Source: Delftia acidovorans NBRC 14950 (GTDB lineage Bacteria > Pseudomonadota > Gammaproteobacteria > Burkholderiales > Burkholderiaceae_C). From it: a stretch of 32,000 nt of DNA. Under the pieces are notes generated by a model, which saw only the letters and a list, made by a program, of their open reading frames with translations, made no database searches and was not told where the DNA came from. The translations under genes and the position numbers were made by a program. The stretch lies in contig NZ_BCZP01000007.1 in assembly GCF_001598795.1 (NCBI RefSeq), forward strand, positions 270,001 to 302,000, in the 5' to 3' direction. Positions 1 to 32,000 of the stretch are shown here, piece by piece (positions within the stretch are counted from its first letter, which is position 1; each line of letters begins with the position of its first letter).

Positions 1-188
1 ATGGACAAGGGCATGTCCTTGTCGATGACGAAGCTGGTGTCCACCACCTTGGCGTCCTCGCCAGCCCCCACCTTGCCGGCCAGTGCCGCTTTGGCAAGGC
101 CCGTGCCTATGGATGCAGCCACTTCGGCCACGGTGACCGGGCCGGGGTACTCACGTTGCGAACCATCGGGAAGCGTAATGTGGATCAT
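1..188 (-). CDS. thrS: threonine--tRNA ligase, first 62 codons only (gene runs off the left edge)
   Basis: Minus-strand translation from the ATG at 188-186 gives [40 protein letters not shown].... This is the conserved TGS-domain N-terminus of ThrRS (compare E. coli [14 protein letters not shown]...). AGGA lies 7 nt upstream. The ORF is absent from the supplied track because the window edge truncates it. Confidence 0.85.
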
Positions 189-227
189 GGGATTCCTAAA
201 ATATTTCTCAGGGGGCGCGCATCCCCC

Positions 228-259
228 AAAAGCAAAAAGCGCGGAGCCAGGTCCGCGCT
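228..259 (-). terminator. intrinsic terminator hairpin inside the thrS 5' leader (candidate attenuator 3:4 structure)
   Basis: The minus strand reads AGCGCGGA-CCUGGC-UCCGCGCU: a perfect 8-bp GC-rich stem (259-252 / 245-238) with a 6-nt loop, followed by UUUUUGCUUUU. It ends about 40 nt upstream of the thrS ATG. Confidence 0.7.
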
Positions 260-304
260 TTCTTGGGGTCGAGTGAATCTCGTGCAGGCGCGAACCGCCA
301 GCCG

Positions 305-352
305 CTAGCGGCCGGTGTACATCTCCGATGTAGTTCGCGGTGTCATAACCAT
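305..352 (-). promoter_or_regulatory. candidate thrS leader peptide ORF (15 codons, [15 protein letters not shown])
   Basis: Minus strand: ATG GTT ATG ACA CCG CGA ACT ACA TCG GAG ATG TAC ACC GGC CGC TAG. Four of the 15 codons are Thr, including a tandem ACT-ACA. GAAAGG lies 4 nt upstream of the first ATG. The ORF overlaps segment 1 of the alternative pairings described in the findings. Confidence 0.45.
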
Positions 353-414
353 GATGCCTTTCTCGCCCTTGTCAGTTGTTGTCAATTGAAAACTTCCGCC
401 ATTTTAACCCCAGC

Positions 415-453
415 AAAGAAAAAGCGCCCGAAGCACAAGGCCCCGGACGCTTT
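415..453 (-). terminator. rho-independent terminator of aceA
   Basis: Minus strand: GCGUCCGGGG...CUUCGGGCGC stem of about 10 bp (with G-U pairs), followed by UUUUUCUUU. It starts about 45 nt after the aceA stop. Confidence 0.7.
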
Positions 454-496
454 CTCACCCCTATCTACCTGAAGTTGCACTCACCGAAGCCGCGCT

Positions 497-1828
<1,332 letters not shown>

Positions 1829-1893
1829 GTTGCTCTCCTGGGAGGTGGTTGAAACAAGCGGCCTTCTTGCGTCGGCCTTGGGATCAAATTTAA

Positions 1894-1907
1894 GTCTTAT
1901 AGAAGAC
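1894..1907. promoter_or_regulatory. palindromic operator-like site GTCTT-ATAG-AAGAC upstream of aceA
   Basis: Perfect 5-bp inverted arms with a 4-bp spacer, 66 bp upstream of the aceA start. A second copy lies 30 bp away. Confidence 0.45.
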
Positions 1908-1923
1908 CTCATCAACATCTTGT

Positions 1924-1937
1924 GTCTTATACAAGAC
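1924..1937. promoter_or_regulatory. second copy of the palindrome, GTCTT-ATAC-AAGAC
   Basis: Same arms as the site at 1894-1907. Centre-to-centre spacing is 30 bp, about three helical turns. Confidence 0.45.
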
Positions 1938-2190
1938 TAAATTTTTCATCATATAAATCAACGAGTTATTTTCATATTTTTCAATATGAAATCACATTTC
2001 TCGTATTGAGAAAAATTGGCGCAATGCAGCATTTCAATATTTCACAATGCAAAACATGAATTCCATGCCATGAAAAGTCACCACAGCATGGCAAGCGTCC
2101 GCGACAGGCACATGTCACGCACACCGGACGCGCTCACAGGTACCATCGCGCGTTCAGGCGGCGCTCCCGCCTCTCAAACCAGCACTTGCC

Positions 2191-3132
2191 GTGAACACCT
2201 CCCATCGCAGATCTGCCTATGCCTGCCTGGCGCTGAGCATGTCCCTGGTCGGCAGCTATGTCGCCCTCTCCAAGCCTCTGGCGGCCATTTTTCCGGTGCT
2301 GCTGCTGGCCTGGCTGCGCTTTGGCATCGGGGCCATCGCCATGCTGCGCTGGCTGCGCAAGCCGGCGGACGAGGCACCCCTGTCTCGGCGCACGCAGGGC
2401 CTGCTGTTTCTTGAGTCGCTGTTCGGCAACTTTCTCTTCACCATCTGCATGGTGACTGGAGTGAGCCTGACAAGCGCCGTCACGGCCGGCGTGACCATGG
2501 CTGCCATCCCTGCTGCCGTGGCCTTGATGAGCTGGCTGTTTCTGCGCGAGCGCGTGGCTGCGCGCACCTGGCTGGCCATTGCGCTGGCCGTGGCGGGCAT
2601 CGGCCTGTATGCACTGTCCCGCCCCGCCGCCTCGGCAGCATCAGTCTCACCGCAGGCGTGGCTGGGGCAGATGCTGCTGGTCGGTGCCGTGCTTTGCGAG
2701 GCGTTCTACGCCGTCATCGGCAAGCGCCTGACCACGTCCCTGGGGCCCAAGCGCATCACATCCATCGTCAATCTCTGGGGATTTGCGCTGTCTACGCCCT
2801 TCGGGCTGTATCTGGCGTGGCGCTTCGACTTCGGCAGCGTGGCATGGAGCATCTGGGGTCTGTTGCTGTTCTACGCTCTTGCCGCCTGCGTGTGGACCGT
2901 GTGGTTGTGGATGACAGGCTTGCGCAACGTGCCAGCCTCCCAGGCCGGCACCTTTACGGTACTGCTGCCGATCAGCGCTGCCGTGGTCGGCATGTGCGTA
3001 CTGGGCGAACGGGTCACATCCATGCAGGCGCTGGCCTTTGCGATCGCCCTGCTGGGCATTCTCGTGGCCACCTGGCCGGGCAGAAAACGCCTTGCACAAC
3101 ACCCTTCCGCGAGCGGTGCCAGCTCCTTCTGA
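2191..3132 (+). CDS. DMT-superfamily (EamA/RhaT-like) permease
   Basis: 313 aa with a GTG start. About 10 hydrophobic helices in two EamA-like halves (LALSMSLVGSYVALSK..., LLPISAAVVGMCVLGERV...). Confidence 0.8.
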   Translation: MNTSHRRSAYACLALSMSLVGSYVALSKPLAAIFPVLLLAWLRFGIGAIAMLRWLRKPADEAPLSRRTQGLLFLESLFGNFLFTICMVTGVSLTSAVTAGVTMAAIPAAVALMSWLFLRERVAARTWLAIALAVAGIGLYALSRPAASAASVSPQAWLGQMLLVGAVLCEAFYAVIGKRLTTSLGPKRITSIVNLWGFALSTPFGLYLAWRFDFGSVAWSIWGLLLFYALAACVWTVWLWMTGLRNVPASQAGTFTVLLPISAAVVGMCVLGERVTSMQALAFAIALLGILVATWPGRKRLAQHPSASGASSF

Positions 3133-3348
3133 AAACGCCGCCGCCGACGGCCAACCTGCCAGTGCGGCCCTCGAAAGCGAGCCAGAATGCAAAAACTCCT
3201 CAAAAAACAGCGCCACAGCAACAAATCGAGGCAAAAATTTGACGGGTAAGCTTGGAAGAGCGTTTTTTTCCCATTAGCATCAGCCTGCCAGTGGATAGCG
3301 ACGGTTTTTCGCTGGTAAAGAATCCACTCCATACTAGGAACAAGCAAC

Positions 3349-3648
3349 ATGGCAACTGCAAAGAAGGCAACGGCTGCTCCGGCAGCTCCCGCAAAGAAGC
3401 GCACTCCCAACGCCGCCTTCATGAAACCCCTCACCCCCAGCCCCGCTCTGGCTGCCGTGGTGGGTTCCACTCCCCTGCCCCGCACCGAGATCATCAGCAA
3501 GCTGTGGGTCTACATCAAGGCCAACAAGCTGCAAGACGCTGCCAACAAGCGCATGATCAACGCCGACGCGAAGCTCAAGGAAGTGTTCGGCAAGCCCCAA
3601 GTCTCGATGTTCGAGATGGCTGGCCTGATCGGCAAGCACGTCAAGTAA
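3349..3648 (+). CDS. SWIB/MDM2 domain-containing protein
   Basis: 99 aa. A basic Ala/Lys-rich N-terminus is followed by LTPSPALAAVVGSTPLPRTEIISKLWVYIKANKLQD...INADAKLKEVFGK, the typical bacterial SWIB domain. AGGAA lies 8 nt upstream and a terminator follows. Confidence 0.85.
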   Translation: MATAKKATAAPAAPAKKRTPNAAFMKPLTPSPALAAVVGSTPLPRTEIISKLWVYIKANKLQDAANKRMINADAKLKEVFGKPQVSMFEMAGLIGKHVK

Positions 3649-3674
3649 TCCTCGGGCCTGCGCCACGACGGATG

Positions 3675-3707
3675 AAAGCCGGCCCCTGGGCCGGCTTTTC
3701 TTTTTTC
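3675..3707 (+). terminator. rho-independent terminator after the SWIB gene
   Basis: AAAGCCGGCC-CCTG-GGCCGGCTTT hairpin followed by TTTTCTTTTTT. Confidence 0.8.
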
Positions 3708-3765
3708 CGGGTTGCCATCTCCTCTTCTTGCCGGAGATGCTGCACACCGACAACATTCCAATGCC

Positions 3766-4893
3766 ATGAGTCAAGTGCCCGCGCTGCAAGCCGTTCCCGA
3801 CGGCATCATCAATCTGGCCGACCACGAGGCGCATGCGCGGCAGCGGATGGACGACAACGCCTGGGCCTATTTCTCGGGCGGCGCGGCCGATGAGCGCAGT
3901 CTTGCGGCCAACCGCAGCGCCTGGGACGCGCTCACACTGTGGCCGCGCGTGCTCCGCCCCCTTGCAGGCGGCCATACCCGGCTTCAGTTGCTGGGCAGGG
4001 AGCTGGCCTGCCCGCTGCTGGTGGCACCCATGGCCTTCCAGCGCATGGCCCATGCGGACGCAGAGCTTGCAACGGCCTATGCCGCAGCGGCGCTGGGGGC
4101 GGGCATGGTGCTCAGCACACAGGCCAGCCTGCCGCTGGAGACAGTGGCACAGGCAGCACGGCTCACGCCTGGCCATGGCCCTTTGTGGTTCCAACTCTAT
4201 CTGCAGCATGACCGTGGCTTCACCACGCAACTGATCAAGCGCGCAGAGGCCGCAGGCTACGAAGCGCTGGTGCTGACGGTGGACGCGCCCACCAGCGGTG
4301 TGCGGGACCGTGAACGCCGCGCGCGCTTTTGTCTTCCGCCGGGAGTGTCTGCCGTCAATCTTCAGGGGATGGCGCCACTTGCAGCCATGCAACTCGCACC
4401 AGGCCAGAGCCCCCTGTTCGACGGCCTTTTGCACCATGCACCTACCTGGGATGACGTCGCCTGGCTGCAGCAGCAGACACGGCTGCCGCTGCTGCTCAAG
4501 GGAGTGCTCCACCCGGCCGATGCGCTGCAGGCCGCGAGATTGGGAGTGGCGGGCATCATCGTCTCCAACCATGGAGGGCGCACGCTGGACACCGCTCCGG
4601 CAACCGCAACAGCCCTTGCCCGCGTGGCCAGGGCCGTGCGCGGCGCGGGCCATGAGCTCCCCTTGCTGGCCGACGGGGGCATACGGCGCGGCACAGACGT
4701 GCTCAAGGCGATCGCCCTCGGTGCGACGGCGGTTCTGATAGGCCGCCCCGTACTCTGGGGGCTGGCCAATGCGGGCGCCGCCGGCGTGGCCCATGTGCTC
4801 AGGTTGCTGCGCGATGAACTGGAGATCGCCATGGCGCTGACAGGGTGTGCCACCCTAGCCCAGGCCACTGGGGAACTACTGGATACCGAGTAA
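3766..4893 (+). CDS. FMN-dependent alpha-hydroxy-acid oxidase/dehydrogenase (glycolate oxidase / L-lactate dehydrogenase family)
   Basis: Family motifs are present: AWAYFSGGAADE, PLLVAPMAFQ, FQLY, LTVDAP, SNHGGRTLD and LADGGIRRGTDVLKA. I place the start at the ATG at 3766 (MSQVPAL...). The substrate cannot be assigned from sequence. Confidence 0.85.
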   Translation: MSQVPALQAVPDGIINLADHEAHARQRMDDNAWAYFSGGAADERSLAANRSAWDALTLWPRVLRPLAGGHTRLQLLGRELACPLLVAPMAFQRMAHADAELATAYAAAALGAGMVLSTQASLPLETVAQAARLTPGHGPLWFQLYLQHDRGFTTQLIKRAEAAGYEALVLTVDAPTSGVRDRERRARFCLPPGVSAVNLQGMAPLAAMQLAPGQSPLFDGLLHHAPTWDDVAWLQQQTRLPLLLKGVLHPADALQAARLGVAGIIVSNHGGRTLDTAPATATALARVARAVRGAGHELPLLADGGIRRGTDVLKAIALGATAVLIGRPVLWGLANAGAAGVAHVLRLLRDELEIAMALTGCATLAQATGELLDTE

Positions 4894-4929
4894 AGCCGAG
4901 CACCATACATCCCTACAGACAACCAAGAA

Positions 4930-4959
4930 TTGCAAATGCGATGAATTCTCATTTATAAT
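4930..4959 (+). promoter_or_regulatory. sigma70-type promoter of bfd (-35 TTGCAA, 18-bp spacer, -10 TATAAT)
   Basis: TTGCAA at 4930-4935 and TATAAT at 4954-4959, in an AT-rich island about 40 bp upstream of bfd. The spacer holds an ATGA-N4-TCAT dyad, which is only a weak match to a Fur box. Confidence 0.5.
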
Positions 4960-4999
4960 TTTTCATCCTATCAATAGCCAGCCACTACTGCCTGTAGCC

Positions 5000-5272
5000 A
5001 TGATCGTCTGTGTATGCCGCCGGGTTTCCGACCGTGAGATCGCACGCCACGCTCATGCGGGCATGAGCTTTGACGAGATCCAATTCGAATTGGGTATCGC
5101 CATGCAGTGCGGCCGCTGCGAGAGCTGCGCCCGGGATGTGGTGGCGCAATGCTGCGCCAGCCAGCCCGTGGCGGCCATCCACAACGAGGTCGCGGCCCAG
5201 ACCGTCCAGCTTGCCAACAACATTCTGGAGAGCAAAGCATGGTCCTCCTCTCAGCACTTGTCGGCAGCCTGA
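5000..5272 (+). CDS. bfd: bacterioferritin-associated ferredoxin, (2Fe-2S)-binding
   Basis: MIVCVCRRVSDREI...MQCGRCESC shows the Bfd C-x-C...C-x2-C cysteine pattern. Its position directly upstream of tonB-exbB-exbD is typical. Confidence 0.85.
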   Translation: MIVCVCRRVSDREIARHAHAGMSFDEIQFELGIAMQCGRCESCARDVVAQCCASQPVAAIHNEVAAQTVQLANNILESKAWSSSQHLSAA

Positions 5273-5373
5273 TCCTCGTCGTTACATGCACCTGGTGGAT
5301 TCTGCGCAGCTGATACTCCGTCTTCCGAGCGACAGCACCCGGCTCCCATACGCTGACCGCTCCTTCTGTCTCT

Positions 5374-6075
5374 ATGTCCCAGTCTGATCGTTTTGGCCCC
5401 CCCGGGGGCCTTGGCCGTAACGTGGCCATCGCGGGTTCGGTCGTGGTCTTGCATGCAGCAACCCTTTGGGCGATGCAGCATGGACTGCTCCAGCGCGCAC
5501 CCGAAGAGGTCATCGTGCCAGCCCAGGTGATTGCGGAATTCATTTCGCCACCCGCTCCCGAGCCCGAGGCACCCAAGCCTCCTCCTCCGCCGCCACCTCC
5601 CAAACCCCAGCCGGTCGTGAAGAAGGCACCGCCGCTGCCCAAGGCCATTGCCGACCCCAAGCCCGCACCTGCGGCGCCGCGCGGCACGCTGGACGACGAG
5701 CCCAAGCCCGTGGTGGAAGCACCACCGGCACCACCCGCCCCTCCTGCGCCGCCAGCGCCTCCCGCCCCCCCGGCACCACCGGCTCCGCCCAAGATCGAAT
5801 TGCCGTCCAACAACGCGGCCTACCTCAACAACCCGGCCCCCAACTACCCCGCCATCAGCAGGCGCATGGGGGAACAGGGAACGGTCACGCTGCGCATCTT
5901 CGTGGACGCGCAAGGCCTGCCTCAAAAGATCGAGGTCAGCAAATCCAGCGGCTACGACCGTCTGGACCAGCAGGCCGTGGACGGCGTCAAGAACTGGAAA
6001 TTCGTCCCCGGCAAGAGCAACGGCACGCCAACCCCCATGTGGGTCACCGTCCCGGTCAAATTCACCCTCAATTGA
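5374..6075 (+). CDS. tonB: energy transducer TonB
   Basis: N-terminal membrane anchor, Pro-rich spacer (PKPPPPPPPPKPQP, then (APP)x7), and a C-terminal TonB domain (YPAISRRMGEQGTVTLRIFVDAQG...). Confidence 0.92.
   Translation: MSQSDRFGPPGGLGRNVAIAGSVVVLHAATLWAMQHGLLQRAPEEVIVPAQVIAEFISPPAPEPEAPKPPPPPPPPKPQPVVKKAPPLPKAIADPKPAPAAPRGTLDDEPKPVVEAPPAPPAPPAPPAPPAPPAPPAPPKIELPSNNAAYLNNPAPNYPAISRRMGEQGTVTLRIFVDAQGLPQKIEVSKSSGYDRLDQQAVDGVKNWKFVPGKSNGTPTPMWVTVPVKFTLN
5719..5781 (+). repeat. seven tandem 9-bp units encoding (Ala-Pro-Pro)7 within tonB
   Basis: GCA CCA CCG / GCA CCA CCC / GCC CCT CCT / GCG CCG CCA / GCG CCT CCC / GCC CCC CCG / GCA CCA CCG. The repeat is in frame and synonymous-diverged. 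Confidence 0.9.
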
Positions 6076-6090
6076 TTCTCAGGAGTATCC

Positions 6091-6813
6091 ATGGATTCCC
6101 AATTCGGCATTGCCCACGTCTGGACGCAGGGAGACTTCGTCACCCGTGCCGTCGCCATCATCCTGCTGGCCATGTCGGTGGCCTCTTGGCTCGTGATGAT
6201 CATCAAGGCCCTGGACATCGTGAAGTTCAAGAAGCTGGCGCGCAACGCCCAGGACTTCTGGCACAGCCCCGACCTGGCCAGCGGCCTGGAAAAGCTGGGC
6301 GATGACCGCTCCAACCCCTTCCGCTACCTGGTGCTCGAAGGCCGCGAAGCCACCGCCCACCACCGCAAGACCAGCGCCCACCTGCATGACACGCTGGACA
6401 TCAGCGACTGGGTGACCCGCTGCATGCGCAACGGCATCAGCGAATTCACCGCCCGCCTGCAATCGGGCCTGGCCATTCTGGCTTCCGTGGGCTCGACCGC
6501 CCCCTTCATCGGCCTGTTCGGCACCGTCTGGGGCATCTACCACGCGCTGGTCGCCATCGGCCTGTCCGGCCAGTCCTCGATCGACAAGGTCGCGGGCCCC
6601 ATCGGTGAAGCGCTGATCATGACCGCCCTGGGCCTGGCCGTGGCGATTCCCGCCGTGCTCGGCTACAACGCCGTGGTGCGTGGCAACAAGTCCATCCTCA
6701 ACGCCCTCAACAGCTTTGCCCACGACATGCACGCCTACTTCGTGACCGGCGCCCGCGTGTCCATCGACGGCAAGGAAGCCGGCAACGTGCTGCCGCTGAA
6801 GAAAGGCGCGTAA
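6091..6813 (+). CDS. exbB: MotA/TolQ/ExbB proton-channel protein
   Basis: 240 aa of the ExbB family (ILASVGSTAPFIGLFGTVWGI...). AGGAG lies 6 nt upstream. It sits between tonB and exbD. Confidence 0.92.
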   Translation: MDSQFGIAHVWTQGDFVTRAVAIILLAMSVASWLVMIIKALDIVKFKKLARNAQDFWHSPDLASGLEKLGDDRSNPFRYLVLEGREATAHHRKTSAHLHDTLDISDWVTRCMRNGISEFTARLQSGLAILASVGSTAPFIGLFGTVWGIYHALVAIGLSGQSSIDKVAGPIGEALIMTALGLAVAIPAVLGYNAVVRGNKSILNALNSFAHDMHAYFVTGARVSIDGKEAGNVLPLKKGA

Positions 6814-6816
6814 GCC

Positions 6817-7230
6817 ATGGCATTCGGAACAATGGACGATGACGGCGAAGAGGTGATGAACGAGATCAACATGACGCCGCTGGTCGACGTCATGCTGGTG
6901 CTCCTGATCATCTTCATCATCACCGTGCCGGTGATGAAGCATTCGGTGAACGTGGACCTGCCCCGCGCCACCAACCAGCCCGAGGACGTCAAGCCCGCTA
7001 CCGTGCGCCTGGCCGTCTCCGCCGATGGCCAGTACCACTGGAATGGCGTTGCCGTCAGCGATACGCAGTTCGAGGAGAACCTCAAGGCCGAGGCGGCCAA
7101 GGAGCCGCAACCTGACCTGCACATCCAGGGTGACAAGGAAGTCCGCTACGAGCGCGTGGCCCAGGCCATGGCTGCCGCACAGCGTGCAGGCGTGCGCAAG
7201 ATCGGCTTCGTGACGGACCCGGCCAAGTAG
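6817..7230 (+). CDS. exbD: biopolymer transport protein ExbD/TolR
   Basis: 137 aa. INMTPLVDVMLVLLIIFIIT is the ExbD transmembrane motif. The gene starts 4 nt after the exbB stop. Confidence 0.92.
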   Translation: MAFGTMDDDGEEVMNEINMTPLVDVMLVLLIIFIITVPVMKHSVNVDLPRATNQPEDVKPATVRLAVSADGQYHWNGVAVSDTQFEENLKAEAAKEPQPDLHIQGDKEVRYERVAQAMAAAQRAGVRKIGFVTDPAK

Positions 7231-7266
7231 GCCGTGGCAGGCATTCCTTGCCTGGCGATCAACGAC

Positions 7267-7296
7267 AACGGCCCTTCGGGGCCGTTTTTCATTTTC
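7267..7296 (+). terminator. rho-independent terminator after exbD
   Basis: ACGGCCC-TTCG-GGGCCGT hairpin followed by TTTTTCATTTTC. Confidence 0.8.
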
Positions 7297-7380
7297 TTCG
7301 CGTTGGCAGTGCATCGAGTCGCAGGGATAGGACTGGTCCCAGAAACCACAATGCGAGTAAGTCTCACTTGATTTTCAATT

Positions 7381-7399
7381 GAGAATTGTTATCATTCAC
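7381..7399. promoter_or_regulatory. Fur box upstream of hemP
   Basis: GAGAATTGTTATCATTCAC matches the 19-bp consensus GATAATGATAATCATTATC at 13 of 19 positions by hand alignment. It lies in an AT-rich stretch 32 bp upstream of the hemP ATG. Confidence 0.6.
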
Positions 7400-7430
7400 A
7401 AAACTTTCCAATTTTTGAGGAATTCCCTGC

Positions 7431-7652
7431 ATGTCTGCCACTTCCGCCGCCACCTCGCATCTGTCCGGCAACTCCAACGCCCAGGCCTTTGCAGCGCTGC
7501 AGGCCGCAGCATCTGCAGCCCTGACCGGGGCCGCCAGCGGACTCGACAGCACCTTGCTGCTCAATGGACAAAAGGCTGTGACCATCGTGCACAACGGCAC
7601 GCCCTACCGCCTGCAGGCCACAAAGCTGGGCAAGCTCATCCTGACCAAATAA
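7431..7652 (+). CDS. hemP: hemin uptake protein HemP
   Basis: 73 aa. The C-terminus ...VTIVHNGTPYRLQATKLGKLILTK is the HemP-family signature. GAGGA lies 10 nt upstream and a Fur box is nearby. Confidence 0.8.
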   Translation: MSATSAATSHLSGNSNAQAFAALQAAASAALTGAASGLDSTLLLNGQKAVTIVHNGTPYRLQATKLGKLILTK

Positions 7653-7660
7653 ACAAGATT

Positions 7661-7700
7661 CCGGCCGTCGTCGGATGCCCGACCGGCGGCTTCTTCGTTT
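7661..7700 (+). terminator. imperfect GC-rich hairpin plus T-rich tail after hemP
   Basis: CCGGCCGTCGTCGG-ATGC-CCGACCGGCGGC (bulged) followed by TTCTTCGTTT. Confidence 0.45.
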
Positions 7701-7815
7701 CATCGTGGGGCGACCTTGGGACTTCCAGTCTCAGAGGTCGATTAGCCAGCCAACAAAATCTCCGGATTTTGCGTAGCCAAGCATTTTTTCCCCGCGCTGC
7801 AGCGCAGATTGACCA

Positions 7816-7855
7816 AAGAAAAAGCCCCTGTCCATCGGCACAGGGGCTTTTTCTT
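7816..7855. terminator. bidirectional rho-independent terminator
   Basis: AAAGAAAAAGCCCCTG-TCCATCGGCA-CAGGGGCTTTTTCTT. There is an A-tract on one side and a T-tract on the other. It lies just downstream of the minus-strand GlcG-like gene. Confidence 0.8.
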
Positions 7856-7913
7856 GGTTGCATGGATCAGTCCCCAGGGACCGATTCAGGCAGCATGGGT
7901 GCACCAGGGGCTA

Positions 7914-8321
7914 TTACAGGCCCAGAGCAGCAATGCCGGCGCCGGCAACCTGCGCATCCTCGCTCGCCTTGACGCCGCTGACGCCCACGGCGCCCAGGCA
8001 TTGGCCGTCCTTCATGATGGCCACGCCACCTTCGAGCAGGCCGTCCAGCGTGGGCGCGCTCAGGAAGGCCGTGCGGCCGTTGTTGATCATGTCTTCATAG
8101 CCCTTGGTATCGCGGCGGCCCAGGGCCGCCGAGCGGGCCTTGGACGGAGCGATGTGGGCCGACACGGCGGCGGCGCCATCCAGGCGCTGCAGCCACAGCA
8201 GGTGGCCGCCGTCATCGACGATGGCAATGGTCACGGCCCACTTGTTCTTCAGCGCCTCGGCTTCTGCGGCGGCGGCAATGGCCTTCACGTCGGCCAGTTC
8301 GAGTTCATGCTTGGTCTTCAT
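7914..8321 (-). CDS. GlcG/HbpS-like (DUF336) heme-binding-family protein
   Basis: MKTKHELELADVKAIAAAAEAEALKNKWAVTIAIVDDGGHLLWLQRLDGAA...KARSAA is the typical DUF336 pattern. I place the start at the ATG at 8321; the ATG at 8339 is an alternative. Confidence 0.8.
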   Translation of the reverse strand: MKTKHELELADVKAIAAAAEAEALKNKWAVTIAIVDDGGHLLWLQRLDGAAAVSAHIAPSKARSAALGRRDTKGYEDMINNGRTAFLSAPTLDGLLEGGVAIMKDGQCLGAVGVSGVKASEDAQVAGAGIAALGL

Positions 8322-8511
8322 AAGATTCCAATTATCCATTCCATCACAAATGTCCTATAAGCATAGCAATCGTATGAGGACTGACAATGCATGCGCAGAA
8401 CAAAACATTCGAAACCAAACCATGGCGGCGGCTCGGGGTATTGCAAGTCGCGCGCAAGCCGCCACCTAGAATGGGCAAGTCGCAACAACACTCCTTCGGA
8501 GGACTGGCCAC

Positions 8512-9204
8512 ATGAATGATCAAGTCACCACACTGGGCTCTGCGGGCTACGGTGTCTCGCAGCAAGAGCGCAATCGCGTATTGCGCAACACCTACTGGCT
8601 GCTGGCCCTGAGTCTTCTCCCCACCGTGCTGGGCGCTTGGCTGGGCGTGGCCACGGGCATCACGCGCTCGCTGAGCGGCGGGTTGGGGCTCATCGTCTTC
8701 CTGGGCGGCGCCTTCGGCTTCATGTTCGCCATCGAGAAGACAAAGCACTCGGCAGCCGGCATTCCCGTGCTGCTGGGCTTCACGTTCTTCATGGGCCTGA
8801 TGCTGTCGCGCATGATCGGCATGATCCTGGGCTTCAAGAACGGCTCCGAGCTGATCATGACCGCCTTTGCAGGCACGGCCGGCGTGTTCCTGGTCATGGC
8901 CTCGCTGGCCACGGTGATCAAGCGCGACCTGTCGGGCATGGGCAAGTTCCTGTTCGTCGGCGTGCTAGTGCTGTTCGTGGGCTCCATCATCAACGTCTTC
9001 ATCGGCTCCACGGCCGGCATGATGGCGATCTCGGTGGCGGCCATCGGCATCTTCAGCGCCTACATGCTCTATGACCTCAAGCAGATCATGGACGGCGGCG
9101 AGACCAACTACATCAGCGCCACGCTGGCTCTGTACCTGGACCTGTTCAACGTGTTCCAGAGCCTGCTGGCCCTGCTGGGCATCATGGGCGGCGAACGCGA
9201 CTGA
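8512..9204 (+). CDS. Bax inhibitor-1/YccA-family membrane protein
   Basis: 230 aa with seven hydrophobic segments. N-terminal ...RNRVLRNTYWLLALSLL and C-terminal ...YLDLFNVFQSLLALLG are characteristic of BI-1/YccA/YbhL. Confidence 0.85.
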   Translation: MNDQVTTLGSAGYGVSQQERNRVLRNTYWLLALSLLPTVLGAWLGVATGITRSLSGGLGLIVFLGGAFGFMFAIEKTKHSAAGIPVLLGFTFFMGLMLSRMIGMILGFKNGSELIMTAFAGTAGVFLVMASLATVIKRDLSGMGKFLFVGVLVLFVGSIINVFIGSTAGMMAISVAAIGIFSAYMLYDLKQIMDGGETNYISATLALYLDLFNVFQSLLALLGIMGGERD

Positions 9205-9243
9205 TGCCGCACGCGGAAGGCTTCACCTTCCCTGCTGCACACC

Positions 9244-9270
9244 AAAGGCCTCCTTCGGGAGGCCTTTTGC
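9244..9270 (+). terminator. rho-independent terminator after the BI-1 gene
   Basis: AAAGGCCTCC-TTCG-GGAGGCCTTTTGC. Confidence 0.8.
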
Positions 9271-9339
9271 ATGTCCGGGATCATCATTTGTGCAAAGCGG
9301 ACTCAACTTCTTCCAAGGCCTGCCGATAATCTCCTCAAG

Positions 9340-9699
9340 ATGACCATGCCTAATCTTCCCCGCACCTTCGCCATCCTGCTGCTGCCCACGCTGCTCGCCG
9401 GCTGCAAGCTGGATGATATTCCGGGCCTGGGACCGGACCCCCGCACCGTCGCCAAGGAGGCCGAGGCCAAGGCCATCGGCGGGGCGTGCCGCCATGCCCT
9501 GCGCGGGCTGGAGGATTGCTACACGCTCAACCCCAAATCGTCCAAGGCCCTGGTGTTTGCAGGCTGGAAGGATATGGACGAGTACATGCGCGCCAACAAG
9601 ATGGAAGGCACGCCTTCGGTCCTGGGTCAGAGCGACCGCCGCCGCAGCGACAAGGACGAGGCGCCTGCCGAGCCGACCTCAGGCCGCAATCGCAGCTGA
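9340..9699 (+). CDS. small lipoprotein of unknown function
   Basis: MTMPNLPRTFAILLLPTLLAGC carries a lipobox (LAGC). The mature part has two further Cys and a charged C-terminal tail. I place the start at the ATG at 9340; 9346 is an alternative. Confidence 0.6.
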   Translation: MTMPNLPRTFAILLLPTLLAGCKLDDIPGLGPDPRTVAKEAEAKAIGGACRHALRGLEDCYTLNPKSSKALVFAGWKDMDEYMRANKMEGTPSVLGQSDRRRSDKDEAPAEPTSGRNRS

Positions 9700-9740
9700 C
9701 CCCTTTTGAGATCCGGATTTGAGATCTGGATCCGCCCGTT

Positions 9741-9779
9741 AAAAAGCCGTGGCCGCCCGAGGGCTCCACGGCTTTTTTC
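9741..9779. terminator. bidirectional terminator between the lipoprotein gene and rlmD
   Basis: AAAAAGCCGTGG-(13 nt)-CCACGGCTTTTTT. Confidence 0.8.
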
Positions 9780-9800
9780 ATGGCGCAGGCAGCCAGGCTG

Positions 9801-11273
9801 TCAGTCTGCGCAGCGCTCGAACACCGCCATGCTCTCCACGTGGGCCGTGTGCGGGAACATGTTGACCACGCCTGCCGATACACAGCGATAGCCGGCCAGA
9901 TGCACCAGAAGGCCGGCATCACGCGCCAGCGTTGCGGGATTGCAGCTGACATAGACGATGCGCTCGGGAAAGCGCCAGGCCTCATGCCCTGCCGGCAGGG
10001 GCTCGGCGCCTTCGGCACCGATGCGCGCCTGGTGGATGTCAGCCAGGGCCTTGGACAGCGCAAACGCGCCTTCGCGCGGCGGATCCACCAGCCACTTGCC
10101 GGCCACGCCGTCGGCAAACAGCATCTCGGGCGTCATCTCGAACAGGTTGCGCGCCACAAAGCGCGTGGGCGCGAGCTTGTCGCCCTCTGCGCGCTGTGCG
10201 TTGTTGGCCGCGTAGTTTTCATGGGAGCGCTTGACCAAGGTATCGCTGCCCTCGATGCCCAGCACCTCGCGCGCCTGCGTGGCCAGGGGAAGGGTGAAGT
10301 TGCCCAGACCGCAGAACCAGTCGATCACGCGCTCGTCCTTCTTGACATCCAGCAGGCGCAGCGCGCGCGTGACCAGCACGCGGTTGATGTGCGGATTGAC
10401 CTGGGTGAAGTCCGTGGGCTTGAACGGCATGGTGATGCCGAAATCGGGCAGGCCGTAGTCGAGCTGGGCGCCTCCCTGCTCCATGAGGTGCACGGTGTCC
10501 GGGCCCTTGGGCTGCAGCCACCACTGCACGTTGTGCTCGACTGCGAAGGCCCGCAGCCGGGCCTGGTCGTCCTCGGACAGCGGCTCCAGATGGCGCAGCA
10601 CCAGGGCCGTGACGGAGTCGCCGCAGGCAACCTCGATCTGCGGGCAGGTTTCGCGCGCATCCATGGAGGCAATCAGCGCGCGCATGGGCAGCAGCATGGC
10701 GTCCACATGGGGCGGCAGGATCTTGCAAGTCTCCATGTCGGCGATGTAGCGGCTCTTGCGCTCGTGAAAGCCCACCAGCACCTTGCCCTTCTTGGCCACA
10801 TAGCGCACCGACAGGCGCGAGCGGAAACGGTAGGCCCAGGACGGACCTTCGATGGGGCGCAGCAGCGTCTCGGGCTTGACCTTGGCCAGATGCCAGAGAT
10901 TGTCTTCCAGCACGCGCTGCTTGATGGCCACCTGGGCGCCCACGTGCAGATGCTGCATCTTGCAGCCGCCGCAGGCACCGGCATGCAGACCGAAATTCGG
11001 GCAGCCGGGGCGCACGCGCTGGGAAGATTCGCGGTGGATGGCCGTCAGGCTGGCGGCTTCCCAGTTGTTTTTCTTGCGATGGGTGTTGGCGCTGACCAGT
11101 TCGGTCGGCAGTGCGCCGTCGATGAATACCACCTTGCCATCGCTCTTGCGGGCCACGCCCTGGGCGTCCATATCCATGGACAGCACCTGCAGCCAGCCTT
11201 CGGGCAGTGCAGGGGCGTCGATGTCGGCTTCGGGCAGGTTGTCGGGGATCTTGTTGTCGCGGGGTTCACTCAT
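9801..11273 (-). CDS. rlmD: 23S rRNA (uracil1939-C5)-methyltransferase
   Basis: 490 aa. It has a TRAM-like N-terminus, the Fe-S cysteine cluster [18 protein letters not shown], the SAM-methyltransferase motif [14 protein letters not shown], and the catalytic [13 protein letters not shown]. Confidence 0.9.
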
Positions 11274-11349
11274 GGGGCACGATTGTCTCAGGCTCTCCCC
11301 TTGCCCTGTTGGCGGCTCCCCAAAAAAGCCCCCAACTCGCTTTTGCCTC

Positions 11350-11667
11350 TCAGGACCGCGGAGTGCTGCTGCGGCCCAGGTCCCGCTGCCGCTCCTGGCG
11401 CGCCCGGGCCAGTTGCTCGCGTTCGGCCAGCAGGTTGATTTCGGTGATGCAGTTGAATTCGTCCAGCGTGAACACCATGGTGGCGCCGCGCTCGATCTTG
11501 TCCACGGTCTGGTGCAGCGGCAAGGTCAGGTCCACCGGCGGGCGGTTGGAGCGGTAGATCAGTTCCTGCTCGGGCGTGTAGACGGAATAGCAGGCGGCAG
11601 ACGCGGCCTGCGCCAGCGCGCAGGCGGCCAGCACGGTGATGGCACGCAGGTTTTGCACAGCAGTCAT
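11350..11667 (-). CDS. small exported protein, unknown function
   Basis: 105 aa starting at the ATG at 11667, with GAGGGGA upstream. The signal peptide is [24 protein letters not shown]. The mature part begins [23 protein letters not shown] and ends in a charged, coiled-coil-like tail. It is co-directional with rlmD. Confidence 0.55.
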
Positions 11668-11807
11668 GGTGTTCCCCTCAAAACGACGGCCTGCCTGTGT
11701 ATGTACTGGGTGGCAGGCCAGGCTGCCCAGCATTATGGAGCAGCACATGCCGCGCCCCGCCAGGTGCCGCCTCCGCGCTGCAGCCGGTTTTGATTTTTCA
11801 GCTTTCA

Positions 11808-11833
11808 CAAATTTCTCTCTTGACAGAAATTTC
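11808..11833. promoter_or_regulatory. paired AAATTTC motifs flanking a TTGACA -35 box (candidate autoregulatory operator)
   Basis: CAAATTTC (11808-11815) and the self-complementary GAAATTTC (11826-11833) flank TTGACA (11820-11825). The pair lies 20-45 bp upstream of the regulator gene. Confidence 0.4.
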
Positions 11834-11854
11834 AGGCCTGCAGACACTGATGCC

Positions 11855-12415
11855 ATGCAACTGAGTCCCATCGCACACCGTTTCATCCACCATTGGGGCG
11901 ACATGGGCAGCTCCTGGGGGGTGAACCGCACGGTCGCCCAGATCCACGCCCTGCTGTTTTTCCATGGCCGCCCGCTCAACGCGGAAGAGATTGCCGACAC
12001 GCTGGGCGCCGCTCGCTCCAACGTGAGCAACAGCCTCAAGGAACTGCAAGGCTGGGAGCTGATCCGCACCAGCCGCAGGCCTGGCGACCGCCGCGACTAC
12101 TTCGAGACCTCGTCCGATGTCTGGGAGCTGCTGCGCACCATCGTGCGAGAGCGCAAGCAGCGCGAGTTCGACCCGACCTCCGAGATGCTGCGAGAACTGA
12201 TCGCCGAGCCTGGCTTCGACGACGAATCCCCCGACACCCAGGACCGCGTGCACGAGACGCTGCGCCTGATGGAGTCGCTGGGCATCTGGACCGACGAGAT
12301 GCTGCGGCTGTCGCCCTCCACGCTGGACAAGCTGCTGCGCCTGGGCGCCAGCGTGCAGCGCTTCGTGCGCTCCGAGGCCGCTGACACCCGCGTCAAGCGC
12401 GGACGCCGAGCCTGA
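11855..12415 (+). CDS. GbsR/MarR-family winged-helix transcriptional regulator
   Basis: MQLSPIAHRFIHHWGDMGSSWGVNRTVAQIHALLFFHGRPLNAEEIADTLGAARSNVSNSLKELQGWELIR is the typical GbsR-type N-terminal wHTH. I place the start at the ATG at 11855. Confidence 0.8.
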   Translation: MQLSPIAHRFIHHWGDMGSSWGVNRTVAQIHALLFFHGRPLNAEEIADTLGAARSNVSNSLKELQGWELIRTSRRPGDRRDYFETSSDVWELLRTIVRERKQREFDPTSEMLRELIAEPGFDDESPDTQDRVHETLRLMESLGIWTDEMLRLSPSTLDKLLRLGASVQRFVRSEAADTRVKRGRRA

Positions 12416-12447
12416 AATTTCCGTCACAAGAGAAACTGGAGGTCACC

Positions 12448-13317
12448 ATGCGCATTCTGGTCTGCGGCGGCAACGGCTTCATCGGCCGCCATATCGTCAA
12501 CCTGCTGGCCCTGGCCGGCCATGATCCCGTGGCGCGCAGCCGCCATTCCCTGCCTGCGCTCGACTACGCCAAGGCCACCACGCCCGACGCCTGGCTGCCG
12601 CACCTGGCGGGCGTGGACGCCGTGGTCAATGCCGTGGGCGTGCTGCGCGACAGCGCCTCCCGGCCCATTGATGCCATGCACGCCCAGGCCCCCATCGCCC
12701 TGTTCGATGCCTGCGCGGCGGCCGGCGTGCGGCGCGTGGTGCAGATCTCTGCCCTGGGCATAGAAGGCAGTGCCACGCGCTACGCCACCACCAAGCGCGC
12801 CGCTGACGAGCATCTGCTGGCACTCACGGCAGCCGGACATCTGCAAGGCTGCGTGGTGCGCCCCAGCGTGGTGTTCGGCGCTGGCGGCGCCAGCAGCGAG
12901 ATGTTCCTGTCCATGGCGCGCCTGCCGGCGCTGCTGCTGCCGCGCCCCGTGCTGCAGGCCCGCGTGCAGCCGGTGGCCGTGCGCGACCTGGCCGAGGCCG
13001 TGGCCGGCCTGGTGACACGCCCCGAACCCGTGGGCATGATCGAGATCGGCGGCCCCCTGCCCTTGCCGCTGGCCGCGCTGATTGCCAGCCTGCGCGCGCA
13101 GATGGGCCGCGCTCCAGCCCGCGTGGGCACGCTGCCCGGCTGGCTCACCCGCGCCAGCGCACGCGCTGGCGACTGGGTCAGCGCCTCACCCTGGTGCAGC
13201 GAGACACTGGCCATGCTGGCCAGCGACAACGTCACCGATCCGGCCGGATTGCAAGCCCTGCTGGGCCGACCCGGCGTTGCGCCATCCCAACTGCTGTCCA
13301 CCTTGCGCCATGGATGA
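12448..13317 (+). CDS. NAD(P)-binding SDR-family (atypical, NmrA/NDUFA9-like) oxidoreductase
   Basis: MRILVCGGNGFIGRHIV is a Rossmann GxxGxxG motif. GGAGG lies 7 nt upstream. 289 aa. Confidence 0.8.
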   Translation: MRILVCGGNGFIGRHIVNLLALAGHDPVARSRHSLPALDYAKATTPDAWLPHLAGVDAVVNAVGVLRDSASRPIDAMHAQAPIALFDACAAAGVRRVVQISALGIEGSATRYATTKRAADEHLLALTAAGHLQGCVVRPSVVFGAGGASSEMFLSMARLPALLLPRPVLQARVQPVAVRDLAEAVAGLVTRPEPVGMIEIGGPLPLPLAALIASLRAQMGRAPARVGTLPGWLTRASARAGDWVSASPWCSETLAMLASDNVTDPAGLQALLGRPGVAPSQLLSTLRHG

Positions 13318-13714
13318 GCGCCGCTCCCGCCCCGTTCCAGCACCGCTGCGCACCATGCACTTGAGCCTGATCGCCGTCTGGCTGGGCACGGCCCTGGTCA
13401 GTGCCATCGAGCACCGCGGCCTGAGCGTGCAGGTGCTGGCCGATGCCGGCATCCACGATGCGCGCTGGCAGACATTCCTGATCTGGAGCGGCCTGCTCGC
13501 CGACCTGGCCGTGGGCCTGGCGCTGTGGCTGCGGCCGGGCCGGGAGAGCTATCTGGCGGCCTTGCTGCTGATGGCCGCCATGACCGTGCTGGCCACAGTG
13601 CTGCAGCCCACGCTGTGGCTGCATCCGCTGGGGCCGCTGCTCAAGAACCTGCCGATCGCCGCCATGCTGCTGCACCTGATGTCGGCACCTGTCACCCCGA
13701 AGGAGTCCGCATGA
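13310..13714 (+). CDS. DoxX-like family membrane protein
   Basis: About 134 aa with four hydrophobic helices (LIAVWLGTALVSAIE..., LIWSGLLADLAVGLALWL...). The start overlaps the SDR stop (ATGGATGA). This type of protein is commonly fused or adjacent to such SDRs. An alternative start is at 13355. Confidence 0.65.
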   Translation: MDERRSRPVPAPLRTMHLSLIAVWLGTALVSAIEHRGLSVQVLADAGIHDARWQTFLIWSGLLADLAVGLALWLRPGRESYLAALLLMAAMTVLATVLQPTLWLHPLGPLLKNLPIAAMLLHLMSAPVTPKESA

Positions 13715-14190
13715 ATCTCTACCTGTTGCTCAAGACGCTGCATATCGCGTCCAGCGTGCTGCTGGTCGGCACCGGCCTGGGCTCGGCCTTCTACATGTTC
13801 TTCGCCAACCGCAGCGGCAGCGTCGCTGCCCAGGCCGTGGTCAGCCGCCTGGTGGTGCGTGCGGACTGGTGGTTCACCACGCCCTGCGTGGTCATACAGC
13901 CCTTGAGCGGCATTGCCCTGGCCCACATGGCGGGCTGGCCGTTGACCACGCCGTGGCTGGCACTGTCGCTGGGCCTGTACCTGCTGGCCGGCGCCTGCTG
14001 GCTGCCCGTGGTCTGGCTGCAGGTGCGCATGGCCGCCATGGCGCGCGGCGCGCACGCAGCGCAGGCCGCCCTGCCCGCGCTGTATGCCGTCTACGCCCGG
14101 CGATGGGAGGCGCTGGGCTACCCGGCCTTCATCGCCATGGCCGTGACCTACTACCTCATGGTCAACAAGCCGATGCTCTGGGGCGGTTGA
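13711..14190 (+). CDS. DUF2269-family integral membrane protein
   Basis: MNLYLLLKTLHIASSVLLVGTGLGSAFYMFFANRSG... with four transmembrane segments. An ATGA overlap with the upstream stop and AAGGAG upstream indicate translational coupling. Confidence 0.7.
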   Translation: MNLYLLLKTLHIASSVLLVGTGLGSAFYMFFANRSGSVAAQAVVSRLVVRADWWFTTPCVVIQPLSGIALAHMAGWPLTTPWLALSLGLYLLAGACWLPVVWLQVRMAAMARGAHAAQAALPALYAVYARRWEALGYPAFIAMAVTYYLMVNKPMLWGG

Positions 14191-14218
14191 GCATCGGCAG
14201 TGCCTTCAGTGCCTGGCC

Positions 14219-14434
14219 TCAGAGCTTGGCAATGGACACTTCGGTGGACTTGACCAGGGCCACCACGTCGGAGCCCACGACCAGGCCCAACTCGTCCACC
14301 GAGCGCGTGGTGATCACCGAGGTGACCACGCCCCAGGGCGTCTGCACATCGACTTCGGAGACAACGTCGCCTCGGATGATTTCGCGCACCTGGCCCTTGA
14401 ACTGGTTGCGCACGTTGATGGCTTGAATGGACAT
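14219..14434 (-). CDS. ssuF: TOBE/Mop-type small molybdopterin-binding-family protein, last gene of the ssu operon
   Basis: 71 aa: MSIQAINVRNQFKGQVREIIRGDVVSEVDVQT...VKSTEVSIAKL, a single TOBE domain. AGGAG lies upstream. Its position after ssuB matches the Pseudomonas putida ssuEADCBF arrangement. Confidence 0.8.
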   Translation of the reverse strand: MSIQAINVRNQFKGQVREIIRGDVVSEVDVQTPWGVVTSVITTRSVDELGLVVGSDVVALVKSTEVSIAKL

Positions 14435-14488
14435 GTTTTTCTCCTGGGGATCAAAAGGAATCAAAGGAAGGTTGGGGAAAACGGAAAG

Positions 14489-15469
14489 TCAGACCGCCCA
14501 GCGCAGGCCATGGGCCGGTACGCCGGGCCAGGCCGTGGTGTCGGTCAGCGGATTGGCTTCGGGCTCGGCGGCGGGCTTTTGCAGCACGCGGTCGAGAATG
14601 CGTTGCTCGATGGCCGCCAGCGCCACGCTGCCGTGCACGCGCGGCCGTGGCAGGGCGATGCGTTCATCCAGCGCGATGCGGCCGTCCTCGATCAGCACCA
14701 CGCGGTCGGCCAGGGCCACGGCCTCCTGCACGTCATGCGTGACCAGCAGGGCCGTGAAGCCGTGGCGTTGCCACAGGCCTTCGATCAGGCGGTGCATCTC
14801 TATGCGGGTGAGCGCATCGAGCGCGCCCAGCGGCTCGTCCAGCAGCAGCAGTTGCGGGCGGTGCACCAGGGCGCGCGCCAGGGCCACGCGCTGGCGCTGG
14901 CCGCCGGACAGGCGCGCCGGCCATTCGCCCTCGCGGTCGGCTAGGCCGACCTGGGCCAGCACTTCGCGGCCACGCTCCTGGGCCGAGGCGGGCAGGCCCA
15001 GCGTCACATTGGCCAGCACGCGCCGCCAGGGCAGCAGGCGCGCGTCCTGGAACATGATGCGCGTGCCGCCCTGCGCGCCCTGCACGGCCCGTGCGGGCTC
15101 GCCGTCCAGCAGCAAAGTGCCGGCCGTGGCCTGCTCCAGGCCAGCGACCAGGCGCAGCAAGGTGCTCTTGCCGCAGCCGCTGCGGCCCACGATGGCGACG
15201 AATTCGCCAGGCTCCACCTGCAGCTGCACTTCGTGCAGCACCTCGCGCTGGCCGTAGCGCTTGGTCAGCCCGCCGGCCTGCAGGCGCACGCCACGGCGCG
15301 GTGCGGATTGGGGGGATGCGGACTGCGGCGCATCGTCGTTCTGGGCCAGGCGGTCGCTGACGTCCAGGCCATCGGCATCGAACGAGGCCTCCCAGGCCAT
15401 CGCCGGCGCGGTGGTGTTCAGCTCCACGGCCTGTGCCAGCGTGGTCTTCATGCGGTTCCATCGGCTCAT
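14489..15469 (-). CDS. ssuB: aliphatic sulfonate ABC transporter ATP-binding protein
   Basis: Walker [10 protein letters not shown], signature LSGGQRQR and Walker B LLLLDEP are present. The ATG at 15469 has AAGGAG 7 nt upstream. This start gives an N-terminal extension of about 60 aa before the ABC core. Confidence 0.88.
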
Positions 15470-15484
15470 GTCGTGCTCCTTGTG

Positions 15485-16336
15485 TCACTTGGGCTGGTAG
15501 CCCGGATGCCAGCGCAGCCACCAGTGCTCCAGCGCACGCGCAAACCAGTCGGCCAGCTTGCCCAGCAGGGCGTACAGCAGGATGCCGACCAGCACCACGT
15601 CGGTCTGCAGGAACTCGCGGGCATTCATGGTCAGGTAGCCGATGCCCGACTGCGCCGAGATGGTCTCGGCCACGATGAGGATCACCCACATCAGGCCCAG
15701 CGAAAAACGCAGGCCCACCAGGATGGAGGACAGCGCGCCCGGCAGGATGACCTCGCGGTACAGCTGCCAGCGCGTGAGGCCGTAGCTGCGCCCCATCTCG
15801 ATCAGCGCAGGGTCCACATTGCGTATGCCGTGGAAGGTGTTCAGGTAGATGGGAAAGAACACCGACACGCTGATCAGGAACAGCTTGGCGCTCTCGTCGA
15901 TGCCGAACCACAGGATGACCAGCGGAATCAGCGCCAGCGCGGGGATGTTGCGCACCATCTGGATGGTGGAGTCCAGCAGCGTCTCCGCCCAGCGCAGCGA
16001 GCCCGTGAGCAGGCCCAGCGCCAGCCCCAGCCCGCCGCCGATGGCCAGACCGCCCAGCGCGCGGCCCGCGCTCACCTGCACATGCTTGAGCAACTCTCCC
16101 GACTCGGCCAGCGCCTGCGCGGCGCGCAGCACATCCAGCGGAGCGGGCAGCACCCGCGTGGACAGCCAGCCCCACGCCGAGGCGGCCTGCCAGACGGCGA
16201 TCAGCGCCAGCGGCACCAGCCAGGGCACCAGACGGCGGCCCACGCCGGCCGCAAAGCGCAGCAGCGGCGACCAGGAATCGCCGGCCGGGGGGGCCGAGGA
16301 GGCCGGCAGCGCAGTAACGGTACGTGCATCGGACAT
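15485..16336 (-). CDS. ssuC: aliphatic sulfonate ABC transporter permease
   Basis: 283 aa of the binding-protein-dependent permease family (LPAPLDVLRAAQALAESGELLKHVQVS...). It lies between ssuD and ssuB. Confidence 0.88.
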   Translation of the reverse strand: MSDARTVTALPASSAPPAGDSWSPLLRFAAGVGRRLVPWLVPLALIAVWQAASAWGWLSTRVLPAPLDVLRAAQALAESGELLKHVQVSAGRALGGLAIGGGLGLALGLLTGSLRWAETLLDSTIQMVRNIPALALIPLVILWFGIDESAKLFLISVSVFFPIYLNTFHGIRNVDPALIEMGRSYGLTRWQLYREVILPGALSSILVGLRFSLGLMWVILIVAETISAQSGIGYLTMNAREFLQTDVVLVGILLYALLGKLADWFARALEHWWLRWHPGYQPK

Positions 16337-16347
16337 GCGTGACTCCC

Positions 16348-17508
16348 TCAGCTTTGCGACGCGCGCGGCGAGTACAGGTTGGCAACGGTCTCGCCTAGCG
16401 GCCCGCCCACTCCGCCAGCCAGCCTGTCGCGCACGGACAGCGGCAGCAGCGGGAAGACCAGCTCGGCAAAGCGGTAGGCCTCTTCCAGGTGCGGATAGCC
16501 GGACAGCACAAAGGTGTCTATGCCCAGGTCCGCGTACTCCTTGATGCGGTCGGCCACGGTCTGCGCATCGCCCACCAGGGCCGTGCCCGCGCCCCCGCGC
16601 ACCAGGCCCACGCCGGCCCAGAGGTTGGGGCTGATCTCCAGCTCGGCCCGCGTGCGGCGGCTGCCGCCGGCATGCAGGGCGGCCATGCGGCGCTGGCCTT
16701 CCGAGTCCATGCGCGCGAAGGCGGCCTGGGCCTGGACCACGGTCTCGTCCTTGAGGCGGCTGATCAGGCGATCGGCATCGGCCCAGGCCTCATCCTCGGT
16801 CTCGCGCACGATGACGTGCAGGCGGATGCCGAACTTCACGCTGCGGCCATGGCGCGCCGCCTTCTCGCGCACATCGGCAATCTTTTTGGCCACCTCGGCC
16901 GGGGGCTCGCCCCAGGTCAGGTAGGCATCGACCTGCTCGGCGGCCAGGTCGTGCGCGGCCTCGGACGAACCGCCGAAGTACACGGGCGGATACGGCTTTT
17001 GCAGCGGCGGGAACAACAGCTTGGCGCCCTTGACCGAGAGGTGTTCACCTTCGTAGTCGAGCGTGCCGCCCTCATGGCTGCGCTCAAGGATCTCGCGCCA
17101 GATGCGGATGAACTCGGCCGATTGCTCGTAGCGCTGCGCATGGTCGAGGAAGACGCCGTCGCCCTCCAGCTCGGCGCGGTCGCCGCCCGTGACCAGGTTG
17201 ATCAGCAGCCGCCCGCCCGACAGGCGGTCGAACGAGGCCGCCATGCGCGCCGCCAGGCTAGGCTGGTGCAGGCCGGGACGCACGGCGACCAGGAACTTCA
17301 GGCGCTTGGTGACCGGAATCAGGCTGGAGGCGACGACCCAGGGGTCCTCGCAGGAGCGGCCCGTGGGAATCAGCACGCCCTCGTAGCCCAGGCTGTCGGC
17401 CGCGATGGCGACCTGCTTGACATAGTCGTGGCTGAGCGGGCGGGCGCCCTCGGCCGTGCCGAGGTAGCGGCTGTCGCCGTGGGTGGGAATGAACCAGAAA
17501 ACCTGCAT
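16348..17508 (-). CDS. ssuD: FMNH2-dependent alkanesulfonate monooxygenase
   Basis: [21 protein letters not shown]... is the characteristic SsuD N-terminus. 386 aa of the luciferase-like monooxygenase family. Confidence 0.92.
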
Positions 17509-17546
17509 GCGCTGCTCCAGTCAGGGGACGGAATCGAGGAAGGAAA

Positions 17547-18602
17547 TCAAAGGGCGGAAGAAGGCCGTGCCGCCGCAGGCTCGGCCAGCCGCGCGTACTC
17601 GGCCGCCGAGGGCCGCCAGACGATGTCGGCCACCTGCACCTGGCGCGGAATCAGGCCCAGCCGAAAAAACGCATCGGCCACGCGCTGCTGGTCCACCACG
17701 GTCTGCGCAGCCAGCAGGCCCACGGGGGAGCTGGGCCGGCGCGCAATGAAGCGGCTGACCACCGCCGCATCCAGACCGCTGAAGCCGGCCACCAGGGCCA
17801 CGGCCTCCTGGCGCGCGCTCTGAGCCAGGCGATCGGCGCGCGTGAGCTCGTCGAACAGCGCGCGCAGCACCTGCGGATGGCGCTCCACCAGGCCGCGAGA
17901 GGCCAGGTAGAACGAGGCGTTGCCCGACAGGCCTTCGCCATTGGCCAGCACGCGCGGGCGAATCGCCAGCTCGGTGGCCGCGTAGAACGGGTCCCAGATG
18001 GCCCAGGCATCCACGCTCTTGCGCTCGAAGGCGGCGCGCGCATCGGCCGGGGCCAGGTACACGGGCTGGATCTCGTTCCAGGCCAGGCCCGCCTTGTCCA
18101 GCGCACGCACCAGCAGGTAATGGGCGCTGGAGCCTTTTTGCAGCGCCACGCGCCGGCCCTTGAGGTCGGCCAGGGCGCGCAGCGGCGAGTCCGACGGCAC
18201 GAGGATGGCCGAGCTTTCGGGCTTGGGCGGCTCGGCACCCACGTACAGCAGGTCGCGGCCCGCGGCCTGGGCAAAGACCGGGGGTGAATCGCCGGTCAGG
18301 CCGAAATCCAGGCTGCCGGCGGCCAGGGCCTCCAGCAGCTGGGGGCCGGCCGGAAACTCCAGCCAGCTGACCTTGGTGCCCGCAAAGCGCTTTTCCAGCA
18401 CGCCTTGCTGCTTGAGGATGACCAGGTTGACGGCTGACTTCTGGTAGCCGATGCGCAACTGCTCGGGCCCGGCCACGGCGGCCGGCGTCTCGGCGCGTGC
18501 GTACTGGCCGGCCAGGCTCCAGCTGAAGGCGGTGGTGCCCAGCAGTTGCAGGGCCTGGCGGCGCACGCGGTCCAGGCGGGGCTTCTTGGAATTGGCATTC
18601 AT
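17547..18602 (-). CDS. ssuA: aliphatic sulfonate ABC transporter substrate-binding protein
   Basis: 351 aa of the NMT1/SsuA-type binding-protein family (LRIGYQKSAVNLVILKQQGVLEKRF...). It has an Arg-rich signal and AAGGAG upstream. Confidence 0.85.
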   Translation of the reverse strand: MNANSKKPRLDRVRRQALQLLGTTAFSWSLAGQYARAETPAAVAGPEQLRIGYQKSAVNLVILKQQGVLEKRFAGTKVSWLEFPAGPQLLEALAAGSLDFGLTGDSPPVFAQAAGRDLLYVGAEPPKPESSAILVPSDSPLRALADLKGRRVALQKGSSAHYLLVRALDKAGLAWNEIQPVYLAPADARAAFERKSVDAWAIWDPFYAATELAIRPRVLANGEGLSGNASFYLASRGLVERHPQVLRALFDELTRADRLAQSARQEAVALVAGFSGLDAAVVSRFIARRPSSPVGLLAAQTVVDQQRVADAFFRLGLIPRQVQVADIVWRPSAAEYARLAEPAAARPSSAL

Positions 18603-18625
18603 GGTGCGGACTCCTTGCAGTGGGC

Positions 18626-19636
18626 TCAGGGGCGCGACGCGATCAGGTCCACCGGCGCGGCATGCAGCAGGTTGAGCTTGCGGGGGATGAGCTTGAGCTC
18701 GAAGAAGGTGTCGGCGATCTGCTGCTGCTCGGCCAGGATCTCGCGCGTCACGGACGAGGTGCCGAAGCGGGCACGGCTCAGGTACAGCTCGGTGATGGAC
18801 TTGTCCAGGCCCAGGATGCTGGACAGCTCGGCGGCAGCGGCCGTCTGGTTCTTCGAGGCCCAGCGGTCAATCCCATCGACCTCTTCGATGGCAATGCGCA
18901 GCACATCGGCATTGCGCGTGGCGAAATCGCGCGAGGTGAAGTAGTAGGCGCGGTTGTTGACCACGCCCGTGGCATCGGCCAGCAGGCGGGCGTCCAGCGT
19001 CTTTTGGGCGGCAGCCAGGAAGGGGTCCCAGATCAGCCAGGCATCGACGGAGCCGCGCTCGAAGGCGGCGCGCGCATCGGCCGGCGCCAGGAAGACGGAC
19101 TGCACATCGCCGTACTTCAAGCCATGCTTTTCCAGCAGCTTGACCAGGAAGTACTGCACGTTCGAGCCCTTGTTGTAGGCCACGCGCTTTCCCTTGAGGT
19201 CCTGCACGCTGCGGATGGGCGAATCCTTGGGAACGATCACCGCCTCCAGCCCGGGGCGCGGCACGGTGGCGCCCGCATAGACCAGGGGTGCGCCTGCAGC
19301 CTGCGCAAAGATGGGTGGGGCCTCGCCCACATCGCCGAAGTCGATGGAGCCCACGTTCAGCGCCTCCAGCTGCACGGGGCCGGCGTTGAACTCGATCCAG
19401 CGCACGGATACGCCCAGCGGCGCCAGCCGCTTTTCCAGCGTGCCCCGGCTCTTCAGGATGGACAGCCAGCCCTTTTGGTGGCCCACGCGCAGCACGCGGT
19501 CGCCCGCCTTGTCCTGGGCCAGGGCCGGGCCGCCCACCGTGGCGACTGCTGCGGCAAGGCCCGCGCCCAGCAGTTGGCGTCGGCGCCAGTTGGCTGTGTG
19601 TCGGGGGAAAGAATCAAACGAGACCATGACGGACAT
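18626..19636 (-). CDS. second SsuA-like sulfonate/sulfate-ester substrate-binding protein with a Tat-type signal
   Basis: A paralogue of the downstream ssuA (LRVGHQKGWLSILKSRGTLEKRL..., ...FLAPADARAAFERGSVDAWLIWDPF). The signal reads WRRRQLLGAGLAAAVA. The start is the ATG at 19636 or 19627. Confidence 0.8.
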   Translation of the reverse strand: MSVMVSFDSFPRHTANWRRRQLLGAGLAAAVATVGGPALAQDKAGDRVLRVGHQKGWLSILKSRGTLEKRLAPLGVSVRWIEFNAGPVQLEALNVGSIDFGDVGEAPPIFAQAAGAPLVYAGATVPRPGLEAVIVPKDSPIRSVQDLKGKRVAYNKGSNVQYFLVKLLEKHGLKYGDVQSVFLAPADARAAFERGSVDAWLIWDPFLAAAQKTLDARLLADATGVVNNRAYYFTSRDFATRNADVLRIAIEEVDGIDRWASKNQTAAAAELSSILGLDKSITELYLSRARFGTSSVTREILAEQQQIADTFFELKLIPRKLNLLHAAPVDLIASRP

Positions 19637-19661
19637 CCTTGGAAGAGTGGTGCGTGGCTCA

Positions 19662-19677
19662 GGCAAAGCGCTGCCCA
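19662..19677 (-). promoter_or_regulatory. weak sigma54-like -24/-12 element upstream of the ssu operon
   Basis: The minus strand reads TGGGCAG-CGCT-TTGCC. The GG-N10-GC spacing is correct against the consensus TGGCACG-N4-TTGCW, but the positions flanking GG do not match. It sits 26-41 nt upstream of the first ssu start codon. Confidence 0.25.
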
Positions 19678-19736
19678 TGCATGCGCGCGGCATGCAGCCA
19701 GAAAACAAAAAAAGGGAAGGCGGAGCAAGGGGCGGC

Positions 19737-19762
19737 CGCCTGCAGGGCCGGGCCTGCAGGCG
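19737..19762. repeat. 10-bp-stem palindrome CGCCTGCAGG-GCCGGG-CCTGCAGGCG
   Basis: Two copies of the self-complementary octamer CCTGCAGG, 6 bp apart, extended by CG/CG. It lies about 100 bp upstream of the ssu start. On the minus strand a T7GT4 tract (19700-19716) follows about 20 nt later. Confidence 0.6.
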
Positions 19763-19843
19763 CACCGCACGGAGTCGTCAGGTGCTACATCGCCGGCTGG
19801 CGAAGGCCATGGTCTCGAAGCGAAGAAAAGAGCTGGATGCCAC

Positions 19844-19879
19844 CACGCCTGCCACGCCTGCCTTGCCTGCCACTCCTGC
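19844..19879. repeat. four tandem degenerate 9-mers (CACGCCTGC CACGCCTGC CTTGCCTGC CACTCCTGC)
   Basis: Read directly from the sequence. A fifth exact CACGCCTGC lies at 19892-19900. The repeats sit in the sbp-ssu intergenic region. Confidence 0.8.
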
Positions 19880-20037
19880 CTTGTGCATCCGCACGCCTGC
19901 CTGCGCCGTGCGGCGCGCGGCCTGCAAAGAGTGGCGGGAGGTCAGGAAGATGGACATGGCGGATCGTGGGGGTTGGCAGGGGTCTGGGACAGCGGGTGAA
20001 TCAGTGGGTGGGCGCCGGCCGGGCCGGCGCGCTGCAC

Positions 20038-21060
20038 TCACTTCTTGGTGTAGATCTGGTCGAAGCTGCCGCCGTCGGCAAAGTGGTCCTTGTCAGCCTT
20101 GGCCCAGCCGCCAAAGGCCTGGTCGATGGTGACCAGCTCCAGCTTGGGGAACTTGTCCGCAAACTCGGCCTTGACCTTGGCATCGGTGGGACGGTAGTAG
20201 TTGCGGCCGGCGATGCGCTGGCCTTCCTCGGAGTACAGGTACTTCAGGTACTCCTCGGCCACGGCGCGCGTGCCCTTCTTGTCCACGACCTTGTCGACCA
20301 CGGCCACCGAAGGCTCGGCCAGGATGGACAGCGAAGGCACGACGATCTGGAACTTCTCGGGACCGAACTCCTTGAGTGCCAGGAAGGCCTCGTTCTCCCA
20401 GGCCAGCAGCACATCGCCCACGCCGCGCTGCACGAAGGTGATGGTGGCGCCGCGCGCGCCGGTGTCCAGCACGGGCACGTTCTTGAACAGCTTGCCGATG
20501 AAGTCCTTGGCCTGTGCGTCGCCGCCGTACTTGCGCTTGGCGAATTCCCAGGCGGCCAGGTAGTTCCAGCGCGCACCGCCGCTGGTCTTGGGGTTGGGCG
20601 TGATCACCTGCACGCCGGGCTTGACCAGGTCGTCCCAGTCCTTGAGGTTCTTGGGATTGCCCTTCTTCACCAGGAAGACGATGGTGGAGCTGTAGGGCGC
20701 CGAGTTGTGCGGCAGGCGCTTTTGCCAGTCGGCCTTGAGCAGGTTGCCGTTCTTGACCAGGGCGTCGATGTCGCCGGCCAGCGCCAGCGTGGCCACGTCG
20801 GCGTCGATGCCGTCGATGATGGAACGCGCCTGCTTGCCCGAGCCGCCATGCGACTGCTTGACGCTCACGTCCTGGCCGCTCTTGGCCTTCCAGTGCTTGG
20901 CGAAGGCCTGGTTGTACTCCACGTACAGCTCGCGCGTCGGATCGTAGGAGACATTGAGCAGTTGCACCGACTGGGCCAACGCCGGCAGAGCCGACAGGGT
21001 CAAGCCCGCGATCAGGCCGGCGGCGACAGGAAACTTGATAAAGTGGCGGCGAATTTTCAT
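20038..21060 (-). CDS. sbp: sulfate (thiosulfate) ABC transporter substrate-binding protein
   Basis: 340 aa with a signal peptide. [31 protein letters not shown] is the Sbp/CysP signature region. Confidence 0.9.
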
Positions 21061-21204
21061 TGGAGTGTCGGTAGAGAGTGGAGACGACGGTCTGGTGCCG
21101 TGGAAAGCATTCTCAAAGCCAACTCTTAAAACTCAAACCAATAAGATTTCAGTTTGTTATTCCAAAAACATCTGAATCTCCACAAGACAAGGACTCAATT
21201 CCCC

Positions 21205-21477
21205 ATGGCACGTACCGTTCACTGCATCAAGCTTGGCGTTGACGCTGAAGGCCTGGACTTCCCGCCCTACCCCGGCGAGCTGGGCAAGCGCATTTTTGAA
21301 GGCGTGAGCAAGCAGGCCTGGGCCGACTGGCTCAAGCACCAGACGATGCTGGTCAACGAAAACCGCCTGAACCTGGCCGACGCACGCGCCCGCCAGTACC
21401 TGGCCCGCCAGATGGAAAACCACTTCTTCGGCGGCGGCGCCGATGCGGCGGCCGGCTACGTGCCTCCTACGGCCTGA
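21205..21477 (+). CDS. yggX: Fe(2+)-trafficking / oxidative-damage protection protein
   Basis: [56 protein letters not shown] closely parallels E. coli YggX. 90 aa. Confidence 0.9.
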
Positions 21478-21495
21478 GCCGCTTCGCGCCTTTTC

Positions 21496-21533
21496 ACCGC
21501 CCCCGTCGCAACGCGCCGGGGGCGGTTTCATTT
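21496..21533 (+). terminator. rho-independent terminator after yggX
   Basis: ACCGCCCCCG-(11 nt)-CGGGGGCGGT, a perfect 10-bp stem followed by TTCATTT. Confidence 0.7.
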
Positions 21534-21649
21534 GCGGTGCCGCAAACGGCCGCCGCCCAGAGACCGCCTACAATGCCCGCCTTCTTGCGCTGGACGGCGC
21601 AGTGGCCGCACACCCTGCGGCGCGGGCCGGTCTTCACCCGAGGTTTTCC

Positions 21650-22318
21650 GTGCTTCCATCCGTCTCCCTGCTGGAATCGTTCCAGGCATCGCAGTTCACC
21701 GTCATGCTGGTGATCTACCTCGTGGCCATCACGGCCGAAGCCATGTCGGGCGCGCTGGCGGCGGGCCGGCGCAACATGGACATCTTCGGCGTGGCCGTGA
21801 TCGCCTTCGTCACCGCGCTGGGCGGCGGCACCATCCGCGACATGGTGCTGGGCCACTACCCCATCGGCTGGACGCAGCACCCTGAATATGTCTACCTGGT
21901 CATCTCGGCCGGGCTGCTGACCATCGTCGTGGCGCGCCACATGCACCATCTCAAGCAGGTCTTTCTGCTGCTGGACGCCATGGGGCTGATCGCCTTCTCG
22001 CTGATCGGCTGCAACGTGGCGCTGGAGCTGGGCTATCCGCCCGTGGTGGTGGTGATGTCGGGCATGCTGACCGGCATCAGCGGCGGCATTCTGCGCGACG
22101 TGCTGTGCAACCAGGTGCCGGTCGTCTTCCGGCGCGAGCTGTACGCCAGCGTGTCGCTGGCCGTGTGCCTGCTGTTCCTGGGACTGCGCACGCTGGAAGT
22201 GGGCTCCAACCTCAGCACCGTCGTCTGCTTTGCCGGCGGACTCACGCTGCGCCTGGCTGCCATCCGCTTCAAGTGGCGGCTGCCCGTGTTCTCCTACCAG
22301 CAGCGCTGGGAGGAGTAG
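21650..22318 (+). CDS. trimeric intracellular cation channel (TRIC/UPF0126, YadS-like) family protein
   Basis: Two UPF0126 repeats, each with a glycine motif (LGGGTIRDMVLG and ISGGILRDVLCN). The GTG start at 21650 has GAGG upstream. An alternative ATG is at 21704. Confidence 0.8.
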   Translation: MLPSVSLLESFQASQFTVMLVIYLVAITAEAMSGALAAGRRNMDIFGVAVIAFVTALGGGTIRDMVLGHYPIGWTQHPEYVYLVISAGLLTIVVARHMHHLKQVFLLLDAMGLIAFSLIGCNVALELGYPPVVVVMSGMLTGISGGILRDVLCNQVPVVFRRELYASVSLAVCLLFLGLRTLEVGSNLSTVVCFAGGLTLRLAAIRFKWRLPVFSYQQRWEE

Positions 22319-22333
22319 TTCTGCCCCTTGCCC

Positions 22334-24274
22334 ATGTCCGAACCCATTGACTGGCTGCCCGATGGCACGCCCTACAGCCCGCGCTTCGGCGACCGCTACC
22401 ACAGCGAACTCGGCGGCCTGGACCAGGCCCGTCACGTCTTTCTGGGCGGCTGCGGCCTGCCGGCGGCCTGGGCCGATGCGCCGCAATGGCGCATCCTGGA
22501 GACCGGCTTCGGCTTCGGCCTGAATTTCCTCGTGGCCTGGGAAGCCTGGAAGACCGATCCCCGGCGCCCAAGGCTGCTGCATTTCGTCTCGGCCGAGGCC
22601 TTTCCCGTCAGTGCAGACGCCATGCGCCAGGCCCTGCCCCGGGAACCCGGCCTGCGTGCGCTGGCCGAGCAACTGGCGGCCCGGTTCCAGGGCCTGCTGC
22701 CCGGCGTGCACCGCCTCGCCTTCGAGCAGGGGCGCGTGCTGCTGACGCTGTACATCGGTGATGCCCAGGCCATGCTGCGGCGCCAGCAGCTCACGGCCGA
22801 CAGCATCTACCTGGACGGCTTCACGCCGGAACTCAACCCCGAGCTCTGGAGCGCCGAGACCCTGCGCGCGCTGGCGCGCCATTGCCGGCGCGGCACACAG
22901 CTGTCCACCTGGTGCGTGGCGCGCACGGTGCGCGATGGCCTGGCCCAGCACGGCTTTCAGGTCCGCAAGGTGGATGGCGTGCGCCCCAAGCGCCACAACC
23001 TGCATGCCGTGTTTGACCCGGCCTGGCAACCGCGTGGGCCGCGCGGGCCGCGTGCACAGCCGCAGGAAGCCATCACCCCACGGCGCTGCATGGTGCTGGG
23101 TGCAGGCATCGCCGGCGCGGCCGCCGCCGCCAGCCTGTCGCGCCGTGGCTGGCAGGTCACCGTGCTGGATGCTGCCGACGCGCCTGCAGCGGGCGCCTCG
23201 GCCCTGCCCGCGGGCCTGTTCTGCCCCCATGTCTCGCCCGATGACAGCCTGCTGTCCCGCCTGAGCCGCGACGGCGCACGCCTGACACTGGCGCAGCTGC
23301 AAATGCTCTCCGGCCAGGGCCTGCTGCAACCGGGCACGGACTGGTGCGATACCGGCGTGCTGGAGCATGGCGTGGAAGCCGCCCCGCGGCTGCCGCGCGA
23401 CTGGCAATCCCCCGGCCCGGGCGACCACTGGAGCCGGCCCGCAAGCGCCGATCAACTCTCGGCGGCCTGCCTGCCTGCCGACGCCCCGGCCTGCTGGCAT
23501 GCGCAGGCCGGCTGGGTGCGCCCGGCGCGGCTGGTGCAGGCGCAGCTGGCGCTGCCCGGCGTGCGCTGGCAGGGCCGCGCCTGCGTGGCGCGTCTTGCAT
23601 GCACCGACACAGCCGGTGGCGCGCCCGTCTGGCAGGCCCTGGATGCACAGGGCAATCTGCAGGCCGAGGCTGAACTGGTCGTTATCGCACTGGGCCCCGC
23701 AACGAATACGCTGCTGGAGCACAGCCTGGGCGCCCAGGCCGCCTGGCCGCTGCAGCCCATACGCGGCCAGGTCAGCTGGGATGTGCACACCCCGGCCAGC
23801 GCACATGCCATGCCGCCCTTCCCCGTCAACGGCCATGGCAACCTGGTGCCTGCCATGCCGCTGCCCGGCGATGCAGCCGGGCCAGGCTGGGTCATGGGAT
23901 CGACCTTCGAGCGCGACCAGACCGCGCTGCCGCCAAGTCCCGAAGACCAGGCCGCCGCCCATGCAGCCAATGGCGCCAAGCTGGCGCAGCTGCTGCCAGG
24001 TGCCTATCAGGGCCTGCAAGGCTTCTTCGACGCGCCACCGCGCGCCACCTGGGGCGCCGTGCGCGTGGCCTCGCCAGACCGGCTGCCCGTGGTCGGACCG
24101 GTGTCCGATCAGGCTCCCGGCCTGTGGGCCCTGACGGCCATGGGCTCGCGCGGGCTCACGCTGTCGCTGCTGTGCGGCGAGCTGCTGGCAGCACGCCTGC
24201 ACGACGAACCGCTGCCCCTGGATGCCAGGCTGGCGGCTGCCCTGGCCAGCGAGCGCCTGGGCCGCAGGCGCTGA
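22334..24274 (+). CDS. mnmC: bifunctional tRNA (mnm5s2U34) methyltransferase / FAD-dependent cmnm5s2U34 oxidoreductase
   Basis: The N-terminal MnmD domain shows ILETGFGFGLNFL and YLDGFTPELNPELWS. The C-terminal FAD domain shows MVLGAGIAGAAAAASLSRRGWQVTVLD. 646 aa. Confidence 0.88.
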   Translation: MSEPIDWLPDGTPYSPRFGDRYHSELGGLDQARHVFLGGCGLPAAWADAPQWRILETGFGFGLNFLVAWEAWKTDPRRPRLLHFVSAEAFPVSADAMRQALPREPGLRALAEQLAARFQGLLPGVHRLAFEQGRVLLTLYIGDAQAMLRRQQLTADSIYLDGFTPELNPELWSAETLRALARHCRRGTQLSTWCVARTVRDGLAQHGFQVRKVDGVRPKRHNLHAVFDPAWQPRGPRGPRAQPQEAITPRRCMVLGAGIAGAAAAASLSRRGWQVTVLDAADAPAAGASALPAGLFCPHVSPDDSLLSRLSRDGARLTLAQLQMLSGQGLLQPGTDWCDTGVLEHGVEAAPRLPRDWQSPGPGDHWSRPASADQLSAACLPADAPACWHAQAGWVRPARLVQAQLALPGVRWQGRACVARLACTDTAGGAPVWQALDAQGNLQAEAELVVIALGPATNTLLEHSLGAQAAWPLQPIRGQVSWDVHTPASAHAMPPFPVNGHGNLVPAMPLPGDAAGPGWVMGSTFERDQTALPPSPEDQAAAHAANGAKLAQLLPGAYQGLQGFFDAPPRATWGAVRVASPDRLPVVGPVSDQAPGLWALTAMGSRGLTLSLLCGELLAARLHDEPLPLDARLAAALASERLGRRR

Positions 24275-24285
24275 GCCGTTGAACC

Positions 24286-24308
24286 GCCCGGCCGCTGAAC
24301 GGCCGGGC
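24286..24308 (+). terminator. GC-rich hairpin after mnmC (weak T tail)
   Basis: GCCCGGCCG-CTGAA-CGGCCGGGC, a perfect 9-bp stem, followed by ATTCAC rather than a T-run. Confidence 0.4.
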
Positions 24309-24365
24309 ATTCACACAACGGCCTGAAAGAAAACCCGAGTCTTCCCGCAGACGGTTTTTGTCACT

Positions 24366-24396
24366 CGTTATGTTTGTTAGTGCATATCGCTAGAAT
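24366..24396 (+). promoter_or_regulatory. ModE-operator-like sequence abutting a TAGAAT -10 box, upstream of the receptor operon
   Basis: CGTTATGTTTGTTAGTGCATATCG (24366-24389) has the same 24-nt length and CG...CG ends as the E. coli modA operator as I recall it (CGTTATATTGTCGCCTACATAACG). The outer arms match 7/8 and 7/9. It fits TATAT-N7-TAYAT with one mismatch per half. TAGAAT lies at 24391-24396. Confidence 0.35.
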
Positions 24397-24464
24397 CCGG
24401 AACCTGTTTTCAAAAGGAAACAACCAGCCGCTCCCCGCGTTCAACCACACAAGAACCTGAAACC

Positions 24465-26546
24465 GTGATCCGCCAGCCCCGCTCCTGCGCTCCCGCATCC
24501 TCACCCGCCCTCTGCTCACCCTCGTTCCGCCTTCGCTCCGCACTGACACACGCCCTGCTGCTCGCAGGCCTGGCCGCCAGCACGCAGGCGCAAGCCCAGG
24601 TCGAGGCCCAATCGGGTGCGCCTGCAGCCCAGGCTTCGCAGACCTTCCAGTTGGGCACGGTCGATGTGCACGGTGCGCGTGATGAGGCGCAGGCCATATC
24701 CGGCGATGAACAGCGACTGGGCGCCGACGAGATGCGCCAGCGCAATGCCGACACCGTGGCCGACGCCGTGCGCCTGCTGCCGGGCGCCACGCTGTCGCGC
24801 AACAATCGCAACGAGGAAATGATCTACCTGCGCGGCTTCGATCCGCGCCAGGTGCCGGTCTTCGTGGACGGCGTGCCGCTGTACGGGCCCTATGACGGCT
24901 ATGTGGACTTCGGCCGCTTCACCACGTTCGACCTGTCCGAGATCCGCGTGGCCAAGGCTGGCGCATCGCTGATGTATGGCCCCAATACGCTGGGCGGCGC
25001 CATCAACCTGGTCACGCGCAAGCCCGTCAAATCCTTCGAGGGCGATGCGCGCATCGGCGCAGGCGCAGGCGGCGAACGCAAGGCCGCCGTGAACCTGGGC
25101 GGCAACCTGGGTACCTGGTACTACCAGCTTGGCGCCTCCTACCTGGACGCGGACAGTTTTCCGCTGCCCAAGGGCTTCAAGGACTTCAAGAAGCAGCCCA
25201 CCGACACGGGCAACTACCGCGACAACGCCTACCGCACGGACAAGCGGCTGTCGTTCAAGCTGGGCCTCACGCCCAATGCCACGGACGAATACGCGCTGGG
25301 CTATGTGCGCCAGGAAGGCGAGAAGGGCAACCCCGTGTATACCGGCAGCGCCACGGGCAAGAACGTCATCCGCTACTGGCGCTGGCCCTACTGGGACAAG
25401 GACAGCGTGTACTTTCTGAGCACCACGCGCATCAATGCCGACAACCTGCTCAAGACACGCATCTACCACGACACCTACCAAAACGGCCTGGACATGTACA
25501 CGGACGCGAGCTACACGCGCCATGACCCCACCAGCAGCTACAAGGACGTGAGCCAGGGCGCCAGCATCGAGTGGGCCAACTACAGTTTCAAGGGCCATGC
25601 GCTGCGCCTGGGCGCGCACTACAAGATCGACGAGCACACCGATGCCGCCTCGGCCAAGGACCCCAGCAAGCACTACCGCGACGTGACGCGCTCCCTGGTG
25701 ATCGAGGACACGATCTCCCTGGCCGAACGCTGGAGCCTGAACCTGGCGCTCAGCCACGACCAGCGCGATGCGCGCGAGGTCTACCAGTGGCCCACGGGCT
25801 CCGCCAGCGCCACCAATGGCGTGGCCAAGCTCGGCTATACGCTGGGCGGTGGCAGCGAGGCGTATTTCATCGCCTCGCACAAGACGCGCTTTCCCACCAT
25901 CAAGGACCGCTACTCGGCACGCATGGGCACGGCCCTGGCCAACCCCGACCTGCAGCCCGAGACGGCCAACCACCTGGAGCTGGGCGTCAGCGGCTCACCC
26001 TGGCAGGGTGGCCAGGGCCAGGCCGCGCTGTTCTACAGCCGCGTGCGCAACCAGATCCAGACCGTGGTCGTGGCCTCGGCCGAATGCGGCGGCACCACCT
26101 GCAACCAGGCGCAGAACGTGGGGCGCACGCGCAACATCGGCATGGAGCTGTCCCTGGCCCAGCAACTGTCCGCGCAATGGGGCGTGAACGCCGGCTACAC
26201 CTACCTGAACCGCCGCAATACCAGCGACTCCAGCATCACGCTGACCAACACGCCGCGCCACCGCCTGCTGGCCGGCGTTCAGTGGCGTCCGCTGGCGCAG
26301 TGGGAATTCAATGCCGAGGTCGAGACCGAGAAGGGCCGCTACGTGCCGCTGTCGGGCAGCGGCCAGCTGCAGACGCTCAAGCTGTCGGGCTACGGCATTG
26401 CCAACCTGCGCGCACGCTACAAGCCGCGCAGCGACATCACCGTGGACTTTGGCGTGGCCAATATCGGCGACAAGTGGTACCAGTTCGATGACGGCCTGCC
26501 CATGCCGGGCCGCAGCTGGTATGTCAACCTGGGCTATCGCTTCTGA
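24465..26546 (+). CDS. TonB-dependent outer-membrane receptor
   Basis: 693 aa with a GTG start. It has a signal peptide (...LLLAGLAASTQAQA) and plug motifs (FQLGTVDVHG, MIYLRGF, VFVDGVPLYGP, YGPNTLGGAINLVTRKP). The beta-barrel ends ...WYVNLGYRF. Confidence 0.9.
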   Translation: MIRQPRSCAPASSPALCSPSFRLRSALTHALLLAGLAASTQAQAQVEAQSGAPAAQASQTFQLGTVDVHGARDEAQAISGDEQRLGADEMRQRNADTVADAVRLLPGATLSRNNRNEEMIYLRGFDPRQVPVFVDGVPLYGPYDGYVDFGRFTTFDLSEIRVAKAGASLMYGPNTLGGAINLVTRKPVKSFEGDARIGAGAGGERKAAVNLGGNLGTWYYQLGASYLDADSFPLPKGFKDFKKQPTDTGNYRDNAYRTDKRLSFKLGLTPNATDEYALGYVRQEGEKGNPVYTGSATGKNVIRYWRWPYWDKDSVYFLSTTRINADNLLKTRIYHDTYQNGLDMYTDASYTRHDPTSSYKDVSQGASIEWANYSFKGHALRLGAHYKIDEHTDAASAKDPSKHYRDVTRSLVIEDTISLAERWSLNLALSHDQRDAREVYQWPTGSASATNGVAKLGYTLGGGSEAYFIASHKTRFPTIKDRYSARMGTALANPDLQPETANHLELGVSGSPWQGGQGQAALFYSRVRNQIQTVVVASAECGGTTCNQAQNVGRTRNIGMELSLAQQLSAQWGVNAGYTYLNRRNTSDSSITLTNTPRHRLLAGVQWRPLAQWEFNAEVETEKGRYVPLSGSGQLQTLKLSGYGIANLRARYKPRSDITVDFGVANIGDKWYQFDDGLPMPGRSWYVNLGYRF

Positions 26547-26568
26547 AGCACGGACTGGCCCTGAATCC

Positions 26569-27444
26569 ATGGAACCGCTCTGCCCCGATCGCCGCCGCCT
26601 GCTGGGCGCCCTGCCCGCGCTGGCAGCCCTGAGCGGCTGCGCCGCCCAGCCGGCCGAACCTGCCAGCGTGAACGTGGCCGTGGTCGGCGGCCTGTCGCTG
26701 TGCGGTGTGTGGCCGCACCTGGCCGACGCGGCGGGCCGCAGCCTGGGCCTGTCCGTGCGCACCGCCGTTGCCGCGCCCAAGGAGGGCGTGATCCCCGCCA
26801 TGGCCCAGGGCCGCGCCCAGCTGCTGCTCATCCACGCCAGCGATGAAGCCATGTCGCTGGAGGCTGCCGGCCTGGCATCGGCCGCGCGGGTCTGGGGCTG
26901 GAACGAGCATGTGTTCGCCGGCCCAGCGCATGATCCGGCCGGGGTGCGCGGCGCGGCCGATGGCGTGGAGGCCATGCGCCGCATCGTTGCCAGCGGCTCG
27001 CCCTTCATCGCGCTGCGCGACCCCGGCAGCTATACCGTGGTCCAGCGGCTGTGGCGCCGCGCCGGCATACGGCCGGACGCCCGCTGGCTGCGCGCCGACA
27101 CCGGGCCGCGCCCCCAGGCCGTGCTGCAGTTGGCGGCCGAGCTCCAGGCCTATGCCGTGGTGGGCCATATCCCGCTGCATTTCGGCAAGATGGGCGCGCC
27201 CGGCATCGAGCTGCTGCTGCACGGCGACCCGCTGATGCGCCGGCCCTATGTGCTGCTCACGCTCGGGCCGCGCCATCCGGCCGACGCTGGCCAGCGCCGC
27301 AGCGCGCAACGGCTGGCCGAGCATCTGCTGTCCGCACCGGGCCAGCAGGAACTGGCGCTGGCCAATGTGGCAGCCGGAGGTCCCTGGATCTTCGGGCGCG
27401 ACAGCATGCCCCTGGTCAACGACACCGGCGGCGGCCAGGAGTAA
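26569..27444 (+). CDS. Tat-signal lipoprotein with a type-2 periplasmic-binding-protein fold, TupA (tungstate-binding)-like
   Basis: MEPLCPDRRRLLGALPALAALSGC carries a twin-arginine motif and a lipobox. The body is collinear with TupA-type proteins as I recall them (...LLLIHASDEA..., NEHVFAGPAHDPAGVRG, FIALRDPGSYTVVQRLWRRAGI). The canonical TTTS and SGT oxyanion motifs are replaced. Confidence 0.6.
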   Translation: MEPLCPDRRRLLGALPALAALSGCAAQPAEPASVNVAVVGGLSLCGVWPHLADAAGRSLGLSVRTAVAAPKEGVIPAMAQGRAQLLLIHASDEAMSLEAAGLASAARVWGWNEHVFAGPAHDPAGVRGAADGVEAMRRIVASGSPFIALRDPGSYTVVQRLWRRAGIRPDARWLRADTGPRPQAVLQLAAELQAYAVVGHIPLHFGKMGAPGIELLLHGDPLMRRPYVLLTLGPRHPADAGQRRSAQRLAEHLLSAPGQQELALANVAAGGPWIFGRDSMPLVNDTGGGQE

Positions 27445-27477
27445 AAACCTGCCTGGATCCCACAAGCACCGCATGCC

Positions 27478-28026
27478 ATGAACTCACCTGCCACCCTGCC
27501 CCTGGCCGCCCTGGTCCATCCCGACGACGAGCATGCAATGGAGCTGCTGCTCGAACGCGTGGCACGCCGCCTGCAAGGCGCGGGCTGGCGCGTGGGCGGC
27601 CTGGTGCATCGCCAGGACCGCTATGCCAACGGCAACAAGCGCATGCAGTTGTTCGACCTGCGCAGTGACCGCCAATTCGAGCTGTCCCAGGACCTGGGCT
27701 GCGCCTCGCGCGCCTGCAGTCTCAACCCCCAGGCCCTGGCCCAGGCCAGCGCCGTGCTTCGCCAGGCGCTGGACGATGGCGTGGATCTGGTGGTAATCAA
27801 CCGCTTCGGCATCGTCGAGGCCTCGGGCCAGGGCTTTGCCGCAGAATTCGCGGCCTTTGTCGAGGCCGGCACGCCCGTGCTCACGGCCGTCGCGGCCCGC
27901 CATCTTGAAGACTGGCGCAGGTACACCGGCAGCCTGCATGCCGAGCTGGCAGCCGATGAGGTGCAGATCGAGCAATGGTGCCAGGCACAGCTTGAGCGCC
28001 GTGGCTGCGCCAGCCCCATCCCCTGA
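27478..28026 (+). CDS. DUF2478-family protein (P-loop-NTPase-like fold without a Walker A motif)
   Basis: 182 aa. It has a Walker-B-like DLVVINRFGIVEASGQGF and the family-typical ELSQDLGCASRACSLN, but no GxxxxGK[ST]. There is no signal peptide, so it is presumably cytoplasmic. Confidence 0.6.
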   Translation: MNSPATLPLAALVHPDDEHAMELLLERVARRLQGAGWRVGGLVHRQDRYANGNKRMQLFDLRSDRQFELSQDLGCASRACSLNPQALAQASAVLRQALDDGVDLVVINRFGIVEASGQGFAAEFAAFVEAGTPVLTAVAARHLEDWRRYTGSLHAELAADEVQIEQWCQAQLERRGCASPIP

Positions 28027-28031
28027 TTTTC

Positions 28032-29093
28032 ATGACCGATCTTCTGTTCACCCGCCGCCGCTGGCTGGGCCAGGCCATGGCGGCACTGGCCTCATCGGCT
28101 CTTGTTCCCGGCCATGCCCAGGCAACCACGATTGCCGCCCGCATGGGACAGATGCCGGACCCTGCCAGGCTGCGCCGCGTATTCGCGGCGGGACCGCCCG
28201 CAGGCGTGCTGGTGGCCACGCTTGCACCGCACAAGCTGCTGGGCTGGCCCCAGCAGCTGGACGATGTCTCGCGCGCCTATCTGGGGCCCACGTTGCAGGC
28301 GCTGCCGCACCTGGGCCGCCTGTCCGGGCGCGGCAGCACCATGCCGCTGGAATCGCTGCTGAAGCTGCAGCCCGACCTGGTGCTGGACGCCGGCACGGCC
28401 GATACCACCTATATCTCGGCCACCGAGCGGCTGGCGCGCCAGACCGGCCTGCCCTGCGTGCTGATCCAGGGCTCGCTGGCCGACCACGCACGCCAGTTGC
28501 GCGAGGTCGGCGCCTTGCTGGGCGAGGCTGCGCGTGGCGAAACCCTGGCCCGCCATGCCGATGCCGTGGCAGCACTGGCGCAGCGTGCCACCCAGGGCAT
28601 GGCACCGGCCGAGCGCCCGCGCGTCTATTTCGCGCGCAGCGCCAATGGGCTGGAAACAGGGCTGGCGGGCTCCATCAATGTGGAAGCCGTCGAGTACGCG
28701 GGCGGGCGCAATGTGGCCGCCGATGCAGGGCGCGGCGGGCTCACGCGCGTGTCCATGGAGCAGATCCTGGCCTGGGACCCGCAGGTCATCGTCACGCAGG
28801 AACCCGGCCTTGCCGAGCGCATGCGCCAGGACCCGCTGTGGCGCGGCGTGGCCGCCGTGCGCTCGGGCCGCGTGCACTGCGCGCCGGTCTGGCCCTTCGG
28901 CTGGCTGGATGGTCCGCCCGGCGTCAACCGGCTGATCGGTGTGCGCTGGCTGCTGGAAAAGCTCCACCCGCAGGCGCCGGCACTGCAGGGACTGCCGCCG
29001 TTGGAACGCGAGGTGCGCGACTTCTACCGCCTGTTCTACGGCGCCGACCTGTCGCCCGCAGCGCTGGGCAGGCTGATGGAGACCGCGCGTTGA
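28032..29093 (+). CDS. ABC transporter substrate-binding protein, iron-siderophore/cobalamin (cluster A, Peripla_BP_2) type, Tat signal
   Basis: 353 aa with the signal MTDLLFTRRRWLGQAMAALASSALVPGHAQA. Family-like segments include LLKLQPDLVLD, RVYFARSANGLETGLAGS and ILAWDPQVIV. It lies directly upstream of the FecCD-type permease. Confidence 0.75.
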   Translation: MTDLLFTRRRWLGQAMAALASSALVPGHAQATTIAARMGQMPDPARLRRVFAAGPPAGVLVATLAPHKLLGWPQQLDDVSRAYLGPTLQALPHLGRLSGRGSTMPLESLLKLQPDLVLDAGTADTTYISATERLARQTGLPCVLIQGSLADHARQLREVGALLGEAARGETLARHADAVAALAQRATQGMAPAERPRVYFARSANGLETGLAGSINVEAVEYAGGRNVAADAGRGGLTRVSMEQILAWDPQVIVTQEPGLAERMRQDPLWRGVAAVRSGRVHCAPVWPFGWLDGPPGVNRLIGVRWLLEKLHPQAPALQGLPPLEREVRDFYRLFYGADLSPAALGRLMETAR

Positions 29094-30106
29094 TGCCTGC
29101 CACAGGCCGCCGCCTGGGGTGGGTGCTTGCGCTGGCCTTGCTGGCCGCCGTGCTGCTGTGGGCGCTGGCGGTGGGTCAGTTCTCCATCGCGCCGCAGCAG
29201 CTGTGGCAGTCGCTTCTGGCGCGCGCAATGGGCACTGCCTCGCCCTTGTCCGCCAGCGCCGAGACCGTGCTCTGGAACATCCGCCTGCCGCGCATCGCCG
29301 CAGGCCTGGCCGTGGGCGCCACGCTGGCGGCGGCAGGCGCAGCCTACCAGGGCATGTTCCGCAACCCGCTGGTCTCGCCCGACATCCTGGGCGTCTCGGC
29401 CGGTGCCGGCCTGGGCGCGCTGCTGGGCATCTTCCTGGGCTGGTCCATGGCGGCCGTTCAGGCGCTGGCCTTTGGCGGCGGGCTGGCCGCCGTGGCCGTG
29501 GTGGTGGCCATCAGCGCCAGCGTGCGCCGGCATGACCCGGTGCTGGTTCTGGTGCTGGCCGGCATTGCGCTGGGCGCGCTGCTGGGCGCGGGCATCGCAC
29601 TGGTCAAGACGCTGGCCGACCCCAATACGCAGTTGCCATCCATCACCTTCTGGCTCATGGGCGGCCTGAGCGCCGTGACCCTGCCCGAGCTGGCTGCCGC
29701 GGCACCCGTGATGCTGTGCGCCCTGCTGCCCCTGCTGCTGTTACGCTGGCGCATCAACCTGCTGGGCCTGCCTGACGAGGAGGCGCTGGCCCTGGGCGTG
29801 CCCGTGGCACGCCTGCGCCTGCTGCTGGTGGCCTGTGCCACGCTGGGCACGGCGGCGGCCGTGTCGCTGGCCGGCATCGTCGGCTGGGTGGGGCTGGTGG
29901 TGCCGCATGTGGCGCGCCTGCTGGTCGGCCCCAATTTCGTGCGCCTGCTGCCGGCCTCGGCCCTGCTGGGCGCGGGCTTCGTGGTTGCGGCCGACACCCT
30001 GGCGCGCAGCGCGACGCGCATCGAGCTGCCGCTGGGCATTCTCACGGCCCTGGTCGGCGCGCCCTTCTTTCTCTACCTGCTGTCGCGCACGGGCCGCAAT
30101 GACTGA
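29093..30106 (+). CDS. FecCD-family ABC transporter permease
   Basis: 337 aa starting at the ATG at 29093, which overlaps the upstream TGA (TGATG). It is a typical FecCD/BtuC protein (IRLPRIAAGLAVGATLAAAGAAYQGMFRNPLVSPDILGVS..., ...ILTALVGAPFFLYLL). Confidence 0.88.
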   Translation: MPATGRRLGWVLALALLAAVLLWALAVGQFSIAPQQLWQSLLARAMGTASPLSASAETVLWNIRLPRIAAGLAVGATLAAAGAAYQGMFRNPLVSPDILGVSAGAGLGALLGIFLGWSMAAVQALAFGGGLAAVAVVVAISASVRRHDPVLVLVLAGIALGALLGAGIALVKTLADPNTQLPSITFWLMGGLSAVTLPELAAAAPVMLCALLPLLLLRWRINLLGLPDEEALALGVPVARLRLLLVACATLGTAAAVSLAGIVGWVGLVVPHVARLLVGPNFVRLLPASALLGAGFVVAADTLARSATRIELPLGILTALVGAPFFLYLLSRTGRND

Positions 30107-30893
30107 AATGCCGACGGCGCCCGTGCTGCAGACGCTGGCCCTGGCCACGGGCCATGGGCGCCGGCGCGTCAGCCAGGGGCTGGACCTGGCCATCACCGCA
30201 GGCGAGGTGCTGTGCCTGCTGGGCCCCAACGGCTGCGGCAAGACCACGCTGTTCCGCACCGTGCTGGGCCTGCTGGCGCCGCTGGCCGGAGAGGTGCGCG
30301 TGCAGGGCCAGCCCGTGCACAGCTGGCCGCGTGCCGAGTTTGCGCGGCGCGTGGGCTATGTGCCCCAGGCGCAGGCCGGCGTCTTCGGCTTCGAAGCGCT
30401 GGACATGGTGCTCATGGGCCGTGCCGCGCGCCTGCCTGCGCTGGCCCGGCCTTCAAGTGCCGACCGTGCCCTGGCGCGGGGCTGCCTGGAGCAGTTGGGC
30501 ATCGCCCATCTGGCGCTGCGCCCCTATACCGAGCTGAGCGGCGGCGAGCGCCAGCTGGTGCTGATCGCACGCGCCCTGGCCCAGGAGCCCGCGCTGCTGG
30601 TCATGGACGAGCCCACGGCCAGCCTGGACTTCGGCAACCAGATCCGCGTGCTGGACCAGATTGCCGCGCTGCGTGCACGCGGCATGGCCGTGCTGCTGTC
30701 CACCCACCAGCCCGAGCATGCGCTGCAGGTGGCCGACCGCATCGCCCTGCTGGGCCGCGGCGGCCTGCAGGCCTGCGGTGCGGCGGCGCAGGTGGCGACA
30801 CCGGCCGCGCTGGCTGCGCTCTATGGGGTGAGCGAGGCGGCGGTGGCGGCGCGGCTGCCGGCAGACCTGGACAGGCGCAGCGTTGGCATCTAG
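30099..30893 (+). CDS. ABC transporter ATP-binding protein (FecE/BtuD type)
   Basis: 264 aa. Walker A GPNGCGKTT, signature LSGGERQ and Walker B LLVMDEP are present. The start overlaps the permease stop by 8 nt. Confidence 0.88.
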   Translation: MTEMPTAPVLQTLALATGHGRRRVSQGLDLAITAGEVLCLLGPNGCGKTTLFRTVLGLLAPLAGEVRVQGQPVHSWPRAEFARRVGYVPQAQAGVFGFEALDMVLMGRAARLPALARPSSADRALARGCLEQLGIAHLALRPYTELSGGERQLVLIARALAQEPALLVMDEPTASLDFGNQIRVLDQIAALRARGMAVLLSTHQPEHALQVADRIALLGRGGLQACGAAAQVATPAALAALYGVSEAAVAARLPADLDRRSVGI

Positions 30894-31933
30894 TGCTTGG
30901 GAACGGGCAGCCTCCAGCCAGGCGGGGGCTGCAGCGGGCGACCTGCGTCCTTGAGCATGCGCTCCAGCAGTTGCTGTTCGCTGTGGATGGAGGGATCGGA
31001 CAACAGCCGGACAAACGGATCGCCACCCGCCTGCATGCTCAGTGGGTTGGACTCGTGCATCAGCCAGTCCAGCTGGCGCCGCCGGGACTGCGCTGCAGCG
31101 CGCTCGGCCGGGGTTCTGGCAAGCCAGCGCCGTATCGCCAGCCCAAAGGCCTCATCCAGCACGGTGGATGCGCGTTCCGTCATCAGGTGCGCCACATGCA
31201 GGCAGTCGGCATCTCGCGCCGGGGCATCGCCCCGCTTTTCGGGCTTGCAGGCATCGATCAAGGTCCGGTAGCCGGGCAGTTCAAAGGCCGCCCAGATGCC
31301 CATGGCCGTGATGGCAGCGCCTTCCTCGGGGCGGTAGGGCTGCCCACCTCCAAACGCCTGCAACTCCTCGGCCGTGGGCGGGTGTTTCAGCAGCGCCGAC
31401 TGCATCCAGCGCACGCCCTCATACATGTGCAGGTCCGCATAGCGGCTGTCGCGCGCGGCAGTCAGCAACTCCTGCGGCCCCAGCGCCTGCCACATCAGCG
31501 CAGTGAGATTGCTGGGTTCCAGCGCCAGCCAGCGGCGCGCAGCCTGCAACCGCAACTCGCCTTCACGTTCAGGCGCCCTGGCAGCCAGCAGTTGGTAGGC
31601 CAGCACGTCCTGCCCGGCCCGCTCCAAGGCGGCCTGGCGCCATTGCGGGGCTCGGCTGTCGGCATCCTCTTGTAGGAAGGGTGGGACCGACAGATTGATC
31701 AGGATGGCCGCAAAGGCCAGATCGCGCCCGCTGCCGGAACCGGCCAACTGCGCCGCCACGCGATGCAGATACGCATCCCAGGCCGATTCCTGTGCGGATT
31801 CGTCGGGTTCAGGCGTGTCAGCTGTGTGCGCTGCTGACAACGGGGACGGCGGCTGTGCCGGCTTCTGGACCTGCGCCTGAGCAGCAGTTGCCAACGCCAA
31901 GGCCAGCCCGATGGTGGCACAACGGTTTCGCAT
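30890..31933 (-). CDS. exported protein of unknown function
   Basis: 347 aa starting at the ATG at 31933, with GGAGG 8 nt upstream. The signal peptide is MRNRCATIGLALALATAAQAQ, followed by a Pro/Glu-rich linker and an Ala/Leu/Arg-rich helical body with two Cys. I recognise no family. Its stop overlaps the convergent ATPase stop (CTAG at 30890-30893). Confidence 0.6.
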   Translation of the reverse strand: MRNRCATIGLALALATAAQAQVQKPAQPPSPLSAAHTADTPEPDESAQESAWDAYLHRVAAQLAGSGSGRDLAFAAILINLSVPPFLQEDADSRAPQWRQAALERAGQDVLAYQLLAARAPEREGELRLQAARRWLALEPSNLTALMWQALGPQELLTAARDSRYADLHMYEGVRWMQSALLKHPPTAEELQAFGGGQPYRPEEGAAITAMGIWAAFELPGYRTLIDACKPEKRGDAPARDADCLHVAHLMTERASTVLDEAFGLAIRRWLARTPAERAAAQSRRRQLDWLMHESNPLSMQAGGDPFVRLLSDPSIHSEQQLLERMLKDAGRPLQPPPGWRLPVPKH

Positions 31934-32000
31934 TCTGAAATCCTCCCTCTGGCCGGAAAGCATATCGGCCGCTCATGCGTTTGACATGCCCGGCCCCACA

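Follow-up and report, generated by a model that had tools for sequence, protein, structure and literature searches.

Introduction

Threonyl-tRNA synthetase (ThrRS) is an essential enzyme and a target of antibiotics, among them borrelidin and related inhibitors, and to our knowledge the control of its gene, thrS, is poorly charted beyond the enterics, which employ a protein operator, and the Firmicutes, which employ a T-box. The region between aceA and thrS of Delftia acidovorans NBRC 14950 raises the question of whether thrS is controlled in yet another way, namely by a leader peptide. In E. coli, pheST is governed by the pheM leader, in which a short ORF rich in cognate codons precedes an intrinsic terminator that has alternative pairings, so that more synthetase is produced when charged tRNA is low.

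A sequence-only reading of a 32,000-nt stretch of this genome (the window; all features described here lie on its minus strand) had proposed an attenuator of this kind in front of thrS. Here, we examined the proposal by re-reading the locus and comparing it with its relatives. The leader-peptide interpretation is supported by a conserved ORF with its Thr codons, a conserved terminator, covarying helices and an energy shift that depends on the position of a ribosome footprint. From this sequence evidence, we consider it likely that a ribosome-mediated attenuator senses threonyl-tRNA and controls thrS, and probably the downstream infC-rpmI-rplT-pheST genes as well.

A conserved leader ORF with threonine codons

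The control region is delimited by thrS itself, the regulated gene in the proposal, which starts at ATG 188-186 and occupies positions 1..188 before running off the window, and by the aceA intrinsic terminator (413..455), a hairpin and U-run detected by terminator scan that forms its 5' boundary. Within it lies a leader ORF of 13 amino acids at 305..346 (ATG ACA CCG CGA ACT ACA TCG GAG ATG TAC ACC GGC CGC TAG). The first reading had described a 15-codon ORF running from 352 to 305, and its coordinates and sequence are correct, while its start has to be moved: in relatives, the triplet at the position of the in-frame ATG 352-350 is ATG, CTG, TTG or a non-start codon, so the conserved peptide is the 13 residues that begin at the second ATG (346-344) and end at the stop TAG 307-305. 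Re-reading the minus strand recovered the four Thr codons claimed for this ORF (ACA 343-341, ACT 334-332, ACA 331-329 and ACC 316-314), including the tandem pair at codons 5-6 (ACT ACA, 329..334), which are the proposed regulatory codons. The Shine-Dalgarno-like GAAAGG noted ahead of the ORF is also present, 11 nt 5' of ATG 346-344. Within the genes of the window, no synonymous codons are rarer than ACA (5.4%), ACT (3.6%) and CGA (4.2%).

A single copy of the 21-mer GGTTATGACACCGCGAACTAC is present in the window, and shuffles gave 0. The same core is widespread, with ATGACACCGCGAAC opening a short ORF ahead of thrS in 55/80 Burkholderiales genomes, drawn from the Comamonadaceae, Sphaerotilaceae, Oxalobacteraceae and Burkholderiaceae. 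The 151 unique ORFs opened by this core span 9-27 codons and follow the pattern M-T-P-R-T-T/x-T/x. Thr occupies codon 5 in 53/53 members of an unbiased genome set, codon 6 in 40/53 (75%; ACA 14, ACG 12, ACC 7, ACT 7) and codon 7 in 27/53 (51%), with synonymous ACN codons varying at codons 6-7. As the first reading had predicted, relatives retain the short ORF with its Thr codons, which vary at synonymous third positions.

Cognate codons are enriched in frame. From codon 6 to the end of the 151 unique ORFs, Thr accounts for 20.8% of codons when read in frame and for 2.2% and 4.0% when read in the alternative frames, and it is the commonest residue of this part of the leader peptides. Over the whole peptide, the family-wide Thr share is 29%, each leader holds 2-8 Thr codons, and at least two consecutive Thr are found in 103/151 peptides. 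At the lower end, 16/151 peptides carry just the two fixed Thr, and a 10-aa MTPRTR... group has a lower Thr content.

Mutually exclusive helices and an intrinsic terminator

Four segments had been assigned to the leader, and re-reading of the minus strand confirmed the sequence and position of each: segment 1, CCGCGAAC (340-333 as first read), inside the ORF; segment 2, GGTTCGCGCC (287..296), which begins at the 9th nt past the leader stop; segment 3, AGCGCGGACC (259-250), the 5' arm of the terminator; and segment 4, TCCGCGCT (245-238), followed by TTTTTGCTTTT. The strand of segment 1 that enters helix 1:2 is CGCGAACT (332..339), which would be masked by a ribosome paused at codons 5-7 and whose partner is GGTTCGCG at 296-289. 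The hand pairings of the first reading also hold, as 1:2 (CGCGAACU:GGUUCGCG) comprises 7 Watson-Crick pairs and 1 G-U (-11.2 kcal/mol), 2:3 (GGUUCGCGC:GCGCGGACC) comprises 8 Watson-Crick pairs and 1 G-U (-15.8 kcal/mol), and 3:4 comprises 8 perfect pairs. Segment 2 is therefore the common partner of segment 1, as anti-antiterminator, and of segment 3, as antiterminator, which makes the helices mutually exclusive and leaves the upstream partner open to masking by a ribosome. Support for this arrangement is weaker in the Oxalobacteraceae and in Cupriavidus, where helix 2:3 is short and placed differently. A palindromic CGCG core is found in all four segments.

The predicted terminator hairpin (AGCGCGGA-CCTGGC-TCCGCGCT, 238..259) has a calculated stability of -13.7 kcal/mol; T238 closes the stem, and the U-rich tract TTTTGCTTTT that follows (228..237) marks the predicted premature 3' end. 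By sequence, an intrinsic terminator (hairpin 259-238 plus TTTTTGCTTTT) hence separates the ORF from the structural gene, with 45-50 nt between terminator and thrS start codon. A simple terminator scan missed the 259-238 hairpin; its only hits were the hairpin that follows (231-206) and the terminator of aceA. Conservation of the terminator among relatives, as anticipated, was evident from a GCGCGG...CCGCGC hairpin followed by a T-run in nearly all of them, the T-run being present in every relative listed.

Folding of the 216-nt region gave a better energy than 200/200 dinucleotide shuffles (z = -2.96), and the minimum-energy structure includes both 1:2 and 3:4. The same fold contains the hairpin CCGGCCG-CTAG-CGGCTGG (298..315), which holds the stop TAG in its loop and shows three covarying pairs (CG/UG/UA, CG/GU and GC/GU/AU) in the group-A alignment. 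This stop-codon hairpin and the long-range helix P0 described below are additions to the first reading. A second hairpin in the fold, GGGGG-ATGCGCG-CCCCC (211..227), lies 3' of the attenuator, ahead of the thrS ribosome-binding site, and is also a terminator-like match; group-A relatives retain a hairpin with a GCGCG core there.

Comparative support for the alternative pairings

In 72% of 146 leaders, versus 30% expected, the best complement of the terminator 5' arm begins between -6 and +12 nt relative to the stop codon, which places segment 2 directly past the stop in most lineages, as had been proposed for the window. Contiguous complementary runs of at least 7 are present in 41% of leaders versus 15% in shuffles; these contiguous-run tests were used instead of RNAduplex with loops allowed, which separated leaders poorly from shuffles. 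RNAalifold predicted helix 1:2 in 26/26 group-A leaders. The combination of 1:2 and 3:4 was 80% paired versus 30-47% with a slid partner, and 2:3 was 70% paired versus 17-44% with a slid partner, alignment A2 being anchored on the segment-2 motif and thereby favouring the 1:2 core. The covariation score exceeded 500/500 shuffles for both structures (1:2 with 3:4, and 2:3).

Column 44 of segment 3 (C/U) covaries with segment 2 (9 A-U) and with segment 4 (11 U-A), and leaders with a GTGCGG arm tend to carry CGCAC in segment 2 (Fisher p = 0.006, a value that, like the other p-values, overstates independence because the leaders are phylogenetically related). Variants of segment 1 are compensated in L020, L003/L007 and L080, the outer 1:2 pairs also covary, and so do the pairs of the terminator stem. 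The compensatory changes by which the pairings were to be judged are accordingly found in 1:2, 2:3 and 3:4 alike, each with two-sided changes that preserve pairing.

The same alignments bear on the possibility that ThrRS regulates its own synthesis by tRNA mimicry, as in E. coli, by binding an anticodon-arm-like hairpin such as the terminator loop and modulating termination or translation, the ORF being incidental. Many terminator loops indeed read CU-N-GU (CUAGU 16, CUGGU 5, CUCGU 5), resembling positions 32-36 of tRNA-Thr, and the hairpin is retained in lineages without the leader ORF. However, CUAGC, CUCGA and many unrelated loops are also present, the loops are 4-6 nt long rather than 7 and have neither A37 nor A38, and the window loop, CCUGGC, lacks the GU. 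Loop identity is instead explained by pairing with segment 2, where terminator loops CUAG and CUCG are matched by CUAG, in the UAG stop region, and CGAG; the anticodon-loop candidate was rejected on account of this covariation with segment 2 and because the window loop does not fit. The loop of the hairpin beside the thrS ribosome-binding site, AUGCGCG, is not Thr-like, and conserved stem-loops with the U33-N-G-U-A loop of an E. coli-type operator were not found by that site. Since mimicry also leaves the frame-specific Thr enrichment and the synonymous variation unexplained, we regard it as very improbable.

Several lineages have lost the ORF and kept the hairpin (L021, L026, L064 and L078), and L022 is a deletion variant. 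These cases could be taken to mean that the element regulates nothing, in which case the hairpin would be a terminator that leaks or has been left over, and the ORF an accidental frame within a conserved 5' UTR. This view is scarcely credible, given that the Thr signal depends on frame, the start is conserved, ORF length stays within bounds, the stop codon adjoins segment 2 and the alternative helices covary.

A ribosome footprint on the threonine codons shifts the predicted balance

In an attenuator, a ribosome at the regulatory codons should alter the competition between terminator and antiterminator. In the window, the terminator conformation is ahead by 5.2 kcal/mol with no ribosome and by 4.2 kcal/mol with a footprint at the stop codon, whereas a footprint on codons 5-7 reduces its advantage to 0.6-1.0 kcal/mol. 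Among 145 leaders, the mean shift was 1.1-1.3 kcal/mol in the predicted direction, compared with about 0 for shuffles; it reached at least 2 kcal/mol in 39-48 leaders, went in the opposite direction in 7-9, and was small for most family members (median 0.4 kcal/mol). The predicted shift toward the antiterminator under a footprint at the Thr codons is thus strong in the window and modest across the family. An equilibrium test of segment 3 already paired in the nascent transcript, superseded by this comparison of terminator and no-terminator energies, gave a small effect (0.65 vs 0.56; 38 leaders vs 11), and the same measure was 0.92-1.00 in every state of the window.

These energies also speak to the direction of the response. 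Given that the CCGCG of segment 1 and the CGCGG of segment 3 are universal and complementary, and that they share a palindromic core with the other segments, 1:3 (CCGCG:CGCGG) might act as the antiterminator, in which case a stall would favour termination; alternatively, the ORF might report general translation, as every ribosome could be slowed at the invariant, rare CGA. Yet 1:3, with just 5 bp, never outcompetes 3:4 or 2:3, and the footprint at codons 5-7 reduces the terminator advantage in the window and in the family average. Furthermore, the codon enrichment is specific for Thr, and the element is found specifically at thrS. Known synthetase controls, such as T-box leaders and the pheST attenuator, respond positively to low tRNA charging. 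We therefore give little credence to a reversed or non-specific logic.

Under the preferred threonyl-tRNA-sensing attenuator, transcription would start a few bases 3' of TAAAAT (401..406), a -10-like hexamer that is the candidate promoter of leader and thrS. A TAnAAT-like hexamer was seen by eye 14-30 nt ahead of the conserved 5' block in most relatives without an upstream tRNA gene, and because a consensus scan returned no full sigma-70 match with a -35 box, the promoter is placed from this conserved hexamer. A tRNA scan of the window detected none. Ribosomes would load at GAAAGG/AUG(346), and translation of MTPRTT... would follow. When Thr-tRNA is plentiful, the ribosome would move past the Thr codons to UAG 307-305 or beyond, allowing segment 1 (339-332) to pair with segment 2 (296-289); alternatively, a ribosome at the stop might mask the first bases of segment 2. 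In either case, segment 3 would remain available to segment 4, and the resulting 259-238 hairpin and its U-run would end transcription near 230. When Thr-tRNA is scarce, the ribosome would pause with codons 5-7 (ACU ACA ...) in the A site and mask segment 1, segment 2 would pair with segment 3 once this is made (9 bp, -15.8 kcal/mol), and, with no terminator formed, RNA polymerase would continue into thrS.

An invariant 5' block and the long-range helix P0

Upstream of the ORF, a purine-rich 5' block, CAAGGGCGAGAAAGGCA (355..371), contains the GAAAGG of the leader and is nearly invariant across families. Part of it, GGGCGAG (368-362), forms the 5' strand of a long-range helix, P0, whose 3' strand is CTCGACCC (266..273), joining the leader ribosome-binding block to the tract just 5' of the terminator. 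P0 is predicted to cover the leader's own ribosome-binding site after the distal leader has been transcribed. The 5' block pairs with the pre-terminator tract better than composition-matched shuffles do; P0 is weak in the window (-11.1 vs -9.3 kcal/mol for shuffles) and strong and covarying in relatives such as L114, L039, L037 and L065.

Conservation extends over a 40-nt block, AAGAGCGAGAAAGGCA-N4-5-GGTTATGACACCGCGAACT, which hardly varies between families, even at third codon positions where the rarest codons are used, and the order-wide invariance of the synonymous sites of codons 2-5 and of the 5' block exceeds what the leader peptide alone would need. Because of this invariant block, of a P0 predicted to hide the leader ribosome-binding site, and of a hairpin that outlasts loss of the ORF, the terminated leader RNA could have a further role, either acting in trans as a small RNA or being bound by a protein, with thrS control integrating a second signal besides Thr-tRNA; we think this unlikely. 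Stated as a dual function, in which the attenuator's terminated RNA (about 160 nt) doubles as a stable trans-acting sRNA or is bound by a protein, it would account for the order-wide invariance of both the 5' block and the synonymous sites, and it has a precedent in rnTrpL, the terminated trp attenuator RNA that works in trans in Sinorhizobium (PMC6614838). On the other hand, overlapping constraints from the ribosome-binding site, P0 and the chain of CGCG-core pairings can also yield invariance, since 1:2, 2:3 and 3:4 are linked via this core and the segments cannot change one at a time. No target or binding partner emerged, and the window contains no second copy and no complementary site, so that the dual function itself seems decidedly unlikely. 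Read as an attenuator, the element would illustrate, as a clean case from nature, how mutually exclusive pairings chained through a CGCG core can freeze a regulatory sequence over long evolution.

Relation to known leaders

Database searches revealed no rival family for the locus. Rfam RF00506 (Thr_leader) had no match at E <= 10 in window positions 1-700 and none at the gathering score in the whole window and nine related loci, and the T-box model RF00230 had no match in any of these; the only Rfam matches across them were tRNAs and ctRNA_p42d. The ctRNA_p42d match lies at the aceA terminator and was discarded, as it scored 26.7 bits against a gathering score of 50 and reflects terminator shape only. 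Rfam 15 has no model for the element, and neither the 26-aa extended ORF nor a duplicated peptide matched any NCBIfam family, leader-peptide models included, at E <= 10; these two served as queries because the native 13-aa peptide is under the length limit. Current genome annotation consequently misses the element.

The first reading knew of no account of leader-peptide attenuation for betaproteobacterial thrS, and we found none in the searchable literature. The survey of attenuation of aminoacyl-tRNA synthesis operons by Lopatovskaya, Seliverstov and Lyubetsky (2010, Mol Biol 44:128, cited in PMC13434334) could contain a prediction. The evidence supports regarding the element as an additional case of the classical leader-peptide attenuator, absent from Rfam 15, NCBIfam and the searchable literature.

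Among known systems, E. coli pheST/pheM is alike in combining a synthetase operon, a leader ORF with cognate codons, and a terminator with alternative pairings. The two differ in the amino acid sensed, Phe for pheM and Thr for the putative thrS element, and have no sequence relationship; moreover, pheST here lies downstream in thrS-infC-rpmI-rplT-pheS-pheT, with the element at the head of the string. The enterobacterial thrL leader (RF00506) likewise encodes runs of Thr in its leader peptide and has both an attenuator built from four segments and an intrinsic terminator, but it controls the thrABC biosynthesis genes rather than a synthetase and also carries Ile codons, whereas thrS leaders hold just 2-8 Thr codons among a total of 9-27.

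The E. coli thrS operator is a control element in the 5' leader of the same gene. There, ThrRS represses translation via anticodon-arm mimics adjoining the ribosome-binding site, whereas here no such stem-loops are conserved, and an ORF and a terminator 45-50 nt 5' of the start codon are found instead. The T-box leader of thrS in Firmicutes (RF00230) also acts by antitermination 5' of thrS in response to tRNA-Thr charging, as is proposed here, yet it reads uncharged tRNA directly, without a ribosome. In Streptomyces lividans TK24, a thrL was proposed 5' of thrS from RNA-seq of one strain (PMC8079986), likewise a short ORF read as a threonine-dependent leader peptide. That actinobacterial peptide, MKRVRPFLETTPGFVPAR, is unrelated and has 2 Thr, its transcript is leaderless, and the authors saw no clear U-rich terminator, whereas the Burkholderiales element has a canonical terminator and order-wide comparative support.

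If the proposal is true, a ribosome-read Thr sensor would represent a third solution for thrS control, in an order that includes the Burkholderia group, Cupriavidus, Acidovorax, Comamonas, Janthinobacterium and Massilia, and it would head a gene string that also encodes IF3, L35, L20 and PheRS. The strong conservation of the element makes it easy to model and easy to test with reporter fusions.

Gene order and distribution

Viral contigs contained no copy of the leader element. A metagenome scan with a 16-mer gave 120 matches, with thrS at most 700 nt away in 101. Contig ends cut another 11, and the 2 of these that were inspected (L129 and L186) show leader features and a truncated thrS start; the remaining 8 are without any other leader feature. 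Every bona fide metagenome copy with sufficient flank thus lies 5' of thrS.

Genomes with an identical AceA share the order aceA, a 308-nt gap, thrS, infC, rpmI, rplT, pheS and pheT. In two genomes with identical AceA, genomic islands are inserted directly 3' of aceA.

Organization of the aceA-thrS spacer

On the minus strand, the stop codon of aceA (isocitrate lyase; 499-497) and its terminator (about 455-413) are followed by a TAAAAT box (406-401), a purine-rich block CAAGGGCGAGAAAGGCA (371-355), a short leader ORF (346-305), a stop-codon hairpin (315-298), segment 2 GGTTCGCGCC (296-287), and a G+C-rich hairpin AGCGCGGA/TCCGCGCT (259-238) formed by segments 3 and 4 and continuing into TTTTTGCTTTT from 238. 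A second hairpin (227-211) and AGGAA then lead to the thrS ATG (188-186). The sequence-only reading of this region as a leader-peptide attenuator is supported by the comparative and thermodynamic computations described here, and we regard a threonine-sensing attenuator as the probable function of the thrS leader; the degree of nucleotide conservation, which is not accounted for, is part of the remaining doubt.

Genomes with an identical AceA share the order aceA, 308-nt gap, thrS, infC, rpmI, rplT, pheS, pheT, with a spacer 99.4% identical to that of the window. Two of them (L202 and L203, around 7415-7420) diverge precisely where the aceA terminator gives way to TTAAAAT (window ~407-409), one carrying inserted DUF2130, SIR2_2, and DUF87/HerA-like genes and the other an inserted DNA methylase with HATPase_c_3, Z1, and DUF4420 genes; the site resembles a hotspot at which defence-type islands integrate. 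An Rfam match of the aceA terminator (413-455) to ctRNA_p42d was rejected at 26.7 bits against a gathering score of 50 (E = 0.0015), being a resemblance in terminator shape only.

The element is widespread and confined to thrS

Among 80 loci retrieved with the ThrRS N-terminus (Burkholderiales and a few Xanthomonadales), 55 carry ATGACACCGCGAAC, mostly exact, in the thrS upstream region, preceded by (C/T)AAGAGCGAGAAAGGCA-N4-5-GGTT; downstream of it the ORF has a variable tail, behind which lies AAGCGCGG-loop-CCGCGC-TTTTTT. Among the genera represented are Acidovorax, Comamonas, Hydrogenophaga, Variovorax, Roseateles, Rubrivivax, Piscinibacter, Methylibium, Cupriavidus, Massilia, Janthinobacterium, and Rugamonas, with a variant of the element in Caballeronia. 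Searching metagenomes for the 16-mer TTATGACACCGCGAAC returned 120 matches, 101 of them with thrS at most 700 nt downstream. A contig end interrupts a further 11, of which the two inspected (L129, L186) have all the leader features as well as the beginning of a truncated thrS. The remaining eight were rejected as chance matches, since they have neither the GG that precedes TTATG nor the 5′ block nor the terminator, and lie within unrelated, mostly low-G+C coding sequence. Given this partition, the element is specific to thrS; no second copy occurs within the window and none was found in viral contigs. On comparative sequence grounds, it is a new and widely conserved representative of a well-known regulatory type.

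Several lineages depart from this organization. In seven Rhodoferax/Polaromonas-type loci (L021, L026, L029, L048, L050, L064, L078) the leader ORF is absent, and the TAAAAT box and a GCGCGG...CCGCGC hairpin with a T-run are kept directly 5′ of thrS; L022 resembles a deletion fusing segment 1 to segment 4. Luteimonas-type Xanthomonadales (L053, L056, L076) carry an unrelated Thr-rich mini-ORF about 60-130 nt 5′ of thrS (MDTTTAQR*, MSTTPI*), then a hairpin and T-run, which may be a Thr leader of Gammaproteobacteria that arose independently or has diverged strongly, seen in three sequences only. Additionally, a tRNA gene, its anticodon read by eye as Val (GAC), precedes the leader in Oxalobacteraceae, Burkholderiaceae, and Xanthomonadales (L049, L057, L058, L062, L067, L068, L070, L031, L060, L053, L056). 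The gap between this gene and the leader is just 9-30 nt in Oxalobacteraceae, and the leader there has no -10-like box of its own, suggesting that the two are transcribed together and then processed.

Threonine codons are maintained in the leader ORF

The short ORF in front of thrS is kept in relatives, but starting at ATG 346, which gives the peptide of the window 13 residues; the start originally placed at ATG 352 is not conserved, relatives having CTG, TTG, or other triplets there. In the genome set, 53 unique ORFs free of 16-mer bias, codon 2 is ACA in 52 and codon 5 encodes Thr in all, as do codon 6 in 40 (ACA 14, ACG 12, ACC 7, ACT 7) and codon 7 in 27. Across 151 unique ORFs (9-27 residues, mode 13), Thr outnumbers every other residue from codon 6 onwards, at 20.8% in frame versus 2.2% and 4.0% in the other frames, and at least two consecutive Thr occur in 103 peptides, three in 54. 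A fixed "AC" with a free third base is what selection on tRNA-Thr decoding would predict, and selection on RNA sequence alone would not. At codons 2-5 (ACA CCG CGA ACT) the third positions are fixed too, and these codons include the rarest synonymous ones in the genes of the window (ACA 5.4%, ACT 3.6%, CGA 4.2%), so that here either the RNA sequence itself is constrained, or rare codons are preferred, or both.

Mutually exclusive helices and their covariation

On re-reading, every coordinate and sequence of the sequence-only reading was correct, and its three claimed helices were recovered: 1:2 (segment 1 at 339-332; seven Watson-Crick pairs and one G-U, -11.2 kcal/mol), 2:3 (eight and one, -15.8 kcal/mol), and 3:4 (segments 259-250 and 245-238; eight perfect pairs, hairpin -13.7 kcal/mol). 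The leader region folds more stably than 200 of 200 shuffles (z = -2.96), with both 1:2 and 3:4 in the minimum-energy fold.

All 26 Comamonadaceae-type leaders, the window included, share CGCGAAC within the ORF and GTTCGCGC 5-12 nt past the stop. RNAalifold on this group returned 1:2, the terminator, and the hairpin whose loop holds the stop codon; this hairpin and the innermost pair of the terminator covary. Since 1:2 is invariant in this group, it provides no covariation information. Variants of segment 1 are matched in segment 2: CGCGGAC with GTCCGC (L020), CCGCGG with CCGCGG (L003/L007), ACACCGCGA with TTGCGGTGT (L057), and, in L080, ACCGCTGACGT with ACGTCCGTGGT, 10/11 pairs by hand alignment and a contiguous computed run of 7 bp (GACGTGC:GCACGTC). 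For the terminator 5′ arm, the best contiguous complement starts between -6 and +12 nt relative to the stop in 72% of 146 unique leaders, versus 30% at random, and reaches 7 nt or more in 41%, versus 15% in shuffles.

When the four segments of 59 leaders were aligned ungapped on a GTTCGC-like anchor, which favours the 1:2 core, 1:2 and 3:4 were 80% paired, versus 30-47% with a slid partner, and 2:3 was 70% paired, versus 17-44%. Covariation scores for both structures exceeded 500/500 shuffles, among sequences related to one another. One segment-3 column changes from C to U alongside G to A in segment 2 (9 sequences) and in segment 4 (11 sequences), consistent with a contingency test (p = 0.006, again among related sequences).

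The terminator loop of Oxalobacteraceae and relatives, CUAG(U), matches GCUAGUCG around the leader UAG stop, and CUCG in the MTPRTR... group matches CGAG in segment 2; because of these matches, the antiterminator is predicted to extend into the loop in both. The loops CUAGU, CUGGU, and CUCGU (L037-L199) also resemble positions 32-36 of the tRNA-Thr anticodon loop, as mimicry recognized by ThrRS would have it. They covary with segment 2, either with CUAG around the UAG stop or with CGAG, and antiterminator pairing thus accounts better for the resemblance; the anticodon-arm mimics found in the E. coli thrS operator are absent from this element.

Ribosome position and the energy balance

For transcript 394-238 and a 28-nt ribosome footprint, the 3:4 structure (-53.7 kcal/mol) is favoured over 2:3 (-48.5) by 5.2 kcal/mol without a ribosome. 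With the A site at codons 5, 6, or 7, the advantage falls to 0.6-1.0 kcal/mol (-39.6 to -40.0 versus -39.0 to -39.3), and at UAG, where the ribosome masks the first 4 nt of segment 2, it is 4.2 kcal/mol (-31.9 versus -27.7). Near-equal energies under stalling would kinetically favour read-through, because 2:3 would be complete before segment 4 is transcribed. Over 145 leaders, the terminator advantage falls on average by 1.1 kcal/mol from no ribosome to stalled and by 1.3 kcal/mol from stop to stalled, versus about 0 in shuffled controls. A shift of at least 2 kcal/mol as predicted is seen in 39-48 leaders, and 7-9 leaders move against the prediction. As modelled, energetic support is uneven between lineages, since the median shift is just 0.4 kcal/mol.

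Relation to known leaders and further helices

The element would function like the classical trp, thr, and pheST attenuators, and shows every sequence-level feature of that kind. Rfam scans of the window and related loci, as the sequence-only reading had proposed, assigned it to neither Thr_leader nor T-box, and NCBIfam leader-peptide models did not match the peptide, scanned as a 26-aa extended ORF and in duplicated form. We found no description of a betaproteobacterial thrS leader in the searchable literature; an earlier in-silico prediction is possible, because a 2010 comparative survey reportedly covers attenuation in aminoacyl-tRNA synthesis operons. In Streptomyces lividans, a thrS leader peptide was proposed from RNA-seq (PMC8079986), which is unrelated to the present peptide and lacks a clear terminator.

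Further helices had escaped the sequence-only reading. Family-wide (L001-L200), a helix designated P0 joins the purine block, which contains the Shine-Dalgarno sequence, to a tract immediately 5′ of the terminator, with a mean duplex energy of -13.3 versus -9.7 kcal/mol for composition-matched shuffles and z < -2 in 37% of leaders; lineage-specific block variants have matching tracts (L114, L039 versus L031, L037, L063, and L065). The P0 of the window, GGGCGAG (368-362) with CUCG-A-CCC (273-266), is weak. P0 would close the leader ribosome-binding site once the distal leader is made, perhaps restricting sensing to the first ribosome. The leader TAG lies in the loop of a 7-bp hairpin (298-315, minus strand), three pairs of which covary in Comamonadaceae-type relatives. 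A further hairpin, GGGGG-AUGCGCG-CCCCC (211-227, minus strand) with an A/U-rich tail to 201, separates the attenuator from the thrS ribosome-binding site, and relatives retain one with a GCGCG core there. After read-through this hairpin could pair with segment 4, or it could be a back-up terminator.

Follow-up and report, generated by a model that had tools for sequence, protein, structure and literature searches.

The six-gene operon identified here in Delftia is probably (at a rough probability of 0.7) a ModE-controlled system for the acquisition of molybdenum and/or tungsten (Mo/W), with the form of the substrate and the transport functions predicted from its genes. It is a strong candidate for active uptake of these metals across the outer membrane, because a TonB-dependent receptor, a MolABC-like importer, a TupA-like binding protein and a DUF2478 protein are encoded together behind a conserved ModE operator. 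Mo and W normally occur as oxyanions, which are thought to pass the outer membrane via porins. Three independent lines of evidence support the Mo/W reading: homology to MolABC, conservation of the ModE box and the presence of mod genes in the neighbourhood of related loci. TonB-energised Mo/W uptake had been proposed in an initial annotation; the proposal is supported, having withstood every attempt at refutation that could be made in silico, and the function it assigns is still a predicted one.

Organization of the operon and its upstream region

ORF calls in the window, i.e. the whole 32 kb stretch of DNA that was analysed, placed six co-directional + strand genes at 24465-30893, behind a palindrome at 24364-24391. 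They encode, in order, a TonB-dependent outer-membrane receptor (24465-26546; 693 aa, putative GTG start), a divergent TupA-like periplasmic binding protein (26569-27444; 291 aa), a DUF2478 cytoplasmic protein (27478-28026; 182 aa), a MolA-like cluster-A periplasmic binding protein (28032-29093; 353 aa), a MolB-like FecCD-type permease (29093-30106; 337 aa) and a MolC-like ABC ATPase (30099-30893; 264 aa). Gaps of 22, 33 and 5 nt are followed by a TGATG overlap (29091-29095) and an 8-nt overlap (30099-30106), and the ORF coordinates agree exactly with the gene order, gaps and overlaps described in the initial annotation. Because of this tight spacing and the overlaps, the genes are likely to form one transcription unit. 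A potential energiser is encoded in the same window (tonB, exbB and a subsequent ORF in the exbD position, 5374-7230), which favours the Mo/W reading. As had been remarked earlier, the TupA-like gene is without cognate partners: neither TupB nor TupC adjoins it, and no homologue of ModB, ModA or ModE was found in the window. The operon is surrounded by sulfur-assimilation genes, with sbp (20038-21060) and genes for sulfonate-binding proteins upstream and cysI, cysH, cysD and cysN downstream; these surroundings are not kept in Comamonas or Acidovorax.

The palindrome, a putative ModE-type operator, is the inverted repeat CTCGTTATGTTTGTTAGTGCATATCGCT, within which CGTTATGTTTGTTAGTGCATATCG (24366-24389) is the sole match to CGNTAT-N12-ATANCG in 32 kb, where 0 would be expected. 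Of the 20 positions of the Escherichia coli ModE consensus (ATCGNTATATA-N6-TATATANCGAT; PMC545781), 14 are matched by the palindrome, and no other 28-mer in the window reaches 13 matches; that only 14 agree counts against the Mo/W reading. A -10-like hexamer, TAGAAT (24391-24396, + strand), abuts the operator, and either GCTAGAAT or ATAGAAT directly follows the box here as well as in loci L007-L012, L014 and L018. A sigma-70 scanner found no promoter, and no -35 element matching TAGAAT, which also counts against the reading; the promoter is therefore only a putative one. Thus, where a ModE-operator-like sequence overlapping the promoter had been described, the sequence itself stands, and the conserved abutting TAGAAT is the one candidate for a promoter element. 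It is a further point against the Mo/W reading that the ModE regulon includes non-transporter genes too. As had been stated, neither a Fur box nor a cobalamin riboswitch is apparent upstream: the best Fur match was 11/19, as in shuffled sequence, and Rfam gave no match at the gathering threshold in the whole window, nor at E<=1 in 24150-24650.

Conservation of the ModE box and of neighbouring mod genes

The operon was compared with 33 related genome loci, using a neighbourhood radius of 10 kb. A ModE-type box was observed in 28 of them, mostly directly upstream of the receptor or the TupA-like gene. The core CGnTAT-N11-13-ATAnCG is situated directly 5' of one of these genes in Delftia, Comamonas, Acidovorax, Oryzisolibacter, Dechloromonas, Methylophilus, Zoogloea and Thiocystis. 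The consensus derived from 26 distinct sites, ATCGTTATATACAATTGTATATAACGAT, is that of E. coli ModE (PMC545781), and a weight matrix derived from them further flags the region between mop and modE in L044, a locus outside the training set. ModE boxes were found, moreover, before two-gene modules of receptor and TupA-like protein with no cluster-A importer nearby (L022, L025 and L040). What precedes the orthologous clusters is a ModE-type box, and neither a Fur box nor a B12 riboswitch.

The survey of gene neighbourhoods that had been suggested placed mod genes near a number of the related loci. Full-length modE was present within 10 kb in 10/33 loci, an eleventh (L021) gave a partial ModE/Mop match, and modB was present within the same distance in 6/33. 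In L015 and L016, modA (TIGR01256, 189 bits), modB and modC are situated immediately upstream of the operon and modE downstream, as is modD in L015; L039 and L044 adjoin mop-modE-modA-modD-modB-modC. Against the Mo/W reading, a search for the ModE protein returned no Delftia entry among the best 120 of 6095 matches.

Protein components and a proposed route of uptake

Genes 4-6 were assigned by Pfam to Peripla_BP_2, FecCD (284 bits) and ABC_tran, respectively. The best PDB match of the permease is Haemophilus HI1471 (MolB; E 5e-64, spanning residues 16-336 in each protein), which surpasses the haem permease BhuU by ten orders of magnitude and BtuC by approximately 29, and that of the ATPase is HI1470 (MolC; E 7e-41). 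The cluster-A binding protein matches the uncharacterised 4PAG and 4OVK and then MolA (HI_1472, E 3.9e-14), its best functionally characterised match; that two uncharacterised proteins score higher, and that the MolA match covers the C-terminal half only (residues 165-342), counts against the Mo/W reading. By homology, then, the importer is MolABC-like, and not a siderophore or B12 system, with its transport role predicted accordingly from that likeness. It had been described more broadly as siderophore/B12-type. The MolABC likeness had been missed, and the Mo/W reading is therefore strengthened: Haemophilus MolBC-A is an experimentally characterised, molybdate-repressed molybdate/tungstate importer, whose binding protein MolA shows specificity for these two oxyanions (PMC4031551).

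The TupA-like protein matches Pfam SBP_bac_11 weakly (22 bits, cutoff 25). Its best PDB sequence matches are TupA proteins (3LR1, 1.8e-13; 5MY5, 6.6e-13), and the top fold matches of its AF2 model (pLDDT 88) are likewise of the TupA group (TM 0.68-0.76), so that the TupA likeness claimed for the lipoprotein holds for both sequence and fold. Because the TTTS motif is lost, with VGGL in its place in the alignment, the protein is, as judged from its residues, not a canonical TupA. H59 of TupA is retained (H89), and an invariant S154 stands in place of T124; L149 is opposite R118 in the alignment and is followed directly by an invariant R150, and H200 is opposite D170 (PMC5517513). Since TTTS is missing and R118 and D170 are out of register, the ligand may be other than a simple oxyanion. 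In 25/33 loci the gene lies no more than 400 nt from that of a TonB-dependent receptor, a recurrent pair that is seen also in loci without an ABC importer. Both binding proteins carry the predicted twin-arginine signals claimed for them: DRRRLLG, followed by the lipobox LSGC, in the Delftia TupA-like protein, and TRRRWLG, kept among Comamonadaceae orthologues, in the MolA-like protein. The lipobox Cys is missing in the aligned Comamonas homologue of the former.

The receptor contains Plug (74 bits) and TonB_dep_Rec_b-barrel (131 bits) domains and reached no equivalog cutoff in NCBIfam. Its PDB relatives are distant ones only (such as CirA, FpvA and BtuB), and it counts against the Mo/W reading that, among characterised proteins, receptors for siderophores, colicin and B12 are nearest to it. 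The product of the third gene belongs to DUF2478 (PF10649, 184 bits). The best folds for its AF2 model (pLDDT 92) are the THEP1 NTPases 2I3B and 1YE8, and the Walker A motif (P-loop) is absent; C80 and D60 are invariant in the alignment, and NxFG..E..G.G nearly so.

Taken together, the components suggest the following route. Under Mo limitation, ModE would dissociate from its operator (24364-24391), allowing transcription of the six genes as a single unit. The receptor, energised by TonB-ExbBD, would move a scarce Mo/W species, which could be the free oxyanion, a chelate or a polymer, across the outer membrane, and the divergent TupA-like protein would take up the cargo in the periplasm. The MolA-like protein would dock on a MolB2C2-like type II ABC importer and so deliver the cargo to the cytoplasm, where, more speculatively, the DUF2478 protein, with its invariant cysteine and a THEP1-like fold lacking a P-loop, might receive or process it.

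Alternative explanations and related systems

The operon could instead be an ordinary FecBCD/BtuFCD-type system for TonB-dependent uptake of an iron chelate, haem or cobalamin, with the TupA-like and DUF2478 proteins as passengers. Its Pfam families are generic for such systems, the receptor's PDB relatives are of this kind, and the top sub-threshold NCBIfam matches are siderophore, hemin and B12 receptors and BtuC or a corrinoid ATPase. However, no match reached its NCBIfam cutoff, the permease fits MolB far better than BhuU or BtuC, and a conserved ModE box, with mod genes near related loci, takes the place of a Fur box above chance or a cobalamin riboswitch; this explanation is accordingly quite improbable. 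Unlikely, too, is a bifunctional system in which the receptor and cluster-A importer would serve an iron chelate, the TupA/ModA-like protein alone would serve Mo, and ModE would coordinate both for assembly of molybdoenzymes or nitrogenase. Such a system was predicted for a 13-gene 'Fe-Mo transport cluster' of Acidithiobacillus ferrooxidans (two receptors, TonB, three binding proteins and a truncated globin; Osorio et al. 2008, PMC2631029), to which the Rhodocyclales loci L029 and L044 correspond in composition, luciferase-like and truncated globin genes included; in L046, DUF2478 and a receptor/Peripla_BP_2/TonB cluster lie beside a nitrogenase-family gene. Against it, the importer is nearest to the Mo/W importer MolBC, ModE boxes precede receptor and TupA-like pairs in three loci (L022, L025 and L040) with no nearby cluster-A importer, the Delftia operon has no Fur box, and the six-gene form in Comamonadaceae has no nitrogenase or globin genes in its 10-kb flanks.

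Least plausible is that another anion (vanadate, (thio)sulfate, chromate or a phosph(on)ate analogue) is transported, the likeness to a ModE box being coincidental or reflecting a ModE paralogue. The loss of TTTS and the sulfur-assimilation genes around the Delftia operon would fit this idea, but those surroundings are not shared by Comamonas or Acidovorax, both ModE boxes and mod genes occur repeatedly in different orders, and MolA is molybdate/tungstate-specific (PMC4031551). A Mo/W acquisition system is preferred.

Among solved structures, the permease and ATPase are closest, over their full length, to H. influenzae MolBC-A (HI1470/HI1471/HI1472), a low-affinity type II ABC importer. The mol genes of that species cluster, as here, with an unrelated binding protein (there ModA-type), and there also with modD; the genes listed for that cluster (HI1469-HI1475) include none for a TonB-dependent receptor, a TupA-like protein or DUF2478 (PMC3928620). 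Molybdate represses molB in H. influenzae (PMC4031551), and the Delftia operon has a ModE-type box. Two unrelated binding proteins with one importer, noted earlier as unusual, are not without precedent, given this cluster and that of A. ferrooxidans (PMC2631029). The latter, too, has TonB-dependent receptors together with both a cluster-A importer and a Mo-type binding protein, and a link to Mo supply was proposed for it; it differs in a reported Fur box, adjoining nif genes, two receptors with TonB-ExbBD and the lack of DUF2478 (PMC2631029). The Delftia operon is more compact, with six genes that follow a ModE box, and both systems are predicted ones. No experimental work on either was found in the literature, in line with the earlier view of an uncharacterised pathway, but a related cluster had already been predicted in 2008.

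The closest relative of the TupA-like protein in sequence and fold is the tungstate-binding TupA of TupABC (Desulfovibrio alaskensis 5MY5, Geobacter 3LR1); unlike in TupABC, its partner here is a TonB-dependent receptor. The logic of the operon, a metal-specific repressor governing a TonB-dependent transporter, is that of Zur-ZnuD, NikR-FrpB4 and the lanthanide system LutH with LutAEF, in which the outer-membrane transporter is likewise coupled with a binding protein in the periplasm and with an ABC importer, and from which the Delftia operon differs in its metal, its accessory proteins and its presumed regulator, ModE.

Operon organization and the transport components

The operon consists of six genes on the + strand, assigned from ORF calls together with Pfam or, for the second gene, with sequence and fold matches: a TonB-dependent receptor (24465-26546), a TupA-like protein (26569-27444), a DUF2478 protein (27478-28026), a Peripla_BP_2 (MolA-like) binding protein (28032-29093), a FecCD permease (29093-30106) and an ABC ATPase (30099-30893). 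The placement and spacing given in the initial annotation were confirmed, with gaps of 22, 33 and 5 nt followed by a TGATG overlap and an 8-nt overlap. The flanking genes are unrelated (mnmC upstream; a convergent hypothetical gene, then cysI/H/D/N, downstream), so that the operon is a self-contained unit. None of the six proteins reaches any NCBIfam family cutoff, and no terminator was found 3′ of the ATPase gene by the sigma-70/terminator scanner.

The convergent gene is a 357-aa ORF (30890-31963, − strand) with a signal-like N-terminus and no Pfam or NCBIfam match, and its stop codon overlaps that of the ATPase gene by 4 nt. In the six Delftia assemblies (L001-L006) it is called at 347, 285 or 169 aa, or is split into ORFs of 201 and 141 aa, and these differing lengths suggest a variable or decaying gene. 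Two long antisense ORFs on the − strand, at 21494-24310 (938 aa) and 26524-27474 (316 aa), overlap mnmC and the gene for the TupA-like protein, respectively. Both were rejected as genes: at 70% GC, antisense frames are typically poor in stops, and it is the sense frames that match curated families. The wider surroundings in Delftia are devoted to sulfur assimilation. Two NMT1/sulfonate-type binding proteins (region 17500-21060) and the sulfate-binding protein Sbp (20038-21060, − strand; 520 bits) are encoded upstream, and cysI, DUF934, cysH, cysD and cysN follow downstream of 31963 (14721-20090 in assembly L001). Comamonas and Acidovorax do not share this neighbourhood.

The importer had been described as being of the siderophore/B12 type, which holds at the level of Pfam but not against solved structures, among which MolB outscores the haem and B12 permeases by a wide margin. 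The top PDB match of the permease is 2NQ2_A (HI1471, MolB; E value 5.1e-64, residues 16-336 vs 16-336), with BhuU ranked second (6.5e-54), and that of the ATPase is 2NQ2_C (HI1470, MolC; 7e-41). By these matches the two proteins are orthologues of the MolB and MolC components of a MolABC type II importer, and identification as a B12 or haem importer was rejected because MolB and MolC match better. The binding protein matches MolA (HI1472; 3PSA/3PSH) with an E value of 3.9e-14 over residues 165-342 only, and in the PDB search MolA is outscored by the uncharacterised 4PAG (4e-31) and by 4OVK. MolBC-A is a characterised low-affinity molybdate/tungstate type II importer, the transcription of which is lowered by added molybdate (PMC4031551). 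In Haemophilus its genes share a cluster with modD and with the gene for a ModA-type binding protein that is unrelated to MolA (PMC3928620); thus, two unrelated binding proteins are indeed present with one importer in Delftia, as first noted, but the feature is not unprecedented.

The receptor contains the N-terminal plug (PF07715, 74 bits) and 22-strand barrel (PF00593, 131 bits) domains of TonB-dependent transporters; it reaches no curated family cutoff in NCBIfam. A tonB-exbB-exbD-like operon situated 17 kb upstream is a candidate for its energiser. It comprises tonB (5374-6075, + strand; TonB_C domain in Pfam), exbB (6091-6813, + strand; ExbB family match) and a 137-aa ORF (6817-7230, + strand) called as exbD-like by position only. 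A 90-aa ORF with no family match (5000-5272, + strand) precedes tonB.

The ModE-type box and its conservation

An inverted repeat of the kind that marks ModE regulons was found upstream of the operon. The palindrome (24364-24391) contains CGTTAT-N12-ATATCG, an exact instance of the core CGNTAT-N12-ATANCG and the single such site in 32 kb, where 0 are expected. It agrees at 14 of 20 positions with the E. coli ModE consensus, ATCGNTATATA-N6-TATATANCGAT (quoted in PMC545781), while all other 28-mers in the window score below 13; when the region was shuffled 500 times, a score of 14/20 was attained twice. Taken by itself the window box would be modest evidence, and the argument is carried by the comparative evidence.

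The hexamer TAGAAT is conserved directly 3′ of the box in Delftia and Comamonas, an arrangement that would fit repression by promoter occlusion. A simple scan for promoters upstream of the operon gave no canonical sigma-70 match, so the proposal that the box overlaps the promoter depends on this abutting hexamer. The reported lack of a Fur box and a cobalamin riboswitch upstream was upheld: the best Fur match in a scan of the leader was 11/19, within the mode range of shuffles, and Rfam returned nothing relevant, and no cobalamin riboswitch, either for the whole window or for the leader searched permissively. A segment of the leader between operator and start codon (24397-24423, CCGGAACCTGTTTTCAAAAGGAAACAA) is near-identical in the window and in the related loci L007 and L008, is absent in Comamonas and has no match in Rfam. 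The modE gene is not in the window, and a protein search with Acidovorax ModE as query gave no Delftia modE among the best 120 of 6095 matches listed.

For comparison, 33 species-representative genome loci encoding the TupA-like protein were fetched with ±10 kb and annotated by tblastn, Pfam and precomputed gene calls; in high-GC loci the GC3 gene caller often chose antisense ORFs. The box is widely conserved upstream of the orthologous operons. The same core occurs in 28 of the 33 loci, mostly immediately 5′ of the receptor or TupA-like gene; it was seen in Delftia-like MAGs and in, among others, Comamonas, Acidovorax, Oryzisolibacter, Dechloromonas, Methylophilus, Zoogloea and Thiocystis. 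Within about 830 kb of fetched sequence the boxes are almost confined to receptor/TupA-like promoters. A consensus built de novo from 26 distinct sites, ATCGTTATATACAATTGTATATAACGAT, reproduces that of ModE, and the weight matrix from these sites also flags the mop/modE intergenic region of one locus, L044, which lay outside the training set.

The complete six-gene arrangement is kept in 15 Comamonadaceae-type loci. Across the sample, a TonB-dependent receptor gene lies no more than 400 nt from the TupA-like gene in 25 of 33 loci, and the fetched loci contain a MolA-like gene in 24 cases, a FecCD gene in 23 and DUF2478 in 15. Linkage to mod genes, for which a neighbourhood survey had been suggested, was also observed. 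Full-length modE is present within 10 kb in 10 of the 33 loci, among them Acidovorax and Comamonas MAGs and four of the 15 six-gene loci (L015, L016, L017 and L020); the Oryzisolibacter locus (L021) has only a partial ModE/Mop match, beside modB and modD. In L015 and L016, bona fide modA (TIGR01256, 189 bits), modB and modC are immediately upstream of the receptor gene and modE, in L015 together with modD, is downstream. The cluster adjoins mop-modE-modA-modD-modB-modC in L039 and L044.

Smaller modules were found as well. In Methylophilus (L025) and a metagenome contig (L040) the order is ModE box, TupA-like gene, receptor and second box, and in Dechloromonas (L022) it is box, receptor and TupA-like gene; no cluster-A importer is nearby in these three loci. 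The occurrence of such two-gene modules with a ModE box and without an importer marks the receptor and TupA-like pair as the conserved Mo-linked core.

Several other features of these loci were recorded. In the stretches 13143-14097 of L025 and 13202-14156 of L040, downstream of the pair, the second box is near-perfect (ATCGCTATATAC..GTATATAGCGAT) and precedes the gene for a 285-aa PEP-CTERM protein, by which the Mo-responsive regulon may be extended to a hitherto unrecognised member. In a Comamonas MAG (L019, 15072-19158) a second strong box (41 bits) follows the six-gene operon at a distance of about 850 nt, and beyond it is a second FecCD/ATPase pair, with 51-55% identity to the window proteins, which may be a paralogous Mo-regulated importer. 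The Rhodocyclales versions (L029, 8284-9893; L044, 8379-10004) lack DUF2478, and in them genes for a luciferase-like monooxygenase and a truncated globin separate the ABC ATPase gene from that of the TupA-like protein. The same globin (gloA) has been described in an A. ferrooxidans cluster (PMC2631029).

The TupA-like and DUF2478 proteins

The likeness of the second gene product to TupA was borne out by both sequence and fold. Its PDB sequence matches include 3LR1 (1.8e-13) and 5MY5 (6.6e-13), and an AF2 model (pLDDT 88) gave 3MUQ, 3LR1, 5MY5 and 3KN3 as top Foldseek matches, with a target-normalised TM of at most 0.76; these place it among TupA-type class II binding proteins. The TTTS motif, which in TupA faces the oxyanion site (PMC5517513), is replaced by V39-G40-G41-L42, and VGGL is invariant across the aligned family. 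Identification as a canonical TupA was rejected because the motif is missing. With respect to other residues of D. alaskensis TupA (PMC5517513), H59 and T124 correspond to H89 and S154; R118 aligns with L149 (the invariant R150 is adjacent) and D170 with G199/H200, neither being in register. The invariant residues of the family include W48, K71, R150, R224, R225 and H236, and H200 is found in at least 90% of members. So many invariant basic and aromatic residues would suit an anionic ligand, not necessarily a bare oxyanion. As had been stated, no cognate TupB/TupC is adjacent to it: Pfam gave no BPD_transp_1 gene in the operon or within 10 kb on either side of it in Delftia, and tblastn gave no ModB match in the window.

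The DUF2478 protein matches PF10649 at 183.7 bits (cutoff 22.3), and its predicted structure (pLDDT 92) has a THEP1-like alpha/beta fold, with fold matches to 2I3B and 1YE8. In an alignment of 15 members, Cys80 and Asp60 are invariant and NxFG..E..G.G is nearly so, while the Walker A motif GxxxxGK[ST] is present in none, and a role as an active NTPase was rejected for this reason. The identical protein occurs in a number of NCBI genome assemblies and in metagenome contigs, and its 90%-identity cluster carries the name of Delftia acidovorans. In a distant lineage, a distant homologue (44% identity) in locus L046 (7779-10507) adjoins a nitrogenase-family (Oxidored_nitro) gene and is convergent with a cluster of TonB-ExbBD, two receptors, Peripla_BP_2, SBP_bac_1 and a di-haem oxidoreductase. 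The names given to both proteins in public databases mislead (entries P0004, P0006, P0041 and P0101): the TupA-like binding protein is widely called 'tungsten ABC transporter permease', and DUF2478 goes under 'molybdenum ABC transporter ATP-binding protein' or 'nucleoside-triphosphatase THEP1'. The sole mention of DUF2478 found in the literature is unrelated to this system.

Proposed function, alternatives and known systems

A Mo/W-scavenging system under ModE control is the best-supported reading of the observed gene order, homologies, operator-like site with its conservation, and linkage to mod genes. They are the basis for predicting that ModE binds, in which direction it regulates, what the substrate is and how each transport step proceeds. 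The receptor would import a Mo/W species across the outer membrane, energised by TonB; the TupA-like protein would capture this cargo in the periplasm, and the MolA-like protein would deliver it to the MolB2C2-like importer, with a subsequent cytoplasmic step involving DUF2478. The loss of TTTS, together with the use of a TonB-dependent receptor, leans slightly toward a cargo other than bare molybdate, such as a chelate or polyanion. We put at about 0.5 the probability that the operon represents the first dedicated TonB-dependent outer-membrane route for Mo/W, with a ModE-de-repressed receptor that actively imports a scarce Mo/W species, a new TTTS-less TupA-derived family as its periplasmic partner and DUF2478 as a cytoplasmic Mo/W-handling factor not recognised before; either the oxyanion or a complex with a xeno-molybdophore could then be the cargo.

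An ordinary Fe, haem or B12 uptake system is unlikely: the importer matches MolB/MolC, neither Fur nor B12 control was found, and ModE boxes are present. A bifunctional system for Fe plus Mo was proposed in 2008 for the related 13-gene A. ferrooxidans cluster, which has the truncated globin in common with L029 and L044 (PMC2631029), and is improbable here, though more probable than import of a different anion. The latter is very improbable: the sulfur-assimilation neighbours in Delftia are its sole pointer, and they are not conserved elsewhere.

Passage of molybdate and tungstate through the Gram-negative outer membrane is assumed to be passive. Regulated, active uptake at that membrane is established for Fe, B12, Zn, Ni, Cu and lanthanides, but no such case is known to us for Mo or W. 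If ModE does control a TonB-dependent receptor, this gap would be filled, and growth on Mo at nanomolar concentrations or below would be easier to explain. In waters and soils poor in Mo, this matters for nitrate reduction, formate oxidation and nitrogen fixation. DUF2478 and the TupA-like family would likewise gain a first function. Genetically tractable Comamonas and Delftia strains allow a direct test of the hypothesis.

The components (MolABC-type importer, TupA fold, TonB-dependent receptor and ModE box) are of known kinds, and it is their combination that is new. The searchable literature yielded no experimental description of an outer-membrane receptor that is controlled by ModE and combined with DUF2478 and a TupA paralogue without TTTS. 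A Cupriavidus preprint in which tungstate and a TonB receptor are both mentioned has no bearing on such a system; the nearest precedent is the related A. ferrooxidans cluster, a prediction only (PMC2631029), the globin of which recurs in the Rhodocyclales loci. The leader control elements of Fur-regulated siderophore/haem systems and of riboswitch-controlled BtuBFCD were not found at the Delftia operon. DUF2478 shares its predicted fold with THEP1-like NTPases but lacks their P-loop. The TupA fold and sequence are common to TupABC, whereas the Delftia protein has neither TTTS nor adjacent TupB/TupC. Like MolBC-A of H. influenzae, the Delftia importer is clustered with a second, unrelated binding protein, which is ModA-type in the former and TupA-like in the latter.
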